A stretch of 64,000 nucleotides of DNA from an uncultured Thermodesulfobacteriota bacterium (GTDB taxonomy: Bacteria; Desulfobacterota; WTBG01; CAIYCZ01): contig CAZQKW010000017.1 of NCBI GenBank assembly GCA_964594075.1, positions 1,290 to 65,289 of the forward strand, given 5' to 3'. Both the position numbers and the translations under genes were made by a program. The notes under the pieces were generated by a model. That model was given only the letters and a program-made list of their open reading frames with translations. It had not been told where the DNA came from and did not search any database. Position 1 is the first letter of the stretch, and every line of letters begins with the position of its first letter. Positions 1 through 64,000 of this stretch are shown piece by piece.

Positions 1-809
1 ACCTCTATGCAGTAAAAGATATGGGGTGGGGAGCAACCGGCCCAAAATTTTCAACGCAGTATTTTCGCGGAAACTTTGTAAGCAATTTTTTACACTATTT
101 CAGAAATCAACAGTTTCCGCTTCTCACTACTATTTTTTTCATTCTGGGCATAGTGCTGAACAATAATGAAGAAAATATAAAAGATTCCTGGTATTCATGG
201 AAAGCCAAAGCAGTCGTGGCGCTCTGGTTTATGCTCTTCTGGGGAATTTTTATATATTTTTATGCAGGAAGCTATACCTACGGCGCGGATGTGCGTTTTG
301 CTCTGGTGTCGTATATTCCCATCGCACTGCTGGCCGGTTCTGGTGCGTCGGCACTTCATGGGCGCATTGAGAAATGGGTAAAAGTGATTTCCCCCGCCTA
401 TGTGCTGGCGGGTATAATCATTGTTTCTTTTCTTTCTTTTGTGCCGTATGTGCGCACGGTCGGCCAGGAGGCCTGGGCAGCACGGGCTGACCATGAATAT
501 GCCAAAGTAATGGCGCGCGAACTCCCCCAGGATTCAATTATTCTAACCCATAACCCCAATATGTTTTTAGTGTGGGGAAAAAACGCCGGGCAGGCATCAT
601 TGGCGACCGAACATTCGCAGTATTTTAACAATTTCTTCCGCCGCTATCCGGGCGGCATATATTTTCACTACAATTTCTGGTGCAATGTTTCCGACCCTCT
701 ACAGCAGTCTTTCTGCAAGAATATTCTGGCGCGGTTCGATGCCACGCCGATTATGACTTTTAAAGAGCGGGATTATACATATGTGCTGTATAAGATAGAA
801 AAAAAGTGA
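1..809 (+). CDS. C-terminal part of a polytopic membrane protein, possibly ArnT/GT39-like glycosyltransferase (5' partial)
   Basis: Frame is open from base 3, so the gene starts before the window. Several hydrophobic helices are followed by a soluble tail. Family assignment is by architecture only. Confidence 0.5.
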   Translation, partial: LYAVKDMGWGATGPKFSTQYFRGNFVSNFLHYFRNQQFPLLTTIFFILGIVLNNNEENIKDSWYSWKAKAVVALWFMLFWGIFIYFYAGSYTYGADVRFALVSYIPIALLAGSGASALHGRIEKWVKVISPAYVLAGIIIVSFLSFVPYVRTVGQEAWAARADHEYAKVMARELPQDSIILTHNPNMFLVWGKNAGQASLATEHSQYFNNFFRRYPGGIYFHYNFWCNVSDPLQQSFCKNILARFDATPIMTFKERDYTYVLYKIEKK

Positions 810-844
810 GTGAATGACAGCACACCGTTTGGAGCTTAATTTGA

Positions 845-886
845 AACAGGCAGAAGGTCCATATTATTTCTGCCTGTTCTTTTTTT
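845..886 (+). terminator. Intrinsic terminator
   Basis: AACAGGCAGAA (845-855) / TTCTGCCTGTT (868-878) stem, then C and a T run. Confidence 0.75.
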
Positions 887-1131
887 AGAAATGAAGTAAG
901 TGGTAAGCCCTTTGCGTCCGCCGACCAAATACAAAATACATCAGTCTGCTGAGCATTGACCAAACGCACAGGAAAACGCGCGGAGAAGCTGTTGTTCCCG
1001 TCGCGAATTCACCCCAGAAAGTATTTATGTGACGTCATCTTTTTTGCCTTCAAAGACTTTCATGGAAATCTTTTTCATGACGTTTAAAACTAATTTTGCT
1101 ATAATTTTTTAAAAAATTGAGTCATTATGTT

Positions 1132-1821
1132 ATGAAAAAAGCAGTTGTTCTCCTGAGCGGCGGGGTTGATTCTGTTACTGCCATGGCTATTGCAATGCAT
1201 GAAGGCTATGCGGTTTATGCATTAAGTTTCAATTACGGCCAGCGACACAGCATTGAAATTGAGAAGGCGCGTCGCAGCGCAACGGCAATGGGCGTTGCGA
1301 AACATCTGGTGCTCACTATAGATCTTGCCAGTATTGGTGGCTCAGCATTGACAGATTCTATCCCGATTCCCAAGAACCGTGACGCAGCAGCCGGGGCGCA
1401 TGAAATTCCGGTTACGTATGTTCCTGCCCGCAATACTATTTTCCTTTCCTGCGCCCTTGCCTGGGCTGAAGTGTTACACGCATACGATATTTTTATTGGT
1501 GTTCATGCCCAGGACTATAGCGGGTATCCTGATTGCAGGCCAGAATACCTGCATGCATTTGAGCACATGGCGAATCTTGCAATCAAGGCCGCAGTAGAGG
1601 GGCGAGGGAAAATACGCATTCACGCACCGCTTCTTAACCTTGGCAAGGCGGATATCATCCGCCGGGGCATTGCGCTCGGTGTGGATTATTCTCTGACGCA
1701 TTCCTGTTATGATCCTTCTCCCGATGGCGAAGCGTGCGGACGCTGCGACAGTTGCCTGTTTCGCCGCAAAGGATTTCTTGAAGCAGGCTTGACCGACCCA
1801 ATTGTATATCTGAGTACATGA
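1132..1821 (+). CDS. queC: 7-cyano-7-deazaguanine synthase
   Basis: SGGVDS, YGQRH, TYVPARN, YPDCRP and CGRCDSC motifs. ATG at 1132 preferred over TTG at 1117. Confidence 0.95.
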
Positions 1822-2660
1822 AAAACCCTTTTGCAATACTTGGCATAACGCCGGAAATGTGCAATCGTCTGCAGGACGAAGATCTGTTTGTGATGGTTAA
1901 GTCCGCATACCGCGCATTGCAGACAATTTATCATCCCGACCGCGGGGGTTCCCATAAAAAGGCAATCGAAGTAAATCTTGCATTTGAAATGCTTGATTAC
2001 CGGAAAAACCAGGATAAATTTGTCAGATATAAAGAACTATATATAAAACGGCTCTCGCGGAAATCAGCAGACCGCGCAAAAGAACTGGAAGCACAGCTTG
2101 AACAGCAAAAGTCTGTGTGCCGGAAAACTGCACAGCATTATTATGACTACATTCTCAACCTGATTGGCTGTGACGAACGGAAAAATTCCATTTCCTCTTT
2201 AAAATCAATACGGATTGGGCTCAATGATGTGGCGTTGCAGCAAAATCTTTCCCATGCCATGCCGGTATACGGCGCAAATTACAAGCAAATCAGAATTGAT
2301 GAGCAGGGGCGCAGTTTTGTGAAAGAGGTCGGTTCGTCGACATATCATGAGCGCAAATACACGCAGTTATTGGGCAGCATACCCCGCGACGCAATAGAAA
2401 TTCTGCCCCATTTACAGGGATATGAGACAACCCCGCACGTGCCCTTTAACCTGCGCAATACAAACAAACTGTTGGGGTATCAGAAACCGGTATTTAAAAA
2501 TATTGTGTTGCGCGAAAATTTTATTGTTTACTGTCTGCCTCATCTTGTGCCGTGCATCAAAGAAAATAGTTACCTGATTTCCATCAACCGTAAAAATAAA
2601 AGTTTAATTCTTGAAGGGATTATTATAAAAATCAGCCACGAGGGCAGCTCTATGACGTAG
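1818..2660 (+). CDS. J-domain (DnaJ class C) protein with unknown C-terminal domain
   Basis: N-terminal PFAILG...KSAYRAL..YHPDRGG with the HPD motif. ATGA overlap with the queC stop. Confidence 0.8.
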
Positions 2661-2714
2661 CAAACATACACGGGTTGGGCACAATTAACAACCTGGATAC
2701 TGCTCAAAGGAGGG

Positions 2715-3323
2715 ATGCCGTTGAAAAAATCTCGCGAGGAACGAAAACAAAACACGCGGGAGCACATTCTTAAAACTGCTATAGACCTTTTTTCCAAAAA
2801 AGGGTTTGAAGCCACCAGTGTGGAAAGTATCACCCGGCGGGCCAGAATTGCCAAGGGAACCTTTTACAATTTTTTTGAAAAAAAGGAGGATGTGCTGCTG
2901 TATTTTTTGGACCGGGAATATTCAAAAAGCGAAGAAGAAATTGAGCGCAAGCTGAATTCGCAGCAAACCTTTATTGACCAGGTAGAATTATCAATTACCG
3001 CGTATATAAAACATATTTTCCCCAACCGGGAATTCAGCAAAGTTCTCATTAAAGAGCGGATCGGGAAAATAGGATCAGGCAAGAATAAGAACGAATCACA
3101 CCTGATGCAGGCCTTATCCCAGTCAATAGACATGGCAAAACAGCGAAAAGAAATTAGCCATACCGTGAATACGCGCCGCTTGACCGAAATGATCTTTGCG
3201 CTCTATACCATGTATGTAATTTACTGGACCAATGGATTTATAAAAACCAAAAAAGATTGCGTCGCCTGTATTAAAGAAGCTATTCAATATATTCTTCACG
3301 GCATTACGGCAAGCACGCCATAG
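2715..3323 (+). CDS. TetR/AcrR family transcriptional regulator
   Basis: HTH: ILKTAIDLFSKKGFEATSVESITRRARIAKGTFYNFFEKKE. AGGAGG RBS. Confidence 0.92.
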   Translation: MPLKKSREERKQNTREHILKTAIDLFSKKGFEATSVESITRRARIAKGTFYNFFEKKEDVLLYFLDREYSKSEEEIERKLNSQQTFIDQVELSITAYIKHIFPNREFSKVLIKERIGKIGSGKNKNESHLMQALSQSIDMAKQRKEISHTVNTRRLTEMIFALYTMYVIYWTNGFIKTKKDCVACIKEAIQYILHGITASTP

Positions 3324-3517
3324 GGTGCCTTCACTCCGCGACTGCAGCCCGATTTTAAGAACGCCCTGTTCCCCGCATCTGCCTGAAAGTATCATAGTTA
3401 TCCTGCCGCAGACAAACTTTTTCCGGATATCGAGTGCCTCAGCCAACTACAGCGGTTTATATTATTCCCGGTGGTAACACGCTCGAGAACGATCGCTGCA
3501 CGCTGTGCACATTTTTC

Positions 3518-3579
3518 TTGACAATAGGATTTTAAGTTACTAATATGACCGCAGTCATTAAATTATGACCACGGTCATA
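3518..3579 (+). promoter_or_regulatory. Sigma70 promoter overlapped by tandem palindromic operators
   Basis: TTGACA (3518-3523), 17 bp, TAATAT (3541-3546). Operators TATGACC-GC-AGTCATT (3544-3559) and perfect TATGACC-AC-GGTCATA (3564-3579). Confidence 0.8.
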
Positions 3580-3611
3580 TTATTCTTATAAACCTTATTC
3601 GGAGAATCGGT

Positions 3612-5069
3612 ATGTCAATTAAAAACGATTTGATACGCATTTTGGACGATGAATCGGTTGTTGATGACCATGATATTCTTAAAGCATATTCATGTGATCA
3701 GAGCTTTTCGGAACCCTGCATGCCCGAAATGGTGGCCTTCGTAAAAACGGTGCCCCAACTGCAGGAGGTGGTGAAATACGCGAATAAAACCCGCATCCCA
3801 ATCATACCATACAGCTCGGGATTTAATCTGCACGGGGCTACCATACCGCGGCAAGGGGGAATTATTGTGAATCTTTCCCGCATGAACGCCATATTGCACA
3901 TTGACGATACTAACTGGTCGTGCATTATTGAGCCGGGCGTAACCGCCAGCCAGTTGCAGGACGAACTGGAGAAGCATCAGCTGCGCGCAATGCTGCCGTT
4001 TGGCGTGCACCCGAAGCGTTCGGCATTGACCAGTTTTTTAGAACGCGATCCCGCAGTAGCAGCAGCAAGCTTTGAATACGGCAATGAACTCATTATGGAT
4101 ACTGAATTGGTGCTTCCCACCGGCGAGCTCTTCCGCACCGGTCTCTGGTCTTCAGGCAACACGTCCGGATCACCAATGGGGCCGGTGCGCGCCATGGTCA
4201 ACAGGCTGTGGACCGGCGCACAGGGGACGCTGGGGATTATGACTAAAATGAATATTAAGGTTGAATATTTGCCGCGCATGCGAAAAATATTTTTGTTCGC
4301 ATTTGATTCGTTTCCCGAAATCATGGAACCATTGCGGCGCATTCAACGAAAAGAAATAGGCCACGAATGTTTTGTTATCAACAATTTTAATCTTGCGGCG
4401 CTTATGTGCAAGGAATGGGGTGTTCCCCAGGAATTGCCGGCGGAGAAAATCAATGCGCGAGAATTTGAAGGATTGCGTGACAAGCTGCCCGAGTGGTTAC
4501 TGGTGGTTTGTCTCAACGGGGGGCCGCGGCTGCCGGCGGGAAAGCTTGCCTATGAGGAAGAAGAATTACGCGGGATTGCAACACGGGCGCATATGCAAGG
4601 GTATAGCAATGGCGAGCTTGAAGAACTGTTGCTAGCAGAAACGCTGCGTCCCTGGGGTATACTTAAGAAATTTTGCTACCGGGGATCGGTACACGATGTA
4701 TCTTTCAAAACGCCGCTGAAGCGGATTCCTGAATTTCAGCGCATTTTACAGGAAGTAACCAATAAATACGATTATCCGATGCGCGATATTGGGATGTATG
4801 TGCTCCCCATTGAACGCGGCCGCGCCATGCATATAGAGATTGATTTTCATGGCGATCCGCATGATCGCTCTGTTATGCCGCAGTTAAAGAATATGTGGCT
4901 GGAGATTAGCGAGAGGTTTATAGACGAGGGAGCATTCTTTGATCGTCCGTATGGCGCATGGGCCGCAATGGTCTATCAGCGAGCAGGTACGTATACGCAA
5001 AAGCTCAAGGAACTGAAACGAGCGCTTGACCCCAACAACATTCTTAATCCGGGGCATCTGTGTTTTTGA
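3612..5069 (+). CDS. FAD-binding oxidoreductase (FAD_binding_4 / VAO-PCMH-GlcD superfamily)
   Basis: EPGVTASQLQDEL, GAQGTLGIMTKM and C-terminal LKRALDPNNILNPG. Confidence 0.85.
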   Translation: MSIKNDLIRILDDESVVDDHDILKAYSCDQSFSEPCMPEMVAFVKTVPQLQEVVKYANKTRIPIIPYSSGFNLHGATIPRQGGIIVNLSRMNAILHIDDTNWSCIIEPGVTASQLQDELEKHQLRAMLPFGVHPKRSALTSFLERDPAVAAASFEYGNELIMDTELVLPTGELFRTGLWSSGNTSGSPMGPVRAMVNRLWTGAQGTLGIMTKMNIKVEYLPRMRKIFLFAFDSFPEIMEPLRRIQRKEIGHECFVINNFNLAALMCKEWGVPQELPAEKINAREFEGLRDKLPEWLLVVCLNGGPRLPAGKLAYEEEELRGIATRAHMQGYSNGELEELLLAETLRPWGILKKFCYRGSVHDVSFKTPLKRIPEFQRILQEVTNKYDYPMRDIGMYVLPIERGRAMHIEIDFHGDPHDRSVMPQLKNMWLEISERFIDEGAFFDRPYGAWAAMVYQRAGTYTQKLKELKRALDPNNILNPGHLCF

Positions 5070-5095
5070 GACCTTGAAAAGAAAGGGAAAGCATT

Positions 5096-6343
5096 ATGAC
5101 CTATTATGAAAAGAAGCCGGAGAAAAAATTTTTTGAAAAGGAATTAGAAGATTACCGGGATTCGGTATGGGGGTGCGCGCGCTGCAACTGGTGTCAGAAC
5201 CAGTGGGGATGGAATGTTAAAAGCGCCGAGTTTTCTGAAATCTGCCCGGCATTTCATGAATACCGGATTTTCCCTTATTCGGGTATGGGGAAAATGCACA
5301 TAGCACGCGCGATCATTGAGGGCGATTTTGACTATGACGACGCCCCTGAAGTGGCCAAATTTTTATATACCTGCACAACCTGTGGCGCGTGCGAGATGAA
5401 TTGTCAGCGATTGCAGGATAAAGAGCCTCTGCAGGTGAACGAGGTGCTGCGCGCCCGTTTTGTCCGGGATGGCGTCGGGCCCATGCCTGAGCACAAGAAT
5501 CTTATAAAGAGTGTAAAAAACTATGATAATCCCTGGATGCAGCCGCGCACGCAGCGGGACCGGTGGGCAAAGAAGCTGCCGATAAAAGATGCCAATAAGG
5601 AGAAAGTAGAAACGCTGTTTTTTGTCGGCTGCACCTCGGCCTTTGATAATACTCAGTGGCATGTTGCCCAAAATACTGCATCCATATTACTGAAAAGCGG
5701 TGTTGATCTCGGGATGCTGGGCAAGAATGAAATATGTTGCGGCAGTCCGGTCGCGCGCATCGGCGATCGCGAGACATTTATAGCGCTGGCAAAACGCAAT
5801 ATTGAGCTGTTAAATTCAAGCGGGGTGAAGGAAATTGTTTCGTTTTGCCCCGGGTGTTTTCGGGCAATGACCCATGATTATAAAGAAATACCCGGCGCCC
5901 CGGCGCTGAAGGCCCGCGTGTTTCATACCGCGGAATATATAGATAAACTCCTCACGGAAGGAAAGCTGCCCATTAAAGGCGAACTTAAAATGCGCGTTAC
6001 CTGGCATGATCCCTGCCATTTGGGGAGACATCTGGGCATTTATGACCCGCCGCGCAGGATTTTACAGGCCATTCCCGGTGTGGAGCTGGTTGAGATGGAG
6101 CGTATTAAAGACCAGTCATGGTGTTGTGGTGGAGGCGGAGGGGCGAGAACTGCTTTCATGGATTTTGCTCAGAAGACTGCAACAAAACGCCTGCGGGAAG
6201 CACAAAAAACAGGCGCTCAGTCTATTGTAACGTCATGCCCGTTTTGCGAACAGAATCTGGGGGACGCAGCGGGTAAGATGGATGACGGGATCGAAGTTCT
6301 TGACCTTACGGATCTATTAATAAAAGTTCTTGATATTGATTAA
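5096..6343 (+). CDS. Fe-S protein with 4Fe-4S dicluster and two CCG domains (GlcF/HdrD-like)
   Basis: CARCNWC..CP, CTTCGACEMNC, CCGSP, CPGC, HDPCHLGR, CCGGGGG, SCPFC. Confidence 0.88.
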   Translation: MTYYEKKPEKKFFEKELEDYRDSVWGCARCNWCQNQWGWNVKSAEFSEICPAFHEYRIFPYSGMGKMHIARAIIEGDFDYDDAPEVAKFLYTCTTCGACEMNCQRLQDKEPLQVNEVLRARFVRDGVGPMPEHKNLIKSVKNYDNPWMQPRTQRDRWAKKLPIKDANKEKVETLFFVGCTSAFDNTQWHVAQNTASILLKSGVDLGMLGKNEICCGSPVARIGDRETFIALAKRNIELLNSSGVKEIVSFCPGCFRAMTHDYKEIPGAPALKARVFHTAEYIDKLLTEGKLPIKGELKMRVTWHDPCHLGRHLGIYDPPRRILQAIPGVELVEMERIKDQSWCCGGGGGARTAFMDFAQKTATKRLREAQKTGAQSIVTSCPFCEQNLGDAAGKMDDGIEVLDLTDLLIKVLDID

Positions 6344-6358
6344 ATAACATTTCAGAGG

Positions 6359-8074
6359 ATGCGCACCATGAATACCACCAAGCAAAAAGTTATCCAAAAA
6401 AGGTTGCCCCGCGAAGTTTACAATGCACTAAAAAATGTTGTCGGCGAACAATGGATTTACGAGCAGCGATCTGTGGTAGAGACCTACAGTAAACTTTCTA
6501 TAGAAGGATTTAGTTTTATAAAAAAGCATAACAAGGACCCGCACGTGCTGCCGGCATGTGTCGTGCTTCCCGCATCAACTGAAGAAACTCAGGCGATTGT
6601 GCGTATTTGCAATCGGTACCAGATACCCTTCATACCGTTTACCAATGGACAGGTGTTTTGTAATCCGACGACGCCAGACCCTACTTTAATAATCCACCTG
6701 TCCCGCATGAATAAAATTGTGCGTATTGATGTGGATAATATGAACGCCACCGTGCAAGCCTATGTTGACTATGGACAACTTCAGGCCGAGACCATGAAAC
6801 GCGGCCTGTGGAATGGCGGAAGCCCGCTTGCGACTTCATTGTGCAAACTGGGCTCACAGTTTGCCTTTGCCGGATTGTGGCAGACGGATCTTAAATACGG
6901 GCTTTTAAACAGAAATGTGGTCAGCGTGAAGATGGTTCTGCCAGATGGCGAAATACTCACCACCGGTTCGCGGTGTATCCCTAAAGCAGGGGATTTCTGG
7001 GAGTATGGCCCCGGACCTGATTTGTTGGGTCTGCAGCGATCAGGAATTGGCACAAACGGCATTGTAACTGAAATTACCCTGAAATTGCACCCCTGGGTTG
7101 GAGATGAAGCATTCCCGGAAGTGCCGGGCGGACGCCCGAGTCTTCGTGATGTGCATGAACCAAAATATGACAGCCCGGCAGCCCCTCTCAAAAACCACAA
7201 ATTATACTGGATAGAATACTTAGATTTAGAGTCCCAGATTAAAGCTATGATTGAAATTGCCCATTCCGGCATCGCCATCGGGCTTAATGCCACGGGCGTT
7301 TATTCCGCGTATTATTGTTCGCAGACGCAGGATATGACGGTGGAGCGGTGCAAAAACAAATTTTTCCCGCCCTATAACTGCTATGTGATACTGGCCAACA
7401 TTACCTCGGATAAGCAGATTGAATATGAAGAAAAAGTGTTGCAGCAGATTGTCAAAGAACACGGTGGCACATTCCTTTCGGAATCCTATAAGCCCGAGGT
7501 TCTCGAGGCGCTGAAGCCGTGGAATTATGATTGCATCCGACATTCCACAGGCTACCGCATGAACCGGAAAATGTATGCCAACGCATGGCTGCCTCAGGGA
7601 CCGTTTGAGAACGCGTTTAAGACCTCCCGGGAATGGAAAAAAGCCCTGGAGCTATTCGGCGAGGTTGACATAACCGACCGTGGCGGAGCTGATGACACGC
7701 CATTTGTGTATGCATTGCAGCGAGGGCATTTTTGCTTTTTTGAGACCGACAATTATCCCGACCCCACACTGCCTGAAGAGATTATGAAAGCTGCCACTTA
7801 TGGCATGTATGGCGCTGCGGCATTTATCAGAAATGACATGGGACCCATGCTCATGGCCTTTTTAAATGCAGAACCCTTTACCACCATGTTTCCCGAGGCC
7901 GGTCCCAATGCCCATCTTTTCATGAGAAAAATCAGAAAAGTATTTGATCCCAACAGCGTTGCATCGCCCGGCCGCCAGGTGTTCACTGAAGAAGAATGGC
8001 AGCAGTTTCCCAAAGAGATAAAGACAGCCGTTAATAAAATGCGGCAGATGCATGGACTTGAAGCTGTGGAATGA
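6359..8074 (+). CDS. Second, divergent FAD-binding oxidoreductase subunit
   Basis: LPACVVLPASTEETQAIVRICN, GIVTEITLKL, IRKVFDPNSVASPG. Confidence 0.8.
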   Translation: MRTMNTTKQKVIQKRLPREVYNALKNVVGEQWIYEQRSVVETYSKLSIEGFSFIKKHNKDPHVLPACVVLPASTEETQAIVRICNRYQIPFIPFTNGQVFCNPTTPDPTLIIHLSRMNKIVRIDVDNMNATVQAYVDYGQLQAETMKRGLWNGGSPLATSLCKLGSQFAFAGLWQTDLKYGLLNRNVVSVKMVLPDGEILTTGSRCIPKAGDFWEYGPGPDLLGLQRSGIGTNGIVTEITLKLHPWVGDEAFPEVPGGRPSLRDVHEPKYDSPAAPLKNHKLYWIEYLDLESQIKAMIEIAHSGIAIGLNATGVYSAYYCSQTQDMTVERCKNKFFPPYNCYVILANITSDKQIEYEEKVLQQIVKEHGGTFLSESYKPEVLEALKPWNYDCIRHSTGYRMNRKMYANAWLPQGPFENAFKTSREWKKALELFGEVDITDRGGADDTPFVYALQRGHFCFFETDNYPDPTLPEEIMKAATYGMYGAAAFIRNDMGPMLMAFLNAEPFTTMFPEAGPNAHLFMRKIRKVFDPNSVASPGRQVFTEEEWQQFPKEIKTAVNKMRQMHGLEAVE

Positions 8075-8401
8075 TACTGTTTATAACAGTTTTTAAGTTG
8101 TTTTTGCCGGACAAGATTAAAAATATAACATTGCAGTGTGCCTTTAATAAAGACAGGTTGAAATGTATGAGCAACAAACAAACATTATTTTATAAATTTT
8201 ATATATTTTTTTATTGACTATCATTTTTTTTTGGGTTAGTTTTTAACCAAATTTAAGTGCTTCCCCTATAGATAGCCGCATGTGAATGCCCCCTTTATAG
8301 CTGGAAGCATTTATTTTCACAGCATGACAATTGTTGTAGTCGTAATTTGCAAATTGTGCTGGGTTGTTTGTGCGGAACAAACGAGGGAGATTTATTGCTG
8401 C

Positions 8402-9502
8402 ATGAAATATTATAGAAACTATTTTTTGCTCCTCTCCTTTATTTTTGTATTTGCCGTATTCTTTGCAGAGGCAGCCACGGAAAGTGCTACCGTGGCGACC
8501 CGATCTTCTGAAAAGTGTCCACAGGTTGCTGCTCAGGACAATGGTAACAGTACAAAAAAAATTGTTACCACAAAAAGAATTAAGAAAACAGGCACTAAAA
8601 ACAGAGCAACTCGCCGTAAAAGCAGATCACAATTAGCTCGGCCGCGAACAGCCCCCGCCACAGCAAGGGCGACGGCCCACAAATATCGGCCGCTTTATGC
8701 CCGTTCGCTTGACGAACTGCAAGGCCCGCTTCCCGAAATTATATATACGGAAATATCCAGATTGAGACAAACCCATCATTTGCTGAATACCGATGACATT
8801 TCCATCCATATCCATGACCTTTCAAAAAATGAAACTGTGGTTAATATAAAGGCTGACCGTATTCGCAATGCTGCAAGCTTGATCAAACCTTTTGTTATGC
8901 TAACGGTCTATGACCTTGCGCAGCAGAACAGAATCTGCCTTACGGATACGGTTGAAAATCAAATTTACAAAATGATCACGATAAGCCACAACGAATCTAC
9001 CAATGGGCTGATTCGACTGATCGGCAATGGCAGCACTTACCGCGGGCTTGAGCTTATAAATGCCACGATTAAGAAATATGGTTTCCGCGATACGTATCTG
9101 GTGGAGGCAATTCCAGAAGGAGGGAGAACGTATCGCAATAGAACCTCCGCATATGATATGAGCGAATTTTTCAGAAAACTTTATAGCCGAACGCTGGTCT
9201 CGCCGTATTATTCACAGAAGATGATCGACATTCTTCTCAACAACAAAGTGCACCGCATAGAAACCCCCACCTTGGTGCAAGACGGCGTGCCGGTAGCGGA
9301 CAAAACCGGCTACGTGCGGGGAACCAACGGAGACTGTGGCATTGTGTTTCTCCGCAATATCAAACACAATGCTTCTGATTATGTTGTTTCAATAATAATT
9401 GAAAATCCCTACCGTCCGCAAGAGGGATGGGGTAAGCAAAAAACCGCCGTAATCCGTCACCTGTCAAATCTGATATATTCCTATTTCAGGCAGCAGGTTT
9501 AG
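8402..9502 (+). CDS. Exported serine hydrolase, class A beta-lactamase-like (Beta-lactamase2)
   Basis: Signal peptide, SLIK (SxxK), SHN (SxN) and KTG motifs. ATG at 8402 preferred. Confidence 0.8.
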   Translation: MKYYRNYFLLLSFIFVFAVFFAEAATESATVATRSSEKCPQVAAQDNGNSTKKIVTTKRIKKTGTKNRATRRKSRSQLARPRTAPATARATAHKYRPLYARSLDELQGPLPEIIYTEISRLRQTHHLLNTDDISIHIHDLSKNETVVNIKADRIRNAASLIKPFVMLTVYDLAQQNRICLTDTVENQIYKMITISHNESTNGLIRLIGNGSTYRGLELINATIKKYGFRDTYLVEAIPEGGRTYRNRTSAYDMSEFFRKLYSRTLVSPYYSQKMIDILLNNKVHRIETPTLVQDGVPVADKTGYVRGTNGDCGIVFLRNIKHNASDYVVSIIIENPYRPQEGWGKQKTAVIRHLSNLIYSYFRQQV

Positions 9503-9522
9503 TTGTCAGTGGGTGTCTTGTG

Positions 9523-10335
9523 CTATGGCTTTCTCGCCTGATACGCCGTAACAAACGCATTTAGTTTTTCTTCTATTATCCGCTCTGCCGCTGCAATCTC
9601 CGCTTCCGAGGCAAATTCTGAAGCAAGACACAAAAAAATTTTATCAAAGTGCGACGGCTTTATTTTCCAGTTTTTTTCGTATTCAATCCGTGCAAGGTGA
9701 TATTCTGCCCGGGAGAAGTAATATTTTCCCAGCCGGTTTTTCGCCGAGCTAAACTGCCAGCCCGTTTTCAATGCGCAATACTTTTCAAAAGCGTTTTTTA
9801 TTTCGCTCTCGGCAAACCTGTCAGGTTTGAGGCAATCGCCGAGACGATTCTGGACAATTGTAAAAAACTCTTTGACAAAATCAATGTCGGTAATAACCAA
9901 TCCGTATAAATACCAGTCATTAAGCGTTGCTACGACAGCAGTCTGCTCCACATAGCTGAGATAGGAATAGCTAAGGCAAAAATGGCCGGCGCACATTTCC
10001 GTGCCGTAAAATGAGCAATCCCTCATGTCCTGCCCCTGATGAAGGTTGGGGTGCAGCATACAGCCAACCCTGGTCTGTTCCTTGTTAATAAACCCTAAAA
10101 ATTCGCAATTGTAAATGGTATCGCAAAGTTTTTGCTGCTCAATCGTTTTGCGTTGAAGCTTTCGATATAACCCAATATCAGGATTTTCCCCCAAAGAAAA
10201 GAACAGGCGGGTGTTACTTTTTAATAGCGCAGCGAGCGTGTTTCGGGAGTGGTCCTCCCAATTATAAAGACCGCAGCAGGCACCGCATGATTTATTCTCG
10301 TCGGGCTGACAAAGATGTATGGGGTATTTTTCCAT
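9523..10335 (-). CDS. Cys-rich conserved hypothetical protein (putative metal/Fe-S binding)
   Basis: C-x6-SCGACCGLYN, CEFLGF, GCMLHP, CSFYG..CAGHFC. Confidence 0.65.
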   Translation of the reverse strand: MEKYPIHLCQPDENKSCGACCGLYNWEDHSRNTLAALLKSNTRLFFSLGENPDIGLYRKLQRKTIEQQKLCDTIYNCEFLGFINKEQTRVGCMLHPNLHQGQDMRDCSFYGTEMCAGHFCLSYSYLSYVEQTAVVATLNDWYLYGLVITDIDFVKEFFTIVQNRLGDCLKPDRFAESEIKNAFEKYCALKTGWQFSSAKNRLGKYYFSRAEYHLARIEYEKNWKIKPSHFDKIFLCLASEFASEAEIAAAERIIEEKLNAFVTAYQARKP

Positions 10336-10467
10336 ATGGCGTGCACCTGCGACACGACTGCAAACAGAGGTCAGGAACGGAGAAGTTAACGAACAAAATA
10401 ATTCAGTCTTTATCTATAGCCTGAGCGGTATTGGTGCCGGCATGCCTTGCGCTGTGCACAAGAAGCA

Positions 10468-10755
10468 TCACTTTTTAAAGATACTATCAAGAGGGTTCCG
10501 TTTCTCTTGCGTCGGTCCACTGTGGGCCTCTGCTGCAGAAGCCTCGCGGAAGGAAAAATAGTCGCAGAAATTGCTTCGATCCTTTTCTATAACCCGTTCT
10601 GCCTGCGGTTCGCGGCACTGATTATAGGCTCCTGAATCATAATAACGACAGTTCAGACAACAATGAAGGTCTGCATTGCAGAATGGGCACGTTTCTGTCC
10701 GGTTTGTTTTTACACCGATCGCAACTTCTTTTTTGCAGGAAAAACAAATGTTCAT
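10468..10755 (-). CDS. Small Cys-rich (zinc-ribbon-like) hypothetical protein
   Basis: CFSC, CPFC, CCLNC, C, C pattern. ATGA overlap with the udk stop supports the 10755 start. Confidence 0.7.
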   Translation of the reverse strand: MNICFSCKKEVAIGVKTNRTETCPFCNADLHCCLNCRYYDSGAYNQCREPQAERVIEKDRSNFCDYFSFREASAAEAHSGPTQEKRNPLDSIFKK

Positions 10756-11417
10756 TTTATAATTTTCGAAGGGAAACAAGACGCAGGTAATCGCCCCTCT
10801 TGTTTTAGAATTAACGTCTGCAATCTTTTCTGTATCGCGCTCATTATCTTCTGTTCACTCTCGCCAGGATTTAAAATTATATCTGCGCGAGCCTTTGACG
10901 GTTCTACAAATTTTAGATGCATCGGACGAACAAATTCAAGATACTGACGTGCAACTGATTCAATGGTTCTGCCACGCTCTGTTACATCCCGCACTAATCT
11001 CCGAAGGAACCGGATGTCAGGTTCCTCATGAATGAAAATTTTCAAATCGCACAGGTCGCAAATTTCATCAACAGCAAAAATGAGGATGCCTTCAACAATA
11101 ATAATCTCGCGCGGCTCAATATGTTCGGTGTGCGATTTCCGGGTGTGAGTTGTAAAGTCGTAAATCCGTTTTTCAACAGGGTGACCATTTTTGAGTGCCT
11201 TCAGGTGTGCAACTAACAGCGGTATTTCAAGCGCATCAGGGTGATCAAAGTTAAAATAATGGCGGTGCTCTATGGGGATCTCAGACCGGTCACGGTAATA
11301 TGAGTCGGTGTCTATCAAGGAGACGCGCCCTTCGCCGAATTGTGCGGAAATTTTTTTCGCAAGAGTTGTCTTACCGGCACCGGTGCCGCCGCAAATGCCA
11401 ATCAATAATGAGCTCAT
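10752..11417 (-). CDS. udk: Uridine kinase
   Basis: GGTGAGKTT P-loop, DSYY, NFDHPDA, VEGIL, RRLVRD, RPMH..FVEPSK..AD. Confidence 0.93.
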   Translation of the reverse strand: MSSLLIGICGGTGAGKTTLAKKISAQFGEGRVSLIDTDSYYRDRSEIPIEHRHYFNFDHPDALEIPLLVAHLKALKNGHPVEKRIYDFTTHTRKSHTEHIEPREIIIVEGILIFAVDEICDLCDLKIFIHEEPDIRFLRRLVRDVTERGRTIESVARQYLEFVRPMHLKFVEPSKARADIILNPGESEQKIMSAIQKRLQTLILKQEGRLPASCFPSKIIK

Positions 11418-12010
11418 ACCTGTAAGAACATTTGTAATGAGAATGTCTGGTTTTTTTGCGCCTGCCTATTGCGCCCAGTCGCCTCACGCTTATTTTCCGA
11501 TTCTTGAGGTGGAGTGTTCTTATCCTCCAAGACTGCAATGAATATAAAGGGAATTTGCTGGGTTAACCGCTGATTTTCAATGTATTCTTTTAAGGTTAAA
11601 AGTCCTATAATATAGTTGTTAAACACGTTCACGCCCTTAAACTGTGAAACATACTGATATGGTCTGGTTCTTTTTATGGCGAAATTCCATTCACCATTAA
11701 ACTGATAGCCATCGATAGCATATTTGCCCTGCGGTTTGAGGAAATTTTCACCTTCGATCTTGATTTCAAAGGATCCATTGTCGTATAAAAACATTCTGCC
11801 TGGCGCAATAGAATGTCCCCGTTTGAGGCTAAAGAAAGTAATTTTGTAAATTTTTTGAACACCGGTAACGAGTTTATTTTCTTGCTGCGGGTTGGAAACG
11901 GGTTGCCTGTGGAATGCGTGAAGATTAAAAGGGACGATAATAAAGCTTCCCGCCAGAGCTATTCCCGGCACGACGCGGAAAAATAATAATGCGTTGATGA
12001 CGAAAATCAT
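11414..12010 (-). CDS. Hypothetical exported/membrane-anchored protein
   Basis: 198-codon ORF with a hydrophobic N-terminus, overlapping the udk start by 4 bp. No motif recognised. Confidence 0.5.
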   Translation of the reverse strand: MIFVINALLFFRVVPGIALAGSFIIVPFNLHAFHRQPVSNPQQENKLVTGVQKIYKITFFSLKRGHSIAPGRMFLYDNGSFEIKIEGENFLKPQGKYAIDGYQFNGEWNFAIKRTRPYQYVSQFKGVNVFNNYIIGLLTLKEYIENQRLTQQIPFIFIAVLEDKNTPPQESENKREATGRNRQAQKNQTFSLQMFLQV

Positions 12011-12137
12011 TTTGCGGGTAAAAATATTTTAAAGCTGTATAACTATCTTTTGAAGTAACTCAGCACCGCTTGCGCGGAACTCTCTTAAGCTACTTAATTA
12101 TATATCCCAAAAGCATATTAAACAAAAGAGAATTGCA

Positions 12138-12614
12138 ATGATAAGCACTATAACACAAGGCAAAAGGTTTAAGAAAATTATTCTGGTGTTCATTGGAGCC
12201 CATTTTTTATGCGGCTGTGAGCTGATTGCGCGGATACCAGAAGTGCGGATTATAAAAAAAGACGGTAACAGGATAGAAGTTCAGGTAGAAGTTGCCCGCA
12301 CGCCTGCAGAAAGAAATTTGGGCCTCATGTATAGAAAATCTTTGGGGAAGAATAAGGGCATGCTCTTTATATTTGACGAGGAGAAGAAGCAAAACTTTAC
12401 GATGAAAAACACCTACATTCCCCTTGATATGATTTTTATTGCCAAGGACAAGCGGATTGTGGGTATTGTTGAAAATGCTGTGCCACTTTCTCAAAAGCAG
12501 TATTCAGTGGCAAAGCCTTCTTTATACGTGCTTGAAGTCAATGCGTTTTTCTGTCGGGATCTTAACATCGAAATTGGCGATGAAGTGCAATTCAAGGATA
12601 TAGATAACCACTGA
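12138..12614 (+). CDS. DUF192 family protein
   Basis: VEVARTPAER.LGLMYR, GMLFIF, FTMKNTYIPLDMIF, YVLEVN. Confidence 0.9.
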   Translation: MISTITQGKRFKKIILVFIGAHFLCGCELIARIPEVRIIKKDGNRIEVQVEVARTPAERNLGLMYRKSLGKNKGMLFIFDEEKKQNFTMKNTYIPLDMIFIAKDKRIVGIVENAVPLSQKQYSVAKPSLYVLEVNAFFCRDLNIEIGDEVQFKDIDNH

Positions 12615-12638
12615 GTAACCATTGATGCTCGTTTGTTT

Positions 12639-12668
12639 GTCATTCCCCGCCTTGATCGGGGAATTCAT
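12639..12668 (+). repeat. REP/RPE-like short palindrome
   Basis: GTCATTCCCCGCCTTGATCGGGGAATTCAT hairpin, related to the copies at 36600-36698. Confidence 0.6.
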
Positions 12669-12710
12669 AAGTGAGGGTGTTCTAAAGTTATTCCTTTGGG
12701 GGTCTTGTTA

Positions 12711-13376
12711 ATGCTGCGTGCAGTAATATTTGACATGGATGGCGTGATCGTTGACAGCCAGCCATACCATTTCGCTGTTGAAGAAAAAATATGTCGTGAA
12801 ATGGGCATTGACGTATCGTTAGAAGAAAGCCACTCTTTTGTCGGTATGGCGGGGCCAAAGGTGTGGAGTTATTTGAAAAGTAAATTTAAACTGCAGCAAT
12901 CAATTGAAGAACTGCTGGCCTATGAAAATAAAGCGCGCGTTGCGTATTTTTCATCATTAAAAAATGTGCGTCCCATTTCTGGTGTCGTTGAGCTGCTCAA
13001 GGAGCTGAAACAACACGATATTAAAAGAGCCCTGGCATCGTCGTCATCTGCCGAGGTCATAGAAATATTTTTATCTAAACTGGAGATTCGCGATTATTTC
13101 CAAAAAATAATAAGCGGGGATATGGTAGAAAAAGGAAAACCAGACCCGGATATTTTCTTATATACTGCAACAGCTCTTGAAGAAAGCCCAACAGACTGTC
13201 TGGTAATTGAGGACTCGGCAAATGGTGTCAAGGCGGCAAAACGGGCAGGCATGAAATGCATAGGCTTCAAAAACGCACATTCAGGCGATCAAGATTTGTC
13301 CCTTGCTGACATGGTGATTGATGATTTAAGAAGAATTGATTTACACCTTTTGTTTCCTCTTTTTCAGCATTTATAA
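12711..13376 (+). CDS. HAD-IA phosphatase (beta-PGM-like)
   Basis: FDMDGVIVDS, KPDPDIF, IEDSANGVKAAKRAGM. Confidence 0.9.
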   Translation: MLRAVIFDMDGVIVDSQPYHFAVEEKICREMGIDVSLEESHSFVGMAGPKVWSYLKSKFKLQQSIEELLAYENKARVAYFSSLKNVRPISGVVELLKELKQHDIKRALASSSSAEVIEIFLSKLEIRDYFQKIISGDMVEKGKPDPDIFLYTATALEESPTDCLVIEDSANGVKAAKRAGMKCIGFKNAHSGDQDLSLADMVIDDLRRIDLHLLFPLFQHL

Positions 13377-13588
13377 AACCGTGACAGGCAATATAATTGT
13401 TTATAATAGGACCACAACAGTTGAACAAAGATAAAAAAACAATTAGGCGTAAGATAAATTCTGCTATGAATGATTGTCGTAATCTTCTCTATTGCGCGAG
13501 CCATAAAGAATGCGGGGGTGCTACAATTTGTTGTAATTTTTCAATTTGTGAGATAGTATTGTAATCATCAATTTATCAGGTAACCATT

Positions 13589-13888
13589 ATGTTCATCATT
13601 GCCAATTTGTTAAATGCCATAGCCATGATCATTCACTATGCCCTGCAGATTTATCTGTGGCTGGTGATAGGGCGGGCGATCATTTCGTGGGTTAATCCCG
13701 ATCCGTATAACCCGATAGTGAACTTTCTCTATCAGGTTACCGAGCCGGTTCTATATCGGGTCAGGCGGATGCTTCCATTCCCCAGTATCGGCATTGACAT
13801 TTCCCCGATTATTGTTTTTGCCATTATCATATTTCTTGACAGCTTTCTGGTCGGCACGCTGCAGGAAATAGCCATGAGGTTGCGATAG
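13589..13888 (+). CDS. yggT: YggT family membrane protein
   Basis: ISWVNPDPYNPIV.FLYQVTEPVL..VRR.LP...IDISPI. Confidence 0.93.
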   Translation: MFIIANLLNAIAMIIHYALQIYLWLVIGRAIISWVNPDPYNPIVNFLYQVTEPVLYRVRRMLPFPSIGIDISPIIVFAIIIFLDSFLVGTLQEIAMRLR

Positions 13889-13947
13889 CCATGGTCGAAC
13901 ATAAAATACTATTTGACGACGACGAGAGGACTTCATTGGAACGAGAT

Positions 13948-14385
13948 ATGAAGATCAGTCCCAAAGAAATCCTTGAAAAGGAATTTTCGTTGCGATTCCG
14001 GGGATACGATGTCAATCAGGTGGACGCATTTCTTGAAGACCTGGCGCGGGAATTAGAACGCATATCGCAGGAACTTCACAGCGTTCAAGAAGAGCGCGAA
14101 CAGTTGAAAGAGGAGCTTGCTGTCTTACGAGAAAGAGAAAGAAATTTAAAAGAAGAACTGCTGGTGGCCCAGACCATGGGCGACGACATACGTGCACGAG
14201 CCGAGCAGGAAGCTTCGCGAATTATTGCCGGCGCTCAACTTGACGCTCAAAAGATTTTAGCCGAAGTGCGGCAGCAATGCGCATCTCTTCAGCAGGAAAT
14301 AACCGCCATGAATCAAAAACGCGAGCAGTTTGAAACGTCTCTCAGGGCGCTCCTGGAGGGGTATCTAAACCTCATCGGAAAATGA
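13948..14385 (+). CDS. divIVA: DivIVA domain protein
   Basis: ISPKEILEKEFSLRFRGYDVNQVDAFLE followed by coiled coil. Start could be 13891. Confidence 0.85.
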   Translation: MKISPKEILEKEFSLRFRGYDVNQVDAFLEDLARELERISQELHSVQEEREQLKEELAVLRERERNLKEELLVAQTMGDDIRARAEQEASRIIAGAQLDAQKILAEVRQQCASLQQEITAMNQKREQFETSLRALLEGYLNLIGK

Positions 14386-14386
14386 T

Positions 14387-14701
14387 GTGAACATTTCGGG
14401 CAGTGATAAAATCGTGCGGATTATTGCCGGCGGCGTTGAACTTGCCGTTGCAGTTGTGCCCCGTTCTTCCCGGTGCGAATTTTCCGGAGTCCACAATAAC
14501 GCCCTTCGCATAAAACTTACCAGTCCGCCGGTTGAAAATGAAGCCAATCTGCAATGTTGCACCATGATTGCTCAAAAACTGGGCATAGCCCGGGGGCGGG
14601 TTTCAATAATAAGGGGCAATACCACACGCAAAAAAATATTAAAAATTGAGGGCGTGTCAGAACGCGAGGTAAGAGAGAAATTACTGCAAGGCGAACTATA
14701 G
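14387..14701 (+). CDS. yggU: DUF167 (YggU) family protein
   Basis: VVPRSSR, LRIKLTSPPVENEAN, IIRG.TTRKK, in the usual yggT-divIVA context. Confidence 0.85.
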   Translation: MNISGSDKIVRIIAGGVELAVAVVPRSSRCEFSGVHNNALRIKLTSPPVENEANLQCCTMIAQKLGIARGRVSIIRGNTTRKKILKIEGVSEREVREKLLQGEL

Positions 14702-14732
14702 TGTTCGTATTTTGTGAAGCTTTTGTCGCGCG

Positions 14733-15608
14733 TTAGATTATCTTATTAAGCGGATATTCAATTATCCCCTCTGCTCCCTTCCGGTGCAGCTCGGGAATAA
14801 GCTTGCGCACCTCTCTCTCCGTGATAACCGTTTCAACCGAGAACCAGTCACTTTGATAAAGGGTTGCGACCGTGGGCGCTGTTATGCTGGGCAGCAGTTG
14901 TACGATTGTTTCCAGCTTGTCTTTGGGCACGTTCATTTTGAGACCGACCATGCCTTCGGCTTTAAGCGCGCCCTCCAACAGCATGGCAATCTGCTGAATT
15001 TTTTCTCTTTTCCACTGATCAGCCCATGAGTCGCGATTAGCGATAAGCTGCGTGTTGGTCTCCAGCAGTTCATGAATAATCTTTAATCCGTGGGCCTTTA
15101 TCGTGCTGCCTGTCTCGGTAACTTCAACAATTGCATCAGCAAGACCCTCAACCACTTTGGCTTCTGTTGCGCCCCACGAGAATTCAACCTCAACATTTAT
15201 ATTGCGGGATTTAAAATAATTTGTGGTAAAATTTACCAGCTCAGTATAAATCTTTTTGCCTTCAAGGTCTTCCAGCCGGGTAATCGGCGAGTCGTCTTTC
15301 ACCACCAGAACCCAGCGCGCCGGCTTCTGGGTTGCCTTAGAGTAAACGAGGTTGCTTACGACCATGACATCTGAGTTATTTTCCAGTATCCAGTCCCTGC
15401 CGGTTAGAGCGACATCAATGGTGCCGTTTTCCACGAACCGAGGCATCTCCTGCGCGCGAACCAGCACACAGGAAAGTTCTGCGTCATCAATGCTCGGGAA
15501 ATAACTGCGGGAGCTGGTGGTGATTTTCCATCCTGATTTCTTGAATAATTCAATAGTTGCATGTTCCAGGCTTCCCTTGGGGATACCAACTTTTAATTTC
15601 TGCGCCAC
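14733..15608 (-). CDS. hisG: ATP phosphoribosyltransferase, long form
   Basis: [43 protein letters not shown]-terminal regulatory domain. GTG start after AAGGAGG. Confidence 0.95.
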
Positions 15609-15778
15609 ATTTTCCTCCTTGAGGATATAAAATTTATGATAAATTAACATGAAACGTGGAAAGTGAAAAGGGGAAAGTGAAAAAACAGTAACGCGCAATT
15701 CGTCGCAGGTCATGCAGACGAAAAAATGCGATGCACGAATCGCAAACCCCTAAATCCCGACTCCCATTCTTTAATTAT

Positions 15779-16519
15779 ATGATGCGCACCATTAAACTTA
15801 CCATTGCGTTTGACGGTACGAATTATCACGGATGGCAGATACAGAAAGAAAAGCCAACAGTGCAGCAGGTTCTGCGCGACACCATCTCCATGGTATTAAA
15901 CAGGCCAATAATACTGCACGGCTCGGGAAGAACGGATGCCGGCGTGCATGCCTTAGGCCTGGTAGCTCATTTTACCACCGAGGCAGGCCTGCCTGTGGAT
16001 ACCCTGTGTAAGGCAGTTAACAGTCTGATACCAAAGGATATTGTCATCAAGAAAGCAGAGGAAGTTGATGCACGTTTTAATGCGCGTTACAGCGCAAAAA
16101 GCAGAACATACTGGTATCTTATCTGGAACTCGTCGCAGCGATGCGCTTTTTTACAGCGCTATGCATGGCACGTCTCAGCCCCACTCAATATAGAAGCAAT
16201 GAAACAGGCTGCTGCGGTTTTGATCGGTGTGCATGATTTTGCCTCGTTTCAGGGCTCTGATAGAGAGAACGGCCATGCAGTGCGGGAGGTGCGCCGCGTC
16301 GCGTGTAAAAAAATGCGGAAGCACCTGGTTATTTTTTCAATCACCGCCAACGCATTTGTGAAGCATATGGTGAGAAATATTGTCGGGACGCTGGTGGATG
16401 TCGGCACTGGAAAAATAAGTCCAGAAGGTTTTGAGTCAATCCTGTTAAAAAAGGACCGCTCTGCGGCCGGCATAACCGCACCGCCGCACGGACTATTTCT
16501 GAGTAAAGTCCATTACTGA
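15779..16519 (+). CDS. truA: tRNA pseudouridine(38-40) synthase
   Basis: FDGTNYHGWQ, GSGRTDAGVHA, HDFASF, HMVRNIVG, TAPPHGLFL. Confidence 0.95.
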   Translation: MMRTIKLTIAFDGTNYHGWQIQKEKPTVQQVLRDTISMVLNRPIILHGSGRTDAGVHALGLVAHFTTEAGLPVDTLCKAVNSLIPKDIVIKKAEEVDARFNARYSAKSRTYWYLIWNSSQRCAFLQRYAWHVSAPLNIEAMKQAAAVLIGVHDFASFQGSDRENGHAVREVRRVACKKMRKHLVIFSITANAFVKHMVRNIVGTLVDVGTGKISPEGFESILLKKDRSAAGITAPPHGLFLSKVHY

Positions 16520-16534
16520 CGGCGTTTGCGGGTT

Positions 16535-16705
16535 TTAATCCAGTTTTGTTGCCTCATCAATGAGCATGACCGGAATATCGTCTTTAATGTGATAGAGCAG
16601 TTTGCATGCATCACAGATAAGACCATCCTGTGATTCATTTAATCGAATATCCCCTTTGCACTGCGGGCAGGCAAGGATTTCAAGTAACTCTTTGCTGATT
16701 GTCAT
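16535..16705 (-). CDS. Trm112 family protein (YcaR-like)
   Basis: LLEILACPQCKG, LICDAC.L.Y.I.DDIPVML. GGAGG RBS. Confidence 0.9.
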   Translation of the reverse strand: MTISKELLEILACPQCKGDIRLNESQDGLICDACKLLYHIKDDIPVMLIDEATKLD

Positions 16706-16742
16706 GGCACCTCCCGTGCTGGTAACCATTTTAAAGATATTG

Positions 16743-17324
16743 TTATTTTTTAGAACTATCGTTCAAAATCAGTTGAGCGGCATCATACAGATCCGACGCT
16801 ATATAGTGCGGCGGTTTAAGATTAGCCTCCCGATGTTTGGTTAGCTCGCGCGCGCCATATCCGGTCAGCACCATAATGGCTGTCGCCCCAACGTTATGCG
16901 CAAGCTCTATGTCGCATGATTTATCCCCCACGACATAGGAGTGCAGCACGTCAATTTCCAATTCACGCGCAGCCTGAAACACCAATCCGGGCAACGGTTT
17001 TCGGCACTGGCATGCAATCCGGTAGTGCTCGACAGCAGCCTCGGGATGATGAGGGCAATAGTAAAATCGGTCTATATGAGCGTTTTCTGTGTTGAGCAGT
17101 GCTGACAGGCGGTTATGAATTTCAGGAATGAGCGCTTCGTGCAGAAATCCCTTGGCGATGCCAGCCTGATTGGTAATGACCACTGTTATGAAGCCGGCAT
17201 CATTTAAGAGCTTAATTGCGTGCGCAGCGCGGGGTATCAACTCAAGCTGGTAGGGGTGATTTAAATAGCCGATATCGGTATTTATTGTTCCGTCCCGGTC
17301 AAGAAACACTGCCTGTTTTTTCAC
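16743..17324 (-). CDS. gmhB: D-glycero-D-manno-heptose 1,7-bisphosphate phosphatase (HAD-IIIA)
   Basis: FLDRDGTIN, ITNQAGI, YCPHHP, CQCRKP.PG, VGDK..D. Confidence 0.88.
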   Translation of the reverse strand: MKKQAVFLDRDGTINTDIGYLNHPYQLELIPRAAHAIKLLNDAGFITVVITNQAGIAKGFLHEALIPEIHNRLSALLNTENAHIDRFYYCPHHPEAAVEHYRIACQCRKPLPGLVFQAARELEIDVLHSYVVGDKSCDIELAHNVGATAIMVLTGYGARELTKHREANLKPPHYIASDLYDAAQLILNDSSKK

Positions 17325-18619
17325 GGCTGATTAAAGACCCGCTCAAAAATAGCATCCATATTGCTTAGGAAAAAACTGAACGAACAGAATGCTTCAATCT
17401 CTTCTTTTTTGAGAATGCTGGTGATTTCCTGATCCTGTAATAGCACATCTTTAAAATCTTTTTGCTGGCGCCAGGCCTGCAAGGCATCCTTCTGCACCAT
17501 CTGATAAGCCGTTTCACGCGAAATGCCACGCTGGGTCAGTTCCAGAAGAATTCTCTGCGAAAAAAATATCCCTTTGGTCAGCGCTACATTTGCCTGCATC
17601 TGCTCAGGGTAGACGATGAGGTCTTTGATCAGAGTGGTAAACCGCACCAGCATAAAATCAAGAATCGTTGTGCTGTCCGGGCCGATGATCCGCTCAACCG
17701 AGGAGTGGCTGATATCGCGCTCATGCCAGAGGGCTACATTTTCCATGGCCGCAAGCGCATGTGCCCGCAGAATACGCGCCAGTCCCGCAATGTTCTCCGA
17801 CAAAACAGGGTTTTGCTTGTGCGGCATCGCCGACGACCCTTTCTGTCCAGTAGAGAAATATTCTGCAGCTTCTGAGACTTCAGTGCGCTGCAGGTGCCTG
17901 ATTTCAAGCGCGAATTTATCAAGGCTGCACCCGATAAGCGCCAGGGTGGCGAAGAACTCGGCATGAAGGTCGCGTTGCAGAATCTGAGTGGAAATGGGTG
18001 CCGGCTTGAGGCCGCATTTTTTACACACATACTCCTCAACCAACGGGGGATTGTAGGCAAAGGTGCCGACAGCCCCGGAGACTTTTCCAAAGCTGATCGT
18101 TTCTTTTGCACGCTCCATGCGCCGGCGGTGCCGCTGCATCTCGTCATACCAGCCTGCCAATTTAAAACCAAATGTTATGGGCTCGGCATGAACGCCGTGG
18201 GTGCGGCCCATCATGAGCGTGTTTTTATGCTCATATGCTTTGGCTTTGAGGACTGCCAGCAGCGCGTCAATATCCTGCAAAATAATATCCGCAGCTTCCT
18301 TTAATAACATCGAGAACGATGTATCAAGCACATCGGAAGAAGTGAGCCCCCAGTGAATGTAGCGTGCATCTTCGCCCACATATTCGGCCACACAGGTGGT
18401 GAACGCAATGACATCATGTTTGGTAACCTGTTCAATTTCATCAATGCGCTTGACATCGAAACGTGCTTTTTCTTTGATATTGCGGAGCGCGGTTTCAGGC
18501 ATCAGACCTAAACGGGACCGGGCCTCGCACACGGCAATTTCAATATCCAGCCACTTTTGAAATCTGTTTTCCGGAGACCAGATTTGTTTCATAACATCTC
18601 GAGCGTAACGATCAATCAT
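17321..18619 (-). CDS. purB: Adenylosuccinate lyase
   Basis: HDVIAF, HWGLTSSD, GRTHGVHAEP, GSSAMPHKQNP. Confidence 0.95.
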   Translation of the reverse strand: MIDRYARDVMKQIWSPENRFQKWLDIEIAVCEARSRLGLMPETALRNIKEKARFDVKRIDEIEQVTKHDVIAFTTCVAEYVGEDARYIHWGLTSSDVLDTSFSMLLKEAADIILQDIDALLAVLKAKAYEHKNTLMMGRTHGVHAEPITFGFKLAGWYDEMQRHRRRMERAKETISFGKVSGAVGTFAYNPPLVEEYVCKKCGLKPAPISTQILQRDLHAEFFATLALIGCSLDKFALEIRHLQRTEVSEAAEYFSTGQKGSSAMPHKQNPVLSENIAGLARILRAHALAAMENVALWHERDISHSSVERIIGPDSTTILDFMLVRFTTLIKDLIVYPEQMQANVALTKGIFFSQRILLELTQRGISRETAYQMVQKDALQAWRQQKDFKDVLLQDQEITSILKKEEIEAFCSFSFFLSNMDAIFERVFNQP

Positions 18620-18696
18620 ACGGTACCCCTATAATTTTTTAATTCTGATACACAACAATTTGATGCAAAAAAACTTTAAAATTGATTCACAGGCCA

Positions 18697-20367
18697 TTAA
18701 CTATGGCTCTGCCGCAATGCTTCTTCTCGAAGCACTCGACGCAGGACTTTCCCTACTAAACTTTTGGGAAGCTGTTCGGTAAAAATGATGCGCCGGGGTA
18801 TTTTATACTTTGCGAGATTATCGCGGCAATATTTAATAATTTCCTCCGGTGTTGCGGTTGCGCCCTCTTTTAAAACGACATATGCAATTATTTTTTCGCC
18901 CCGCAGTTCATCGGGAATGCCGACCACGGCTGCCTCAGAAACTTTTGCATGGGACATAAGAAACGCATCAAGCTCCAGCGGATAGACATTATATCCCTCG
19001 GATATAATCATGTCCTTTTTCCGCTCCACGATATAAAAGTATCCGTCCGCATCCATCCGTGCGATATCGCCCGTATGCAGCCAGCCGTCTTTGAGAACAA
19101 GGGATGTTTCATCAGGCTTGCGCCAATACCCGTGCATAACCTGGGGTCCCCTGATACATAGTTCGCCCTCGTTGCCCGATGGCAGTTCCTGACCGGTTTC
19201 AAGATCAACAATTTTACAATCCGTGTCCGGCAGCGGCAGGCCGATGCTGCCAATTTTTCGCTGGTGCTGAATGGGATTGCAGTGCGTCACCGGTGAAGCT
19301 TCAGTAAGCCCGTAACCCTCAATTATTGTGCTCTTGGTTATCTGTTCGAAATTGCTTAAAACGCTCAGCGGCAACGGGGCAGAACCAGAAATGCAATAAT
19401 TCACGCTTGAAATATCATATTTTCTTGTTTCCTTGGCGGTATTGAGGGCGGCATAGATGGCAGGGATACCGGGGAAAAAGGTTGCTTTATAGTGTGCAAT
19501 AGCTTTCAAGACATCTTTGGGGATAAAGCGTGGCATTAGAATTAATGTAGCGCCAACAGAAAGAGGCAAATTCATCGCCACGGAAAGGCCGTATGAATGG
19601 AAAAACGGTAGTACCGAGATAAAAATTTCCTGCCCCTCGCGCACAACGTAATACCAGTGGCGCATTTGCATATTATTGCATACAATATTGCGGTGGCTCA
19701 GCATGGCTCCTTTTGAGGTGCCGGTGGTGCCGCCGGTATATTGCAGCACCGCAATATCATGGGGATGTATGTCCGGGACAGGGACAGGTTCATAGTCACT
19801 GCGCACCAGATTGTGAAAAAGCACGACGCCCTCAGATTCTTTCAGGTCAGGCACCTCGCCCGGCGGTTTCCCAAAAAGTGGATACAGGACTTTTTTTAAC
19901 GGCGGCAGATAATCCTGTATTGTGCCGACCACAATTTTTCTCAGCGGGGTGCGGTCTTTAATACTGTTTGCCCTTGCAAAAAGCAGGTCCAGTGTGATAA
20001 GAGTTTGTGCCCCGGAATCGTTAAGTTGATATTCAAGTTCCTTTTCTGTATACAGCGGGTTAGCGGGCACGACAATGCTACCGATACTTAAGGCAGCGTA
20101 AAAAGAAATTACCATCTGCGGGCAGTTGGGTAACCAGAGCATGACCCGTTCTTTTGGCAAAACCCCCAAATGCTGCAGAGCCCCTGCACACCGCATTATT
20201 GACTCTCTAAGCTGCTTATACGTTATAGCGGTCCCCAGGAAGTTAAGCGCCGTATGATCGGAAAACTTTTGGGCAGCATGCTCAAACATCTCGTGAACGA
20301 GCATCTGAGGATATTCAAGCGTTGCGGGGACGGCGCTATCATATGATTTCAGCCAGACTTTGTCCAT
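18697..20367 (-). CDS. fadD: Long-chain fatty acid-CoA ligase
   Basis: YTGGTTGTSKG, GYGLTEASP, GELCIRGPQVMHGYW, TGDIA. Substrate is not determinable from sequence. Confidence 0.85.
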   Translation of the reverse strand: MDKVWLKSYDSAVPATLEYPQMLVHEMFEHAAQKFSDHTALNFLGTAITYKQLRESIMRCAGALQHLGVLPKERVMLWLPNCPQMVISFYAALSIGSIVVPANPLYTEKELEYQLNDSGAQTLITLDLLFARANSIKDRTPLRKIVVGTIQDYLPPLKKVLYPLFGKPPGEVPDLKESEGVVLFHNLVRSDYEPVPVPDIHPHDIAVLQYTGGTTGTSKGAMLSHRNIVCNNMQMRHWYYVVREGQEIFISVLPFFHSYGLSVAMNLPLSVGATLILMPRFIPKDVLKAIAHYKATFFPGIPAIYAALNTAKETRKYDISSVNYCISGSAPLPLSVLSNFEQITKSTIIEGYGLTEASPVTHCNPIQHQRKIGSIGLPLPDTDCKIVDLETGQELPSGNEGELCIRGPQVMHGYWRKPDETSLVLKDGWLHTGDIARMDADGYFYIVERKKDMIISEGYNVYPLELDAFLMSHAKVSEAAVVGIPDELRGEKIIAYVVLKEGATATPEEIIKYCRDNLAKYKIPRRIIFTEQLPKSLVGKVLRRVLREEALRQSHS

Positions 20368-20520
20368 TTAAACTCGCGATTATTGGCGGTCTGCTCGATA
20401 CCGGAGCACCCAAAAGATTGATAGATTGTGCAGAGCCAAATATAGAAATTGTCATGTAGTAATTTTAACTGATGTTTAAAACTCTAATACAGGTTACGAC
20501 ACGTTAGCAAGTATTTTTAC

Positions 20521-22050
20521 ATGACTTTCAAAAACACGGATTACGCGCTCGCTTTATTATCTGGCGTTCTTTTAATTCTAATATTTCCGCAGGGGAACAT
20601 CAAAGAATTCGCCTGGATAAGTTTAGTTCCGCTGTTATTTGCGGTTCAGGGCAAAAAAACTTATAAGGGATTTCTTCTCGGCTCCCTTGCCGGTTTTGTG
20701 TTTAATCTTGGCCTTGTGTACTGGGTAACGGTTTCCATGACGACCTATGGCAAGCTGCCGATGATCTTGTCAGTTCTGGTCTTGATTCTGTTTGCGCTCT
20801 ATTTAAGCCTGTTTGTCAGTCTCCCGGTATGCTGTAGCTGTTATGTTGAAGAAAAGCAGGGTATCGAGATTGCTCATACACTCCCCTTTTTCTGGATAGC
20901 GAGCGAACAGGTGCGTTCATGGTTTCTTACCGGATTTCCATGGGAAAACCTTGGTTATTCTCAATTTGCCGTGCTCCCCGTCATTCAGATAGCAGACATC
21001 ACCGGGGTTTATGGCGTCAGTTTTCTACTGGTCATGGTAAACTGTGCGATTTATTCGCTTCTGGTATCACTGATTTACAAAAGAGCAATCTCTTACCAGA
21101 AGATGGCCGTTGCTTTTATGCTACTCGGTATAAGTCTGGGCTATGGTTGGGTGCGTCTCAGCTCATTAAAACCGGATCAGGGCGCAGCCATAAAGGTTGC
21201 GTTAATTCAGGGAAACATTCCGCAGGATGTCAAGTGGAATCCTGCATTCCTTGATGAAACAATGAAAATATACAGCCGATTAACCATGGAGACGGCGCCA
21301 CAAAAGCCGAATCTCATTATCTGGCCTGAAGCAGCGACTCCGTTTTATTTCCAGTCAGAAAAAGCCTATCAGGGACAGGTTGCAACGCTTCTGAGCAAAA
21401 CGGAGGCTCATTTGCTATTGGGTAGTCCTGCCTGGGAGCGCACCGCAGACGGCATGCAGTATTTTAACAGTGCTTTTTTAGTCTCGCCAGACGGGCAGAT
21501 ACAGGGCCGTTATGATAAAATACATTTGGTTCCATACGGCGAGTATGTTCCGCTTAAACGGTTTTTCCCTTTTATCGAAAAAATGGTGGAAGGGATTGGC
21601 GATTTTTCCTCCGGCAGGGAAACTGCCGTCTTACATTTCCCTGGCGGGGCATTTGGCACACTGATCTGTTATGAAATTATTTTTCCCGACCTGGTGAGAA
21701 GATTCGCTAAGAATGGCGCCACGTTTTTGGTAAACATCACCAATGATGCCTGGTTTGGGCGCACGGCGGCGCCGTATCAGCATTTATCCATGGCAGTGCT
21801 GCGTGCGGTGGAGAACCGGAGACCTGTTGCCCGGGCTGCAAATACGGGTATCAGCGCGCTGATCGATGCTGACGGCAGTATTTTACAGAGCACCAACCTC
21901 TTTACTCCAGCGGCCATAACTGGTATTATTTTTAAAAGAACTGTTAAAACGTTTTATACCGGATACGGCGATGTGTTTGCATTGCTATGCATAGGAATAA
22001 GCTTATTGCTTCTTATGAGACCCGTCTTAATATTACTAAAAAACAGTTAA
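20521..22050 (+). CDS. lnt: Apolipoprotein N-acyltransferase
   Basis: GFPW, IWPEAA, YDKIHLVPYGEYVP, ICYEIIF, NITNDAWFG, RAANTGIS. Confidence 0.95.
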   Translation: MTFKNTDYALALLSGVLLILIFPQGNIKEFAWISLVPLLFAVQGKKTYKGFLLGSLAGFVFNLGLVYWVTVSMTTYGKLPMILSVLVLILFALYLSLFVSLPVCCSCYVEEKQGIEIAHTLPFFWIASEQVRSWFLTGFPWENLGYSQFAVLPVIQIADITGVYGVSFLLVMVNCAIYSLLVSLIYKRAISYQKMAVAFMLLGISLGYGWVRLSSLKPDQGAAIKVALIQGNIPQDVKWNPAFLDETMKIYSRLTMETAPQKPNLIIWPEAATPFYFQSEKAYQGQVATLLSKTEAHLLLGSPAWERTADGMQYFNSAFLVSPDGQIQGRYDKIHLVPYGEYVPLKRFFPFIEKMVEGIGDFSSGRETAVLHFPGGAFGTLICYEIIFPDLVRRFAKNGATFLVNITNDAWFGRTAAPYQHLSMAVLRAVENRRPVARAANTGISALIDADGSILQSTNLFTPAAITGIIFKRTVKTFYTGYGDVFALLCIGISLLLLMRPVLILLKNS

Positions 22051-22260
22051 GAAGGAATGGTCAAAGAGTCCATAACAGGCCAGAGTTTCTCTATGAGACG
22101 AGACCCCGGAGGTTACCGTGGGGATTTTTCTGTGTTTTTCAACAGAATATCATGTAAGGGCAACAACTGCCGAACCGAAGATTTTATTTTATGGCAGGGC
22201 AGGGTATCAGTATGTTGCTGCGCTTAATTATACTATCATAATCACATAACAGGAGATAAT

Positions 22261-23353
22261 ATGTCGGCAAGTCAATGGGAAGAAAAAGTGAACTCGTTAG
22301 AACAGCGCATGGAGACACTGCGAGGTTATCTTTGAGGTTGACCAAAAAAAGGCGCGTATAGCGGAATTAGAAAAGGAGATTGCCCGCCCTGATTTCTGGA
22401 CTGACCAAAAAAATGCCAAGAAGGTTGCCAAGGAACGAAAAACAATAGAAAATGTGTTAGCGCTCTGGAATAAACTTGAGCGGGAAATGGAAGACTGCCA
22501 TGTCCTGCTTGAACTGGCGCGGGATGGTGCGGATCAAGAGGTAGAGCGCGAGCTCGAACAGAGCACCCAGCGAATAGAACAGGAGGTTGCAGAACTTGAA
22601 TTTAAAAGAATGCTCAGCGGCGAGAACGATTTTAATAACGCGATCGTCAGCATTCACGCCGGTGCAGGGGGAACCGAAGCTCAGGATTGGGCTAACATGC
22701 TTCTACGGATGTATCTGCGCTGGGCAGAAAAACGAGGTTTCAAAGCAGATATTTTTGATATTCTTCAGGGAGAAGAGGCAGGCATTAAAAGCGCCACGTT
22801 CACGGTTAACGGTGATTATGCCTTCGGATATCTTAAAGCCGAGGTAGGCATTCACCGTTTAGTGCGAATCTCGCCATTTGACGCTAATGCGCGACGGCAT
22901 ACCTCGTTTGCATCGGTGTATGTTTATCCTGACATTGAGGACGATGTGGTTATTGAGATTGACGACAAGGACCTGCGCATTGACACGTTTCGCTCCAGTG
23001 GCGCCGGCGGCCAGCATGTCAACAAGACCGAATCAGCAGTGCGCATAACACACCTCCCGAGCGGCATTGTCGTGCAATGTCAAAATGAGCGTTCCCAGCA
23101 TATGAACCGGGCTATGGCGATGAAGCTTTTAAAAGCGCGCCTCTATGAAAAGGAGATGGAAGAACGGGAAAAGGAACTGGATAAGATTCATGCTTCGAAA
23201 AAGAAAATTGCCTGGGGAAGTCAGATTCGGTCCTATATTCTGCAGCCGTATCAGATGGTCAAGGACCATCGTACCGGGAAAGAAGTTGGAAATGTTGAGG
23301 CAGTTCTAAACGGGGATATTGACGAGTTTATCGAAGCGTATCTGTTAAGCTAA
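22261..23353 (+). CDS. prfB: Peptide chain release factor 2 with programmed +1 frameshift at CTT TGA (22330-22335)
   Basis: ORF1 MSASQWEEK...LRGYL ends in CTT TGA. The +1 frame continues EVDQKKARIAELE..PDFW and contains SPF and GGQ. Internal SD-like GAGGT lies just before the shift site. Confidence 0.95.
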
Positions 23354-23484
23354 AAAAACATTTTGTCTATAAAAGCACACACAGATAATACCGGATTGTT
23401 TGTGTCCTGTTTATTTCCCTGTCAATCAAAAACAGGTGCCGCTGTTATCGGGTATTACTACACTATAGTGCATTGAGGAAGCAC

Positions 23485-24069
23485 ATGCAAAATATTGCAA
23501 ATTTTCTATTTGAAGTGGGTATGCTCAAAAAGACGCCGCGCACTGGACTGCAGTTTCTGGGGTCTGGAGAAGAGTCGGTGGCCGAGCATGTGTTTCGTGT
23601 GGCAATTATCGGCTATGCACTTGCACGCCTGCATTCGGATGTGGATGAACTAAAGATACTCAAGATGTGTTTTTTGCACGACCTTCCGGAGGCACGAACC
23701 GGCGACTTGAATTATGTAAATAAAAAGTATGTGATTGCAGATGAGAAAAAAGCCGTGCAGGACCTTGCAGAAACAATTCCGTTTGGCACCAATATTCAGG
23801 AAATGATCGAGGAATTCAATCAGGCAGAGACTATAGAAGCCCGGCTCGCCAATGATGCCGATCAACTTGAGCTGATCCTCATGTTGAAAGAACATAAGGA
23901 CTTGGGAAACAGGTATGCTGAGGAATGGATTTCGTTCGCGCTTAAACGCCTCAGGACTGAAACGGCGCAGGATCTTGCCCGGGCAATTCTTGAAACGGAT
24001 TCAACCTCCTGGTGGTTTAAAGATAAAGGCGACTGGTGGATTAATGGCGGTAATCCGCGCCTCAAATAA
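23485..24069 (+). CDS. HD domain hydrolase (YfbR/HDDC2-like 5'-nucleotidase family)
   Basis: LK..PRTG, ESVAEH, LHDLPEARTGD, DADQLE. Confidence 0.88.
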   Translation: MQNIANFLFEVGMLKKTPRTGLQFLGSGEESVAEHVFRVAIIGYALARLHSDVDELKILKMCFLHDLPEARTGDLNYVNKKYVIADEKKAVQDLAETIPFGTNIQEMIEEFNQAETIEARLANDADQLELILMLKEHKDLGNRYAEEWISFALKRLRTETAQDLARAILETDSTSWWFKDKGDWWINGGNPRLK

Positions 24070-24092
24070 ACCACTACGCACCAGTGCGCCGC

Positions 24093-24806
24093 CTATTCTT
24101 TTAATTTTTCCATCTGTTCCAATATCTCGGGCGGCAGCTTGTCCCGCATATCCGGCGGAACCATGTCATTAAACAGCTGCAGGATGGTAGCCGGATCCGG
24201 TTCTTCTCCCTGTTCAAACTTCTGTTCAAGAATTTGATCCATCATATTAAGAAAATTCTGCTGAAATTTATCAGCATCCTCTTTGCTGATTTGCGGCGGT
24301 ACAATCTGCTGCGGTGCTTCCGCAACAGGATTTTTAACTTCCTCTGCCAGCGCTGGTTTTGGTGTCGGGGCTGAGCCGCTGGTGAGCTCTCTTTGGCCGC
24401 CTTTTTTCCCGATTAAATCAAGCTGCACCAACCGCGGCTGCGGCTCTCCTTCTGCAAAATGCATAAGGAAATTCTTGATATTAGCCAGCCGCAAAATGCG
24501 CTGAACACCGAGACGCACGGGAATCTGTTGAAATTGAACACTGACCGGCGTGTCGGTGAAAACATCGCCATATACAATAATTTTAATAGCGCATTTTTCG
24601 CCCAGCTCTTTCATTAAGTCCTCAGACCGCATATCCCGCGCCTGCACGCTGATAAACCCATTGGCATATTTAACCGCACCTTCTATAACTTCGTCGGCAG
24701 GATGAGGTTCTGCACTATCTTTTGCCATAATGAAGGCAGGATAAAAACCCCAAAAAACCAACAGGGGTAAAAGGACACGGATGAGCGTTATACGATTATG
24801 CTGCAT
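24093..24806 (-). CDS. Exported protein with STN/secretin-N-like domain
   Basis: Signal peptide, then SVQARD..EDLMKELGEK..IKI..PVSVQFQQIPV..GVQRIL, and a Pro/Gln/Glu-rich tail. Confidence 0.55.
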   Translation of the reverse strand: MQHNRITLIRVLLPLLVFWGFYPAFIMAKDSAEPHPADEVIEGAVKYANGFISVQARDMRSEDLMKELGEKCAIKIIVYGDVFTDTPVSVQFQQIPVRLGVQRILRLANIKNFLMHFAEGEPQPRLVQLDLIGKKGGQRELTSGSAPTPKPALAEEVKNPVAEAPQQIVPPQISKEDADKFQQNFLNMMDQILEQKFEQGEEPDPATILQLFNDMVPPDMRDKLPPEILEQMEKLKE

Positions 24807-25019
24807 AGATATAATAAACCTTTCATTGTGACTTAAAATTGATTAGCACCGATATTTGGACAAAAATAATTGTATGTCAATAAGAATTATATTATCAGGA
24901 CGATCCATAAAATCCCCTCCGCATTATTTCCAATTTACTTCGCTTCTCATCAAAACTGGGTGCTGATTGCATGCAATTCGCCAGATTTATAAAGATAATT
25001 ATGACGTAAAATTCGTGGA

Positions 25020-25970
25020 TTATATTTCTATCAGGATCTTTATATTTTGTTTCTGGCTTGCAGCCTCGACAGCTCTGATCGCCTGGTCAAGCGGAAAAAT
25101 TGCCGAAATGAGCGGGACCACGGCAATCTTCTTTTTCTGTAATGCCTCTATTGCCGGGGCAAAAGGGCCGCATCGGGAACCCCGCAACTGTATCTCATTG
25201 ATGACCACCGCATTAAAATCAATGGCGCGCTGTTCGGCAATTGTTGATTTTATAACAAGCGTGCCTTGCGGTTTAGTGAAACGCAACGCTGCAGAAAGGC
25301 CCGCAGGCGATCCAGTGCAGTCAACCACCAGATCAAAGGATTCATTTAATTCATCACTGCTTAATTTTGTATTTATTCCCAGCTTATTAAGTATAGATAA
25401 TTTTTCCTTATGCCTGCCCATTACGGTTACCGCAGCCTGAGTGTTGTGGAATACCTGAGAGCATAGGAGCCCCATTCTTCCATCTCCAAGCACCAGCACC
25501 CGAGAATTTACAGAAACCGGCACTTGGTCGAGAATCCGATAACATGCAGCAAGCGGCTCGACAAAAATTGCCTCTTCGTTCGTAATCGAATCAGGCAAAA
25601 GGTGAAGATTTCGTTCAGGAAGTAAAAGATACTCTGCAAAGGCACCATTTCTACCGCTGATCCCCAGAACGGAGCGGTTTGGGCAGTGATTATACATCTT
25701 CGCGGCGCAATTTGCACAGCTCAAACACGCACAATTAATTTCGCCAACAACTCGTTTTCCTATTAAAAACCCGCTGTCGGCCTCTTCAACCATGCCCACA
25801 AATTCATGCCCTATGATGCCCTTAAATGCCATGTATCCTTTTGTAATCTCAATATCTGTCTGGCATACGCCGGCCATAAGGACTTTTATGAGTGCCTCGC
25901 CCGGTGGTCTGACAGGCAACGGGAGATCATTTTGAAGCTGTAGTGTGCCGTTATAGTACAGACCTTTCAT
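25020..25970 (-). CDS. Zinc-dependent MDR alcohol dehydrogenase
   Basis: GVCQTD, GHEFVG, C-x-C-xx-C-xx-C-x7-C, GAFAEY, EPLA, GDGRMG. Confidence 0.92.
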   Translation of the reverse strand: MKGLYYNGTLQLQNDLPLPVRPPGEALIKVLMAGVCQTDIEITKGYMAFKGIIGHEFVGMVEEADSGFLIGKRVVGEINCACLSCANCAAKMYNHCPNRSVLGISGRNGAFAEYLLLPERNLHLLPDSITNEEAIFVEPLAACYRILDQVPVSVNSRVLVLGDGRMGLLCSQVFHNTQAAVTVMGRHKEKLSILNKLGINTKLSSDELNESFDLVVDCTGSPAGLSAALRFTKPQGTLVIKSTIAEQRAIDFNAVVINEIQLRGSRCGPFAPAIEALQKKKIAVVPLISAIFPLDQAIRAVEAASQKQNIKILIEI

Positions 25971-26192
25971 AACGATTATTTATATCATGTTATAAATGTC
26001 CGGGCAAAGACGCGTTAAAAAATGTTTTGCGACAAAAGTGAAAAACATCAGGAATATTATAAAGATTGGGCAATAATCAGTTAAGAGATTATCAGTATAT
26101 TCCGAACATAGCAATGAATAACTGATTCTTATTTAATACCCACGTGGCCGCACATAAACCCGATTGATGAAAAACAAAGAAGGTAAAAACAT

Positions 26193-28343
26193 ATGATAAA
26201 ATTGCATTCAACACTACCGATTAATAATGCAGAAAAAATGTTGCCGGAAATTCAGAAAGACACGATGGCTTTCCGGGTTCCCTATAAGGATACACGTTTG
26301 ATGAAGTCCTTTATCAACAAATATTATGCAGTATTTTTTATTTTTTTTGTGCTATTTACCATCTTTCTTTTACATAATTTCATACCTAACAAACTATACT
26401 TCCTTGACTTCTACTTCATCCCCGTCATTTTCAGCGCATATTATCTGCGGCGCAGCAGGGCACTGTCAGCGTCATTGATGACGGTGCTGGCGGTTTTTAT
26501 GTACTGTTTGGCGTTCTGGGAAACCAATCCTTTTAAGATGCCATTAGCGGACTCATACGTTCATGTTTTCACTTGGGGATGTTTTTTAATTCTGGCCGGC
26601 GCCATGGCGAGCGGGCTGTATGAAAAACTGATGATAGAAGTTGAACGTGGCAGGCAACACAATCAGGATCTGCTGCGCACTCAGCATGAACTTGAGCAAG
26701 CCCATGCAACATTGAAAAATTACGCTGAAAAACTTGAAATGCAAGTTAAAAACCACGATGTTGAACTTAACGAGGCACATGCCGCGCTCCGGGAATATAA
26801 CGAGAAGCTGGAGCTGATGGTGAGACAAAGAACCGAAGAGCTGGAAAAGTCAAAAGAAACCCTTGAGACATTAAAGTCAAAGGTTGAGACAGCGCTCTAT
26901 TCCACGATGGATTCCTCAGTAATAAAATTATTGCTGGAAGGCCGGCTGCGCAATGAGAAACGCACTGTCAGCATTCTTTTTTCGGACCTGGTAAATTTCA
27001 GCGCCTATTCTGAAGATACCCCTCCGGAAGTTGTCATCAGGGATGTCAACAATTATTTGGCGGAGATGGAACCCATTTTACTAGCCTACAATGGACACAT
27101 AGACCGGTATATGGGAGACGGCATCATGTGCGAATTTGGCGCGCCCGTTGATTACTCAATGTATCGATTAATGAGCGTCCTGGCGGCGATAAAAATGCAG
27201 GAAAAAATGACTGCAATAAACAGTCCCTGGCAGATGCGTATTGGAATTGCTTCGGGAACTACCATTATAGGGCTGGTGGGCAACAAACGACAATCCTATA
27301 CGGCGATGGGGGATGTGGTAAACATAAGCGCGCGCTTGCAGAAAGTCTGCAGACCGGGGAAAGTGTTAATTGATCGTTTCACCTATGAAACCGTTGGCCG
27401 GTTTATTGATGCGAACAAAAAACGCGAAGTGCCCACCAAAGATGACATCAACATGGAGTTGGAATTAACGCTTAAAGATTTACATGCACGCGCAGAAGCT
27501 GAACCGGACAATCCCGAACATTATTATGATATTGGAAAAATTCATATGGAGATGAACGAACTGCATGAGGCTCTTCGCTATTTTGAACGCGCCGTGAACC
27601 TTGATTACCGCTATGATAAAGCTAAAGTAGCCTATGCAGAAGCGAGTCTCAAAATGCGAAAAAATGAGACCATTAATCTTCGCGGCAGAAGGCAGAGGAT
27701 CGAGGCCTATGAAGTTGTTGCAATTAAGGATCCTTTTGACGACCGCGCCAGAGTTTCAGAAGACTTTGCACGTCGCTATCGGCATGTAGTGGATATGATT
27801 CCGATTCCAGAGGATGTCGTGTTGCCGGTTGAGGCGCTTGATGGAAGCATCGGTCATGGCAAACTGGTGGCCGTCTTCTCCTATGCGATTGCCAGCTGTT
27901 TAGGTCTTTCGGAACGCGAAAAAACCGACATACTCACTGCCGGATATGCAGCAGACATTGGCAAAGAGATTATACCGCATCATCTTCTGACCCGTACTGG
28001 AACCCTCACCACGCGAGAAATTGAGACATTGCGCGCACATGCAGCAGAAGGTCCCAGCGCGCTGCGGAAATTGGGTTATGATAATGACAATATCCTGAAA
28101 ATAGTGCGGCACAGTCATGAAAATTATAATGGCTCAGGCTATCCTGACGGGCTTAAAGGCGAAGAGATTCCCCTGGGTTCCCGCATTATCGCGGTCGCGG
28201 ATACCTATGCGGCCATGATATCGTGGCGTCCCTATCGCGATTCATGGGATTGTTCAGTCGCATTGGATGAAATCGCCAGGGGTGCAGAGGCCGGTATTTA
28301 TGACCGCAACGTTGTTGAAGCGCTCATCAAAGTACTGAGCTGA
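26193..28343 (+). CDS. Membrane class III nucleotide cyclase with TPR insert and degenerate HD-GYP domain
   Basis: About 3-4 TM helices and a coiled coil, then LFSDLVNFS / DRYMGDG / YTAMGDVVNISARLQ, TPR-like helices, and ADIGK / SHENYNGSGYP / RPYR. Confidence 0.85.
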   Translation: MIKLHSTLPINNAEKMLPEIQKDTMAFRVPYKDTRLMKSFINKYYAVFFIFFVLFTIFLLHNFIPNKLYFLDFYFIPVIFSAYYLRRSRALSASLMTVLAVFMYCLAFWETNPFKMPLADSYVHVFTWGCFLILAGAMASGLYEKLMIEVERGRQHNQDLLRTQHELEQAHATLKNYAEKLEMQVKNHDVELNEAHAALREYNEKLELMVRQRTEELEKSKETLETLKSKVETALYSTMDSSVIKLLLEGRLRNEKRTVSILFSDLVNFSAYSEDTPPEVVIRDVNNYLAEMEPILLAYNGHIDRYMGDGIMCEFGAPVDYSMYRLMSVLAAIKMQEKMTAINSPWQMRIGIASGTTIIGLVGNKRQSYTAMGDVVNISARLQKVCRPGKVLIDRFTYETVGRFIDANKKREVPTKDDINMELELTLKDLHARAEAEPDNPEHYYDIGKIHMEMNELHEALRYFERAVNLDYRYDKAKVAYAEASLKMRKNETINLRGRRQRIEAYEVVAIKDPFDDRARVSEDFARRYRHVVDMIPIPEDVVLPVEALDGSIGHGKLVAVFSYAIASCLGLSEREKTDILTAGYAADIGKEIIPHHLLTRTGTLTTREIETLRAHAAEGPSALRKLGYDNDNILKIVRHSHENYNGSGYPDGLKGEEIPLGSRIIAVADTYAAMISWRPYRDSWDCSVALDEIARGAEAGIYDRNVVEALIKVLS

Positions 28344-28605
28344 TACCCTGCCCATAATTTCCGCTTCGTAACATCCCTGAAATATATTTTATAAAGATTA
28401 AAAATCACAAGGCGTGGTTGTTGGCTCCCTCCGCTGTTTCACCATCGCAATTGAAATATTGTGAAAAAGTCCTCTTGATTTGACGTTGCGTTTTACTGTC
28501 GCCGCATGGTAATAATAGCCACTATTACAGTTTCAAAAACGAAGGTGCGTGCCACAAAGTTACAACGCATCCAACGTGTTGCGGATAAGGCGGGCAACGG
28601 ATTAC

Positions 28606-29481
28606 ATGCGTTTTGGATTTCACATTTCTATTGCCGGAGGATTTTCCAAAATTGCCGCACGAGCCGTCGATATGGAGTGTCAGTGCATTCAGTTCTTTTC
28701 TCAAAATCCGCGCGGCTGGGCACCTTCTCCGCTCAGGCGGAAAGAGGTTAATGCTTTTATTACGTCAATCTCGCTCACCACTATTCATCCCATTTTTATT
28801 CATATGCCCTATCTGCCTAATCTTGCCTCACCTGATGCCACTCTTTGGAATCGTTCCGTGCACTCATTGTGCATGGATCTGAGACGGGCCGAGCAGTTGC
28901 AGGTTTCTTATGTCATAGCCCACATCGGCCATCGTGGCGATCAAAGTGAAGAATGGGCCTGCGACAGGGTGAGTCTGGCTATAGACAGAGCCTTATCTGC
29001 TGTGCCCAATAGCGTACGGTTGCTTTTGGAAAATACCGCGGGGCAGGGCACTGAAATTGGATATTGCATGCATCATTTGCAACGCATTATTGCCGGCAGT
29101 AATCATAAGGATCGTTTGGGCATATGCCTTGATGTGGCGCATGCTTTTGCTGCCGGATATGATATGTCAACCAGCAGGGGGCTTGATATGATACTGCGGG
29201 AAATTGAACAGTATATTGGCCTTCACCGTCTGCATGTGCTGCATCTCAATGATACGACTTCAGGTCTGGGTTCGCGGGTTGACCGTCACTGGCACATTGG
29301 GAAAGGCAGCATTGGGATGGACGGATTCCGGCGAATCGTAAACCATCCGGCTCTTTGCCTGCTTCCCGGCATCATGGAGACACCCAAAAAGTCTGATGAA
29401 GACGACCGCATGAATATGAAGGTAATTAAGAGCTTGGTGAGGGGAAAAGGCAGATCTCTGAAGCAAAAAAGCGGTGAGTGA
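28606..29481 (+). CDS. nfo: Endonuclease IV
   Basis: GFHISIAGG, QFFSQNPRGW, HMPYLPNL, LLENTAGQG, CLDVAHAFAAG, HLND, DRH.HIG.G, METP. Confidence 0.95.
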   Translation: MRFGFHISIAGGFSKIAARAVDMECQCIQFFSQNPRGWAPSPLRRKEVNAFITSISLTTIHPIFIHMPYLPNLASPDATLWNRSVHSLCMDLRRAEQLQVSYVIAHIGHRGDQSEEWACDRVSLAIDRALSAVPNSVRLLLENTAGQGTEIGYCMHHLQRIIAGSNHKDRLGICLDVAHAFAAGYDMSTSRGLDMILREIEQYIGLHRLHVLHLNDTTSGLGSRVDRHWHIGKGSIGMDGFRRIVNHPALCLLPGIMETPKKSDEDDRMNMKVIKSLVRGKGRSLKQKSGE

Positions 29482-29589
29482 TTTTAGCTTCTCTTTACTG
29501 AAGAAAAATATTATAAGTGACAAGTGATGGTGAATCGTGCATGGTGAGATACCGGAGATTATTTATAACTGGATAGTAAGCTTTAACAT

Positions 29590-31884
29590 ATGAAAATACT
29601 CAAGAGAGCTTTGATTATCATCGCATGCGGGGCAGTTGTTTTTGCCTTAGCAGTTTTGCTGTATGCTCAATTTACCCTGACGGAGAATAAGATACGTCAA
29701 ACCCTTGCGGCAGAAGTATCGCACTATCTGCGTCGGGATATGACCTGCAAGAACATTCAGGTGGGGTGGCTGGGAGGTATTGTACTGAAAGATGTAATTC
29801 TCCACAAATCTTTTCCCTGGGAAGAAGATGATATCCTTACGTGTCCAGAGATTTATCTGAAAGCGCGGCTTATTCCTCTATTGCTGGGAAAGCTGTTCAT
29901 AAAGGAAGTGCTGATTCAGGAGCCGCGCATTGCCCTGTTTCAAAAGGAACTGGGGCAGTATATAAGCCTATACGGAAACAGTGCGCAGCGCCGAGCATCG
30001 GCTGCCACAGGTCAGCAGCCGCCATTGCGGATGATTTTTCTGCCATCCAATCTTGCAGTTCACAACGGCTCGGTCGTGCTAAAAAGCACCATACGCGAAT
30101 TGCCGCAACCCATCAGCGTGTCGCTGGCTGATGTGAAGGTGCTGGTTACCAATGTTTCGCCGCTATTTTCCTTTCCGTTTACTATTTCGGCACGGGTTGT
30201 CGGACCTCAGCCGTCGCTGTTTACGTGCGACGGAGAAGTTTCGGTGCCGCGCCAGAAAATGACAGCACGTCTTTCTCTGGATAAAACCGATCTCTCCCAA
30301 TTCAGCAAATATTTTACCTTTTACCAAGTGCCCGTGAAAAGTGGCAGCGTCAAACTTGACGCGCAAATTAATTTTGCGGAACTTAAAGATTTCATGGTAA
30401 CCGGCTTGATTGATGTGCAAGATGTTGAAATGGGCATTGCTTCCTTTATTCATAGTGGCGTTGCTCACGAGGTTGTGTTGCAAGGAGCAAATGCAACGCT
30501 TAATTTTGCTGTGTTATGGAACATACCCGACCAGGTCATTACCTTTCAGAAACTTGAAGGTTCGGTATTGTCCGCTTCATTTTCAGGCGAAGGATCGGTA
30601 AAAAAATTAGGCACCGCACCATATATAAAATTGATATTAAAAGCGGACGATTTTCCTTTGGAAAATTTTTTCAGTCGCCTCTCTTCCAAGCTGCCCTGGA
30701 TGCTCGACGAGGCAAGCCTTTCGGGCAAAGCTGATTTGCGGCTGAATCTGGAGGGCGAGCTGCCTCAAGCTGTATTCACAAAGTTTAACGTTAATTTCAA
30801 AGGCAACCGGCTTAATTACAAACCGTTGGGCGGATTTCAGCCGGACATTGAAGGCACAGGTATGATTGATAACAGCAGAATTGCGCTGCGCGATTTAAAA
30901 ATCGGGATCAAGAGTTCAACCATAACGCTTGCGGGAGATATATTAAATTACTTGCAGGGGAATCCGCAGCCGGAAATCAAAATCGTAGCATCGCATATTA
31001 ATATCGCGGATTTCATGGTGCCGGGAACACGCGCCGAAGATGCGGAAAAAGAAGAAGTCGGGCCGTTTGACTTGAGGGGGCTAACGCTGGGCGGGCACAT
31101 AGACATGGGAGGCGTATCTTTTTTGGGGATGTCCATCAATAATCTGCGCGGCAATTATGTGCTCGCTGACAACCAGTTGTCCGTTAAAGAGCTTACCGGC
31201 ACTATTGGGCAGGGGCAGTTCAAACTTGAGGGTTTAGTCAACCTTGGGGTTAAAGGGCTTGATTATTCCCTGAGTCTCAACCTTGACCGCGCATCATGTA
31301 AGGAAATAGCGAAGATGATAAATCCGCTTTATGAAAACTTTGTTGACGGCATGATATCGGGCACGTGCACCCTGAAAGGAAACGGCGTCACACCGCTTCG
31401 GTTTGTTAAAAATCTTGAAGGAAGAGGCTTTTTTACTGTGCAGGATACACTGTTCAAAGGGGTGTCGTTGGGCACCATCGGATCTCTTTTGCGCATGGAT
31501 GGCAGCGAAGGCCTGCGCTTTGACCAGGGTCAGGTGCAGCTTAAACTTAATGATAGCACGGTAGATGTCAGCGGCGGATTTATAAATCCCGACCTGGCCG
31601 TATATCCGAACGGCACCATCAATTTTGACAGCTCGCTGCGCCTTGATACCATATTAAAACTTTCTCCGGCCTTTTCGCGCAGAATGATGAGCGAAAAAGT
31701 TCTTCAGTATTTTCCCCAGGAAGACGGATGGATTGCACTGCCCATAGAAATTAGGGGAACGCTTTATGAGCCCCAAATTTCCCTGTCAAAAGAGGTGCTG
31801 AATATTTTTATTGAAAAAGTCATGCCGGCTGTCTTGAATGAGATGCTTAAGGAACATCAGGGGCAGGGCGGGGCTTCTGAATAA
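29590..31884 (+). CDS. AsmA family protein
   Basis: Single N-terminal TM, beta-rich repeats, C-terminal LPIEIRGTLYEPQ. Confidence 0.8.
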   Translation: MKILKRALIIIACGAVVFALAVLLYAQFTLTENKIRQTLAAEVSHYLRRDMTCKNIQVGWLGGIVLKDVILHKSFPWEEDDILTCPEIYLKARLIPLLLGKLFIKEVLIQEPRIALFQKELGQYISLYGNSAQRRASAATGQQPPLRMIFLPSNLAVHNGSVVLKSTIRELPQPISVSLADVKVLVTNVSPLFSFPFTISARVVGPQPSLFTCDGEVSVPRQKMTARLSLDKTDLSQFSKYFTFYQVPVKSGSVKLDAQINFAELKDFMVTGLIDVQDVEMGIASFIHSGVAHEVVLQGANATLNFAVLWNIPDQVITFQKLEGSVLSASFSGEGSVKKLGTAPYIKLILKADDFPLENFFSRLSSKLPWMLDEASLSGKADLRLNLEGELPQAVFTKFNVNFKGNRLNYKPLGGFQPDIEGTGMIDNSRIALRDLKIGIKSSTITLAGDILNYLQGNPQPEIKIVASHINIADFMVPGTRAEDAEKEEVGPFDLRGLTLGGHIDMGGVSFLGMSINNLRGNYVLADNQLSVKELTGTIGQGQFKLEGLVNLGVKGLDYSLSLNLDRASCKEIAKMINPLYENFVDGMISGTCTLKGNGVTPLRFVKNLEGRGFFTVQDTLFKGVSLGTIGSLLRMDGSEGLRFDQGQVQLKLNDSTVDVSGGFINPDLAVYPNGTINFDSSLRLDTILKLSPAFSRRMMSEKVLQYFPQEDGWIALPIEIRGTLYEPQISLSKEVLNIFIEKVMPAVLNEMLKEHQGQGGASE

Positions 31885-31918
31885 TGGCGGTTGAACATAA
31901 CGAGCGGGACAGGCTCTA

Positions 31919-32956
31919 TTATAAAATTAACCACGGCCGCGGCAGAAATATCTTTTCGTACGTGCTGAAGGCATATCGGTCAGTCATCCCGGCAATAAAA
32001 TCGCATACCTGGGTTTGCAACTCCACAGCGCATAGGGTCTTGCCTGCCTCTTGGAAAAGATCATCCGGGTGTTCCAGAAAATAATAATACAGTTCCTCGA
32101 TTATTTTTGAGGCCTTATTAAAATCTTCAAGCAATGAGGGAAGATAATAGACCCGATCATTGAGAAATTCCCGCAAACTTCGCGCCGCAGCAATTATCGT
32201 AGTGCTGGCTGCTATTTTTTCAAGGTTGCACTCCCGCGTAGTTTTGATTATGTCCCGCACCATGGTATCAATTCGCTGGGAACTCGTCTTGCCCAGAATT
32301 TCTATTACATGACCTGCGCCCTGGGTTACTTCGTCATGAGTTAGAAGACCGGCGCGCAACGCATCATCGAGGTCGTGGTTAATATAGGCGACCGTGTCAG
32401 CAATACGCACGATTTGTCCCTCAAGCGTTACGGGCAACTGGTCGGGGTCGTCAGGCAGAATTTCACCCTCCCGTTTTGAATGTTTTACAACGCCGTCGCG
32501 CACTTCAACGGTAAGATTGAGCCGCTCAATTTCATCAATCACCCTGAGGCTTTGTTCCGGGTGGCGAAACCCGCCCGGCACTATTTTGTTCAGCACTGCT
32601 TCGCCCGCATGGCCAAAGGGGGTGTGGCCCAGATCATGCGCCAGGCTGATCGCTTCGGTTAGATCTTCATTCAGGCGGAGCGATTTGGCAATGGTTCTGG
32701 CAATCTGGGAAACTTCAAGGGTGTGCGTGAGCCGTGTGCGGTAATGGTCGCCGGTGGGCGTAAGAAAGACCTGCGTTTTGTGTTTGAGCCGGCGAAACGC
32801 TTTTGAATGAATAATGCGGTCGCGATCATGTTGGTAGGCGGGTCGCAGATCACACTCTTCTTCCGCAGCAAGCCTGCCCTTGCTGTTACAGCTTAATGTC
32901 GCCTGCGGCGCAAGATGTTTTCTCTCAATTTCTTCCAACTGTTCCCTGATATTCAT
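31919..32956 (-). CDS. dgt: Deoxyguanosinetriphosphate triphosphohydrolase
   Basis: QHDRDRIIHSKAFRRLKHKTQVF, RTRLTHTLEVSQ, HDLGHTPFGHAGE, DFIAGMTDRYA. ATG at 32956. Confidence 0.95.
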   Translation of the reverse strand: MNIREQLEEIERKHLAPQATLSCNSKGRLAAEEECDLRPAYQHDRDRIIHSKAFRRLKHKTQVFLTPTGDHYRTRLTHTLEVSQIARTIAKSLRLNEDLTEAISLAHDLGHTPFGHAGEAVLNKIVPGGFRHPEQSLRVIDEIERLNLTVEVRDGVVKHSKREGEILPDDPDQLPVTLEGQIVRIADTVAYINHDLDDALRAGLLTHDEVTQGAGHVIEILGKTSSQRIDTMVRDIIKTTRECNLEKIAASTTIIAAARSLREFLNDRVYYLPSLLEDFNKASKIIEELYYYFLEHPDDLFQEAGKTLCAVELQTQVCDFIAGMTDRYAFSTYEKIFLPRPWLIL

Positions 32957-33192
32957 GGCAATATCAAAAATGATGTTCAACTCGGTTACAAACCTTTTAC
33001 GTTCGTAGCAAAATATATGATAAAAATCAATCCCCAACCGTACAGGACTTTCATTGCGTTTTTGTCGAAATTCCGCGAGACCGCATAAAGAACTGAAAAC
33101 CGGCGCTGTGCACACTGCAGAATCAGAACCCCGTGCGCTGTTTCATCAGCACCAATGTAATATTTTGGGGAATGTCCTGAGACAGCAATGAA

Positions 33193-33221
33193 TTGACAGT
33201 TGACAATTTATCTGATAAAAA
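33193..33221 (+). promoter_or_regulatory. Sigma70 promoter for the small basic peptide gene
   Basis: TTGACA (33193-33198), 17 bp, TAAAAT (33216-33221). Confidence 0.7.
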
Positions 33222-33275
33222 TTAAGCAACGTGCATGAAACATAATAGAAGAAAACCAAAGAAAGGAGGGTGAAG

Positions 33276-33362
33276 ATGGCAGCAACAAAAGCAAAGGCGA
33301 AGAAACCGTCTGCAAAAAAACCGGCAAAAGCAGCTAAAAAGGGATGTGGCTGTAAGAAGTAA
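33276..33362 (+). CDS. 28-aa Lys/Ala-rich peptide with C-terminal CGC (MAATKAKAKKPSAKKPAKAAKKGCGCKK)
   Basis: Manual translation. AAAGGAGG RBS at 33262-33269, with its own promoter and terminator. Below the ORF-track cutoff. Confidence 0.75.
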   Translation: MAATKAKAKKPSAKKPAKAAKKGCGCKK

Positions 33363-33371
33363 CATTCCGCG

Positions 33372-33410
33372 CCCCCCACGCGATAAATTAGACGTGGGGG
33401 GTTTCTTATT
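33372..33410 (+). terminator. Intrinsic terminator
   Basis: CCCCCCACG (33372-33380) / CGTGGGGGG (33393-33401), then TTTCTTATT. Confidence 0.8.
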
Positions 33411-33502
33411 AGGCTATCATTAATTGTCTGGAGAAAGCTCTATTTTGAACAATATTGTGCTATAATATATTACAAAGTAAATATTCTTTGGTATCACTGT
33501 AT

Positions 33503-34528
33503 ATGAAAATATTTTGTACCTGTTTATTGTTATTATGTCTTGCCGGTTGCATGGTTAATCCGGTAACATTGAAGAGTGAATTCAATGTTGTCAGCGAAGA
33601 ACGAGAATTAAATATCGGCAGGCAGGCGCACCCGCAAATTATCAAACAGTTTGGCTATTACCAGAATGAGAAGCTGCAACGTTACGTCAATGAAGTCGGA
33701 CAGAGACTTGTGGCGGTTTCGCGGCGTCGGGATTTAACGTATCATTTTACCGTGCTCGATACCCCCATAGAAAATGCGTTCGCAGTTCCCGGCGGCTATA
33801 TTTACATTACCCGTGGCCTTCTGGCGTTTCTGAACAGCGAGGCAGAGCTGGCCGGGGTTCTGGGCCATGAGATTGGTCATATTGTCGGGCGAGACAGCGC
33901 CAATCAAATGTCGCAAGCTATGCTTGCACAGATTGCAGCATTAGCGGGAGCAGCAGCAACGCCATCAAGCGGGGACGCTGCTGCGGCAACCGGCATGTTG
34001 CTCAATTCAATTATGCTGGGCTATGGGCGGGAAAAGGAGTATCTTGCTGATGTTCAAGGGATAGAATATATGTATAAAGCAGGATATGACCCCAGACAGA
34101 TGGCCACATTCCAAAAAAACCTTGCTCAAATAACCGAAGGCCCGGTAGGTTATCAGGTTTACAACAGTACCCATCCTAATATGCTTGACCGCATGGAGCG
34201 CGCAACCGCCAAAGCTAAGGTGATGATGGCTATGAATGACGCTATGGCGCAGATAAATATCGAAACCGCCAGCCACACAACGGCCGCGCACAATAATATC
34301 CAAGTATTGTCAGATAAATATAAAGAGTATTTGGATGGGCTTGCGTATGGGCCGAAAGAGAACCTGCGGCATATCAAGATCTATACAGTTCAGGAGGGCG
34401 ATACACTGCCGCTGATAGCAAAAAAGACCATGGGCAGCGAACATTATGCGAAAGAGCTTGCTGAACTTAACGGCCTACCGCTTTCTATGCAGCTTGTCCC
34501 GGGCACGAAAATAAAAACCATACTTTAA
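33503..34528 (+). CDS. M48 family metallopeptidase lipoprotein with C-terminal LysM-like domain
   Basis: Lipobox LAGC, NAFAVPGGYIY, HEIGH, E..AD, STHP, YTVQEGDTL..IA. Confidence 0.88.
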   Translation: MKIFCTCLLLLCLAGCMVNPVTLKSEFNVVSEERELNIGRQAHPQIIKQFGYYQNEKLQRYVNEVGQRLVAVSRRRDLTYHFTVLDTPIENAFAVPGGYIYITRGLLAFLNSEAELAGVLGHEIGHIVGRDSANQMSQAMLAQIAALAGAAATPSSGDAAAATGMLLNSIMLGYGREKEYLADVQGIEYMYKAGYDPRQMATFQKNLAQITEGPVGYQVYNSTHPNMLDRMERATAKAKVMMAMNDAMAQINIETASHTTAAHNNIQVLSDKYKEYLDGLAYGPKENLRHIKIYTVQEGDTLPLIAKKTMGSEHYAKELAELNGLPLSMQLVPGTKIKTIL

Positions 34529-34533
34529 GCAGA

Positions 34534-35565
34534 TTAGGATGCTGCACACCAACTTCGCCCAGCAGCCTTAACGAAGAGTTCCAGCCGTCTCATCATTTCG
34601 AAAAATTTATCTGGTTTTAAGGATTGGATTCCATCGCTCTGCGCATGATCCGGATGCGGATGAACCTCTATCATGAGACCGTCAGCTCCCGCGGCAATCG
34701 CCGCAAATGACATGGGTGCAACCAGTTTCCAGTGGCCGGTCCCATGGCTCGGGTCGACGATTACCGGCAAATGGGTGCGTTCTTTCAAAAGGGGCACTGC
34801 GCTCAGGTCAAGGGTATTGCGGGTTGCCGTTTCAAACGTGCGTATGCCGCGCTCGCATAAAATAACCTGCATATTCCCCTCTGACAAAATGTATTCCGCC
34901 GACATCAAGAACTCTTCTATCGTTGTCATCATGCCGCGTTTTAAGAGCACCGGTTTCGTGCATTTGCCGAGCGCTTTAAGCAGCGCAAAGTTCTGAACAT
35001 TGCGTGCGCCGACCTGAAGTATGTCTGCATGCCGTGAGATCAGATCAATGTCTCCCGGATTCATAATTTCGGTGACTACCGGCAGGCCGGTTACCTGGCG
35101 CGCCTTGTCTAATAAGACTAAACCTTCTTCCTCCAACCCCTGAAAGCTATAGGGTGATGTGCGCGGCTTAAACGCACCTCCCCGCAAGACTGTTGCCCCC
35201 GCTTCCTTCACCGCAGCGGCAGTTTCAATTATTTGCTGTTCGCTTTCAATTGAGCATGGGCCGGCAATGACCACTATTTCATCACCACCAATGAGCACTT
35301 TATCATTAATTCTGATGATAGACTTATCCTGTTTTACTTCGCGACTGGCAAGTTTATATGGCTGCAGGATGGGAACAACTTTTTCAACACCCGGCAAGGT
35401 TTCCAGAGCCAGCAATTTATCTTTGCCGCGCTCGCTGCCTACCGCGCCTATAACGGTTCTTTCTGTGCCGTAAATTATGTGCGGCTGATAGCCCAATTCT
35501 TTGATAGTATCAAGAACTTCTTGAAGTTCTTCGGGGGATGTTTTAGCCTTCATAACGATTATCAT
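34534..35565 (-). CDS. aroF: DAHP synthase type I-beta with N-terminal regulatory domain
   Basis: [53 protein letters not shown]. Confidence 0.93.
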
Positions 35566-35583
35566 TGGAATTTCCTCCTAACG

Positions 35584-35619
35584 AAAAGAGCCAAGTAAGC
35601 GGTTGCTTCCATGGCTCTT
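35584..35619 (-). terminator. Attenuator terminator in the aroF leader
   Basis: AAGAGCCA ... TGGCTCTT TT hairpin with inner AAGC/GCTT, just upstream of the AGGAGG RBS. Confidence 0.8.
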
Positions 35620-35691
35620 TGTCAATAGTAAAACAAGGCCATGAGCAGTTTAACAACTCTGCCCATGGCCTGATTGTGTGCGCTGTATCGT

Positions 35692-35754
35692 TCAGGGACC
35701 ACAGGCAGAGCGTCTAAAAATAAAGTAATAAAAAGAAAAATTGCACGTATGCAT
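35692..35754 (-). CDS. Phe/Tyr-rich leader peptide MHTCNFSFYYFIFRRSACGP
   Basis: Six of codons 6-13 are Phe or Tyr. AGGACGGG RBS. Lies between the promoter and the attenuator hairpins. Confidence 0.8.
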   Translation of the reverse strand: MHTCNFSFYYFIFRRSACGP

Positions 35755-35799
35755 GGATTACCCGTCCTAAATGAAATTATTAATTATCTTCACGAAAAA

Positions 35800-35828
35800 A
35801 CTATAATAAAAGGGGATAAGAATGTCAA
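35800..35828 (-). promoter_or_regulatory. Sigma70 promoter of leader-aroF
   Basis: On the minus strand TTGACA (35828-35823), 17 bp, TATAGT (35805-35800). Confidence 0.8.
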
Positions 35829-36067
35829 GCAATCTCATTATAGGGCACGCCAGGGATTTCTCCGAAAATACCTTATTGGTGGCGGGTAAAAAAGCCCCAG
35901 ACGTTCATATTAAATCCCATTATTCCCGTTGCGTCGTAATATTCTCATGCGGGTTACCTAAATTGCAGGGCTCATTTAGGGAAAGGCCTGGCTACAAGCA
36001 CCTTGACATTTATATTATATTATTTTATTAAAATAAACAGCAGTTTTAAGGTCTTGAAAATCCAATT

Positions 36068-36316
36068 ATGAAAAATAAATTCCACGCCGTTATATTCCCG
36101 GTATGGAGCGTTGAAAATACCAGAATTATCTTGGTATGCGCCTTGATAAGTTTTCTGGGCGGTCTGGGCGGCGCGTTACTGCTCCACTTTAAAATGAAAA
36201 CCATGGGCATTGTAACATGGCATGTCGGCCTATTTGCACTCCTGGTATATTTTTCCTATTATCTCAAGGGCGTATATCAGAAATACATGGACTGTGCCTG
36301 GGATGTCTATTATTAA
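36068..36316 (+). CDS. Small two-TM hypothetical membrane protein
   Basis: 82-aa ORF with two hydrophobic segments. TTGACA at 36003 upstream and a terminator downstream. Confidence 0.5.
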   Translation: MKNKFHAVIFPVWSVENTRIILVCALISFLGGLGGALLLHFKMKTMGIVTWHVGLFALLVYFSYYLKGVYQKYMDCAWDVYY

Positions 36317-36368
36317 TTTAATCCGGCATAAGAGGTAACATTTTAAGAATTGTTACCTGGAGCAGAAG

Positions 36369-36398
36369 GGCAGGAGTCAAAATGATCCTGCCTTTTTT
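36369..36398 (+). terminator. Intrinsic terminator
   Basis: GGCAGGA / TCCTGCC stem followed by TTTTTT. Confidence 0.65.
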
Positions 36399-36599
36399 CA
36401 TGCCATTATGAATAATTGCCCACAGAGACGTTAAAGAAATTTTAATTTTCCGCTCACGCAGGGATTTTTGGGAGTTCAGCGAGTCGTTTCCTATTGTCCC
36501 ATTTTTTCATGAAATTTTGACAGAACCTTTTTCATTGTATAGGAGATCATATAATTGGGGCACAGATAACTACTGGAAAAAAATTGCATAATGTTATGA

Positions 36600-36698
36600 G
36601 GCATCCTGCGACGTGATCGCAGGATCTAACAGTGGATAGAACTTATTACCGGCATGTGTAAACAATTCTTGGATTCTGCGGTCGAGCTGCGGAATGAC
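36600..36698. repeat. Inverted pair of REP/RPE-like palindromes
   Basis: GGCATCCTGCGACGTGATCGCAGGATCTA (+) and GTCATTCCGCAGCTCGACCGCAGAATCCA (-). Confidence 0.6.
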
Positions 36699-36888
36699 TC
36701 TGTGGCTTAATTAAATTTGTTCTTTTTTCAAATAATTTTCACAGTTATAAGATGAGGCAGTATTTTTTCATTGGATTGGATACGCCGCCGTATGTGCAAA
36801 TCGAAGCATTAAGTAAAATTTGACAAAGCGCAACAGTTTCTATAAATGCCTATTATTCAATCATTTCATTTTTCATATTTAAATCATA

Positions 36889-39800
36889 ATGAAGAAGAAA
36901 AATACTATTATACTATTGTCCTCAATAGCGGGTATTTTTTGCGTGGTTATCGTTTTATCACTGCTTGCGCCTGCTTTCATAACTCAAGAAATCATTACCA
37001 AGAAGATTGTCCAGGAACTATCCCAAAAGCTCGATGCCGAGGTGCAGGTAAAACGTAGCGGGCTGTCTATATTCCCGCGCCCGCGTGTTGCGGCGTATGA
37101 ACTAACCGTAATTTTTAGCGACCGGGCGACGCTGAATATCGCCGAAGCGCAGCTCTACCCGGCACTTTTACCGCTTCTTAACGGGACAGTTCAGCCAGCG
37201 CATATTCATGTCATTGCGCCGCATCTAAGCTTCTCGATGCCGTCATACCAAACAGCTCCGCCCGCGCTGGGGCACGATGTTACCATAGCAGGCATTCAGA
37301 AGCGCGCCGCAGAAAGTATCAGGAAGGTGCTGCACACCGCCCCGTTGAGTTCTGTTGTGGTGAGCGGAGGAGACATACAAATCACTGCCGGCGAAAATAC
37401 GTTGTTCAGCTTCAGCGGTGTCCGCGGGCAACTACAATGCGCCACGGACCGCGCGTCAGTTACCATTCGATGCGGATCAAACATGTGGAAGAAAGCGGCG
37501 CTCCAGGCTGCTGTACTCTTCAGCGATATGCAACTTGACGGCACGGTCTCTTTCTCCGAGCTTGATCTCCACCCAATACTTAAATATGTTTCTCCCGACG
37601 CCTTCTCCATTGTGAAGTCTGTTATAGACGGGGAAGGCAGCATTGTAGTTGATACGTCCGGCTTGATCGGCGCACGTTTTAAGGTCGCCGTCCCCTCCCT
37701 GTCTGTCAATAAACAGGGAGAGCAACAGATTATTAAGGGTGCATTGCAATCAGTAGGGTTGAAGACTGACTTACAGAATACCTTTGTCGCTGTTGCCGGA
37801 ATATTTGAATACCCTCTGCTTAACGTTTCAGGCACGTGCAGCATAGAAACCGCGCAGCGCACCATTCGTTTTGAAGGGGAAGGGAAAAATATCGATTTAG
37901 GTTCATGTGCAGAGGTTGCCGGGTCTTTTTTCAGACAGCAACCACAGTTCAGAGAAATTGCCGGCCGGATAAAAGGCGGCACCTTTTCCGATGTCTCGTT
38001 CAAGGCACAGGGGCCGCTGGGTTTAGATATTGTCGGCAATAAGAACTTTGTGCTGCGCGGAAGATTATCCCGCGGCCATCTGGTGATTACAGAAGCAAAC
38101 AGTGAGGTTGAAGACTTAAGCGCTGATGTTACTGCGCAGAATGGCATTCTGGTAGCACAGAACATTCATGCCCGCTGTGGGCAGTCGCGCATTGATAACG
38201 GCTCGGTGCAGATTGATCTTTCCCGGCAATATAAACCGCTGCTGATTGACACTGAATTTACCGCTGATGTCTCGCAGTTGCCCCGTTTTCTGCATCTTAT
38301 CCCGGAAAGCATCGTGCGACGAGAGCTTTCGCTTATTCAAAATCCTCAAGGGACGGGCAGCGGACGGTTTACGATGCGCGCTATGCGTGATTCCCATTTC
38401 ATAGACATAGACCTGACTGGGTTGCGCCTGGAGGCGCGTTACCGCTCATTTCCCATGCCATTGAAACTGAGCAAGGGACAATGCGCCTATCAGAACGGCA
38501 TACTGTCATTTAGTGATGTTTCCGGAATCCTGGGCAAGTCAATGGTTCAACATACCGCAGCATCTTTCAATCTGGGGAATGCCCCGGCCTTGAGTATCGC
38601 AACGAACGATGCAACGGTTGACCTTGAAGAACTGCGGATGGCGCTTAATTCATTTCCTGCAACGCACCGTATTATCCGCGATATTACCCGCTTAACGGGT
38701 CAACTTACCATTCGTTCTTTAGCAATTAATGGGCCGTTGCGCAGTCCTCAACAATGGAAATTTATGCTGCGGGGGGAAGTCCGAGATGCACAACTGGCGG
38801 CAACACAACTGGAAAGTGCGGCAACCATTAAAAACGCCACCCTGCAGATTAATCAGGATGTATTTTCCATGATTGGCGCGCACGCTGAGTATCTTGACAG
38901 CAGCCTCAAAGGAACGCTTTACCTTAAAGATTATCTGCAGGGCATCACGAGCCTTAAACTCACCGCCCGAGGATCAGTCGGACAGAAATCTGTGCTGCAG
39001 ATAATGGACTTAATTAACGCACCGGCAGAACTTGTGCCTCATGGGCCGTTGTTATTCAAACAGTCGCAGCTTATCTGGACGCGAAACGGCCTGACGGAAT
39101 TTAACGGCGATTTTTCCTGCGCCCGCGGTCCGCAGATTGTTGTTTCTATGCAGGCTCAGCCACAGACGCTGGAGATCAAAAAACTCCAGATTACCGATCA
39201 GGCCTCGGAGATCCTCATCAGCCTGGGCATGCAAAAAGATTTTTTTGATTTTACATTTAAGGGTCATATTGAAAAAGCCACTGTGGATCGTGTGCTCCTT
39301 AATAATCAACTGATGAACGGCTGGATTAATGGGGATATGACGGCACGTCTGAATTGGAGCAATCCTCTGCATTCAACCGCCACGGGAACGCTGGCGTGGG
39401 AAGATATACAGCACCCCCGCATTGATACTTTTCCGCTTAATATTAAAAGCGCATCCCTTACTGCGCAAGGCAAGAAACTCACGATTAAGAACGCTCAGGT
39501 TACCGCCGGATCAAGCACCGGCACAGCAGAAGGCAGTATCGTATTCGAGAGGGAAGGGTACATTCTTGATCTGCAGCTTGCTGCAAACCGCCTCAACCTT
39601 GATGAATTCCATATCATGGCAACGCGCAACAGCAGCGACGGCGGTGAAAAGAATCTGTGGGAAATACCTGTGCGCGGCACGGTTCTGCTCACCGCTCAAT
39701 CGCTCAGCTTGGGACCGCTGGCATGGCGCCCGTTCCATGCTACAATTACCGTTGCAGACCGGAAAATAACAGTTGCCGCTATTGATTCAAAATTGTGCAG

Positions 39801-40515
39801 CATCGAAACACCAGGCACGATAGTTGTGGCCCCCGGCGGAATGCACATTTCAGCTCAACCGGCAGTTCAAAACGCTTCGGCACGAGAGATTATTCAGTGT
39901 GTAACCGGCAAACGAGCTGTTATTAGCGGCAGAATTAATCTGCAGGGTGATTTTGTAGCGCACGGTTCTGCGGATGACGTAATGAACACCCTCAGGGGAA
40001 ACCTCTCAATTGTTGCCCGCAAGGGCCGGATTTATCGTTCCAATCTGTTCACCAACATCCTGTCCTTTTTGAGCGTTAGGAATCTTATCTTGGGAAGAAA
40101 AGCCGATATTGCAGAAAAAGGATTTGCCTACCGATCGCTCTCCATTAACGGTGAATTTCACGGCAATACTTTCAAGATACATGAGGGTGTTTTAGACAGC
40201 AATACCTTGAGTCTTGCCTGTGAAGGCACGTATAACCTCTCCAATAAACGCATGGATTTAACGGTGCTGGCAACACCATTTCAAATTTACGATCTGGTGT
40301 TAATGAGTGTCCCGGTGGTGGGCATGGTTTTTGGCAGGACGCTTATTGGCGTGCCGATACGGGTGACCGGCGCGCTGGACGATCCGAAACTCGGGCCTGG
40401 AAATCCCGCAGCCATACCACGGGGTATTTTGGGCATTTTCAAAAATATTGTTAAACTTCCCGTAAGAATAATTGAACCGATTATGCCGCAGAAGGATTCT
40501 GAAAACAGGAGGTAA
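36889..40515 (+). CDS. Large AsmA-like / YhdP-like protein
   Basis: 1208 aa, N-terminal anchor, beta-rich, C-terminal GTYNL..MDLTV.. and PIRVTGALDDP. Confidence 0.75.
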   Translation: MKKKNTIILLSSIAGIFCVVIVLSLLAPAFITQEIITKKIVQELSQKLDAEVQVKRSGLSIFPRPRVAAYELTVIFSDRATLNIAEAQLYPALLPLLNGTVQPAHIHVIAPHLSFSMPSYQTAPPALGHDVTIAGIQKRAAESIRKVLHTAPLSSVVVSGGDIQITAGENTLFSFSGVRGQLQCATDRASVTIRCGSNMWKKAALQAAVLFSDMQLDGTVSFSELDLHPILKYVSPDAFSIVKSVIDGEGSIVVDTSGLIGARFKVAVPSLSVNKQGEQQIIKGALQSVGLKTDLQNTFVAVAGIFEYPLLNVSGTCSIETAQRTIRFEGEGKNIDLGSCAEVAGSFFRQQPQFREIAGRIKGGTFSDVSFKAQGPLGLDIVGNKNFVLRGRLSRGHLVITEANSEVEDLSADVTAQNGILVAQNIHARCGQSRIDNGSVQIDLSRQYKPLLIDTEFTADVSQLPRFLHLIPESIVRRELSLIQNPQGTGSGRFTMRAMRDSHFIDIDLTGLRLEARYRSFPMPLKLSKGQCAYQNGILSFSDVSGILGKSMVQHTAASFNLGNAPALSIATNDATVDLEELRMALNSFPATHRIIRDITRLTGQLTIRSLAINGPLRSPQQWKFMLRGEVRDAQLAATQLESAATIKNATLQINQDVFSMIGAHAEYLDSSLKGTLYLKDYLQGITSLKLTARGSVGQKSVLQIMDLINAPAELVPHGPLLFKQSQLIWTRNGLTEFNGDFSCARGPQIVVSMQAQPQTLEIKKLQITDQASEILISLGMQKDFFDFTFKGHIEKATVDRVLLNNQLMNGWINGDMTARLNWSNPLHSTATGTLAWEDIQHPRIDTFPLNIKSASLTAQGKKLTIKNAQVTAGSSTGTAEGSIVFEREGYILDLQLAANRLNLDEFHIMATRNSSDGGEKNLWEIPVRGTVLLTAQSLSLGPLAWRPFHATITVADRKITVAAIDSKLCSIETPGTIVVAPGGMHISAQPAVQNASAREIIQCVTGKRAVISGRINLQGDFVAHGSADDVMNTLRGNLSIVARKGRIYRSNLFTNILSFLSVRNLILGRKADIAEKGFAYRSLSINGEFHGNTFKIHEGVLDSNTLSLACEGTYNLSNKRMDLTVLATPFQIYDLVLMSVPVVGMVFGRTLIGVPIRVTGALDDPKLGPGNPAAIPRGILGIFKNIVKLPVRIIEPIMPQKDSENRR

Positions 40516-40729
40516 CCTGTTCATTAGCCATCTGTGTAGTAACAGAGCACAAAATCGGAGAAAGCATTAAAAACCAAAACAAAGATATTCGAAATTTATT
40601 TGGCTTCTGATTCATTTGTTCGGGCTCAGTGCTCGCCTGAACAGTTATATTGTTCGCCACAGCCATCTCTCGCACCGCCCGTAACTCATTTCGTGCAGAA
40701 TGGCATTTTTAATGTGCTGATAGAGTGCA

Positions 40730-40780
40730 CAAGAAAAAAAGGCAGAGGCACAAAAAACGTGCCTCTGCCTTTTTTTCTTG
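40730..40780. terminator. Bidirectional terminator between convergent genes
   Basis: Perfect 22-bp inverted repeat CAAGAAAAAAAGGCAGAGGCAC / GTGCCTCTGCCTTTTTTTCTTG with a 7-nt loop. Confidence 0.9.
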
Positions 40781-40810
40781 AACGCCAAAGAACAGGAATG
40801 GTTGCAGCGG

Positions 40811-42538
40811 TTAAACGCCCCAAAATGAATCAATTTCTTCAGAGGTAAAATCCCACACCACATTATGCGGCGGACACGGCTCGTCAAAGAACTCCGGTAA
40901 GCGGTCATGTGTGTTGCTGAAACCGGCCGCAATATTAAATTCATGTTCGGTTCGCAGTATTTTTCTGCCCAGCGTGCGACCGTCATCTGCCGTCATTTCT
41001 AAATCATATTTGGCGTTAATCATATCAAAGACCAGAGAAAACACTTCCGGCTTATCCAACAGGGGGAACATAACGAAAATACAAAGGCCGGTACTGTCGA
41101 TTAACGCAGTGCCGATCTGCAATTTTCGTGAAAGTTCAACTTCGCCTTCTTTCCGCAACGGATCAACAAAACCCCCGATTCGTAATATGTTTACCGGGAT
41201 ACAGTAACCAGCAGTATGGTCGGCGCCCATCGTTGACGTCGCATAGGTTATCCCCATACCTTTTACCGGCCGTGGATCATAAGCGGGCAGGGCCTGATTT
41301 TTTACCACCGGGACTCTGGTCACACCGTATGCTCTGCCGACCGCTGCGGCACCCGAGCCAATGATTCTCCCCAGAGGAGTGCCCTCGCTGATTTCTTTAA
41401 GCAGGCGGAGCGCACCGGCACCGTCGCCAAAAGGTATGATTCCGGCTTCCATCGCAACACCAATTGCCACAGCGGTTTCTATTGTGTCAATGCCAATATC
41501 ATCGAGAAGGTGGTCTATTTCAGCAATAATGTCCAGATCTTCTATGCAGCAGTTGGCGCCAAAGCCCCAAATTGTTTCATATTCAAAGCCGGATGTCACG
41601 TAATTGCCATTTTTGTCGTTATATACCTGTGAACATTGTATGACACATCCTGCATGGCAGGCATGATGCGGTTTGCCGTTTCGATTTAAAATAGTTTCAC
41701 GCATGGTTTCGCCGCTTATTTTCTCAGCCGCTGCAAATCTGCCGTAATGAAAATTTCGGGTTGGAAGTCCTCCTGATTCGTTCAATATGTTTACCAGCAC
41801 ATCGGTCCCATACGTCTTCAGTGCCTGGCCACTTACCGGATGATCGACCAACGCCTTTGCAAACGCACGGGCAGCGATCTTAAATTTTTCCTGGTCAAAG
41901 ATTTTTACTCCGGGTCCATCAGTGGGATCTATGGTGATATATTTGACTTTTTTGGAACCCATAACGGCGCCCAATCCGCCGCGGCCATGGCTGCGAATAT
42001 AACCATCAGGATCCTTTACCGAAATATTAGCAGCCACCAGGCGTTTTTCCCCAGCGGGGCCGATGGACAGCATACCGGTTTTATCTCCATGTTTTTTTAT
42101 GAGCGTTTTCATGACGGCATAATTTCCCTTGCCGACTAATGTTTTTTCCTCCTGAATTGCGACGCCATCTTTAGTAACATGAAGACCATACCATGCATCT
42201 TTTTCCGGCAGTCCCTCAATAATAAGCGCTTTAATGCCTAACCGGGCAAGACACTGGGCAGCCGTGCCCCCCGCGTTGCTCTCTTTTATGGTGCCGGTCA
42301 GCGGACTTTTAGCACCCGCAGAAAGCCGTCCAGAATTTGGACATGTGGTTCCGCCAAGCATACCGGGAGCAAAGACCAGCTTATTCTGAGCGCCCAGCGG
42401 ATTGCAGGTCGGATTCACTTCATGGGCAACAATATTAGACGTCAACCCTCTGCCGCCGAGCACGCTCCATTTCTCCGGAACATCCTCAACTGTTGCCGTA
42501 AGCGTCGTCATGTTAACGCGATAAATTTTCTCTGCCAT
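40811..42538 (-). CDS. aor: Aldehyde:ferredoxin oxidoreductase (W-bis-pterin AOR family)
   Basis: KSPLTG.IKESNAGG, GRGGLGAVMGSK, CHAGCVIQC, EYET, D.IGIDTIE, GADHT. Confidence 0.93.
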   Translation of the reverse strand: MAEKIYRVNMTTLTATVEDVPEKWSVLGGRGLTSNIVAHEVNPTCNPLGAQNKLVFAPGMLGGTTCPNSGRLSAGAKSPLTGTIKESNAGGTAAQCLARLGIKALIIEGLPEKDAWYGLHVTKDGVAIQEEKTLVGKGNYAVMKTLIKKHGDKTGMLSIGPAGEKRLVAANISVKDPDGYIRSHGRGGLGAVMGSKKVKYITIDPTDGPGVKIFDQEKFKIAARAFAKALVDHPVSGQALKTYGTDVLVNILNESGGLPTRNFHYGRFAAAEKISGETMRETILNRNGKPHHACHAGCVIQCSQVYNDKNGNYVTSGFEYETIWGFGANCCIEDLDIIAEIDHLLDDIGIDTIETAVAIGVAMEAGIIPFGDGAGALRLLKEISEGTPLGRIIGSGAAAVGRAYGVTRVPVVKNQALPAYDPRPVKGMGITYATSTMGADHTAGYCIPVNILRIGGFVDPLRKEGEVELSRKLQIGTALIDSTGLCIFVMFPLLDKPEVFSLVFDMINAKYDLEMTADDGRTLGRKILRTEHEFNIAAGFSNTHDRLPEFFDEPCPPHNVVWDFTSEEIDSFWGV

Positions 42539-42572
42539 AATTCCTCCCTTTTCAATTTAGTGAAAGTTTCTG

Positions 42573-42679
42573 ATAACTCTCCTTTCCCAAAGGGAGGCCC
42601 TGCTGTTTCCAGCAAAACCCTGTGGCCTGTTACCGTGAGAGCATTAGCATTCTTTTAGGTTCAGAGGCTCGGAGATTAT
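42573..42679 (-). ncRNA. Moco RNA motif riboswitch, P3-less (Tuco-type) variant
   Basis: CUCCGAGC, P2 (CUCUG.ACC..GGU..CAG), GGCC-AC-AGGG, a GAAA-tetraloop stem (UUUUGCUG/CAGCAGGG), then CCUCCC..GGGAAAGGAG. P1 closes AUAAUCUCC/GGAGAGUUAU. Directly upstream of aor. Confidence 0.85.
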
Positions 42680-42790
42680 TAATATTGTAAGTTTAACACA
42701 TTAAATGCATTCATTGCCAGCATTTTATCAAGGGGTCCCGGCCGAGAAAAGATTGTGAAAGAAATTCTCACTGGTTCGTTTTGCAGTTTT

Positions 42791-42901
42791 GACCGGTTTC
42801 ATGCCGCGCAAGCACCGCTTTGTAAGCAAGGTCAAGAGGCATGTATCTGAAAAAAATAATTAAGCTCCGGGAAGCCCCGCCTTGGAGGCACAAAGCTTCA
42901 C
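42791..42901. mobile_element. ~111-bp IS200/IS605-like miniature element, copy 1
   Basis: Similar along its full length to 54469-54580. Two terminal hairpins, no ORF. Confidence 0.55.
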
Positions 42902-42944
42902 ATAATTATAGTTCTTGAAATAATATTAATTTTGTATAATCGTT

Positions 42945-42969
42945 CAATAACAAAATCATTTTGTTATTG
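42945..42969. promoter_or_regulatory. Perfect palindrome downstream of a TATAAT box, upstream of pgm
   Basis: CAATAACAAAAT-C-ATTTTGTTATTG. TATAAT at 42935-42940. Confidence 0.55.
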
Positions 42970-43076
42970 GTTTGAAAAGATCTTTTTGCTGAAGTAGATC
43001 AAAACATTACCGTAAACCCGAAGATACGCGCAGCCTCTTTGAACAGGTGCACGGGAAGGGAACGTATAGGACGTGT

Positions 43077-44735
43077 ATGGCAATTTCACCGTTTGCCGGT
43101 AAACCGGCTCCACAGGATATGCTCATTGACCCGGCCGCGCTCGAAAAACAGTATTATGCACATCAACCGGATATTAATGATCCAAACCAGCTTGTCATAT
43201 TTGGCACCAGCGGCCACCGCGGATCGCCAGTGCACGGAACGTTCACCGAAGCGCATATTCTGGCTATAGCCCAGGCCATTTGCGACTACCGCACCAGTCA
43301 GGGCATTAACGGACCGCTTTTTATGGGAAAAGACACGCACGCCCTGTCAGGGCCTGCCCAGCGCACGGCGCTTGAAGTGCTTGCAGCCAATAATGTCGCA
43401 ACGGTCATTCAGCCCCACAACGGTGTAACACCGACGCCGGTCATATCACGGGCGATTCTTGCCTACAATCGTGACCACCCGGATAGGCGGGCTGACGGCA
43501 TCGTCATCACTCCCTCCCATAACCCGCCGCAAGATGGGGGATTTAAATACAACCCGCCCCATGGTGGCCCGGCTGACACTGACGTAACCCGCTGGGTTCA
43601 GAACCGGGCAAACGAGCTGCTGCAGCGCAATAATGCTGAGGTGCGGCGCATTACATACGACCGCGCCATTAAGGCAGAGAGCACCGTTCAGCAGGACTTC
43701 GTGCTGCCTTACGTCAAAGACCTGCGCACCGTCATTGACATGGATATGATCTATGCAGCAGGCTTAAGGCTGGGGGTTGATCCGTTGGGAGGCGCCGGAC
43801 AGCCATACTGGGAGCCGATTAATTTTTTGTATAAGCTGGATATTGTGGTTGTGAATCCCGTTATTGATTCGACGTTTTCGTTTATGACCGTAGATCATGA
43901 CGGGGTGATACGCATGGATTGCTCCAGTCCCTATGCTATGGCGCGACTGGTTGGTTTAAAAGACGAATACCAGGTGGCATTTGCCAATGACCCGGACGCC
44001 GACCGTCACGGCGTTGTCACGCCGTCCACCGGTTTGATGAACCCAAACCATTATCTTGCAGCAGCCATTCAATACCTGCTCGCCAATCGCCCCTTGTGGC
44101 CGCCTGAGTCGGTTGTGGGTAAAACGCTGGTCAGCAGCACCATTATTGACCGGGTGGCAACCGCTCTGGGCCGCACGGTTTGCGAAGTGCCGGTTGGTTT
44201 TAAGTGGTTTGTTGAAGGGCTTTTAAGCGGCAAATGCTGCATCGGCGGTGAGGAGAGCGCTGGCGCCAGCTTTCTGCGGCGCGATGGCACGGTGTGGACG
44301 ACCGACAAAGATGGTCTGATTATGAATTTACTTGCTGCTGAAATAACGGCGAACACGGGCAGAGATCCGGGGGAGCACTTTCAGGAACTGACGGCACAAT
44401 TCGGCACGCCCTATTACACACGCATTGATGCGGCAGCAACACCGCAGCAAAAGGCTTTTCTGCAGACGTTATCCCCAGATGCAGTGAGGGTCTCCCATCT
44501 TGCCGGCGAACCTGTCACCGGCACGATTACCCGGGCACCGGGTAACGGCGCCCCCTTTGGCGGCCTCAAGGTAATTACTGCAAACGGCTGGTTTGCTGCG
44601 CGGCCGTCCGGCACAGAAAACATTTATAAGATTTATGCCGAGAGCTTCAAAAGTCAGGAGCATCTGGATGCTATCGTGAGCGAGGCCCAGCAGATTGTAG
44701 ATACTGTCCTCGCGGGCAAGAAGACCATTTCATAG
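43077..44735 (+). CDS. pgm: Phosphoglucomutase (alpha-D-glucose-phosphate specific)
   Basis: [48 protein letters not shown]. Confidence 0.95.
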
Positions 44736-44787
44736 CAGCCACTGCCAGCCAATGATATGGGATTAGAATAACTGGAAGGAGCACACA

Positions 44788-46428
44788 ATGAAGGCATCTG
44801 TCAAACCGCTCACCACACGTCCGGCCTGGAAAGCGCTCGCCATGCATTACAAGAAAATCCGCACAGTGCATCTGCGTGAACTCTTTGCCCAGGATCCGGA
44901 ACGCGGGAAGCGCATGACCGCTGCCGGAGCGGGGCTGTTTCTGGATTATTCAAAAAACCGTGTTACCGATGACACGCTTATGCTGCTTCTTCAGTTGGCA
45001 GAAGAATCCGATTTGAAAGGGCGGATTGACGCCATGTTTCGGGGAGAGAAGATTAACGTGACGGAAAATCGCCCCGCCCTGCACGTTGCGCTGCGGGCGC
45101 CACGGAGCGTGACGTTTATAGTAGATGGCGAGAACGTTGTGCCTCAGGTTCACGCGGTTCTTGACCAGATGACGGAATTTACCCGCCGGGTGAGGCAGCG
45201 GGAATGGAAGGGTTACACCGGCAAACCCATACGCAACATTGTCAATATCGGCATCGGCGGTTCAGACTTGGGGCCGGCCATGGCGTATGAGGCACTCAAG
45301 TACTATAGCGACCGCACCATGACATTTCGGTTCATTTCTAACATTGACGGTACAGACTTTTCGGAAGCAACCCGCGATCTTGATCCAGCAGAAACACTGT
45401 TCATCGTTGCCTCTAAAACATTCACGACGCTGGAGACCATGACAAATGCGCGGACTGCGCGCGAGTGGGTGCTCAATGGTCTTGGCGGCGACCCCGCGGC
45501 AGTGACTAGGCATTTTGTCGCCGTCTCAACCAATACGGCACGGGTGTTGGAATTTGGTATTGACCCGGCGAATATGTTTGGATTCTGGGACTGGGTTGGC
45601 GGGCGCTACTCCTTGGATTCGGCAATTGGCCTCTCCACCATGCTTGCCATTGGTCCTGAAAACTTTCGCTCGTTGCTCAACGGATTTTATCAAATGGACG
45701 AGCACTTTCGCTCAGCCCCTTTTGCGCACAACCTGCCGGTGCTGCTGGGGCTTTTATCCGTCTGGTACAATAATTTCTTTGGGGCGGAGACCGTTGCAAT
45801 TTTGCCGTATGATCACTATTTAAGGCGGTTCCCGGCTTATCTGCAACAATTGGCGATGGAGAGTAACGGCAAACGTGTCACGCGCAGCGGATCAGCAGTG
45901 AATTATCAGACCGGACCCATTTACTGGGGTGAACCGGGAACTAACGGCCAACACTCGTTTTATCAGTTATTACATCAGGGAACCAGGTTGGTTCCCTGTG
46001 ATTTTATCGCATTCTTTGAATCGCTCAATCCCATTGGCCGCCATCACCCTATGCTTCTGGCAAATGTTTTTGCCCAGGCCGAAGCGCTGGCGTTCGGCAA
46101 GACCGCAGCGCAATGCAGGGATGAGGGAGTGCCTGCGTGGCTGGTTCCCCATCGGGTATTTGACGGCAATCGGCCGTCAAATATTATCCTTGCCCAGCGT
46201 CTAACACCGGAAACGCTGGGAAATCTGGTCGCCCTTTACGAGCATTGTGTGTTCACCCAGGGCGTCATCTGGGACATTAATTCATTTGACCAGTGGGGTG
46301 TTGAACTGGGAAAAGCGCTGGCCGAGCGGATTATTAGCGAACTGGAGAGCGACGAAGAACCGCACCCTTCTCATGACAGCTCGACCAGCATGTTGATCAG
46401 GCTCTATCTCAACAGAAAGGAGAGATAA
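44788..46428 (+). CDS. pgi: Glucose-6-phosphate isomerase
   Basis: [55 protein letters not shown]. Confidence 0.96.
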
Positions 46429-46430
46429 TT

Positions 46431-47453
46431 ATGCAATGCGCGATGATCGGTCTGGGAAGAATGGGGGGGAATATGGCGCGCCGGTTGATACGGGCTGGAC
46501 ACGACGTCATCGTTTATTCCGCAACTGCTCAAAGACGGGAGGTTTTTGCCAGGGAAACCGGCGCCTGTGCCGCTTCTTCCCTTGATGACCTGGTCGGCAA
46601 ACTGAGGCTGCCGCGCGTGCTATGGCTGATGATCCCCGCAGGCGAAGTTGATGCTCTAATAAACACGCTCGCCCCAAAGCTGGATAGGGGAGATATTATC
46701 ATTGACGGCGGCAATTCATACTACTGCGATGATCTGCGGCGGGCGAAAGAACTGGCTTCCCGGGGAGTTCGGTATGTTGATTGTGGCACCAGCGGTGGCG
46801 TCTGGGGACTGGAACGGGGCTATTGTCTGATGATTGGCGGCGAGGCTGCCGCAGTCAAGTACCTTGATCCGCTTTTTGCCTCATTGGCACCCGGTAGGGG
46901 CGACATTCAGCAAACAGCCGGACGAGAGAAAAGCAGCAGCACCGCCGAACAGGGATATCTGCACTGCGGGCCGCACGGCGCCGGGCATTTCGTCAAAATG
47001 GTGCACAACGGCATTGAATACGGCATCATGGCCGCATATGCTGAAGGGTTCAACATTCTGCGCCACGCTAACCTCGGCGTGCGACCACAGCGGTCTGATG
47101 CTGCAACAACGCCGCTTGCGCCCGCCGAAGCATATCCGTTTGATTTCAACCTTGCCGAGATTGCGGAACTCTGGCGGCGTGGCAGCGTGATTTCTTCCTG
47201 GCTGCTTGATCTCACGGCAACCGCCTTGTGCAGGGATCCTGAACTTGACGGCTTTACCGGACAAGTTGCTGATTCCGGAGAAGGGCGTTGGACGGTCAAG
47301 GCTGCAGTTGATGAAGGAGTCCCGGCGCCTGTGATTACCGCGGCACTGTATGCGCGATTCGTCTCGCGCGGCACGGCTGAATTTGCCGATAAACTGCTGT
47401 CCGCAATGCGCTACGAGTTTGGCGGACATCTGGAAAAGGCAGCAAAAGAGTAA
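46431..47453 (+). CDS. gnd: Decarboxylating 6-phosphogluconate dehydrogenase, short form
   Basis: GLGRMG, IDGGNS, DCGTSGG, GHFVKMVHNGIEY, AMRYEFGGH. Confidence 0.95.
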   Translation: MQCAMIGLGRMGGNMARRLIRAGHDVIVYSATAQRREVFARETGACAASSLDDLVGKLRLPRVLWLMIPAGEVDALINTLAPKLDRGDIIIDGGNSYYCDDLRRAKELASRGVRYVDCGTSGGVWGLERGYCLMIGGEAAAVKYLDPLFASLAPGRGDIQQTAGREKSSSTAEQGYLHCGPHGAGHFVKMVHNGIEYGIMAAYAEGFNILRHANLGVRPQRSDAATTPLAPAEAYPFDFNLAEIAELWRRGSVISSWLLDLTATALCRDPELDGFTGQVADSGEGRWTVKAAVDEGVPAPVITAALYARFVSRGTAEFADKLLSAMRYEFGGHLEKAAKE

Positions 47454-47477
47454 CGGACCGATTTTAAAAACCGGACC

Positions 47478-48179
47478 ATGAAAATAAAAATATTGGCAGA
47501 CTGCACTGCCGTTGCAGAAGAGGCTGCCGCTGTTATCGCCGCAGAAGCCTGGGCAGCGGTTGAGGCACGCAGCCGTTTCATCGTTGCCTTCAGCGGCGGC
47601 AGCACGCCGCGGCGAATGCTCACGGTTTTGGCCGGCACAGATATGCCATGGAATAAGGTGCATGTGGCGCAGGTGGATGAGCGGGTTGCCCCTGCGGGAG
47701 ACCCGATGAGAAATCTTACTCAATTGCGCCAATGCCTGATAGACCATACACCGCTTCCCCGGACACACCTGTATCCCATGCCGGTGGAATCACCCGATCT
47801 GCGGACAGCGGCTGCTCAGTATGCCCTGACGCTCCAAGCAATTGCCGGCGTTCCTGCGATCCTTGACCTTATTCACCTGGGCTTGGGGACTGATGGGCAT
47901 ACCGCATCCTTGTTTCCCGGCGATTCCGTTCTGCATATCGCCGACAGGGATGTTGCCGTAACGGAACGGTATCAGGGAACACAACGGATGACCCTGACGT
48001 ATCCCATACTCAATCGCGCCCGTTCTGTTTTGTGGGTGGTAACCGGCAGCGAGAAGGCGGAAATGCTTGCGCGTTTGTACGCCGGCGACGCAAGCATCCC
48101 GGCGGGAATGGTGCGCCGCGACCATGCTCTGGTGATTGCAGACCGGGAGGCCGCGGCACAACTCAAGCCGAATGTGTGA
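47478..48179 (+). CDS. pgl: 6-phosphogluconolactonase
   Basis: SGGSTP, DERV, LGLGTDGHTASLFP, RMTLT. Confidence 0.92.
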   Translation: MKIKILADCTAVAEEAAAVIAAEAWAAVEARSRFIVAFSGGSTPRRMLTVLAGTDMPWNKVHVAQVDERVAPAGDPMRNLTQLRQCLIDHTPLPRTHLYPMPVESPDLRTAAAQYALTLQAIAGVPAILDLIHLGLGTDGHTASLFPGDSVLHIADRDVAVTERYQGTQRMTLTYPILNRARSVLWVVTGSEKAEMLARLYAGDASIPAGMVRRDHALVIADREAAAQLKPNV

Positions 48180-48449
48180 AAACCACTTGAGGCTTCTTCA
48201 TGCAGAGCAATAAATATTTGGGGAACGGCCTGTTAAACTATGTTCTTAATTTTTAGGAAAGCAACTTAAGTTTCCACCTGCAGTCTTCGCATAAACCACT
48301 ATGTTGCTGGCAAAAGCAATTATCCACCCCGTCCCTCATAACTCAATGTGCGCATTTTCCTGGGAAGCACCTTCGAGATAGTGTTGAAGGCTTACTCCTT
48401 TAAATGATGCCATCAGCAGTTTAAAGCGGTTGCGCGGTCTTCGTTTGCC

Positions 48450-48784
48450 CATGACGCGGCGCAGCTAAAATGCGGGGCTTATTTCCTCCTTTACATTTAC
48501 CGAGGATTTTTTCGCTTCTACAAAAAATTTCCTGACGCCGCCGATACGAAAGCAGTAGTCAGGGGCTTTGGTGTAGCCGCAAATTTTGATGGGGTCCTCG
48601 TGGATGACATCTTTATAAGCTTCAGCGTAACCCTTTTTATTATTTACATCCCAGCCAAGCGCCTCAAAGAACGGGTCGAGGAATTCCCTTCTCAGCTGCG
48701 TCTCATTATACTGCCCTGAGGTATATGCCTTGCGATTGCGCCCAAACCGTCAACCAGTTTAATTATTTCCAGTGGTGCGGACAT
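48450..48784 (-). pseudogene. 5' remnant of a type IIG (Eco57I-like) restriction-modification enzyme
   Basis: MSAPLEIIKLVD, a 1-nt frameshift, then FGRNRKAYTSGQYNETQLRREFLDPFFEALGWDV..KDVIHED..APDYCFRIGG.RKFFVEAKK, in-frame TAG at 48465-48467, truncated after LRR. Confidence 0.8.
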
Positions 48785-49041
48785 AAATAGTCCCCGAACT
48801 GATTTTGACAGCTCATGAAATTTGCTGAAACCATATCAAACAGTGGCTGTTTTATGTCAATAAAAAAGCAGGTTTTTGATAAAATTCAGGCGCCCCAATG
48901 AAGGATGTGATGGTAGGAATGGCCCGGAATCGCGAGGATAGTCCTTGAAAATAATAATAAATATAATATATTAATTTACTTTGATCAGCTATTGAATATT
49001 TTTAGCGTTTAACACCTTTATAGAAAATACAGGGGCATGAT

Positions 49042-49812
49042 ATGAACTTCACATTTTTAACGCTGACCATTGCAGTCGGCCTGTTTCTCGCGATGCTTTT
49101 ATTTTTAAATATCGGCCGGCGTTTTGGCTGTGCGGCGCTTGCTAAGGAGGCCAAAGAATCTGCTCCCGGTGCAGGAGCAATAGATGCAGCAGTTTATGGT
49201 CTCCTAGGACTGCTCATTGCTTTTACTTTTTCAGGAGCAGCTACCAGATTTGAAACCCGGCGGCACCTCATCACTGAGGAGGCCAACGCCATCGGTACCG
49301 CTTATCTGCGGCTCGACCTTCTTGCTGAAGAACCGCGGCAGCTGCTCAGGGAAAAGTTCCGCCAGTATGTTGACTCGCGCCTTGAGGCATATCGCAAGCT
49401 GCCTGACATAGAGGCTGCAAAAATCGAGCTTTCGCGCTGTGCAGCAATTCAGTCCGAAATATGGTCAGAAGCAGTCGCTGCATGCCGGACGATAGCGCCC
49501 CAGCCCGCGGCCATGCTACTTCTGCCTGCGCTCAACCAGATGATCGACATTACGACTACCCGAAAAGTGGCGACACAGAACCACCCGCCATTCATTATTT
49601 TTATAATGCTCATTGTGCTGGCTCTTTTGTGCTCCCTTTTGGCTGGTTACAACATGGCTTGCAGCGGGAGCAGGATTCACATGGTGGTTTTTGCTGCCAT
49701 CCTGGCATTTACCATATACGTGATTTTTGACCTTGAGTACCCCCGGTTCGGGCTTATACAAATCGAGGCAGCAGATCAGGTTCTCGTTGAATTACGGCAG
49801 AGCATGAAGTGA
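49042..49812 (+). CDS. DUF4239 family membrane protein
   Basis: LLIAFTFSGA..RFETRR..ITEEANAIGTAYLR, NHPP, IFDLEYPRFGLIQ. Confidence 0.85.
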   Translation: MNFTFLTLTIAVGLFLAMLLFLNIGRRFGCAALAKEAKESAPGAGAIDAAVYGLLGLLIAFTFSGAATRFETRRHLITEEANAIGTAYLRLDLLAEEPRQLLREKFRQYVDSRLEAYRKLPDIEAAKIELSRCAAIQSEIWSEAVAACRTIAPQPAAMLLLPALNQMIDITTTRKVATQNHPPFIIFIMLIVLALLCSLLAGYNMACSGSRIHMVVFAAILAFTIYVIFDLEYPRFGLIQIEAADQVLVELRQSMK

Positions 49813-50185
49813 ACTGCAGGCGCTCATTGCGCTGAACAAGGCTTTCATTCTTCCGGCAGGTGGATTGAAAGGCGCAGCCATTCATATCTTCCTGTCATAT
49901 TTTCTGCGCCTAAGGAAACGGGGGCAATTTGTTTGCCATCCAGGAGAATTTTGCTACAGTCGCTCCAGAAAGCATCGGGCTGTGTTTTCAGGAATTCTTC
50001 AATGCCTGCTGATCTCAGCAAAATGCCGCGGGAATCGTCAATACCTTATAAGACCATTTTGCGGGGGGGAATGACGGTGTAAGGCCTCAGAATGGTTATT
50101 ATTGAGACGATACTGTTGGAATGTCAGAAACTTTACTTGGTCCGATCCGGCTAATTGCCCGGCTTATCTTTGGAGCGGTTCGTTT

Positions 50186-52930
50186 ATGAAATCAAATCAG
50201 ATGTCAGCAGAAGAAAAGAGGTTACAAGAGGCGCGCAACCAGAACGTGCCTTGGAAAAAATGGGGACCCTACCTCAGTGAACGACAATGGGGAACGGTGC
50301 GGGAGGATTACAGTGAAAACGGCGATGCCTGGAATTTCTTCACCCATGACCATGCCCGTTCGCGCGCTTACCGCTGGGGGGAAGACGGCATCGCCGGTAT
50401 TTCCGATGACAAGCAGCACCTCTGTTTTGCACTTGCCCTGTGGAACGGCAAAGACCCTATTCTGAAGGAGCGGCTTTTTGGATTGACCAACAGCGAGGGC
50501 AACCATGGCGAGGACGTCAAGGAGTACTATTTCTATCTTGACAGCACGCCAACCCACTCCTACATGAAGTACCTATACAAGTATCCCCAGGCCGCTTATC
50601 CCTATGCGGACATTGTGGATACGAATCGCCGGCGAACCCGTGATGAGAGAGAGTATGAACTGCTCGACACCGGTGTCTTCAAAGACGACCGCTACTTCGA
50701 CATCTTCGTCGAGTATGCCAAAGCCAGTCCGGAAGACATCCTGGTGAAGATTACCGCAGCCAACAGGGGGCCGGAGGCGGCCGAACTGCATCTTCTGCCG
50801 ACCCTCTGGTTCCGCAACGACTGGTCGTTGTGGATTGCCGAATCATACAGAGCTCCCCAGAAACCAAATATCAGGCAGATCAAAGCACCAGCAGGAACCA
50901 GCGCAGTCGCGGCCACGCACCCGCTGCTGGGGGAGTTGATCCTTTCCTGCGAAGGCGAGGTGCCCTTGCTCTTCACTGAGAAAGAAACAAACCACGAACG
51001 GCTGTTCCCCGGTCAAAAGAACGAGAGCCCCTACGTAAAGGACGGCATTAACAACTGTGTAGTTCAGGGTAATCGGGCAGCAGTGAACCCTTGCAAGCGG
51101 GGCACCAAGGTCGCGGCGCACTACCAGGTCAAGGTAGGCAGCGGTCAGGCCACAGTGATTCGCCTGCGGCTTTCCAGCAGTTCTGCGGACAGGCAGGGCA
51201 CGCCCTTTGGAAAGCAATTTGATCAAGTTTTCGCTGATCGCCTGCATGAAGCCGATGAGTTTTATCGGTCGGTGACGCCGCCGTCAGTGAGCAACGACGC
51301 GGCAAACGTCATGCGCCAGGCCCTGGCGGGAATGCTCTGGAGCAAACAGTTCTTTTTCTTTGATGGAAACAGCTGGCTGGACGAGCACCACTCCAACCCC
51401 TTGCATTTCGGGTATCACAAATCCCGGAACTCGGAATGGTTTCACATGCTTAACGAGGACATCATTTCCATGCCCGACAAGTGGGAATATCCTTGGTACG
51501 CAGCTTGGGACCTGGCCTTCCACACACTGCCGCTTTCGATCGTGGATACCGACTTCGCCAAGGAGCAATTGGAACTGATGCTTCGCGGGGCCTATCTGCA
51601 TCCCAACGGCCAGATGCCTGCCTATGAGTGGAACTTCAGCGACGTGAACCCTCCGGTCCATGCCTTTGCCACGATCTTCCTGCACCGCACTGAACAGGCC
51701 TTGCGCGGCGAGACTGACTTTGATTTTCTTCGGCAGATGTTCAATAAACTATTGTTGAATTTCACCTGGTGGGTTAACCGCAAGGACCGCTTCGGCAAGA
51801 ACGTGTTCGAGGGAGGCTTCCTTGGACTCGACAATATCGGCGTGTTTGACCGCAGCGCCCCGCTCCCTACCGGTGGCCACCTGGAGCAGGCTGACGGCAC
51901 TGCCTGGATGGCCCTATTCAGTCAGAACATGCTGGAAATTGCAGCTGAACTCGCCGCTCACGACCCTACCTTTGAGGACATGGTCGTAAAGTTTACCGAA
52001 CACTTCTGCTATATCGCCGCAGCGATGAACAAGCCCGGGCAGGACGGCATGTGGGACGAGGAGGACGGCTTCTATTATGACCTGCTGTGTCTTCCTGACG
52101 GAAGTTCCCAGAGGCTCAAGGTGCGCTCCATGGTGGGACTCCTCCCACTGTGTGCCACCACGGTAATAGAGAAATGGCAACGGGAGCGCATTCCCCGAGC
52201 AATGGCTCAGATGCAATTACGCCTAAGCCGGATGTCCGAACTTCAGAGGTCAATCCACCCCACGGGTCCTGGCCATTTGGGTGTAGCTGAGCGGGGAGTC
52301 CTCGCTCTGGTCAACCCCGAGCGGCTGCGCCGGATACTCAAGAGGATGCTCGACGAGAACGAGTTTTTGAGCCCCTACGGCATTCGCTCGCTCTCCAAAT
52401 ATCACGCGCAACCCCCGTTCGTTTTTTACGTGCAGGGGCAGGAGTATCGCGTGGATTACCTGCCGGCCGAATCGAACACCGGCATGTTCGGTGGCAACTC
52501 CAATTGGCGGGGGCCCATCTGGATGCCGGTGAACGCGTTGATTATCCGGGCATTGTTAAATTTCTACCTGTATTATGGTGACAACTTCAAAATCGAATGC
52601 CCTACGGGCTCAGGGAAGATGATGAACCTATTTGAAGTGAGCAAAGAGATAGCAGATCGCCTGACCAGAATCTTTCTGCGTGATGAACAGGGCAAGCGTC
52701 CGGTCTATGGGGGAACAGAGAAGTTCCAGGCCGATCCTCACTGGTGCGACCACATCCTCTTTTACAAGTACTTTCACGGTGACAACGGCGCAGGACTTGG
52801 CGCAAGCCACCAGACTGGATGGACTGGATTAGTGGCAAAACTTATCCAACTCTATGGATTGCTCAATCCACAAAAATTACTTGCGGAAGGCAAGGGCGAA
52901 GGATTCATGCGGGAAATGTCCAAGCAGTAA
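50186..52930 (+). CDS. MGH1-like glycoside hydrolase (GH63) glucosidase
   Basis: WKKWGPYLSERQWGTVREDYS, SMPDKWEYPWYAAWDLAFH, DNIGVFDRS, GLGASHQTGWTG. Confidence 0.9.
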   Translation: MKSNQMSAEEKRLQEARNQNVPWKKWGPYLSERQWGTVREDYSENGDAWNFFTHDHARSRAYRWGEDGIAGISDDKQHLCFALALWNGKDPILKERLFGLTNSEGNHGEDVKEYYFYLDSTPTHSYMKYLYKYPQAAYPYADIVDTNRRRTRDEREYELLDTGVFKDDRYFDIFVEYAKASPEDILVKITAANRGPEAAELHLLPTLWFRNDWSLWIAESYRAPQKPNIRQIKAPAGTSAVAATHPLLGELILSCEGEVPLLFTEKETNHERLFPGQKNESPYVKDGINNCVVQGNRAAVNPCKRGTKVAAHYQVKVGSGQATVIRLRLSSSSADRQGTPFGKQFDQVFADRLHEADEFYRSVTPPSVSNDAANVMRQALAGMLWSKQFFFFDGNSWLDEHHSNPLHFGYHKSRNSEWFHMLNEDIISMPDKWEYPWYAAWDLAFHTLPLSIVDTDFAKEQLELMLRGAYLHPNGQMPAYEWNFSDVNPPVHAFATIFLHRTEQALRGETDFDFLRQMFNKLLLNFTWWVNRKDRFGKNVFEGGFLGLDNIGVFDRSAPLPTGGHLEQADGTAWMALFSQNMLEIAAELAAHDPTFEDMVVKFTEHFCYIAAAMNKPGQDGMWDEEDGFYYDLLCLPDGSSQRLKVRSMVGLLPLCATTVIEKWQRERIPRAMAQMQLRLSRMSELQRSIHPTGPGHLGVAERGVLALVNPERLRRILKRMLDENEFLSPYGIRSLSKYHAQPPFVFYVQGQEYRVDYLPAESNTGMFGGNSNWRGPIWMPVNALIIRALLNFYLYYGDNFKIECPTGSGKMMNLFEVSKEIADRLTRIFLRDEQGKRPVYGGTEKFQADPHWCDHILFYKYFHGDNGAGLGASHQTGWTGLVAKLIQLYGLLNPQKLLAEGKGEGFMREMSKQ

Positions 52931-52971
52931 GGTAAACAAATGACGTTGTGCCAAAGGAAGAGCGAAAAACC

Positions 52972-53157
52972 ATGAAAACGGTTTCTTGTTTGTGGTCAGG
53001 GTTTCTGATTTTTTCGCTCGTCGGGTGTGCTGGCATCGGTCGGCAAACCGTATCACGGGACCAGTTCGATTATACAAAGGCCATATCCGATTCGTGGAAG
53101 CGCCAGATGCTGTTTAATAAAGACTTGGCACGGAGATACTATGAAGAGCATCCATAA
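52972..53157 (+). pseudogene. Truncated lipoprotein (N-terminus only)
   Basis: Lipobox LVGC, then AGIGRQTVSRDQFDYTKAISDSWKRQML, which I recognise as the start of a longer lipoprotein family. It stops after 61 codons inside the next gene start. Confidence 0.55.
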
Positions 53158-54342
53158 TTCGAATGAGTCGCCAGATTTTTCCCTCTTTTTGGGAGGACCG
53201 CTGTTTCAGCTTCTGGTGCGCTCGCACCTCACTACCCCAGCGCTTGAACTCATGAACCGGAGGATTATATTTATCAGCCTGTTAGCCTGGCTGCCGCTAA
53301 TGCTCCTTTCCCTGCTTGATGGTAAAGCGTGGGGCGGTTGTAGATTGCCGTTCTTTTACGACATAGAAACGCAGGTTCGGTTTCTGTTCACGCTGCCGCT
53401 GCTCATTGCGGCTGAGCTTCTGGTTCACCGCCGGCTGCGCCTTGTCGTGGGACAGTTCATTGATCGGGACATCATCACTGAAGACGTGCTGCCGAAATTC
53501 AGGGAGGTGATTGCATCGGCAATGAAGTTGCGGAATTCAGTTGCCATTGAATTGATTCTGCTCGTTCTGGTCTTTGGCGGTGGGTATTACCTCTGGAATG
53601 CCATAAGCGCTATAACAAAAATCGGGATTGGAACGGGAACGTGGTATGCAACCGTGAACGATGCCGGCGCACATCTTTCTCCGGCGGGCTACTGGTATAT
53701 TTACGTCAGCAGACCACTGTTTCAATTTATCCTGATTCGCTGGTATTTCCGGTTTTTCATTTGGGCCCGTTTTCTGTGGCAAAGTTCACGGCTTGAACTG
53801 AATCTTAACCCGATTCACCCCGACCGTGCCGCAGGCATCGGGTTTCTTGGCGTGAGCGGTGCTGCTTTTGCACCCTTGCTTCTGGCGCAAGGCGCTCTGG
53901 TGGCGGGACTGATTGCCAACCCGATTTTTTTGCAGGGGCGAAATTAACTGATTTTAAGATGGAAATCATCGGTGCTGTGGTGTTTCTTCTGCTGATCGTG
54001 CTGGGACCGCTGCTGGTTTTTACGCCCTGCTTGATGAAAGCCAAAAGAACCGGCCTGCGAGAATACGGCATGCTGGCCAGCAGATATGTCAGTGAATTCG
54101 AACGCAAATGGCTGCGTGGCGGGGCAGCCGATGATGAACCGCTTATCGGCAGCGGCGATATACAGTCGCTTGCCGACCTGGCAAACGGCTTTCAGGTGAT
54201 CCGCGACATGCAGCCGTTCCCGTTCGGCAAAGATGCAGTCATTCAGCTTGTTGTTGTTACGCTGTTGCCGATACTGCCGCTGGTGTTGACCATGATCCCA
54301 CTGGAGGAGGTAATCACAAAACTTCTTGAGGCGGTACTTTAG
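53141..54342 (+). pseudogene. Polytopic membrane protein split by a frameshift in a T7 run (53925-53931)
   Basis: Adding one T gives ...ANPIFFAGAKLTDFKMEIIG..., fusing the ORFs 53141-53947 and 53959-54342. Confidence 0.75.
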
Positions 54343-54432
54343 CACACGTTACATTATCATGACCACAAAAAGCATTAACTTTACAGAGCCATCAATCTTG
54401 TTTATAATAATAATCAATGTTGTCCAAAAATA

Positions 54433-54471
54433 CGAGATCGCCACGTCCCGCGCTGCTGGACTCGCGATGAC
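54433..54471 (-). repeat. REP/RPE-like palindrome abutting the miniature element
   Basis: CGAGATCGCCACGTCCCGCGCTGCTGGACTCGCGATGAC. Degenerate GTCATT-starting relatives at ~54608 and ~54780. Confidence 0.45.
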
Positions 54472-54580
54472 CGGTTTCATGCCGCGCACGCCCCAGTTTT
54501 GCAAGCGGGGTCAAGAGGCAGGTATCGGAAACGGATAATTATGCTCCGGGAAGCTCCGCCGTGGAGGCGGGGAGCTTCAT
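54469..54580. mobile_element. ~112-bp IS200/IS605-like miniature element, copy 2
   Basis: Starts with the same 20-mer GACCGGTTTCATGCCGCGCA as copy 1. Ends in the hairpin GAAGCTCCGCC-GTGGA-GGCGGGGAGCTTCAT. Confidence 0.55.
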
Positions 54581-54671
54581 AACCTACGGTAAAATAATCA
54601 TATTATTGTCATTGAGCGGAGTCCCGTTTTTAGAAATTATGTAAAAACCAAATGTTAATGCCGTATTTTGG

Positions 54672-54701
54672 ACAGAAATGAATAATATAATTCATTTCTG
54701 T
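54672..54701. other. Perfect 12-bp inverted repeat (terminator or operator)
   Basis: ACAGAAATGAAT-aatata-ATTCATTTCTGT. Confidence 0.5.
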
Positions 54702-55006
54702 ATTTTACCTTTTGGACTTGAGTTTGCCACTTCACTGCCTGTCCTGCAAAGAACGTTACAATGGCTCTATGAAGTAACTCGTCATTCCGATCGTGTGTGC
54801 CAAAGCCCTGAGGTAACGAGAAAGAATGCAATCCCCTGTTTTGGATACTAATGCTGAATCACCCCATTAGGGAGCGGATGCATTCGTGATGCTGTAAAAA
54901 AACGAAAAGCAGTGATGCTCTGAAGTCTGTTTTGGCCGGTGGTTGCTTTCAGCATTATGACTATCCGGGCTTCCGTTGACATCATTAGTGATGATGGAAT
55001 GACTAA

Positions 55007-57061
55007 ATGTCAGAATTAGAAAATAAATTACACACAGAACTCGACGAACGATTGCGCTTCGAAGCGCTGCTGATTGACATTTCCACACACTTTATCAATT
55101 TACCTGCCGAGCACATTGATCAGTCAATCAACTTTGCCCAGCAAAGCATCTGCGAATGCTTTGGCATCGACCGTTCTACAATTTGGCAGCGGCCGATACA
55201 AGAACCTGACCGGTGTCTGTTGACTCACATCTATCAGTCTGATGGTTCGTTGCCGCCCTTCCAACCTGAACATCCGTTGTTCCCGGCAAGAAGCGAATTG
55301 CAGGTGCAATCTGCTGTACTCCCACCATATTATAGGTCAGTTGACGCCAAGACAGAATTTCCCTGGATTTTCTCCCAGGTTATCGAGTGCGGCAAAACGG
55401 TTCTCTTCACAAAGTTCGATGATCTGCCGCCGGAAGCAAGACATGATGTGGAGAATTTAAAACATTATGGAACCAAGGCCGACGTAATAATTCCCCTTGT
55501 GGTAGGAGGCTCGGTCATGGGCTGTATAACCTTTGCCATGATACGGGAAACACGGGAGTGGCCGCAGGTGATGGTGCAGCAGCTCAACCTTATTGCCCAG
55601 ATTTTTGCTAATGCGCTCAGCCGAAAGGTCTCTGAAAAGGAGCTGAGAACAAGTGAGACACGACTCAGCCTGGCAGCAGACTTTGCCGAGATCGGCTTGT
55701 GGTCTCTGGAGATTCCCAGCGGTAAAATCCTGTGCTCTGAAAAGGTTCGGGAGTTATTTGGTTTTAGACCGGATGAAGATATAAACCTTCAAAGCTTTCT
55801 TAGCACAGTGCATTCCGATGATCGCGAGCAAGTTAGTCGTGCTATACAGCAGTCGCTTAGGGATGGCACTCACTTTCAGCACGAATATCGGATTGTGCTT
55901 CCCAATGGTGGGATTCGCTGGATAAACTCCCGAGGAAGACTGAATGCGACGACACCTGGCGAACCACGCCAACTGATGGGTGTATCTTTGGACATAACTG
56001 ATCGCAAGGAATCCGAACGGCGGTTACAGAATTCCTATATGGAGATAAAAGAATTAAAAGAACGTCTGGAAGCAGAAAATATTTACTTGCGGAACGAGGT
56101 CTATGCCGGAGATATATATAAAAACATCATCGGTCAGAGCGAACCGCTCATGCGCATTCTTCACCAGGTTGAACAGGTTGCTGCTACTGATTCAACCGTG
56201 CTGCTCAGCGGTGAAACCGGTTCGGGTAAAGAATTAATTGCCCAAGCCATTCATGATCTCAGCAAACGAAAAGACCGGATATTGGTTAAAGTGAATTGTG
56301 CTGCACTGCCTGCAACGCTCATTGAAAGCGAGCTGTTTGGCCGTGAGAAGGGCGCATACACCGGGGCATTGGCCAGGCAGATTGGACGATTTGAACTGGC
56401 CCATCATTCAACATTGCTGCTTGATGAGATCACAGAGCTTCCTCTTGAGCTGCAGGCCAAGCTGCTGCGGGTGCTGGAGAATGGCGAGTTGGAGCGGCTC
56501 GGCAGTTCCAAAACTATAAAAGTTAATGTCCGTATTATTGCTGCAACAAACCGTGATATAGCCACGGCAGTGAGAAAAGGCAATTTTCGGGAAGATCTGT
56601 ATTATCGGCTCAACGTGTTTCCCATTGAAGTCCCACCCCTGCGGAAACGGATAGAAGACATTCCTCTTTTAGTTGAGGCTTTTGTCAGTGAATTTTCAGC
56701 AAAGATGGGGAAAAAGATACAAACTATTCCTAAAAAAACTATGGAAGCGCTCCAGCGCTATCACTGGCCGGGGAACATCCGCGAGTTGCGTAATGTGATA
56801 GAGCAGGCAGTAATTCTCAGTTCTGGAGGCAGTCTGCAGGTATTAATGCCGCAAAAACCAGATGAAGCGAGCTTTACAAATCAGACCCTGGAAGAAGCTG
56901 AGTATCAACGTATTATAGAAGTCCTCACGAAGACCGGTTGGCGTGTAAAGGGGCCAAACGGCGCAGCAGAGCTGCTGGGCCTAAAACCTTCAACCCTATC
57001 CAGTAAGATGAAGAAGTTGGGTATTCCTAATCTCCGCAAAAAGCACGATATTTCGTTCTAA
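55007..57061 (+). CDS. Sigma54-dependent activator (GAF-PAS-AAA+-HTH, FhlA-like)
   Basis: GETGSGKE, VNCAAL, ELFG.EKGAYTGA, LLDEI, YYRLNVFPI, WPGNIREL, C-terminal HTH. Confidence 0.93.
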   Translation: MSELENKLHTELDERLRFEALLIDISTHFINLPAEHIDQSINFAQQSICECFGIDRSTIWQRPIQEPDRCLLTHIYQSDGSLPPFQPEHPLFPARSELQVQSAVLPPYYRSVDAKTEFPWIFSQVIECGKTVLFTKFDDLPPEARHDVENLKHYGTKADVIIPLVVGGSVMGCITFAMIRETREWPQVMVQQLNLIAQIFANALSRKVSEKELRTSETRLSLAADFAEIGLWSLEIPSGKILCSEKVRELFGFRPDEDINLQSFLSTVHSDDREQVSRAIQQSLRDGTHFQHEYRIVLPNGGIRWINSRGRLNATTPGEPRQLMGVSLDITDRKESERRLQNSYMEIKELKERLEAENIYLRNEVYAGDIYKNIIGQSEPLMRILHQVEQVAATDSTVLLSGETGSGKELIAQAIHDLSKRKDRILVKVNCAALPATLIESELFGREKGAYTGALARQIGRFELAHHSTLLLDEITELPLELQAKLLRVLENGELERLGSSKTIKVNVRIIAATNRDIATAVRKGNFREDLYYRLNVFPIEVPPLRKRIEDIPLLVEAFVSEFSAKMGKKIQTIPKKTMEALQRYHWPGNIRELRNVIEQAVILSSGGSLQVLMPQKPDEASFTNQTLEEAEYQRIIEVLTKTGWRVKGPNGAAELLGLKPSTLSSKMKKLGIPNLRKKHDISF

Positions 57062-57192
57062 GTTCGATATATCGTGCTTTATTTTTACCTTCCTAATTCT
57101 CTCTCTAATCCCACAGCTATCAATAAAAATAATTATTTCAAATAGTTATCAACAATTAAGCCATTTTTTCGCTGCTTGGCAGCAAATTTGAT
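57044..57192 (+). promoter_or_regulatory. Putative activator site plus degenerate sigma54 promoter
   Basis: Inverted repeat CACGATATTTCG-N9-CGATATATCGTG (57044-57076). TGGCAGCAAATTTGAT (57177-57192) has GG at -24 but GA instead of GC at -12. Confidence 0.55.
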
Positions 57193-57205
57193 AAGTAATT
57201 AAACT

Positions 57206-57544
57206 ATGATAATTAGTTTTCTAAAGTTGATACCTCGTTCTAATGAACGCCAGTCAATGATGGAGATTTTTCGGTCGGTGATAAAGCTGATCAAAGGGAG
57301 ACCAGGGTGTTTAAGCTGTGCCCTTCATGAGGCGGATGACATTCAACGCTCTATTATATATATGGAACAGTGGGAAACAAAAGAGGATCTGCAGCAGCAT
57401 ATTCAATCAAACATATATCTGATGATTCTTAATGCCATGGAACTTGCCGGAGAGACTCCGGAAATACGCTTTCATAATGTTTCGGAAACGATGGGATTGG
57501 AATTGATCGAGGCCTTAAGAATTAAGGGACCTCTAAAAATGTGA
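57206..57544 (+). CDS. ABM domain (putative quinol monooxygenase-like) protein
   Basis: GRPGCLSC.LHE, YMEQWETKEDLQQHIQS. Confidence 0.8.
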   Translation: MIISFLKLIPRSNERQSMMEIFRSVIKLIKGRPGCLSCALHEADDIQRSIIYMEQWETKEDLQQHIQSNIYLMILNAMELAGETPEIRFHNVSETMGLELIEALRIKGPLKM

Positions 57545-57562
57545 ATATATAGAGGTCCCCTT

Positions 57563-57886
57563 ATGGATGACGTTGGCATTGATGCGATTGAAACCTCGGT
57601 GGCAGTGGGTGTTGCTATGGAAGCCGGCATCATACCATTTGGTGACGGTCCTGGATCATTGCGGCTGTTGAAAGAAATCGGCGCCGGCAAAACCTATGGC
57701 GTTACCGCCGAAGAGTGGCGCGCACAGGGATGGGATATTCTCCTTATAGAGCATGAGTTCAACCTGGCAGCCGGATTCACCAATAAAGACGACCGCCTTC
57801 CTGAATTTTTTAAAGAACCGCTGCCGCCGCACAATGCGGTATGGGATTTTACCGACGAAGAGATAGACTCATTCTGGAATTTTTAA
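57563..57886 (+). pseudogene. Internally deleted C-terminal AOR fragment
   Basis: DDVGIDAIETSVAVGVAMEAGIIPFGDG..LRLLKEI and EHEFNLAAGF..DRLPEFF..PPHN.VWDFT.EEIDSFW match the 40811-42538 AOR. The N-terminus and the middle segment are missing. Confidence 0.85.
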
Positions 57887-57974
57887 GCTCCGCAGTATTG
57901 TTTATTACCGGCAAGATGCGTACCGGTAAAATTTTTAATAATCACAAAAAGGAGAATGAGCAGCATGAAACGAA

Positions 57975-58790
57975 AGGTTACCAGTACTGCGCAGCCAAAT
58001 GCGATAAACGATCTGAGCAGGAGATATATATGCCGAAGGCAAACAGAAGTTTGATGATATCTATGGCACCTGGTTGAAGACCGGCCAGCGGGTAGCGCTT
58101 GCAGCCGGGTATGGCAAAAACATCTGGGATCTGAATCCGGAACTGGATAAAAAAGTGCACGAGCTTTATGAAGATGGAAAGAAGTCTATATGGGCGGAAT
58201 TTACCACTGAATTCATCAAGACAGTACCCAGTGCCGTGCAGGTTGCCACTCAGGCAAAGGACCGGGAAAACTATATCGTGCAGCCACCTACTGGGGAAAA
58301 GCTGAATGAGCAGTCGGTTGCCACCCTTGAAAAGCTGCGGGAATCATGGGCAGGCAAAGACCCGGATGTGCAGATTGTCATCTCTGACGGATTAAACGCC
58401 AATACTATCATGAGCGAAGGCCAGGTCGTAACATACCTCACTGAACTGAGAAAGAACCTGCAGGAGGGCGGCTTAACGGTTGAGGATAAAAATATTCTCG
58501 TGACCAGCGGCCGCGTGCGGGCTGGTCATCAGGTTGGCAACATCCTGTTCGGTAAATCCGACCCCGCTAAAAAACGGATGGTGCTGCATATCATTGGCGA
58601 GCGGCCGGGCACCGGTCAAAATGCATTCTCCGTGTATATCGCAGCGCCCAAGGCACAGGTCTGGGCAGAGAAGAAGTGTGATCACGATATTGTAAAAGTG
58701 GTGTGCGGCATCTCCAACAAAGGCTTAAAACCTGAAGATGCGGCCAAAAAGAAGGTGAAAATACTAAAAGATATGATTCAGACCAGTTAA
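57975..58790 (+). pseudogene. eutC: EutC-like ethanolamine ammonia-lyase light-chain fragment, no eutB
   Basis: DVQIVISDGLNA, GRVRAG, IIGERPG motifs in 58074-58790. The upstream frame is broken near 58024-58031 and lacks a clean start. Confidence 0.6.
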
Positions 58791-58865
58791 TAGGTACGTG
58801 AATATAAGTTCCGAGGAGCATATTTCCTGTTTAGTTTAAGATTAATTTTAACAAAACTACGTAAG

Positions 58866-59549
58866 ATGAAAGGAGAAGGTATGAATAATATATTAAGACT
58901 ATTATCTGTTGCGGTAATCAGCCTGTGTTTGACCGTCGGGTGCACAGGCCAGAAAATGACGGTAAAAAATTATTCCGGGTTTCTGGGCGATTATTCGAAA
59001 CTGGGACCCGGCCCTGAAGGCGGTGTTGCGCAGCGCTATATCAAACCGGGAGTAAATTTCAAGCAATACAACAAAATCATGATGGATCAGGTGCGCTTTT
59101 ATTTTAAGGATGACGCAGAAGATAAGGGTATTGATGCAGATGAGATGAAGGAATTGGCAGATAGTTTTCACCGCGCTGTTATTGATGCTCTGGGTAGTGC
59201 CTATCCTTTGACTGCCAAACCGGGACCCCATGTGATGCGGTTGAGGGTAGCTATAACCGACATGGAGCTGCCGAACCGGGCAATCAATGCGGTATCCACC
59301 GTTTTGCCGGTAGGACTGGCGCTCAGCACGGTCAAGAGCGGCGTAACTGGGAATGGCACCGGGTGCGGTGAAGTCAGCATGGAATTTCAGATGCTTGACT
59401 CGCAAACGAATCAAGTGCTGGGAGCAGGGGTTGACCGGCGGTCAGGCGGCAAGATTGACAGCATGAGCAAGTTTGGGACTGCTGAAGAAGCATTCAAATT
59501 CTGGGCGCAGCGCCTGCGCACATGGCTGGATGAAGTGCATGGAAAGTGA
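58866..59549 (+). CDS. DUF3313 family lipoprotein
   Basis: Lipobox-like TVGC, YSGFLGDYSKL, LRVAITD, E.QMLDSQTNQVLGAGVDRR. Confidence 0.85.
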   Translation: MKGEGMNNILRLLSVAVISLCLTVGCTGQKMTVKNYSGFLGDYSKLGPGPEGGVAQRYIKPGVNFKQYNKIMMDQVRFYFKDDAEDKGIDADEMKELADSFHRAVIDALGSAYPLTAKPGPHVMRLRVAITDMELPNRAINAVSTVLPVGLALSTVKSGVTGNGTGCGEVSMEFQMLDSQTNQVLGAGVDRRSGGKIDSMSKFGTAEEAFKFWAQRLRTWLDEVHGK

Positions 59550-59557
59550 TAATTATA

Positions 59558-61660
59558 ATGAGCAAAGATGTCTACAGTTTGTGTTTCATGTGCTCCATCC
59601 GATGCCCCATCAAGGTGAGCATTAAAGACGGGCAGGCGGTCTTGATAGAGGGCAATTCCCACGCAGCGGGAATGGCTACTTCTCTGTGCCCCAAAGGGGC
59701 AGCAGGAATTGCCCTGCTGAATGATAACCAGCGGGTTCAATATCCCCAGATTCGTGAAGACCAACGTGGCGCAGGCAAATGGCGCATGGTCTCCTGGGAT
59801 GAGGCTCTGGATTATACAGCCGCCAAAATCAAGGCCATTACGGATCAATACGGCCCGGAAAGCCTGGTCCTGGGCGAACGGTTCAACCTGGGAACCCATG
59901 TGAGCCAGACCTTTATGAATGCTTTGGGCTCGCCCAATTATTTTTCCCATAATGCCCTGTGCAAAGGTTCGTCCAATACAGCCTTCCGTTCCCTGTTCGG
60001 TTGTACGGACGATCAGATGGGAGCGGACATGAAGGGAGCCAAGCACATTGTCCTTTATGGCCGCAATTTTTTGGAAGCCATTGAAGTTAGGCCCGTTAAG
60101 ACGCTCATGAATGCTATCAAGAACGGGACAAAGCTGACCTACATAGATCCCCGCGTCACCGTTACCGCCACCAAGGCCCACCGGTACTGGATGATTCGGC
60201 CCGGAACCGATCTGGCCCTGAATTATGCCTTGATGCACGTCCTGCTCCGGGAAAAGCTGTATGATGCGGAATTTGTGGAGCGATGGGTGCTGGGGCTTTC
60301 GGAACTAAAAGCCTTTGTGGAACCCTGCACCCCCCAATGGGCGGAAAAAGAAACCGGCATTCCGGCCGCAGAAATTCTGGAACTGGCCCTTGAATCAGCC
60401 GCTCTCAAACCAACCCTGTTTTTTCACGGATACCGTGCGGCCCATCATACCAATGAGATTTATTTCCGTCGCTCTATACTTATGCTGAACGTCCTCATGG
60501 GAAATATTGAAAGCCCCGGCGGGTATTATTTCGCAAAAGGTCCCGGTGCGGTCGGCGGAAAAGCACCCCGCTTTTTGACGAATCAGAAATTTCCTGAGAA
60601 ATCAATGCCGGTACGCTTTGACAAGGTGGGAACCCCGGAGTTTCCCCTGCCGGACCCCGATCACGGAGAAGCCCACATGCTGCCCCAGGCCATCCTGAAC
60701 GCGGATCCCTATCCCATCAAGGCATTCATCGCCAACCGCTTTGATGTCATCGGTTCCATACCCGACAGCAATCAAACGAAAAGGGCCCTGGACAAACTTG
60801 ATTTGATTGTGGTCATTGACATCAATTACAGCAATACGGCCTGGTATGCGGATGTGATCCTGCCGGAATCCATCTATCTGGAACGCACTGACTGTGTTAT
60901 GCCGGTCAATGGCCTGAAGCCCCAGATCTTTTTGAGAAAACAGGCGGTACAACCCCGGTATGACACCCGCGAGGCCTGCATGATTTTCAAAGGACTGGCG
61001 GATCGGCTGGGAATCGGGCACTATTTCCCCTATCAAAACATGGATGACCTGGTTTCCTGGCAATTGGAGGGAACCGGATTTGCCCCGGCAGATTTTGCGG
61101 CCAAAGGATTTGTGGAATACGTCAAGGATCAGATTTCCTGGGATCGCAAAGACGGATTGATGATTAATACCCCATCGGGCAAGATCGAATTCACCTCTTC
61201 GTTGCTGGAAAATGCAGGCATTCCCTCTTTTCCGGCCTATGAATCCATGCCGTCTCCGCCACAAGGCCGGTTTCGCCTGCTCACCGGCCGGCTGGCCCTG
61301 CATACCCATGTTTCCACCCAAAACAATCTGTATTTGAATGAATTGTTTCCGGAAAATGTCCTGTGGATTCATAAACAGAAAGCGGCAGCCCTGGGAATCA
61401 AAGACGGAGAAAGGGTCAGAGTCTCCTCTTCGTTCGGCTCCGGCGAGATAAATGCCTTTGTAACCGATCTCATCTACCCGGAGTCAGTGTTTATGGTGCA
61501 CGGTTTCGGACAAAAAAACAAAAAAGCGACCCGTGCCTTTGGAAAAGGGCTGTCCGATGCCGAACTTGAGGAAAACATCAGCGATAGGGTGGGCGGCAGC
61601 CCGGCTTACCATCACACCTTTGTCACCGTTGATAAAATAGAACAGGCAGGCCTATCATGA
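59558..61660 (+). CDS. Molybdopterin oxidoreductase catalytic subunit (PsrA/PhsA-like), no Tat signal
   Basis: CFMCSIRC..CPKG 4Fe-4S motif directly at the N-terminus, ALCKG (Cys ligand), IDPR, PGTDLA, LPESIYLE, RLALHTH. Confidence 0.9.
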   Translation: MSKDVYSLCFMCSIRCPIKVSIKDGQAVLIEGNSHAAGMATSLCPKGAAGIALLNDNQRVQYPQIREDQRGAGKWRMVSWDEALDYTAAKIKAITDQYGPESLVLGERFNLGTHVSQTFMNALGSPNYFSHNALCKGSSNTAFRSLFGCTDDQMGADMKGAKHIVLYGRNFLEAIEVRPVKTLMNAIKNGTKLTYIDPRVTVTATKAHRYWMIRPGTDLALNYALMHVLLREKLYDAEFVERWVLGLSELKAFVEPCTPQWAEKETGIPAAEILELALESAALKPTLFFHGYRAAHHTNEIYFRRSILMLNVLMGNIESPGGYYFAKGPGAVGGKAPRFLTNQKFPEKSMPVRFDKVGTPEFPLPDPDHGEAHMLPQAILNADPYPIKAFIANRFDVIGSIPDSNQTKRALDKLDLIVVIDINYSNTAWYADVILPESIYLERTDCVMPVNGLKPQIFLRKQAVQPRYDTREACMIFKGLADRLGIGHYFPYQNMDDLVSWQLEGTGFAPADFAAKGFVEYVKDQISWDRKDGLMINTPSGKIEFTSSLLENAGIPSFPAYESMPSPPQGRFRLLTGRLALHTHVSTQNNLYLNELFPENVLWIHKQKAAALGIKDGERVRVSSSFGSGEINAFVTDLIYPESVFMVHGFGQKNKKATRAFGKGLSDAELEENISDRVGGSPAYHHTFVTVDKIEQAGLS

Positions 61661-62160
61661 GTAAATATTATCTACTTCATGACAACAGCCAGTGTATCGA
61701 ATGCCATGCGTGCGAGGTTCAGTGCAAAGTCAATAAATCACTTCCCGTGGGACCCAAACCCTGCCAGGTCTTCAGCATTGGCCTCCAACTTGAAGAGAAG
61801 CTGCCTCGCGCCACCTATGTTTTTGTCTCTTGCTACCATTGCAAAAAACCCGTATGCGTGGCCGACTGTAAAACCGGAGCCATTCAGATCCGGCCGAACG
61901 ACGGCATTGTTTTTATTAGCAAGGCAGACTGTAACGGCTGCAAGGCATGTATTTCTGCCTGCCCTTGGGGTGCGATCCAATGGGACCCGGAAGCGAAGCA
62001 GGCGGTCAAGTGCGACTACTGCATGGATCGAATTGATCAGGGCCTGAAACCAGCCTGTGTCAGCATCTGCACGACCCAGTGCCTTGATTTTACCGCCCCG
62101 GATAAGGTTCCCAAGATAAAACGGTATGTCCGTGTTGGCGGAAAATTGAAAAGTAAGTGA
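61657..62160 (+). CDS. 4Fe-4S dicluster electron-transfer subunit (PsrB/DmsB-like)
   Basis: CIECHAC..C, CYHC..PVCV..C, CNGCKAC..ACP, KCDYC..PACV..C. Confidence 0.92.
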   Translation: MSKYYLLHDNSQCIECHACEVQCKVNKSLPVGPKPCQVFSIGLQLEEKLPRATYVFVSCYHCKKPVCVADCKTGAIQIRPNDGIVFISKADCNGCKACISACPWGAIQWDPEAKQAVKCDYCMDRIDQGLKPACVSICTTQCLDFTAPDKVPKIKRYVRVGGKLKSK

Positions 62161-62377
62161 TGTGATCACTTCGTGATTACTCTTAAAGCGATAATACAAA
62201 ATTGCACCTCAACATTTTTTATAGATACAGCTGACCTTCTTGAACAGTTTATTCTATTTTGCAAAAAACAGCAGGAAAGTCTTTCTTATGATCAAAGCAG
62301 CCAAAAAAATTTGTCGTCAGATGAGTCAAGGCCGCCTGTGTTGAGGCTGCCGCAACCAGTCAAGGAGTTAATGACCA

Positions 62378-62800
62378 ATGACTGCATCATTGGTGCTTTT
62401 GTTCAAGTTCATATACGACATTGTCAAACGTTTGACCCATGACGGATATTTCAGAGCACTTGGCAGCGTGCTCCTGCTGCTGCTCCTGGCCGGCACACTT
62501 GAATTATGGCTGGTCGAGGGTCGGACGCTTCTCCACGCCTTTACCTATGCGTCGCTTACCATGGCGATGAATTCTCCCTACGGTACCGGTTGGGGCCCTG
62601 AAACAGTCAGCGGTACCATCTTCTATATCATCTTCCACTTCTTAGGCGTTGGTCTCTTCCTCCTCTTTGTTCTTGAAGCGGGTAAGACCATGGTTCAGTC
62701 CTATGAGGATTTTTTCAAGAAGATGGCTGAGCGCAAAGCAAAGAAGCAGGCAAAGAACATATCGGCTGCCAACACAATGGAAGATACGGCAGGCCATTAG
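62378..62800 (+). CDS. Small 2-TM NaK/KcsA-type channel homologue with atypical filter
   Basis: TM1-VEG-pore helix-GP-T..G-TM2 layout as in NaK, but the filter region reads TMAMNSPYGTGWGP. AAGGAG RBS. Confidence 0.65.
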   Translation: MTASLVLLFKFIYDIVKRLTHDGYFRALGSVLLLLLLAGTLELWLVEGRTLLHAFTYASLTMAMNSPYGTGWGPETVSGTIFYIIFHFLGVGLFLLFVLEAGKTMVQSYEDFFKKMAERKAKKQAKNISAANTMEDTAGH

Positions 62801-62847
62801 GTGATCAGGGTGGACAGCATGTGTGATACGGTTCAACAGGAGAATAA

Positions 62848-64000
62848 ATGAGAAAGCGAGCCACAGAAGTGCTTCTCCTGGTAGCGGTAATAACGCTGGC
62901 CATCGGTTGTAGTGCATCGTATGCTCACGAAGAGGCTGCGCTGGTCATCACCGTGGACGGCGAAACCACCGCGCCCGCATTGCCGCCCGGTTGGCTTGAA
63001 CGCGATACGCTCACCGGCGACTGGGGCGGCAGAGGAACCTGGTTGAAGGAACGTGGCATCACGCTTAAGCCACTGCTCACACAGTTCAATCAGGGGCTGA
63101 CTTCGGGTGATGATGCACACAACTTTGAATACGGCGGCAAGGCTGACCTCCTGCTTAATGCTGACCTCAGCAAACTCGGATTTTGGGACGGTTTTTCATT
63201 GACCATCCATGCAGAATACAACTATGGCCACAGTGTCAATGGACGCGGCGGCACGATAGCACTGGTGAATACCGCGCTGTATTTTCCGGGGATAAAAGGC
63301 GCTGATCGCTCTGATCTGTCAAGCGTCTATTTGGGGCAGAGATTCGGCAATTCCGTTTCCCTGCTGTTCGGCAAGATCAACATCATCGATATCGCTGGTG
63401 CCAGACCATTCGCAGGCGGTGCCGGCATTGATTCGTTCTGGAATATTGTTTTCGTTGCACCGCCCAGCGGCACGGTCCCTCCGTACCTCTTTGGTGCTCT
63501 TCTCAGCTTGCGGACCGAGTCCGCCACCCTCGGCTTGTGGGTCTATGATCCGGACGACATGACTAATAAGTCACCCCTCGATAAACCTTTCGCCAATGGT
63601 GTCACGTTCCGGGGGACCGTTGAATTCCCCGTCACCATCGCCGGCCGCAGCGGTCATCAGGGACTTGTCGCCCTTTACAGCACCAAAGACGGCACCGAAA
63701 AGGATGACCCCAGGGACACTCTTATTCCGCTGTGGCCCAAAAAAGTTGGCATCAAGAACGATCGTTATTACTTCGCCTATACGTTCGACCAGTATCTCTA
63801 TCAGTCAAAAGAGAACCCCAGGGAAGGCTTTGGGCTATTTGGACAGTTCGGCATCTCGGACGGCAATCCTAACAGGCTGTACTGGTCGGGCCACGTAGGG
63901 GTGGGCGGCGTCGGCTTGATTCCGTGCCGAAGCCGTAACGCTTGGGGGGTCGGCTACTATTATGCTGCACCGAGCCCTGATCTGAAAGATTTGCTTGCAC
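62848..64000 (+). CDS. oprB: Carbohydrate-selective porin, OprB family (3' partial)
   Basis: Manual translation is open to the window end. Signal peptide, RDTLTGDWGG..WLKERGI, FGKIN, FDQYLY, GLFGQFG. Absent from the ORF track because it has no stop. Confidence 0.85.
   Translation, partial: MRKRATEVLLLVAVITLAIGCSASYAHEEAALVITVDGETTAPALPPGWLERDTLTGDWGGRGTWLKERGITLKPLLTQFNQGLTSGDDAHNFEYGGKADLLLNADLSKLGFWDGFSLTIHAEYNYGHSVNGRGGTIALVNTALYFPGIKGADRSDLSSVYLGQRFGNSVSLLFGKINIIDIAGARPFAGGAGIDSFWNIVFVAPPSGTVPPYLFGALLSLRTESATLGLWVYDPDDMTNKSPLDKPFANGVTFRGTVEFPVTIAGRSGHQGLVALYSTKDGTEKDDPRDTLIPLWPKKVGIKNDRYYFAYTFDQYLYQSKENPREGFGLFGQFGISDGNPNRLYWSGHVGVGGVGLIPCRSRNAWGVGYYYAAPSPDLKDLLA

Follow-up and report, generated by a model that had tools for sequence, protein, structure and literature searches.

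A membrane-anchored class III cyclase with a helical insert inside the catalytic fold and a C-terminal degenerate HD-GYP domain: a candidate c-di-GMP-controlled adenylate cyclase

The window, by which we mean the whole 64-kb stretch of DNA that was analysed, carries on its plus strand an open reading frame at 26193..28343 that encodes a protein of 716 amino acids. The ATG start codon is preceded at a distance of 9 nt by a Shine-Dalgarno-like GAAGG motif, and homologues align over the full length of the protein (E = 0, 48-84% identity). From N- to C-terminus the polypeptide has a module of four transmembrane (TM) helices, a long coiled-coil segment, a class III cyclase domain that contains an internal insert, a linker and an HD-GYP domain. 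The segments are as follows:

26193..28343, plus strand: whole open reading frame, 716 aa and stop codon (full-length homologues, GAAGG motif)
26193..26321, plus strand: N-terminal cytoplasmic tail, aa 1-43, with 8 Lys/Arg (homologue alignments, pLDDT)
26322..26621, plus strand: four predicted TM helices, aa 44-63, 68-85, 89-108 and 122-143
26622..26909, plus strand: long coiled-coil linker, aa 144-239 (predicted structure, sequence)
26910..27431, plus strand: pre-cyclase helix, then the core of the class III cyclase as far as strand 405-413, aa 240-413
27432..27671, plus strand: TPR-like helical insert of four helices within the cyclase fold, aa 414-493
27672..27725, plus strand: resumption of the cyclase fold, aa 494-511, with the INL-R497-G phosphate loop and the final strand IEAYEVVAI
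27726..27848, plus strand: linker of two helices, aa 512-552 (model, family alignment)
27849..28340, plus strand: degenerate HD-GYP domain, aa 553-716 (Pfam, PmGH and DvhD alignments)

The N-terminal tail is kept in close relatives only; most homologues begin to align around residue 37, and the predicted structure has a pLDDT below 50 over residues 1-30. The TM module has very short outer loops and an invariant Trp128, and no Pfam family was matched in this region. In the model the coiled coil runs on from the fourth TM helix, and it contains a 26-aa internal repeat (residues 161-186 and 187-212). The predicted TM helices and the intact catalytic residues described below agree with the membrane cyclase proposed in a preliminary description of this DNA.

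The neighbours of the gene in the window are housekeeping genes. Clustering of the open reading frames at about 80 loci of the family revealed only lineage-level synteny, the best neighbour being shared by 13 loci. A promoter/terminator scan gave no excess over shuffled sequences (6 versus 5.2 and 2 versus 2.9), and Rfam detected no RNA element close to the gene. No GGDEF, PilZ or cNMP-binding motif was found in the 64-kb window, which is too small for this to weigh much. Since there is no GGDEF gene within the window, production of c-di-GMP by the host is an assumption in what follows.

The cyclase domain was recognized by the Pfam profile Guanylate_cyc (PF00211) at residues 255-419 with 72.2 bits (cut-off 21.9), the match ending at profile position 168 of 183. 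When a model of the cytoplasmic cassette was compared with the PDB, Foldseek aligned the domain with E = 5e-11. Catalytic residues were assigned from alignments to Cya2, CyaB and CyaC together with Table 1 of PMC6005667. The metal-binding aspartates at positions 1 and 3 are D265 (FSD) and D309 (GDG), and neither varies in any of the 118 close homologues or the 77 genomes. The base residues are R305 (DRYMGD; Lys in CyaB and CyaC) and T370 (YTAMG), the ribose residue is N377, and the phosphate residues are R349, R381 and R497, of which R497 aligns with K608 of Cya2 and K1065 of AC-II; N377 and these three Arg fill positions 4, 6, 7 and 8. T370, N377 and R381 are invariant in the 77 genomes. All eight catalytic positions are occupied, and Arg takes the place of Lys at 305 and at 497. 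The two intact aspartates, the intact Asn-Arg pair and the replacement of the purine-specificity Lys by Arg next to a retained Thr had all been reported in the preliminary description, and these observations hold.

Class IIIb adenylate cyclases pair a Lys (base position 2) with a Thr (base position 5). The Thr is present as T370, and Arg305 is a minority variant, Lys being commoner in the family. Position 305 is Lys in 64, Arg in 12 and His in 1 of the 77 genomes (69, 45 and 4 among the 118 close homologues), and position 497 is Lys in 79 and Arg in 38 family members. The gene product would be a cyclase with a preference for ATP, a prediction that the Arg-for-Lys exchange at the base-specifying position 305 makes less certain. 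The protein shares its catalytic fold with CyaB from P. aeruginosa (3R5G), CyaC from Spirulina (1WC0) and the guanylate cyclase Cya2 (2W01), as well as the two Asp, the Thr at base position 5, the Asn and the Arg (matches of 76-95 bits). CyaB also resembles it in having a membrane module and a helical linker N-terminal to the catalytic domain. In contrast to these enzymes, it has Arg instead of Lys at 305 and 497 and carries an HD-GYP domain at its C-terminus. Furthermore, the solved cyclases matched here align contiguously, whereas in the present protein 81 residues interrupt the fold immediately ahead of the phosphate loop at position 8.

The location of this insert was examined by removing residues 411-491 in silico. 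With these residues gone, the Pfam cyclase match rose from 74.9 to 80.6 bits and ran on to profile position 179 (of 183) instead of 169, while a control with a shuffled tail scored 74.8 bits. The match to Cya2 (2w01) increased from 82 to 95 bits and reached the end of the chain, and that to CyaB (3r5g) increased from 76 to 88 bits, with INLRGRRQRIEAYEVV now paired with IAVKGFSRPVQIYQVV. In the AlphaFold2 model strand 405-413 is followed by helices at 421-436, 441-453, 457-470 and 475-492 and then by strand 503-511, and residues 494-498 are the sole low-confidence spot around the insert junction. The Foldseek results are suggestive: with the full-length model, chains 5oyh_D, 5oyh_P and 5oyh_O gave alignments of 264-266 columns (TMt 0.80-0.82) that fit a gap of about 85 residues at the insert, whereas with the cassette model every cyclase alignment ended at the insert and none bridged it. 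The insert lies inside the cyclase fold, as the preliminary description had stated and as the domain HMMs and structure prediction that it had proposed as checks confirm. It is helical as claimed, but measures about 81 residues and not about 100, and it does not directly follow the VLIDRFTYE helix, since a further strand, FIDANKKREV, intervenes. Only four residues separate the insertion site from R497, which is the triphosphate contact at position 8.

The assignment of the insert to the TPR family, also made in the preliminary description, could be maintained in part. Designed TPR proteins match it with E = 2.8e-9, the TPR-like region spanning residues 433-484, and many homologues have TPR matches in Pfam. 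Here, the Pfam profiles stayed below their gathering scores (TPR_2 21.6 versus 27; TPR_8 20.9 versus 25.7; TPR_CcmH_CycH 24.5 versus 42). Classical TPR domains consist of three or more tandem repeats that form a ligand groove; the insert has four helices, or about two hairpins, and so falls short of three repeats. By sequence it is the least conserved segment of the protein (0.24-0.49 identity), but its length is fixed. Three proteins that combine a class III cyclase with TPR helices (P0156, P0167 and P0168) were considered as relatives and ruled out: their cyclase domain is contiguous (Pfam positions 7-178 of 183), the TPR helices follow the domain, the units are tandemly repeated, and there is no HD-GYP domain.

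The C-terminal domain was identified by Pfam HD_5 at residues 553-707 with 106 bits (cut-off 27.2). Alignment to PmGH (4mcw) equates A587 with H221, D588 with D222, H616 with H250, S641 with H276, H642 with H277, D670 with D305, and R679-P-Y-R682 with R314..K317. The HD dyad is accordingly changed to A587-D588 (AD) and HHE to S641-H642-E643 (SHE), A673 stands where D..DA has its second Asp, and KPG has become RTG (R601-T-G). GYP (649-651) and RPYR (679-682) are intact, and the comparison with PmGH bears out the motif changes listed in the preliminary description. Five of the seven core metal ligands are kept (H555, D588, H616, H642 and D670); H555 was taken as the first His, in the GH motif, from family conservation and the alignment to DvhD, as the PmGH alignment begins after this residue.

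The degeneracy is shared by homologues, a point that the preliminary description had asked to be checked. The HD histidine is absent from all 77 genomes and all 118 close homologues, and Ser641 is invariant in the latter. Within the 77 genomes sub-branches have lost further ligands (H555 in 16, D588 in 8 and D670 in 13), while GYP and R679, Y681 and R682 persist. Judged from its conservation, which is close to that of the cyclase core (mean pairwise identity 0.65 versus 0.72), the domain is still under selection. Since the HD His is replaced by Ala, the first His of HHE by Ser and KPG by RTG, hydrolysis of c-di-GMP by this domain is unlikely. The active phosphodiesterases PmGH (4MCW), PA4781 (4R8Z) and V-cGAP3 (5Z7C) have the fold, GYP, RxY[K/R] and the five metal ligands in common with it and differ at these three sites.

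RxY[K/R] is the c-di-GMP specificity motif of HD-GYP domains. The best PDB match of the domain, in sequence (E = 1e-22) as well as in fold (Foldseek E = 4e-11, TMt 0.77), is DvhD from Desulfovibrio vulgaris (9RBZ/9RC0), which binds c-di-GMP but does not hydrolyse it and forms dimers upon binding (PMC13090378). Degenerate HD-GYP domains can thus be c-di-GMP receptors, as the preliminary description had taken to be established. Both DvhD and the present protein are membrane-anchored. The DvhD contacts Y621, L577, M646, R650, Y652 and R653 are conserved as Y650, L605, M675, R679, Y681 and R682. E668 corresponds to E699, which is unconserved across the family, and K582 is not retained, the equivalent residue being I610. 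DvhD differs in its dCache-PAS-HD-GYP architecture, lacks a cyclase and controls a periplasmic protease by inside-out signalling (PMC13090378). Its loss of metal ligands is greater (HD to SQ and HH to MN, compared with AD and SH here), but it keeps KPG. By analogy, the domain described here would bind c-di-GMP and have lost the ability to hydrolyse it.

The same architecture occurs in more than 120 protein clusters from at least 131 species and at least 8 phyla, including Nitrospirota, Methylomirabilota, Acidobacteriota and Proteobacteria. One member is encoded by a cultured host, Pseudoalteromonas denitrificans DSM 6059 (locus L072). Each of the 77 full-length genomic copies has an insert of 80-84 aa, and a linker of 44-45 aa always separates the cyclase from the HD-GYP domain. 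The N-terminal coil, in contrast, differs in length (112, 129, 137 or 165 residues); this pattern supports a rigid cassette. A search of 1.84 billion representative proteins gave 38 representatives with the insert; each of them had an HD-GYP domain directly after it, and no insert without HD-GYP was found. The cytoplasmic cassette is predicted to form one packed unit (pTM 0.82), and this value and the co-occurrence are the basis for a possible contact between insert and HD-GYP domain.

More distant, basal members have a fully canonical HD-GYP domain on the same cassette, and other distant members have a dead cyclase. By their residues, family members fall into four states, with both sites, either one or neither intact. 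Because of these distant relatives, the degeneracy of the HD-GYP domain appears to be derived from a bifunctional ancestor. The distribution over several phyla, the minority status of Arg305 and the relatives with a canonical HD-GYP domain or a dead cyclase are points beyond the preliminary description. Database entries name these proteins either 'c-di-GMP phosphodiesterase class II' or 'adenylate cyclase', and the former name is probably wrong where the AD/SHE clade is concerned. No earlier description of a cyclase-HD-GYP fusion was found in the literature searched.

The reading that we favour, with about an even chance of being correct, is that the protein is a membrane-anchored adenylate cyclase of class III (IIIb-like) that works as a homodimer and in which a non-hydrolysing, c-di-GMP-binding HD-GYP domain serves as a built-in sensor. 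On binding the nucleotide, the HD-GYP pair would change its geometry or its dimerisation, as in DvhD, and the change would be transmitted through the 44-aa linker and the 81-aa helical insert. Because the insert is located so close to the triphosphate contact R497, its movement would change cAMP synthesis; the effect could have either sign, activation or inhibition. A second input, derived from the membrane, could arrive from the 4-TM module and the coiled coil. This coupling route from HD-GYP domain to cyclase is a proposal that we derive from the predicted layout. Points that weigh against this reading are the number of metal ligands kept, RTG in place of KPG, the Ile at the position of DvhD K582, the variability of E699 in the family, the cassette-model alignments that ended at the insert, Arg at position 305 and the assumed production of c-di-GMP.

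Three other explanations were weighed. An unlikely one is that the protein is still bifunctional and that, besides producing cAMP, its AD/SHE domain has kept a phosphodiesterase activity, either weak or altered, towards c-di-GMP, cGAMP or pGpG. Some residual metal binding and hydrolysis is possible because far more core ligands are kept than in DvhD; these five and E643 show little or no variation in the clade, Ser641 is fixed rather than drifting, basal members carry the complete domain, and an HD-GYP census mentions an RpfG that is reported to be active although it lacks a key His. Yet one His is missing from each metal site and the residue at D673 is Ala, and the sub-branches that lose more ligands while retaining the domain and its nucleotide contacts show the pattern of a receptor, not of an enzyme.

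It is rather improbable that the HD-GYP domain binds no nucleotide and acts as a scaffold for dimerisation or protein-protein contacts, which would keep the pair of cyclase domains in register or recruit, by way of the GYP motif, a partner such as a GGDEF protein, with the insert as a brace. Class III cyclases require dimerisation and HD-GYP domains dimerise (PMC13090378), inactive members of the RpfG family work through protein-protein interactions, and the linker and insert lengths are fixed. However, a pure scaffold would not need the RxYR motif and the base-clamping residues, which are kept across phyla, and no conserved neighbour points to a partner. Finally, an external partner recruited by the insert to gate the cyclase jointly with the dinucleotide, as the preliminary description had envisaged, is very doubtful. 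The TPR likeness speaks for it, since TPRs are common peptide binders, but the insert has too few hairpins for a classical groove, is poorly conserved, strictly co-occurs with HD-GYP and is part of a compact predicted cassette, and no gene neighbour is conserved (at best 13 of about 80 loci). The same features, together with its fixed length, fit better with an internal structural role of the insert.

The preferred reading of a cyclase with a built-in c-di-GMP sensor can be extended, tentatively and with less than an even chance of being right, to the whole family. The cassette may be a two-messenger module, originally a cAMP maker joined to a c-di-GMP destroyer, of which either site became an allosteric sensor depending on the lineage, with the insert as the lever to the triphosphate loop; the clade described here would then be a c-di-GMP-controlled adenylate cyclase. 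In GGDEF-EAL tandems such as PdeA/CC3396, LapD and FimX, one domain is degenerate and serves as an allosteric sensor of nucleotides. They follow the same evolutionary logic, with two nucleotide-signalling domains in one chain and both, one or neither site kept, but these tandems pair two c-di-GMP domains, whereas the present family pairs a cAMP-making with a c-di-GMP domain. Convergence of cAMP and c-di-GMP in a single polypeptide is also seen in Bd1971 of Bdellovibrio, in which a cNMP-binding domain senses cAMP and an EAL domain degrades c-di-GMP (PMC6717892); there the direction is opposite and the domains are unrelated to those described here.

No adenylate cyclase under allosteric control of c-di-GMP was found in the literature searched. 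If the proposal is correct, a cyclase with its own c-di-GMP-binding domain would connect the two messengers directly, at the post-translational level, and class III cyclases would have a new form of regulation, through an element inserted beside the γ-phosphate loop. The natural variants with both, one or neither site intact would form a ready comparative series.

The cyclase-HD-GYP gene lies exactly where the preliminary description had placed it:

26193..28343, + strand: open reading frame of 716 aa, with a GAAGG ribosome-binding motif upstream of the ATG
26193..26300, + strand: about the first 36 codons (aa 1-36), conserved in the closest relatives only; the alignments of most homologues begin near aa 37
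26673..26828, + strand: 26-aa internal repeat (LRTQHELEQAHATLKNYAEKLEMQVK / NHDVELNEAHAALREYNEKLELMVRQ) in the coiled-coil linker, aa 161-212

Translation might instead begin at Met25 or Met37 within the frame, although it is the annotated ATG that has the GAAGG motif. The N-terminal part harbors four hydrophobic helices (aa 44-63, 68-85, 89-108 and 122-143). Very short outer loops between them and a positively charged N-terminal tail point to a cytoplasmic location for the remainder of the protein. In the AlphaFold2 model the fourth helix is predicted to extend into the cyclase domain as a single helix, about 120 residues long. Across the family, this helix and the cyclase are separated by one of four discrete distances, 112, 129, 137 (the present protein) or 165 residues, as if coil units had been gained or lost.

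A class III cyclase domain was found by Pfam at aa 255-419 (72 bits, cut-off 21.9). The match ends at profile position 168 of 183, so that the contiguous match lacks the terminal strands of the fold. In silico excision of aa 411-491 increased the Pfam score from 74.9 to 80.6 bits and moved the match end from 169 to 179 of 183; a shuffled-tail control gave 74.8 bits. The same excision raised the score against the solved cyclase Cya2 from 82 to 95 bits, with the match now extending to the chain end, and that against P. aeruginosa CyaB from 76 to 88 bits, with INLRGRRQRIEAYEVV aligned to IAVKGFSRPVQIYQVV. AlphaFold2 predicted a strand at 405-413, helices at 421-436, 441-453, 457-470 and 475-492, a low-confidence hinge at 494-498 and a strand at 503-511. 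Pfam excision, solved-structure excision and AlphaFold2, three independent lines, agree in placing the helical insert within the cyclase fold. The location of the TPR-like helices in the preliminary description was thereby confirmed by both profile and structure prediction, while their length was revised from about 100 to 81 aa, roughly two TPR-like hairpins. Foldseek gave partial backing: with the full-length model, three RhGC chains had the best TMt (alignments of 264-266 columns), and with the cassette model (cyclase, insert and HD-GYP, aa 240-716) local alignments ended at the insert. Sub-threshold TPR matches occurred at aa 430-492 (Pfam). The insert ends four residues before R497, which aligns with Cya2 K608 and AC-II K1065, the position-8 triphosphate contact. 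Its length is 80-84 aa in all 77 full-length genomic copies, although its sequence is the least conserved segment in the family.

Alignment to Cya2, CyaB and CyaC, together with the catalytic-position table of PMC6005667, showed that all eight class III catalytic positions are occupied:

Metal: D265, D309
Base: R305, T370
Phosphate: R349, R381, R497
Ribose: N377

The intact metal Asp and N..R pairs, the Lys-to-Arg replacement and the retained Thr had thus been read correctly beforehand; Arg replaces the usual Lys at both 305 and 497. A Lys/Thr base pair is the signature of class IIIb adenylate cyclases. At position 305 Arg is the minority state (Lys 69, Arg 45, His 4 among 118 close homologues; Lys 64, Arg 12, His 1 among 77 genomes), restricted to the innermost clade around the protein in a rough tree. 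Five core cyclase residues are invariant in 77/77 full-length genomic copies. We infer that ATP is the likely substrate.

The HD-GYP domain (Pfam HD_5/HD, aa 553-707, 106 bits) was mapped against the active phosphodiesterase PmGH:

A587-D588 = PmGH H221-D222, His lost
R601-T-G603 = PmGH K235-P-G237, KPG to RTG
H616 = PmGH H250, kept
S641-H642 = PmGH H276-H277, first His lost
D670 = PmGH D305, kept
A673 = second Asp of D..DA, lost
R679..R682 = PmGH R314..K317, kept

This agrees with the motifs listed in the preliminary description (AD, SHE and ADTYAA, with GYP and RPYR kept). According to the HD-GYP census, specificity for c-di-GMP is determined mainly by RxY[K/R], and RxxQ or RxxN shifts it towards cGAMP; by this criterion RPYR is of the c-di-GMP type. 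The degeneracy is common to the family: none of the 77 full-length genomic copies has the HD histidine (Ala 66, Ser 5, Gly 3, Cys 2, Leu 1), and sub-branches have also lost H555 (16 copies), D588 (8) or D670 (13). GYP, R679, Y681 and R682 are kept among these copies. Conservation of the domain almost equals that of the cyclase core, and H555 follows the last cyclase strand at a spacing of 44-45 aa in every member.

Of the PDB entries, DvhD, a degenerate receptor of Desulfovibrio vulgaris, matches the domain best in both sequence and fold. DvhD lacks the metal ligands and binds c-di-GMP, or more weakly cGAMP, without hydrolysis; it dimerises on binding and the preceding stalk helices move (PMC13090378). 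In the sequence alignment its canonical-site contacts fall on these residues of the present protein, conserved unless stated otherwise (DvhD residue first):

Y621: Y650
L577: L605
M646: M675
R650: R679
Y652: Y681
R653: R682
E668: E699, variable in the family
K582: I610, not kept
Y523: outside the alignment

The full-length architecture is shared by more than 120 protein clusters (48-84% identity), and relatives were detected in 131 species when one genome per species was scanned. The best 80 loci include Nitrospirota, Methylomirabilota, Acidobacteriota, Betaproteobacteria, Gammaproteobacteria, Elusimicrobiota, Desulfobacterota and Verrucomicrobiota, with Pseudoalteromonas denitrificans DSM 6059 as a cultured host. 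In some genomes the gene is present as two or three paralogues at separate loci (L059 and L060 on the Acidobacteriota MAG chromosome OY760074.1; L018, L019 and L045 in one Nitrospirae MAG).

When aa 240-515 were searched exhaustively against 1.84 billion representative proteins, the combination of cyclase, insert and final strand was matched by only about 38 representatives; weaker matches covered the cyclase core only. In all 38 an HD-GYP domain follows or the fragment ends inside one, and the insert is therefore found solely together with HD-GYP. Other N-terminal sensors occur on the same cassette (PAS in P0151, zinc ribbon in P0136). Motif strings distinguished four catalytic states:

Both sites canonical: P0131, P0136, P0145, P0146, P0170
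Cyclase intact, HD-GYP degenerate: the clade of the present protein
Cyclase degenerate, HD-GYP intact: P0172
Both degenerate: P0171, P0151

In a rough neighbor-joining tree, midpoint-rooted and without support values, the intact forms are basal, followed by a clade with HD changed to AD and HHE kept (Elusimicrobia, Pseudoalteromonas), within which the AD and SHE clade including our protein is nested. On this tree the degeneracy appears to be a derived stepwise loss and not an accident of a single sequence. P0156, P0167 and P0168, in which PAS, ECF-sigma or REC N-termini precede two or three tandem units of class III cyclase plus TPR, were set aside as an unrelated architecture.

Gene order around the cyclase (about 14000..35600) is the same in L001 (1..18148, metagenome assembly GCA_900174595.1), which has an orthologue of 84% identity. 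The shared genes are ADSL, AMP-binding enzyme, Lnt, RF-2, YfbR-like HD, hypothetical and Zn-ADH before the cyclase, and Nfo-like endonuclease, AsmA, dGTPase-like HD, M48-LysM peptidase and DAHP synthase after it; all have housekeeping roles, and none is a signalling partner. Two further features were observed in the window:

22454..23353, + strand: 299-aa RF-2-like open reading frame with a GTG start (PCRF/RF-1 domains in the syntenic L001)
42563..42686, - strand: full-length Moco riboswitch match (RF01055, molybdenum/tungsten cofactor), 69.3 bits (gathering score 36)

The RF-2-like frame is short, which suggests that the upstream portion of the gene occupies a different frame; the programmed +1 frameshift of prfB would have this effect.

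Because the active sites of class III cyclases are built at the dimer interface, regulation by a ligand-driven change in the HD-GYP pair is plausible. The HD-GYP pair would sense c-di-GMP and alter its pair state, and the signal would pass through the fixed-length linker and the insert, anchored beside the triphosphate loop, to the cyclase. The cassette-only model (pTM 0.82, pLDDT 86, five of five models in agreement) suggests that all three modules form a single packed unit. We consider the domain anatomy as described here nearly certain; we favor an adenylate cyclase that senses c-di-GMP and uses the insert as internal lever, a mechanism with about an even chance of being right, in which binding might either activate or inhibit. 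Its main rival is residual phosphodiesterase activity, favored by the five of seven metal ligands still present and by the invariant Ser641, followed by an HD-GYP domain acting purely as a dimerisation or interaction scaffold. Recruitment of an external protein partner by the TPR-like insert, as proposed earlier, found no support, since the loci compared share no conserved neighboring gene and the short insert varies in sequence.

The two domains are each from a known family, and degenerate HD-GYP domains are by now established as receptors; our literature search found no published description of the cyclase-HD-GYP fusion or of the fold-internal insert. The cyclase-HD-GYP proteins constitute a widespread uncharacterized family whose proposed mechanism is open to testing and could be important.

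Follow-up and report, generated by a model that had tools for sequence, protein, structure and literature searches.

Does the interval between a dgt-like gene and an M48 peptidase gene, in the genome of an uncultured Thermodesulfobacteriota bacterium, hold a genuine gene for a peptide of only 28 residues, and if so, what might so small and so basic a product do? The window, meaning the whole 64-kb stretch of DNA analysed here, is an ordinary housekeeping segment with genes for QueC, HisG, TruA, PurB, Lnt, RF2, pentose-phosphate enzymes, AFOR and a sigma-54 activator. An earlier note, made from the letters alone, had described a stand-alone peptide gene in this interval, complete with promoter, ribosome-binding site and terminator, between a dgt-like gene on the minus strand and an M48 gene on the plus strand. 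The sequence and the positions of these elements are as it described them, the elements recur across relatives, and Pfam agrees on both flanking genes. The features of the locus are as follows.

31919..32956, minus strand: dgt-like HD phosphohydrolase (Pfam HD and HD_assoc), the divergent upstream neighbour
33193..33221, plus strand: promoter, with -35 TTGACA at 33193-33198, a 17-nt spacer, TG at 33213-33214 and -10 TAAAAA at 33216-33221
33262..33269, plus strand: Shine-Dalgarno sequence AAAGGAGG, 6 nt upstream of the ATG, read directly
33276..33362, plus strand: peptide coding sequence, 28 amino acids and TAA, MAATKAKAKKPSAKKPAKAAKKGCGCKK (from translation and 13 unique homologous coding sequences)
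33336..33359, plus strand: invariant C-terminal tail KKGCGCKK, with Cys codons at 33345-33347 and 33351-33353
33371..33410, plus strand: intrinsic terminator, an 11-bp G+C hairpin (33371-33402) followed by TTTCTTATT, starting 8 nt past the stop codon
33506..34528, plus strand: M48 and LysM peptidase (Pfam), downstream and in a separate transcription unit

The peptide and its neighbours

The boundaries of all three genes differ from those given by the ORF lister. Its dgt call (31919-33115, minus strand) is over-extended: the homologues are 345 residues long and align from about residue 52 of the 398-residue ORF, so that the true start is probably 32956 and not 33115. The call at 33455-34528 (plus strand) is likewise over-extended, and the start of the M48 gene is ATG 33506, its product opening with a signal of the lipoprotein type (...LLCLAGC). 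An extended -10 belonging to M48 alone, TGCTATAAT, lies 3' of the terminator. For the peptide gene the lister starts at GTG 33270, a codon that abuts the Shine-Dalgarno sequence and is not conserved among relatives, one of which (L001) has a stop codon there; ATG 33276 is therefore taken as the start. Exact look-up of the 30-residue GTG-start version gave no match.

Read from ATG 33276 to the TAA at 33360-33362, MAATKAKAKKPSAKKPAKAAKKGCGCKK has 11 Lys and 8 Ala and is devoid of Asp and Glu, as the earlier note had counted; Pro, Gly and Cys occur twice each, and Met1 is the sole hydrophobic residue. Two AKKP units precede the tail, whose cysteines, C24 and C26, form a single CxC and account for 2 of 28 residues (7%). 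The computed pI is 10.4, the net charge about +11 and the mass of the des-Met form 2699 Da (2.7 kDa). The 28 residues include no hydrophobic segment and no signal peptide, and on composition the product is presumably a disordered cytoplasmic polycation. A scan of the window found no other K/A/P-rich segment or CxC-basic tail in real genes.

Elsewhere in the window, a Mo/W cofactor riboswitch (Rfam RF01055, 69 bits) lies at 42563-42686 on the minus strand and immediately precedes the gene for aldehyde:ferredoxin oxidoreductase (40811-42538, minus strand). The RF2 gene has a classic programmed +1 frameshift site at 22320-22340, ...CGAGGTTAT CTT TGA G..., which reads LRGYL-stop, and the N-terminal part is not in frame with the main ORF at 22454-23353.

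Expression signals and the level of chance

A consensus scan shows that the extended -10 dinucleotide TG (33213-33214) precedes TAAAAA in the arrangement TGnTAAAAA. The perfect -35, 17-nt spacer, extended -10, strong Shine-Dalgarno sequence and tight terminator together predict high constitutive output. The terminator RNA folds at -21.7 kcal/mol (z = -2.7), and 3 of 200 shuffles fold equally well. In a 1-kb scan one promoter-like site was observed, against 2.3 expected from shuffled sequence. The coding stretch is T-poor (9 T in 87 nt) and open in all six frames, which means that the ORF by itself is no proof of a gene. Taken alone, these single-sequence signals do not exceed chance, and it is conservation across relatives that lifts the gene above it. 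A reading as a known sRNA or riboswitch was dropped because an Rfam search of positions 32000-35000, at E up to 1, found no RNA family.

Conservation across relatives

Relatives of the gene were reached by several routes. A search of GTDB species genomes through the M48 neighbour led to L001, an uncultured delta-proteobacterial MAG with an M48 protein 76% identical to that of the window and with MATKSTAKKPVKSAKKPAKSAKKGCGCKK encoded at the same position, divergent from dgt. A protein search with the concatenated peptides of two family members returned four 5'-over-extended entries ending ...AKKGCGCKK, together with a frameshifted form that is considered below. In a metagenome DNA scan for KKGCGCKK followed by a stop codon, 12 of the 25 loci returned encode a K/A/P-rich peptide, and those of the 12 that are of sufficient length all share the synteny dgt/M48/AsmA/DAHP synthase. 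Finally, a walk through dgt homologues reached L034 and L035 (dgt 78% and 80% identical), both of which have the gene with an intact tail.

Since the metagenome scan presupposes the tail, tail conservation was also judged on the loci reached through neighbouring genes. AKKGCGCKK is intact in every in-frame locus of this kind, and it is identical in L001 (via M48) and in L034 and L035 (via dgt), all found independently of the motif. By codon position, its variable columns number 0/0/7 in the neighbour-found loci, all synonymous, and 0/0/8 across alleles. The earlier note had made its proposal depend on homologues with codon-level conservation and on conservation of the CGC; such homologues exist, and both expectations are borne out.

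The signals around the coding sequence are retained as well. The 13 distinct alleles keep the binding site, the ATG, the stop codon and the hairpin, and the promoter is kept wherever upstream sequence is available, with the layout TTGACA-17-TGnTAnnnn common to 12 of 12 such loci. AGGAGG or GGGAGG stands at an equal distance from the ATG in every family locus. A hairpin of -18 to -35 kcal/mol follows the stop codon at the same place in all relatives, its stem sequences differing between subclades, and a clear U-tract is missing after it in some of them (L031, L035). Downstream of the promoter the 5' UTR is 48-63% identical between subclades, reaching 74% in the closest pairs; set against this range of 48-74%, the coding sequences are 72-90% identical between subclades.

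Within the coding sequence, substitution follows the proposed frame. Indels among the 13 unique coding sequences are in frame and lead to peptides of 26-30 residues. The Nei-Gojobori pN/pS of these sequences is 0.14 in this frame, 0.22 in the wobble-sharing antisense frame and above 1.2 in the remaining four. Variable columns are distributed 6/4/23 over the three codon positions (23 of 33 at the third; P = 2e-5 for the position-3 excess), and nine sites, every one of them a synonymous third position, vary among four alleles that encode the same peptide. The AKKP units upstream of the tail are likewise conserved in the family alignment, and KKGCGCKK is the only strictly invariant block. The locus is a monocistronic micro-gene under purifying selection on the plus-strand peptide, and we are highly confident that it is real, selected and protein-coding.

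The low ratio in the antisense frame raises the question of whether the minus strand might be the one that matters, encoding a hydrophobic, F/A/G-rich peptide of the type I toxin kind, with the plus transcript as its antisense RNA. The frame is indeed open (77 residues in the window) and 'membrane-like', but a low pN/pS is what shared wobble positions would give. Moreover, the start codon and the N- and C-terminal parts of the antisense ORF are unconserved between subclades, the scan found no minus-strand promoter-like site, and a Q/H amino-acid change falls where the plus-strand tail is invariant. The conserved block is bounded exactly by the plus-strand ATG and stop codon. The antisense ORF being unconserved, this reading was rejected, and we regard it as very improbable.

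Conserved and variable neighbours

In every family locus long enough to tell, dgt is adjacent to the peptide gene and divergent from it. The downstream side is less constant: a DUF1003 gene or its remnant separates the peptide gene from M48 in L001, L034 and the L004 group. Of the synteny between dgt and M48 that the earlier note had proposed to check, the position beside dgt thus stands, while adjacency to M48 is not strict. The DUF1003 product is a membrane protein with an N-terminal CQCC motif; its gene lies at the following places, the copy of the L004 group being a remnant of 111 residues, and is missing from the window.

L001, 3154-3978: DUF1003 gene
L034, 2937-3704, minus strand: DUF1003 gene
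L004, 6864-7199: DUF1003 remnant

This variability bears on a possible role in attenuation, in which a leader peptide rich in lysine would govern whether transcription passes the terminator and reaches the next gene. Eleven Lys codons in a short ORF, with a terminator hairpin 8 nt beyond it, have the right general appearance. However, what lies downstream is not the same gene in all relatives (M48 in some, DUF1003 or its remnant in others); in the window, M48 has an extended -10 promoter to itself and does not belong to a lysine pathway. There is no evident pairing that could form an alternative antiterminator, and selection acts on the amino-acid sequence, Cys and Gly included. The leader-peptide reading was rejected on these grounds and has, in our judgement, very little chance of being correct.

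The neighbours also weigh on the suggestion of the earlier note that the product might be a modified-peptide precursor acting in trans. The small stand-alone ORF and the conserved C-terminal cysteines would suit the precursor of a RiPP, modified or secreted by enzymes encoded elsewhere. As that note had observed, and as Pfam analysis of the window neighbours agrees, no modifying enzyme is adjacent; more broadly, no modifying enzyme, transporter or metal-homeostasis gene adjoins the peptide gene in the window or is conserved beside the copies of its relatives. The genes seen beside it in about 15 loci are dgt, M48, DUF1003, AsmA and DAHP synthase, with no conserved modifying enzyme, transporter or protease. 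The peptide is devoid of a leader-like hydrophobic or helical segment, and its conservation spans the whole chain and not a core alone. The precursor reading is accordingly disfavoured; it was rejected for its missing enzymes, and we think it hardly credible.

A young gene in a narrow clade

Beyond the closest relatives the gene disappears. It is absent at L041 and L042 (dgt 70% identical), though M48 still adjoins dgt there, and at loci with dgt 69% and 67% identical; the locus with dgt at 74% is too short for a call of presence or absence. An exhaustive HMMER profile search of 1.84 billion representative proteins gave six matches, five of them members of the family itself and the sixth a 1739-residue entry listed with no matched stretch. 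The gene is single-copy and confined to relatives with dgt at least 78% identical, and sister lineages are without it. The host clade is one narrow group of uncultured Desulfobacterota-like sediment bacteria, placed in Desulfobacterota by the names that relatives carry, and the gene is young.

In databases the family exists as 5'-over-extended calls of 40-58 residues (P0001-P0004, P0126) and as unnamed 30-residue entries (P0127, P0129); L035 has a called 30-residue gene, and in L034 the peptide gene is not called at all. Searches of Pfam, NCBIfam, PHROG and PDB sequences with the peptide gave no match, in Pfam and NCBIfam even at E = 1-10. Full-text literature searches for its characteristic strings (e.g., GCGCKK, AKKGCGC, KKPAKTAKK) turned up no paper, and matches for other CxC-KK strings (CRCKK, CKCKK) were irrelevant. 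Judged by its sequence, the peptide belongs to no known family, and the sequence family is undescribed.

So restricted a distribution argues that the peptide is not a core component of the ribosome or the nucleoid, and the absence of the gene from sister lineages that keep M48 beside dgt argues against any core function. This weighs on the idea that the peptide associates with RNA or the ribosome, binding rRNA or mRNA and modulating translation or ribosome stability, with its cysteines as a metal or redox sensor. Most tiny ribosomal proteins are Arg-rich, whereas this peptide is rich in Lys and Ala; its gene lies outside any ribosomal-protein operon and is limited to the narrow clade. Very strong expression signals are nevertheless typical of genes for the translation apparatus, and the composition matches an RNA-binding region of the KPAA type (PMC12818456). 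On balance we consider an RNA- or ribosome-associated role unlikely, though worth keeping in view.

An allele with a frameshifted tail

One lineage departs from the rule of an intact tail. A deletion of 1 nt, leaving GCAGCAAAAAAGGATGT, occurs in four assemblies from four runs, in an A/G run corresponding to positions 33330-33345 of the window:

L006, 10001-10108: frameshift locus
L007, 211-318: frameshift locus
L043, 2625-2774, minus strand: frameshift locus
L044, 2546-2695, minus strand: frameshift locus

This lineage is the second closest to the window, with dgt 95% identical. In the zero frame its allele reads ...AAKK-DVAVKSNIPPPTR in place of GCGCKK, the codons for which now stand in the -1 frame, and the zero-frame stop codon falls within the terminator loop. 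The deletion also generates an in-frame A_AAA_AAG, with GCAGCAAAAAAGGATG as the candidate slippage segment; the terminator hairpin, counted from the sequence, lies about 28 nt downstream of it, too far for a typical frameshift stimulator. A_AAA_AAG is a classic bacterial -1 slippery heptamer, though it seldom causes spontaneous slippage in vivo (PMC9307594). Low-level rescue of the tail by -1 slippage on this heptamer is a possibility; barring such rescue, we read the fixed frameshift in so close a lineage as a sign that at least one population can do without the tail.

This allele is pertinent to a role for the peptide as a thiol buffer, chaperone or scavenger, in which a low-pKa CGC would bind Zn, Ni, Cu(I), Cd or As(III), or react with oxidants or acyl-CoA thioesters, while the lysines would provide solubility, tune the pKa or act as acyl acceptors. 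Lysine beside cysteine is a hallmark of metallothioneins and counts in its favour, as does the fact that the sole strictly invariant block is the one that holds the cysteines, KKGCGCKK. The metal-binding CopY peptide, too, ends in CxC-KK (PMC12648655). However, two cysteines in 28 residues would give a low capacity per peptide, the AKKP units upstream are conserved too, metal-homeostasis genes were not found nearby, and the frameshift lineage survives without an in-frame tail. A primary thiol function, the uses suggested for the lysines included, therefore seems rather unlikely.

A possible clasped polycation

What, then, could the conserved combination of a basic chain and a CxC tail accomplish? 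Predicted high expression, the lack of a targeting signal and the extreme positive charge together point to a binder of a cytoplasmic polyanion. We tentatively favour, as a possibility short of an even chance and by analogy with published systems, an abundant disordered polycation that lies on a polyanion and is clasped in pairs through its CxC by a metal or a disulfide. Histone H1-like tails bind DNA, and the peptide would coat a cellular polyanion in the manner of such tails of the KPAA/AKKP type; the likeliest target would be chromosomal DNA, with RNA, ribosomes or polyphosphate as possible others. The lysine-flanked Cys-x-Cys would supply half of a four-thiolate site, and with one CxC per peptide any such site must be intermolecular. 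Two peptides, charge-neutralised on the polyanion, could be clasped by Zn(II), by another soft metal or by a disulfide formed after oxidant exposure. Once clasped, a binder that is weak and monovalent by itself would become a bivalent staple able to bridge or compact the polymer, and a change of metal or redox state would undo it.

The individual steps have precedents. The KPAA-repeat tail of PhaF binds RNA directly via its lysines (PMC12818456), the C-terminal peptide of CopY, ...CNCIPGQCECKKQ, suffices for dimerisation driven by Zn(II) or Cu(I) (PMC12648655), and half of the four ligands at an intermolecular Zn site come from the CxC in the tails of CD4 and CD8 (PMC12198760). A nucleoid- or ribosome-associated peptide with a CxC metal or redox switch, as the earlier note had imagined it, fits the composition and these published analogues. 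Against the staple, there are only two AKKP units, compared with tens in known H1-like tails, and the one CxC amounts to no more than half of what the CopY motif contains. Furthermore, with 11 lysines around the clasp, two copies would repel each other unless bound to a polyanion.

The polyanion need not be a nucleic acid. The H1-like protein AlgP localises to polyphosphate granules and organises and spaces them (PMC9239181), and the extreme positive charge of the peptide would suit a similar granule polycation in place of a nucleoid protein. The 64-kb window includes no ppk, ppx or granule gene, however, and nothing separates polyphosphate from DNA or RNA as the target; we consider an AlgP-like role quite improbable.

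If the clasp is true, no protein associated with the nucleoid or RNA and equipped with a metal or redox switch would be smaller than this peptide, which would also offer a tractable synthetic-peptide model. A polycation with one lysine-flanked CxC has a chemistry that suggests a minimal switchable cross-linker of nucleic acids. Gene callers routinely miss proteins of fewer than 30 residues, and this 28-mer is a clean case, in which the signals are complete and purifying selection is plain. Because it is narrowly distributed and also occurs naturally with a frameshifted tail, the gene usefully illustrates how selection may still be testing a young gene.

Similar tails on phage-like contigs

A tail of similar design occurs on low-GC phage-like contigs, where unrelated proteins share an ending composed of R-K-K-(K)-S, 8-25 Lys/Arg-rich residues and K-C-x-C-K-K-COOH. 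Six of about 32 called genes in a 20-kb stretch of L056 are tagged in this way, as are three consecutive genes in L010 and two in L030:

L010, 1724-2813: tagged genes
L030, 128-499 and 1772-2131: tagged genes
L056, 3180-3461, 5432-5980, 8392-8673, 10001-10342, 11708-12016 and 12013-13071: tagged genes
L015 and L021: also tagged

Nine homologues of a 123-residue L030 protein, 55-60% identical to it except for one at about 90%, all end ...K-C-[GRSK]-C-K(K); both cysteines and the next lysine are invariant in this family and the middle residue varies. No Pfam or PHROG match was found for the polybasic CxC-KK tail. An AlphaFold model of the carrier family (pLDDT 62.7) has a generic ferredoxin-like core and a disordered tail, and Foldseek of this model against the PDB gave only nonspecific matches with TM below 0.5.

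In IMG/VR, raw counts are 32 for KKCxCKK-stop, against 26 for KKCxxCKK and 66 for KKxCCKK as controls. Among true ORF ends of at least 35 residues they are 16, 3 and 9, respectively, with 9 of the 16 belonging to one TM-peptide family whose tails read ...MWWKMRSKKCxCKK, and KGCGCKK-stop occurs 8 times against 0 and 3 for shuffled controls. Enrichment of CxC-KK over all IMG/VR contigs is modest at best. A hydrophobic phage peptide of 48-53 residues recurs in IMG/VR, with a TM-like segment followed by the tail:

L058, L060, L061, L070, L074, L077, L078, L084 and L086: peptide with ...MWWKMRSKKC[TNS]CKK

The recurrence of the ending suggests that polybasic-CxC-KK is an autonomous C-terminal module, of which the 28-mer would be essentially the module alone. 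It is conceivable, if doubtful, that the 28-mer is the free form of a portable tag which some uncultivated low-GC phages give to many of their proteins and which anchors its carriers to a polyanion and clasps chains via a shared metal-thiolate site, the bacterial gene supplying the bare tag as an abundant cross-linker or competitor. That many phage proteins end alike may point to a tagging motif of wider occurrence that has yet to be described.

Comparison with known systems

The locus lacks features that define several known classes of small protein or regulatory element. Attenuators have a constant, promoterless downstream operon and an antiterminator, type I toxin loci a conserved start, RBS and full-length antisense hydrophobic ORF, and RiPP loci a conserved adjacent modifying enzyme or transporter; none of these is found here, in the last case in the window and about 15 related loci. 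Metallothioneins have a high Cys content with several CxC or CxxC clusters, and the peptide has a single CxC. The small ribosomal proteins of the bTHX, bS22 and bL36 class are conserved phylum-wide, whereas this gene is absent at dgt identities of 67-70%. Like bTHX and bS22, the peptide falls within 25-35 residues, has a high pI and is of a kind often missed by gene callers; unlike them, it is not Arg-rich, it carries a CxC tail, and its gene is limited to the clade with dgt at least 78% identical.

Protamines are very small DNA-condensing polycations, cross-linked by inter-chain disulfides or zinc bridges via few cysteines, and in this they resemble what is proposed for the 28-mer; they are, however, Arg-rich, eukaryotic and germ-line-specific, with no homology to it. 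The likeness to the H1-like tails of AlgP and the C-terminal domain of PhaF lies in the Lys/Ala/Pro composition, the presumed disorder and the short K-P-x-A or A-K-K-P units. Profiles of the H1-like/KPAA family (AlgP, PhaF-CTD, Hc1-type) gave no match in Pfam or NCBIfam at E = 1-10, and in place of the long tandem K/A/P array of such proteins there are two AKKP units in 28 residues. In PhaF and AlgP, moreover, long arrays (22 KPAA repeats in PhaF; PMC12818456) are carried on folded domains, whereas here the chain is a free 28-mer with a Cys pair.

For the tail, the copper repressor CopY offers a likeness, with CxC-KK at the extreme C-terminus, GCGCKK-stop here corresponding to CECKKQ-end there (...ECNCIPGQCECKKQ). 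Without metal, the isolated C-terminal peptide of CopY is disordered; Zn(II) or Cu(I) brings about its dimerisation (PMC12648655). CopY differs in having two CxC pairs per chain (CxCxxxxCxC) and a winged-helix DNA-binding domain, against one CxC in the peptide, and the two are not homologous. The zinc clasp of CD4 or CD8-alpha with Lck likewise places a CxC in an unstructured basic tail, where it contributes two Cys ligands to a four-Cys Zn site formed between molecules (PMC12198760), but it is a eukaryotic hetero-complex with a CxxC partner and a hydrophobic interface, and the analogy holds for the chemistry only. By these comparisons we infer that the peptide is akin to the small basic nucleic-acid-associated peptides and may be something of a hybrid, in which a polycation of the H1 or protamine type is joined to a CxC metal clasp.

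Follow-up and report, generated by a model that had tools for sequence, protein, structure and literature searches.

A conserved candidate Phe/Tyr attenuator with five alternately pairing segments upstream of a DAHP synthase gene in an uncultured Thermodesulfobacteriota bacterium

The stretch of DNA analysed here, 64,000 nucleotides from an uncultured Thermodesulfobacteriota bacterium (the window), carries on its minus strand, ahead of a DAHP synthase gene, a structured leader element that is real: it is more than a chance arrangement, and it is conserved and covaries in relatives. Its sequence and comparative features make it quite probable that the element is a ribosome-mediated transcription attenuator sensing charged tRNA-Phe and tRNA-Tyr. 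The initial annotation had proposed a five-segment logic in which helices 1:2 and 3:4, or alternatively 2:3 and 4:5, form according to the position of a ribosome on a short aromatic leader peptide. This logic is supported by the conservation of the aromatic upstream ORF (uORF), by covariation of both helix sets and by folding with segment 1 masked.

The leader and the downstream gene

Direct reading of the window recovers everything that the initial annotation described: promoter, leader ORF, five segments and four pairings. Segments 1 to 5 match its sequences and coordinates exactly, which for segments 2, 4 and 5 are 35671-35657, 35619-35609 and 35593-35584, within the slightly longer spans given below. 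The features are listed here in the direction of transcription, together with the features that adjoin them.

35828-35823, minus strand: -35 hexamer TTGACA (direct reading and promoter scan)
35805-35800, minus strand: -10 hexamer TATAGT, 17-nt spacer from the -35 hexamer
35768-35765, minus strand: AGGA, possible weak Shine-Dalgarno-like element, read directly, 10 nt before the leader ATG
35754-35692, minus strand: leader ORF MHTCNFSFYYFIFRRSACGP, 20 codons plus TGA (direct reading and ORF list)
35739-35716, minus strand: putative regulatory codons Phe6, Phe8, Tyr9, Tyr10, Phe11 and Phe13, six aromatics in codons 6-13
35710-35699, minus strand: segment 1, CUCUGCCUGUGG, 5' arm of 1:2, inside leader codons 15-21
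35696-35692, minus strand: extension of segment 1, CCUGA, read directly, containing the leader stop codon
35673-35657, minus strand: segment 2, UCAGGCCAUGGGCAGAG, partner of segment 1 (ON) or segment 3 (OFF)
35648-35635, minus strand: segment 3, CUGCUCAUGGCCUU, partner of segment 2 (hairpin T1) or segment 4
35636-35624, minus strand: U-rich tail UUGUUUUACUAUU behind hairpin 2:3, a probable first, weaker terminator (T1), judged from its sequence
35621-35609, minus strand: segment 4, (CA)AAGAGCCAUGG, partner of segment 3 (antiterminator of T2) or segment 5 (T2)
35593-35580, minus strand: segment 5, UGGCUCUUUU, with tail UUUUCGUU, 3' arm and U-tract of the putative terminator T2
35579-35574, minus strand: AGGAGG, Shine-Dalgarno of the DAHP synthase gene, starting directly after the T2 tail
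35565-34534, minus strand: type I-beta DAHP synthase (aroF/aroG-2 type), 343 aa, NF006421 match at 1e-152

The promoter matches the consensus at 11 of 12 positions and ranks at the top of eight promoter-like sites in 35000-37000. The transcription start that it predicts, at about 35793, would give a 5' UTR of about 39 nt. A TTGACA -35 box upstream of the leader is also kept in relatives from Geobacteraceae and Methylomirabilota, and the leader mRNA varies across the family, being either preceded by a 5' UTR or leaderless. The AGGA motif is a possible ribosome-binding site, weak and with a spacing near the upper limit of what is usual. All four Phe codons of the leader (6, 8, 11 and 13) are UUU, Tyr9 is UAU and Tyr10 is UAC; the last aromatic codon ends 5 nt ahead of segment 1, and the stop codon lies 4 nt past it. 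Pair 1:2 comprises 12 bp with two wobbles and is lengthened to 17 bp by the CCUGA/UCAGG extension, pair 2:3 comprises 13 bp, and the CAUGGC/GCCAUG core of pair 3:4 extends to 13 bp with two bulges. A search of the window for a second copy of the element, using the segment 2 motif with up to two mismatches, returned a single match, at chance level.

That the downstream gene encodes a DAHP synthase of the Thermotoga maritima type, as the initial annotation held, was borne out by the NF006421 match and by a full-length alignment, N-terminal domain included, to T. maritima 1RZM/3PG9 at 1e-103, the N-terminal regulatory domain being of the T. maritima type. DAHP synthase catalyses the entry step of aromatic amino-acid synthesis, and enzymes of the T. 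maritima type are inhibited by Tyr and Phe. The gene, whose AGGAGG ends 8 nt before its ATG, is apparently monocistronic, since the next gene (33455-34528) lies on the opposite strand.

Conservation and covariation among related loci

Conservation of the uORF and of the pairings in relatives was among the checks attached to the initial annotation, and both were recovered. An upstream ORF with at least six Phe, Tyr or Trp in eight residues is found in 71 of 142 related DAHP-synthase loci, against one in reverse complements and none in shuffles; in ordinary window proteins the aromatic share is about 7.6%. The uORF is kept by composition and not by sequence, its aromatic richness and the position of its stop codon holding while the nucleotides diverge (compare the orthologous uORFs of relatives L081, MHPCNFSFYYFIFRRSACGP, and L082, MHQSNLSFYSFYFRYSASGP). 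Over 56 distinct loci the last aromatic codon lies 5-6 nt from segment 1 in 50, and the stop codon always falls 2-24 nt past segment 1. One relative, L005, keeps the second terminator behind a different structured leader that has no aromatic uORF.

All four pairings covary across these 56 loci, as judged on a structure-blind MAFFT alignment (alignment A2) with column-defined pairs; a greedy chain search of the five segments with RNAduplex had over-extended the helices and was dropped. For 1:2 with 3:4, 74.9% of cells are paired (at most 49.3% when slid) and the covariation score is 0.232 (at most 0.090 when slid, with none of 500 shuffles reaching it), and there are 124 double-change cells against at most 54 when slid, a count of independent events that is inflated by kinship among the loci. 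For 2:3 with 4:5, the paired fraction is 78.4% (control, at most 58.6%) and the score 0.272 (control, at most 0.148), with 168 double-change cells against at most 56, again an overstatement of independent events given that the loci are related. The covariation of both helix sets far exceeds that of slid and shuffled controls, and RNAalifold independently recovers 1:2 and 4:5.

In 1:2, columns 22-91 are UA in 37 loci, CG in eight and UG in eight; in 3:4, columns 112-164 are CG in 28, AU in 15 and GC in eight, and columns 113-163 are CG in 33 and UA in 16. Column 112, in segment 3, covaries both with column 86 in segment 2 and with column 164 in segment 4. The core of segments 2-5 shifts jointly by clade (CCAUGG, CCGGGG/CCCCGG, CCGCGG, CCACGG/CCGUGG), a concerted change to be expected only where segment 3 has to pair with 2 as well as with 4. 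Conservation in the alignment is limited to the alternately pairing segments, with no conserved unpaired pocket or loop. Hairpins 2:3 and 4:5 look like diverged copies of one another, and Geobacter loci have a covarying long-range helix whose end lies just 5' of the Shine-Dalgarno.

Alternative folds, proposed mechanism and rival explanations

The whole leader of the window folds better than 200 of 200 shuffles (z = -3.46), with hairpin energies of -26.9 (1:2), -23.3 (2:3), -13.7 (3:4) and -18.2 kcal/mol (4:5). Folding with segment 1 masked or free gave the structures expected from the initial annotation: for 3' ends from 35609 to 35590 the minimum free energy (MFE) structure is 1:2 with 3:4 when the ribosome is absent or has its A site at Phe11, and moving the A site to the stop codon changes it to 2:3, then 4:5. 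A ribosome stalled at Phe13 would overlap the beginning of segment 1, and masked folding then predicts that termination is favoured; induction is thus predicted by this model for stalls at codons before Phe13 only.

Family-wide folding gave the same behaviour. When segment 1 was left free and the RNA ended behind segment 4, 48 of 56 loci formed 1:2 with 3:4; when the ribosome stood at the stop codon, 55 formed 2:3 and 53 formed 4:5. Because the median hairpin energies are -29.0 (1:2), -21.9 (2:3), -24.4 (3:4) and -21.5 kcal/mol (4:5), the ON helices prevail as long as segment 1 is free to pair. These masked and length-series foldings are equilibrium calculations, which contain no kinetics. At thermodynamic equilibrium the full-length leader favours 2:3 with 4:5 even with segment 1 free, and for transcripts ending after segment 3 the MFE structure is 2:3 in 39 of 56 loci; the ON state would therefore depend on kinetic trapping.

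In the mechanism that we propose, transcription would start about 39 nt before the 20-codon leader ORF, whose codons 6-13 hold four Phe and two Tyr and whose last six codons, with the stop codon, constitute segment 1. When Phe and Tyr are plentiful, a ribosome would reach the stop codon and cover or unwind segment 1, allowing 2:3 (hairpin T1) and 4:5 (hairpin T2) to form, so that RNA polymerase would meet T1 and then T2, two U-tailed terminators, before the DAHP synthase gene (OFF). When Phe or Tyr is scarce, the ribosome would stall at codons 6-11 and leave segment 1 free; helix 1:2 would form first, segment 3 would be free for segment 4, and with both T1 and T2 absent the DAHP synthase gene would be transcribed (ON). 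An untranslated leader should default to read-through in the window lineage, because no upstream segment overlaps the regulatory codons there. From the sequence we infer that the uORF is translated, where the ribosome stalls, that T1 and T2 terminate, and how the kinetics run.

The initial annotation saw 2:3 as an anti-antiterminator. The pairing itself is confirmed, but 2:3 is probably also a first terminator. At least six U in 8 nt follow 2:3 in 40 of 56 loci and follow 4:5 in 26, with U-rich tails behind both hairpins in 18 loci; relative L082, whose protein is 88% identical, has U7 after both. In the window both hairpins are tailed, 2:3 by UUGUUUUA (six U in 8 nt) and 4:5 by UUUUCGUU, and both tracts are interrupted. 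Because a U-rich tail stands behind 2:3 in the window as well as in those 40 loci, RNA polymerase in the OFF state probably encounters two successive terminators. Hairpin 4:5 has no good U tract in part of the Geobacter clade, so its role as a terminator is not universal. A simple consensus terminator scan missed both window hairpins, because their loops exceed 8 nt.

One rival reading, that of the initial annotation, has 4:5 alone terminate in this organism, with 2:3 serving purely as an anti-antiterminator that keeps segment 3 from segment 4 and with one decision point at about 35584. Such an arrangement does exist, in that the closest clade (L001-L003) and Methylomirabilota lack a U tract after 2:3 and have a good one after 4:5, and the window tail after 2:3 is interrupted (UUGUUUUAC). 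That tail, however, is no worse in U content than the tail of 4:5, and the nearest informative relative, L082, like most of the family, is U-rich at this position; we regard this reading as rather unlikely, if still one to be reckoned with. The converse, a three-segment attenuator, would oppose 1:2 to 2:3 only, with 4:5 an unregulated back-up terminator or a structural element, its likeness to 2:3 a relic of duplication, and 3:4 without function. It would accommodate the many Geobacteraceae with a better U tract on 2:3 and a poor one on 4:5, as well as the likeness of the two hairpins to diverged copies. An unregulated terminator ahead of the gene would nevertheless block its expression, independent drift after duplication would not preserve the covariation of the hairpin cores across clades, and 3:4 is, by its median energy, as stable as the terminators and forms part of the MFE structure in the 48 loci given above, all of which makes this reading improbable.

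In another rival reading, control would be post-transcriptional and not by transcription termination, the alternative folds modulating translation initiation or the stability of the DAHP synthase mRNA; the aroF Shine-Dalgarno starting directly after the 4:5 U tract, and the long-range helix of Geobacter ending just 5' of it, are what such control would lead one to look for. In the window folds, however, the AGGAGG and the AUG of the DAHP synthase gene remain free in both states, and in most relatives both hairpins look like typical intrinsic terminators, with a GC-rich stem and a U tract behind it, so that we give this reading little credence. It is scarcely credible that the leader is a riboswitch, or an RNA bound by protein or tRNA (T-box, TRAP/PyrR-type), that directly senses an aromatic compound beside an incidental short ORF. 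The RNA is indeed highly structured and conserved, the Geobacter annotation speaks of a "short RNA element" only, and L005 combines the second terminator with another structured leader; but no Rfam family matches even at E values up to 10, the alignment holds no conserved unpaired pocket or loop, and the aromatic richness of the uORF and the position of its stop codon relative to segment 1 are kept despite nucleotide divergence.

Within the preferred reading, ribosome-mediated attenuation, the parts may add up to something more elaborate: one leader peptide, two sequence-matched terminators, a strand-exchange domino and a default ON state would make a two-checkpoint, kinetically proofread attenuator, an interpretation that we hold tentatively and with some doubt. 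Helix 1:2 would free segment 3, helix 3:4 would block 4:5, and translation through segment 1, not stalling, would be the act of repression. Through the second terminator, a ribosome that arrives late would get another opportunity to stop transcription, because a freed segment 2 could take segment 3 back from segment 4. To our knowledge, no such attenuator has been described among leader-peptide systems.

Prior record and comparison with known systems

Rfam leader families (Phe_leader, Trp_leader, His_leader, Leu_leader, Thr_leader and others) gave no match in 34000-37500 at E values up to 10, and the leader remained unmatched when the whole window was scanned at gathering score. Likewise, the leader was unmatched in an Rfam scan of 25 related loci, and relatives L005, L008, L045, L051 and L082 yielded no match to an Rfam leader family.

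The initial annotation knew of no description of this arrangement in the lineage. This holds for the attenuator, of which the literature search found no description in Thermodesulfobacteriota, the Russian-language studies of delta-proteobacterial attenuators lying outside its coverage; it does not hold for the element as such, which was flagged in Geobacteraceae in 2009. Aklujkar et al. (2009, PMC2700814) listed Gmet_R0069/GSUR082, a conserved "predicted short RNA element" 5' of aroG-2 (Gmet_0346 = GSU3142) that "may participate in regulation", with no leader peptide, alternative helices or terminators described. Gmet_R0069/GSUR082 (PMC2700814) has the same position before a DAHP synthase gene of the T. 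maritima type, and its size (192-272 nt) and clade fit as well; Geobacteraceae loci from Oryzomonas, Geomonas and Geobacter MAGs align with the window element. From position, size and clade, it is very probably the same family. Two other leaders upstream of DAHP synthase genes are comparable. In the summary given by PMC11802643, the aroR leader peptide before the aroF operon of Corynebacterium glutamicum is described as acting by attenuation (Neshat et al. 2014), with a response to Phe limitation shown experimentally and Tyr without effect. Compared by peptide and gene on the same account, aroR resembles the window leader in having an aromatic leader peptide, here with Phe-Tyr-Phe, ahead of a DAHP synthase gene, and differs in belonging to another phylum and in its much shorter aromatic run. 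The uORFC-13-1 motif of the Breaker laboratory (PMC8632094), with 24 representatives from Acholeplasma and environmental sequences only, also places a predicted Phe-containing uORF and an adjacent intrinsic terminator ahead of a DAHP synthase gene, but its architecture, judged by description, differs from that of the element here.

We see the element as a conserved instance, so far uncatalogued, of a familiar kind of control, and, with about 70 loci, as a candidate new RNA family that has good support. If the attenuator reading is true, it would place RNA-level control of DAHP synthase, on top of allosteric inhibition, in Geobacter, Desulfuromonas, Syntrophus-type bacteria and Methylomirabilota, and would explain the conserved Geobacter element left unexplained in 2009. 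The family offers natural variation for the study of attenuator evolution and of sharpening by tandem terminators, the terminator falling on the first hairpin, the second or both, the sixth segment discussed below being present or absent, and the leader mRNA having a 5' UTR or being leaderless. The general picture of attenuation is unchanged.

The pheL leaders of pheA and pheST and the trp leaders of Gammaproteobacteria are built of four segments with a single terminator, and their regulatory codons lie within segment 1. The element resembles them in being, on our reading, ribosome-mediated, with runs of Phe (or Trp) codons and mutually exclusive antiterminator and terminator, whereas they control pheA, pheST or trp genes and not DAHP synthase. 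The polarity opposite to that of the trp attenuator, which the initial annotation had claimed, is an artefact of numbering: in the trp and his leaders, too, the 5' antiterminating arm is hidden once a ribosome stands at the stop codon. The closest topology is that of the his leader (hisL of Salmonella and E. coli), in which helices A:B, C:D and E:F alternate with B:C and D:E. As in his, a run of regulatory codons in the leader peptide precedes a chain of at least five alternately pairing segments whose last helix is the terminator, and a ribosome at the stop codon would mask the first arm of the read-through set, segments 1-5 corresponding to B-F. An A-like sixth segment, sought as a pairing of the upstream leader with segment 1, has a median z of -0.6 over the 56 loci and is found in none of the window lineage or Geobacter; the window offers no more than seven base pairs, two of them G-U (z = -2.0), which L082 does not share. 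A sixth segment that pairs with segment 1 in the manner of A:B occurs in the Syntrophales-type clade alone, at the leader start codon. The element has no sequence similarity or Rfam match to the his leader and its predicted signal is Phe, Tyr and Trp, not His; leaders of the window type should read through when untranslated, whereas A:B in his gives super-attenuation; and the middle hairpin, the equivalent of C:D, carries its own U tract in most members of the family.

Leader anatomy and the downstream gene

Direct reading of the minus strand confirmed the promoter, ribosome-binding-site-like element, leader peptide and five segments described in the initial annotation, which lie, together with the downstream gene, as follows.

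35828-35823, minus: -35 box TTGACA
35805-35800, minus: -10 box TATAGT, after a 17-nt spacer
35768-35765, minus: Shine-Dalgarno-like element AGGA
35754-35692, minus: leader ORF, MHTCNFSFYYFIFRRSACGP
35710-35699, minus: segment 1, CUCUGCCUGUGG
35671-35657, minus: segment 2, AGGCCAUGGGCAGAG
35648-35635, minus: segment 3, CUGCUCAUGGCCUU
35619-35609, minus: segment 4, AAGAGCCAUGG
35593-35584, minus: segment 5, UGGCUCUUUU
35565-34534, minus: DAHP synthase (aroF), 343 residues (NF006421, 1e-152)

The promoter matches at 11 of 12 positions and is top among the promoter-like sites of the region, and all four leader Phe codons are indeed UUU. Helix 1:2 is present but had been drawn too short, as CCUGA/UCAGG pairing, in which CCUGA includes the leader stop codon, extends it to 17 bp; helix 3:4, with two bulges, reaches 13 bp. 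The hairpins have energies of -26.9 (1:2), -23.3 (2:3), -13.7 (3:4) and -18.2 (4:5) kcal/mol, and the entire leader folds better than 200 of 200 dinucleotide shuffles (z = -3.46).

The DAHP synthase aligns over its full length, including the N-terminal regulatory domain, with Thermotoga maritima 1RZM/3PG9 (1e-103), which bears out its earlier assignment to this type. Since the next gene is on the opposite strand, the leader would control a single gene. No ORF of at least 100 aa occurs in 35830-36889, the ~1 kb that separates the leader promoter from a divergently oriented AsmA-like gene (36889-40515, plus); only short ones are present, such as 36068-36316 (plus, 82 aa). Elsewhere in the window, a molybdenum/tungsten cofactor riboswitch (42563-42686, minus; RF01055, 69.3 bits, E 1.3e-14) lies directly 5' of an aldehyde:ferredoxin oxidoreductase-like ORF (40811-42538, minus).

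Conservation and covariation in related loci

The closest genome matches to the DAHP synthase, from uncultured Thermodesulfobacteriota, have 73-74% protein identity, and a metagenome scan found the near-identical locus L081 (99%) and locus L082 (88%). Aromatic-rich uORFs are found 5' of orthologous DAHP synthases in several groups (examples: MHTCNFSFYYFIFRRSACGP, window; MHQSNLSFYSFYFRYSASGP, L082; MRQSFISRFFWFYFSFSPSAGGA, the related locus L001; MNSNRFYIAFSFYFWFGFYFRPSARVEV, Geobacteraceae; MERLKFRNFGFWFSYYYIYGQVCPSLRRT, Syntrophales type; MSTSIRWFGFAFFYFAEVRPPA, Methylomirabilota). Among 142 loci having 300 nt upstream, 71 carry a uORF in which 6 or more of 8 residues are Phe/Tyr/Trp, as against 1 in reverse complements and 0 in shuffled sequences, so the proposed Phe/Tyr-rich uORF is conserved in relatives. 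It is absent from the inspected upstream regions of loci from Nitrospinota, Hydrogenedentota, Bacteroidota, Acidobacteriota and Bacillota. Most leaders (51/56) have one Trp; those of the window and L082 have none.

Some loci differ in architecture. In Geobacteraceae (L006-L027, L039, L083-L096), the 50 nt 5' of the leader ATG contain TTGACA, a 17-18-nt spacer and (TG)nTTTAGT, with exactly 7 nt from TTTAGT to the ATG and without a Shine-Dalgarno. Translation of the peptide there probably starts on a leaderless mRNA; the window leader has a ~39-nt 5' UTR instead. L005 (2700-3000; uncultured Thermodesulfobacteriota, DAHP synthase 74% identical) has the same promoter type without an aromatic uORF. 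Its second terminator is nearly identical to that of the window (AAGAGCCAUGG...CAUGGCUCUUUUUUU), and its sensor part is swapped for a different long hairpin (AAAAAACCGC...GCGGUUUUUU) without an Rfam match; this leader could be a decayed element or carry a different sensor. An extra 95-170 nt separates the second terminator from the DAHP synthase start codon in L082 (1393-1500), L004 and L126; L004 has 2:3-like and 4:5-like hairpins ~170-280 nt upstream, and no aromatic uORF was found within 450 nt.

MAFFT, given no structural input, brought all five segments into register across 56 distinct loci. Window helices were projected on the columns of this alignment and pairs counted per state, with the 3' partner slid by 1-3 columns and 500 shuffles as controls.

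Pairing and covariation of the two exclusive helix sets in 56 loci (slid controls in brackets)
Cells in standard pairs: 1:2+3:4, 74.9% (<=49.3%); 2:3+4:5, 78.4% (<=58.6%)
Covariation score: 1:2+3:4, 0.232 (<=0.090); 2:3+4:5, 0.272 (<=0.148)
Cells changed on both sides: 1:2+3:4, 124 (<=54); 2:3+4:5, 168 (<=56)
Shuffles attaining the covariation score: 1:2+3:4, 0/500; 2:3+4:5, 0/500

Both sets thus exceed their controls, as the alternate pairing proposed earlier predicts, and RNAalifold, run blind on that alignment, recovers the 1:2 core and 4:5. The most telling single point is column 112 of segment 3, which covaries both with column 86 of segment 2 (GC 20, UA 17, CG 8) and with column 164 of segment 4 (CG 28, AU 15, GC 8). 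The core common to segments 2-5 shifts in concert across clades: the window, L001-3 and the Syntrophales type have CCAUGG, Geobacteraceae have CCGGGG/CCCCGG, Methylomirabilota CCGCGG and several Desulfuromonadales CCACGG/CCGUGG. Matching cores in both hairpins point to selection for cross-pairing 3:4, because hairpins evolving independently would not keep them.

The 3:4 covariation contradicts a three-segment attenuator in which the second hairpin is irrelevant. Neither a riboswitch nor a protein-binding RNA is likely, as conservation across the 56 loci lies in the aromatic composition, frame and stop position of the uORF and in the alternately pairing segments, with no conserved loop or pocket. 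Translational control of aroF is also improbable, given that its Shine-Dalgarno is free in both states in the window folds. In Geobacteraceae (e.g. L008-L010, L016, L025, L052, L070), nucleotides immediately 5' of segment 2 (CCACAAAC) and those immediately 5' of the aroF Shine-Dalgarno (GUUUGUGG) form a long-range helix, which covaries between loci (CACAAAAC/GUUUUGUG, CCGAAA/UUUCGG, CCGGAA/UUCCGG); no counterpart was seen in the window.

Proposed switching logic and probable terminators

The family keeps its geometry: the last aromatic codon ends 5-6 nt 5' of segment 1 in 50/56 loci (5 nt in the window), and the stop codon follows segment 1 by 2-24 nt (4 nt in the window). Ribosomes were represented by masking the 5' part through 12 nt past the A-site codon's first base, with the 3' end shortened to mimic transcription. 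With the ribosome absent or at Phe11 or earlier, 1:2 forms in the window, and for 3' ends 35609-35590, once segment 4 is out, the MFE structure is 1:2+3:4. A ribosome at the stop codon lets 2:3 and then 4:5 form. These equilibrium folds of shortened transcripts behave as had been proposed for segment 1 free and masked. Placed at Phe13, the ribosome already overlaps the beginning of segment 1 and the terminated fold results, so that only stalls at earlier codons would induce. Across the family, 1:2+3:4 is predicted in 48/56 loci when segment 1 is free and the transcript ends after segment 4, and 2:3 in 55/56 and 4:5 in 53/56 when the ribosome is at the stop codon.

By family medians the ON helices (1:2 -29.0, 3:4 -24.4 kcal/mol) are on average a more stable pair than the OFF helices (2:3 -21.9, 4:5 -21.5 kcal/mol). 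At equilibrium the full-length leader slightly favours the OFF fold even with segment 1 free, which suggests that kinetics must settle the outcome, as it does in other attenuators.

The initial annotation took 4:5 as the sole terminator. Hairpin 2:3 probably terminates transcription as well, besides acting as an anti-antiterminator: tails with 6 or more U in 8 nt follow 2:3 in 40/56 loci (U7 in L082) and 4:5 in 26/56. Such tails follow the first hairpin only in 22 loci, both in 18, the second only in 8 and neither in 8; those of the window (UUGUUUUA after 2:3, UUUUCGUU after 4:5) are of similar quality. Tails at both hairpins thus suggest an OFF state with two terminators in series, both disabled in the ON state through one cascade. 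A single terminator is a less likely possibility for this organism; some relatives (L001-3, Methylomirabilota) work so, judging by their U-rich tails. With two terminators, a ribosome arriving late at segment 1 would free segment 2, which would retake segment 3 from segment 4 and arm the second terminator; this is a plausible benefit of the tandem arrangement.

Comparison with known systems

Comparative evidence supports the attenuator interpretation and its five-segment logic in their essentials, the mechanism being inferred from sequence. No Rfam family matches the leader in the window or in the relatives scanned. The initial annotation named no earlier description for this lineage and did not claim newness. 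There is prior notice from Geobacteraceae, in several of which Aklujkar et al. (2009) noted the conserved element Gmet_R0069 = GSUR082 5' of the T. maritima-type DAHP synthase gene aroG-2, saying only that it may take part in regulation (PMC2700814); no later mention was found in the literature searched. Elsewhere, a Phe-Tyr-Phe leader peptide, aroR, is described as controlling the aroF operon of Corynebacterium glutamicum (PMC11802643), and a Phe uORF motif lies 5' of aroF in Acholeplasma (PMC8632094).

The comparisons point to a conserved, uncatalogued family of leader-peptide attenuators of type I-beta DAHP synthase in Thermodesulfobacteriota and Methylomirabilota, with a his-like chain, usually two putative terminators and, in the window's lineage, no protector segment. 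The polarity had been considered opposite to that of trp, which is incorrect: in trp and his, too, the read-through helix has its 5' arm hidden once a ribosome reaches the stop codon. Segments B-F of the his leader correspond to segments 1-5 here. What the window element lacks relative to trp and his is the extra upstream segment overlapping the regulatory codons; none pairing with segment 1 was found in its lineage or in Geobacter (median z -0.6). Only in the Syntrophales-type clade (L045, L050, L058, L066, L122, L127, L128, L130, L138, L149, L160) is the leader start region UGAUGGGCAGA (peptides beginning MGK/MGR) complementary to segment 1, UCUGCCCAUCG, with duplexes of -13 to -17 kcal/mol (z -2 to -4.3), a sixth segment that renders the chain fully his-like. 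The Syntrophales MAG locus L045 also has two cobalamin riboswitches upstream (981-1150 and 2452-2627, minus; RF00174, 88 and 98 bits), unrelated to the attenuator. As the window type has no such upstream segment, read-through is predicted when its leader is untranslated, which would distinguish it from trp and his.

Follow-up and report, generated by a model that had tools for sequence, protein, structure and literature searches.

The window, meaning the whole 64 kb stretch of DNA that was analysed, carries on its minus strand an aldehyde:ferredoxin oxidoreductase (AOR) gene (40811-42538) that encodes 575 amino acids and is apparently monocistronic. The gene product combines the Pfam domains AFOR_N (1.9e-63) and AFOR_C (1.3e-76). 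Its best PDB matches are tungsten AORs (9mqx_D, 1.9e-91; 1aor_A, 2.4e-83; 9g7j; 8c0z), in agreement with an earlier note, made from the sequence alone, that had named an AOR gene here. The AUG start codon (42538-42536) is preceded by AAUU (4 nt) and a Shine-Dalgarno (SD) box, AAAGGGAGG (42543-42551, minus strand). This box would need a bulged G to pair with the usual 16S tail CCUCCUUU, whereas its fit to the core of the upstream aptamer is 9/9. The gap between aptamer and gene is 24 nt, and the linker holds a pyrimidine box, AACUUUC (42562-42568, minus strand), that was recognized from the pairs of the minimum free energy (MFE) fold, the alignment and RNAalifold. A search 5' of the aptamer gave no convincing promoter or transcription start, the only minus-strand match being 42947-42920 (9/12), and no terminator or attenuator was found in the window leader.

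The aptamer was identified using cmscan with Rfam 15. RF01055, the Moco/Tuco aptamer, was the sole match in the 64 kb (42686-42563, minus strand), with 69.3 bits (E 1.3e-14) against a gathering score of 36 and model positions 1-135 (full length) covered. The match is certainly beyond chance. The conserved blocks CCGAGC, AGGG, CCUCCC and GGAAAGG are all present in the leader with high posterior probability in the Rfam alignment. By this alignment and direct reading, the P1 5' strand is UCUCC (42671-42675, minus strand like all features of the leader), followed by the conserved GA-GCC junction. P2 (42625-42668; Rfam alignment, RNAalifold) has a CCUAA bulge at 42659-42655, and P4 (42595-42620; reading, Rfam alignment, folding) is an 11 bp helix capped by GAAA at 42609-42606; together they provide the tetraloop/receptor pair. 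The 3' tail GGGAAAGGAGA (42578-42588) aligns as the P5 3' strand, the AAA junction J5/1 and the P1 3' strand. RNAalifold recovered P1, P2, P4 and P5 on 6 related leaders, with one compensatory pair in P2.

The P3 columns of the RF01055 model are aligned to gaps. By direct reading GGCC (42627-42624), AC (42623-42622) and AGGG (42621-42618) are contiguous on the minus strand, with a CACA junction (42621-42624) in place of P3, and because they are contiguous the leader RNA has no P3. The P3-less Moco-RNA-like fold of the earlier note, with only AC between GGCC and AGGG, is thus confirmed; its start lies 7 nt inside the Rfam 5' end, a difference of no consequence. The RNA belongs with the P3-less subgroup, proposed to sense Tuco, in which P3 is absent and the linked gene serves tungsten-cofactor use, tungsten-cofactor synthesis or tungstate transport, and not with the Moco-type RNAs that carry an E. 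coli moaA-like P3. In short, the leader element is a P3-less Moco/Tuco aptamer directly 5' of an AOR-family gene. It is of a known kind, since P3-less aptamers 5' of AOR genes have already been published. P3-less Moco RNAs were linked to Tuco users by Regulski 2008 (PMC2408646), in line with the link stated in the earlier note. No structure of the family was available by the time of a 2024 review (PMC11672702).

The window RNA and the E. coli moaA Moco RNA (RF01055; PMC2408646) have in common P1, P2 with its tetraloop receptor, P4 with its GAAA loop and P5, as well as the conserved blocks CCGAGC, AGGG, CCUCCC and GGAAAGGAG. Besides the loss of P3, they differ in what lies downstream. The window gene consumes the cofactor whereas moaA makes it, and the window SD lies ~27 nt beyond P1 whereas the moaA SD is inside the P1 3' strand. 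In the published work covered here gene control in the RF01055 family was tested only for the moaA RNA, where OFF control was demonstrated (PMC2408646). Unlike moaA, the window RNA is predicted to be ON.

This prediction starts from the segment CCUCCCUUU (42597-42589, minus strand), composed of the core CCUCCC and the first three P5-loop bases UUU. It is the exact 9-nt complement of the SD box (42551-42543), at the coordinates that the earlier note had given, and on the basis of this match and of folding it is a candidate anti-SD. In the aptamer fold CCUCCC forms the base of P4 (CCU) and P5 (CC), and folding makes the core:SD helix and the aptamer mutually exclusive at both places. The layout is that of a translational ON switch: the SD is outside the aptamer and complementary to a segment paired in the aptamer fold, and a terminator is absent. 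In the window AAAGGGAGG occurs only at the two complementary sites (0.59 expected), a count that is weak by itself because 9/100 shuffles reach at least 2. Furthermore, 4-5 of the 9 core:SD pairs come free with any SD because CCUCC is intrinsically anti-SD-like.

From these pairings and the modelled folds we lean toward the view that the aptamer in the AOR 5' UTR works as a translational ON switch. In the ligand-free state the 3' half of the aptamer would refold with the leader. CCUCCCUUU would pair with the SD box, the tail GGAGAGUU would pair with AACUUUC (42568-42562), and the two pairings together would bury the ribosome-binding site. With tungsten cofactor bound, CCUCCC would be held in the P4 base and P5 and the tail in P1, which would leave the A/U-rich linker and the SD nearly single-stranded so that AOR apoprotein could be made. 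We infer which ligand is bound, that the two folds exchange in vivo and in which direction expression responds. A precedent for such logic is the Vibrio vulnificus add adenine riboswitch: an aptamer strand pairs with the SD region when the RNA is free, ligand captures the strand and frees the SD, and no terminator is involved. The logic proposed for the window is the same and a terminator is absent here too, although aptamer and ligand are unrelated. The strand captured in the window RNA would be the aptamer's most conserved junction, whereas in add it is mainly the P1 3' strand.

The core:SD helix is present in both the MFE and the centroid structure of 42700-42520, with a duplex energy of -13.7 kcal/mol; its six inner pairs have probabilities of 0.86-0.99 and its three outer pairs of 0.53-0.63. 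It dominates the predicted free ensemble of the window leader. The partner of the tail GGGAAAGGAGA in the predicted free fold is 42568-42560, not the P1 5' strand. In an energy model with no terms for tertiary structure, ligand or folding during transcription, the ensemble energy was -48.4 kcal/mol free and -40.7 kcal/mol with the aptamer enforced, and opening the SD hexamer cost 5.7 and 1.4 kcal/mol respectively (difference +4.3). SD-opening free energy superseded mean unpaired SD probability, which gave small and noisy differences under an SD definition that missed GGGAG. The opening measure is an artefact where the SD is inside P1, and its values for such leaders were ignored; leaders whose P1 was not parsed by the regex (L002, L003, L127, L180, L182, L187, L246) were left out of the energy tables. 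A hard constraint forbidding core:SD pairs was discarded as its energy was implausible.

For 41 AOR leaders among the matches listed the mean opening-cost difference was +2.65 kcal/mol; 29 of them exceeded +1 and one fell under -1. The 31 listed non-AOR leaders whose SD is distant gave -0.25 kcal/mol. Values of about zero or below came from three close relatives (L021, L248, L249). Chimeras that joined the window aptamer and linker to the RBS regions of 87 listed riboswitch-less AOR orthologues gave +1.96 +/- 1.9 kcal/mol, and the native +4.3 kcal/mol falls only in the top 8% of chimera values. About half of the modelled SD-opening effect is thus generic to any SD behind the window aptamer. 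As the chimeras with foreign SDs indicate, much of the modelled signal is generic because CCUCC is anti-SD-like.

The generic effect is one reason to consider that the aptamer is real and the core:SD complementarity incidental. AAAGGGAGG would then be the ancestral SD of the AOR lineage, and any control would act at another level, for example Rho-dependent termination or mRNA stability, or the switch would be weakly functional. We regard this as unlikely, though several observations fit it. The invariant CCUCC will match any strong SD, and SDs of the same type (AAAGGGAG) occur in AOR orthologues without an aptamer within 700 nt (L172, L173, L188, L207, L234). Some relatives are decayed or degenerate (L245, L002, L003). 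Core:SD covariation is weak: across 40 leaders 76.8% of cells were paired versus 74.8% in shuffled data (the observed share was reached in 24/500 shuffles), and two-sided changes were found in 14 cells versus 7.3 (38/500). Six of the nine pairs are invariant in the window clade.

Against an incidental match, complementarity is far above that of background genes and riboswitch-less orthologues. Core:SD complementarity of at least 8 nt was found in 12/36 listed AOR leaders versus 0.6-0.7% of the background, namely 857 other genes from related loci whose SD could be recognised. Extension past the trivial CUCC:GGAG averaged 2.0, versus 0.58 in listed riboswitch-less AOR orthologues (p = 1.6e-6). 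Related leaders do not count as independent observations. Within the window clade GGGAG is present in 12/12 leaders that have an aptamer or an identifiable remnant of one and in 2/13 that have neither, and a 92%-identical orthologue that lacks the aptamer has CGGAGGAA in place of AAAGGGAGG. The window aptamer itself, at 69 bits, has every helix intact. Of the conservation check proposed in the earlier note, the recurrence of complementarity in orthologous leaders held up, and the covariation of anti-SD:SD pairs came out weak.

An incidental match is also difficult to reconcile with the platform behind the aptamer, which is kept in position in AOR leaders while the linker sequence varies. More than 50 P3-less AOR leaders were found. 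Among the matches listed, 2/46 AOR leaders have a terminator and 0/46 have the SD inside P1. Terminators were found in 50/75 listed non-AOR leaders and 18 more have an SD within ~30 nt of the core, which places it in the P1 3' strand or beside it; either OFF design occurs in 68 of 93 other listed leaders matching the P3-less pattern, and both the 75 and the 93 still include false-positive matches, some apparently inside coding regions (L063, L075, L093) and some that do contain P3 (L084, L091, L095, L099). The non-AOR classes are TupA, MoaA, permease, MoeA, porin, TauE, MoaC and Aldedh, covering tungstate transport, cofactor synthesis and others. Platform type differs between AOR and non-AOR classes among the listed leaders (Fisher p = 7e-16). 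AOR genes have their own platform design across many genomes. The OFF platforms (tupA, moaA, moeA, porin, TauE and Aldedh leaders) share the P3-less aptamer and carry an intrinsic terminator, its 5' arm often with CCUUUCC, or a start codon no more than ~30 nt from the core; apart from the 2/46 with terminators, AOR leaders have neither. The same P3-less aptamer on an OFF platform sometimes shares a contig with an AOR copy (L088, L104, L106, L162).

The pyrimidine box of the linker offers a route to the opposite polarity, since it complements the aptamer tail (GAAAG / GAGAGUU) and also, via G-U pairs, GGGAG of the SD. In a sequestor/antisequestor arrangement, bound cofactor would lock the tail GGAAAGGAG in P1 and leave CUUUC (42566-42562) free to pair with GGGAG and hide the SD; without cofactor the tail would pair with the CUUUC box and release the SD. 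The E. limosum WOR1 leader has been described in these same terms (PMC11725836). RNAalifold on six window-clade leaders gave the aptamer plus a hairpin that joins columns 133-137 (CUUUC, CUUCC or UUUCC) to GGGAG, and the box, which is also complementary to the tail, is kept in one of these forms in 5/6 of the aligned leaders. Another point for it is L018 (Desulfobotulus), where the hairpin is strong, the core variant CCACCC weakens core:SD pairing and the modelled difference is -2.4 kcal/mol.

For the window we felt that a translational OFF switch of this type was improbable. With the aptamer enforced, opening the SD against the box:SD hairpin costs 11.1 kcal/mol in L018 and 3.6-5.7 kcal/mol in L021 and L249; the window hairpin consists of 5 pairs, including two G-U pairs, around a 13-nt loop and opens for the 1.4 kcal/mol given above, versus 5.7 in the free ensemble. 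Release of the tail would leave the 9-bp core:SD helix unhindered, and the SD would therefore be buried even when no ligand is bound. The pyrimidine box is missing from Geobacter-type AOR leaders, which nevertheless keep 8-9 nt of core:SD complementarity. Finally, repression of a cofactor-dependent enzyme when cofactor is plentiful sits poorly with Pelobacter carbinolicus, in which the W-type AOR proteins Pcar_0456 and Pcar_0665 were more abundant in tungstate-rich medium by proteomics (PMC4275255). Moco riboswitches were reported for the aorA genes that bear these locus tags (PMC3543383); the P. carbinolicus leaders are not among the matches listed here. The tungstate induction could alternatively reflect apoprotein instability or transcriptional control.

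The translational ON switch proposed in the earlier note thus gains from the Rfam match, the recurring complementarity and the Pelobacter proteomics. It is held back by the generic half of the modelled effect, the weak covariation, SDs that are kept without a riboswitch, and a CUUUC box that allows OFF control. On the whole the modelled wiring of the leader suggests translation that is on with cofactor, unlike the OFF moaA RNA. P. carbinolicus aorA1-3 (PMC3543383) and Eubacterium limosum wor1 (PMC11725836) share with the window the aptamer subtype, the downstream gene family and, as proposed, control at the level of translation. Compared by description, the published accounts give no polarity or a sequestor/antisequestor scheme, and none names the CCUCCC core as anti-SD.

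A broader proposal, which we hold at about even chances, is that the Tuco riboswitches of AOR genes are an ON class of their own, with the invariant pocket sequence CCUCCC serving also as anti-SD. Related bacteria, and in some cases a single contig, would then carry the same aptamer in opposite wiring. With cofactor, the tungsten enzyme would be switched on while tungstate uptake and cofactor synthesis would be switched off, as would, in some spirochaetes, a tungsten-free NAD aldehyde dehydrogenase. If AOR leaders are ON, they would provide a positive-polarity genetic read-out of intracellular tungsten cofactor and make it possible to test directly whether P3-less RNAs sense Tuco, as has long been proposed. 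They would also explain how anaerobes avoid a large, cofactor-less Fe-S apoenzyme, and would show a conserved binding-pocket sequence put to a second use as anti-SD. If they are OFF or inert, the locus is one more annotated RF01055 member.

One AOR subclade (L074, L143, L144) has an SD region, GGG(G)AAAGGAG, that is a near-copy of the aptamer 3' tail GGAAAGGAG. Such a second copy could replace the proximal tail in the bound fold and be buried by P1, giving OFF control. For the window this is very improbable and the model was rejected, because no GG-AAA-GGAG register is present in the distal sequence UGAAAAGGGAGG; it may still apply to the L074 subclade. The proximal tail of the window aligns to the RF01055 model with high posterior probability, and either copy would give just 5 P1 pairs, so that nothing favours the distal one. 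In L156, of the same subclade as L074, the SD region reads AAAGGGCAAGGAG.

Scanning the window against all 4227 Rfam families (cmscan) gave a single match, the molybdenum/tungsten cofactor (Moco/Tuco) aptamer RF01055, at 42686-42563 on the minus strand (69.3 bits, where the gathering score is 36; E 1.3e-14). An earlier note had read a P3-less Moco/Tuco riboswitch here and named a search with the Rfam Moco RNA model as a check. The match was full length with gaps in the P3 columns. Helices P1, P2, P4 and P5 were all there, as were the CCUAA receptor of P2, the GAAA loop of P4 and the conserved blocks of the junction. The element is certainly a P3-less RF01055 aptamer. Direct reading of 42900-42300 placed the P3-less junction GGCC-AC-AGGG at 42627-42618, the core segment CCUCCCUUU at 42597-42589, and the Shine-Dalgarno (SD) box AAAGGGAGG at 42551-42543, followed by AAUU and the AUG at 42538, all on the minus strand; each sequence statement of the earlier note holds. 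A seven-codon frame including stop (AUG CUA AUG CUC UCA CGG UAA; 42633-42653, minus strand) lies inside the P2 loop; it lacks conservation in relatives and is probably due to chance.

The start codon opens a 575 aa aldehyde:ferredoxin oxidoreductase (AOR) ORF at 42538-40811 on the minus strand, with AFOR_N (1.9e-63) and AFOR_C (1.3e-76) domains. The closest solved structures are the AOR-family enzymes 9mqx, 1aor, 9g7j and 8c0z, the last titled tungsten-containing. The gene appears monocistronic, with a YhdP-like gene convergent and a pgm-pgi-gnd-pgl cluster divergent. The neighbouring genes examined, over about 26-54 kb of the window, included none for tungstate transport or the cofactor, and the leader yielded no terminator and no convincing promoter. 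Two large AsmA/YhdP-like envelope proteins are encoded within 10 kb of each other on the plus strand, at 29590-31884 and 36889-40515; the latter gene converges on the AOR gene.

In the proposed mechanism the aptamer core CCUCCC would serve as an anti-SD that covers the AOR SD when cofactor is absent, and the aptamer fold would release it, an ON switch. Folding of 42700-42520 put the core:SD helix in the MFE structure and the centroid alike. Its six inner pairs had probabilities of 0.86-0.99 and its three outer pairs, in competition with the P4 base, 0.53-0.63; the isolated duplex was calculated at -13.7 kcal/mol. The aptamer tail (42582-42575) pairs with 42568-42560 in the free fold. Opening the SD hexamer cost 5.7 kcal/mol in the free ensemble versus 1.4 kcal/mol with the aptamer enforced. 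The ensemble energy was -48.4 kcal/mol free and -40.7 kcal/mol once P1, P5 and the P4 base were enforced, a modelled gap of ∼7.7 kcal/mol that would fall to ligand and tertiary contacts.

The difference in opening energy (free minus enforced) averaged +2.65 kcal/mol in 41 AOR leaders (29 above +1, one below -1) and -0.25 kcal/mol in 31 non-AOR leaders with a distant SD. Values in the window's own clade were +4.3, +3.9, +3.4, +3.2, +3.2, +2.0, +1.6, +1.2, +0.6, +0.4 and -1.2. In 12/36 AOR leaders the SD region was complementary to the leader's own core over 8 nt or more, versus 0.6-0.7% of 857 background genes; GGGAG was present in 58% versus 10.7%. Pairing anchored on GGAG extended a mean of 2.0 positions further versus 0.58 in 73 riboswitch-less AOR orthologues (p = 1.6e-6; all p-values in this analysis are optimistic, since the leaders are related and so not independent of one another). 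In close relatives, those sharing 75% protein identity or more, GGGAG occurred in 12/12 leaders with an aptamer or recognisable remnant, including the remnant L002/L246, which has no recorded RF01055 match, versus 2/13 without (p = 2e-5). Two orthologues with unrelated, aptamer-free leaders, 92% (L269:150-400) and 79% (L252:150-400) identical, carry the SDs CGGAGGAA and AAGAGAGG respectively, not AAGGGAGG. The box AAAGGGAGG matches the core at 9/9 positions. Against the usual 16S tail, CCUCCUUU, which may not be that of the host, it needs a bulged G, and riboswitch-less AOR orthologues mostly use GGAGG or AAGGAGG. This pattern of matches suggests a box adapted to the aptamer and not to the ribosome.

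The complementarity might instead be incidental, which we consider unlikely given this enrichment, but several controls weaken the ON case. Chimeras in which the ribosome-binding regions of 87 riboswitch-less orthologues were grafted on the window aptamer and linker already gave +1.96 ± 1.9 kcal/mol, with the native value in the top 8%; owing to its two CUCC boxes, the unfolded aptamer tends to hide whatever SD follows it. Covariation of the anti-SD:SD pair in orthologous leaders, another check named beforehand, was marginal although complementarity was enriched. In an anchored 40-leader alignment 76.8% of cells were paired versus 74.8% shuffled (24/500), and 14 cells had changes on both sides versus 7.3 shuffled (38/500). 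Pair 10 of this alignment occurred as C-G, U-A and U-G, and 6/9 core:SD pairs never vary in the window clade. AAAGGGAG-type SDs are kept in five orthologues without an aptamer within 700 nt (L172, L173, L188, L207 and L234); these may reflect recent aptamer loss, and they show that the box is able to stand alone. A decaying riboswitch was seen in L245:1-252, which has no Rfam match: unrelated sequence stands in place of the aptamer 5' half while the 3' half survives, with the core mutated from CCUCCC to CCUCUC and the linker and SD box unchanged.

OFF control by a weak sequestor, in which a pyrimidine box pairs with GGGAG of the SD, was also considered and is doubtful for the window. RNAalifold on six window-clade leaders returned the aptamer plus a hairpin of a conserved box (CUUUC, CUUCC or UUUCC; window 42566-42562) with GGGAG. 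The box is complementary to the aptamer tail as well, the sequestor/antisequestor wiring described in 2024 for Eubacterium limosum wor1, where the upstream P3-less riboswitch has an RBS sequestor together with a complementary region that overlaps a helix of the aptamer (PMC11725836). The window hairpin, however, is weak, with a 13-nt loop and 5 pairs of which two are G-U. Geobacter-type leaders lack the box but retain 8-9 nt of core:SD complementarity, an arrangement explained by the ON reading alone. The hairpin is stronger in L021 and L249, and in Desulfobotulus alkaliphilus (L018:1350-1500) a strong hairpin, UCUUUCUUU:AAAGGAGGA, covers the SD while the core variant CCACCC weakens core:SD pairing. 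In contrast to most AOR leaders, this one resembles an OFF-type sequestor, so AOR-linked switches may not all share one polarity.

In Pelobacter carbinolicus the tungsten-type AOR proteins Pcar_0456 and Pcar_0665 were much more abundant in tungstate-rich than in molybdate-only medium by gels and mass fingerprinting (PMC4275255). These tags are aorA2 and aorA3, among three aor genes (aorA1-3) listed with Moco riboswitches in the genome paper (PMC3543383). The response matches the ON direction; apoprotein instability or transcriptional control could explain it too. The ON logic of the earlier note thus survives in part: complementarity was enriched and the SD was predicted to be hidden in the free ensemble, but covariation was marginal, much of the modelled effect was generic in the chimeras, and the box that could form an OFF hairpin is conserved. 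Based on modelling, enrichment and indirect physiology, we felt that the ON mechanism was the best-supported reading and somewhat probable.

Of the first 40 genomic loci with an AOR homologue, 8 had RF01055 in this same place, its end ∼24 nt short of the start codon. A pattern scan for the P3-less core gave at least 127 matches in at least 120 loci, with about one quarter of the matches listed directly before AOR genes. Recurrent non-AOR genes behind the listed matches, counted only where a downstream ORF was called, encode TupA-like binding proteins, MoaA, ABC permeases, MoeA, phosphate-type porin, TauE, MoaC and NAD aldehyde dehydrogenase. In line with the earlier note, Regulski et al. 2008 linked the P3-less RNAs with the making and use of Tuco, and discussed OFF logic alone (PMC2408646). 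The P3-less/AOR association is already in the literature, so the window element itself belongs to a known kind. Neither ON polarity nor CCUCCC as an anti-SD is proposed in the papers searched; if true, an ON platform using this core and specific to a cofactor-consuming enzyme would be new.

Platform design was compared in 46 unique AOR and 93 non-AOR leaders, all matching the same P3-less pattern. Intrinsic terminators occurred in 50/75 non-AOR leaders with a distant start codon versus terminator-like hairpins in 2/46 AOR leaders, one of them weak. In 18 further non-AOR leaders the start codon is at most 30 nt from the core, so that the SD falls in or beside the P1 3' strand; the SD is inside P1 in 0/46 AOR leaders. 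The split of designs by gene class gave a Fisher p of 7e-16. AOR leaders form a third design with a free-standing SD, usually about 25-45 nt beyond P1. Geobacter-type AOR leaders have a GC-rich hairpin of variable sequence between P1 and the SD, fixed directly after P1 and without a U tract (e.g. L060, L106, L162, L186, L208). A differing design was seen in a Peptococcaceae contig (L114:5250-5450), where the AOR start is 385 nt past the aptamer. There P1 is followed by a genuine terminator and, immediately beyond that, by a core-complementary GGGAGG box.

Terminator 5' arms in the non-AOR leaders of L045-L164 very often include CCUUUCC (e.g. L053, L088, L104, L115, L118, L120, L121), the complement of the aptamer tail GGAAAGG and classic antiterminator wiring for OFF control. 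Porin_O_P (phosphate-type porin) genes follow P3-less aptamers, usually with intrinsic terminators, in L082, L088, L104, L115 and L142, and TauE-family membrane protein genes do so in L085, L131, L145 and L159 (weak terminator-like hairpins in 2/4); both are candidates for tungstate or molybdate uptake. In two Spirochaetales metagenome genomes (L097:6352-6460 and L129:5844-5950) a P3-less aptamer of this type precedes an NAD-type aldehyde dehydrogenase gene by 23 nt; the Pfam Aldedh domain was shown for L097, with which L129 groups by BLAST. The SD there is the P1 3' strand itself, an OFF design, as if a tungsten-free isoenzyme were under reciprocal control. At L177:2987-3128 an M-box (magnesium) riboswitch (RF00380, 99.5 bits) was seen shortly downstream of an AOR orthologue that has no riboswitch, on the other strand.
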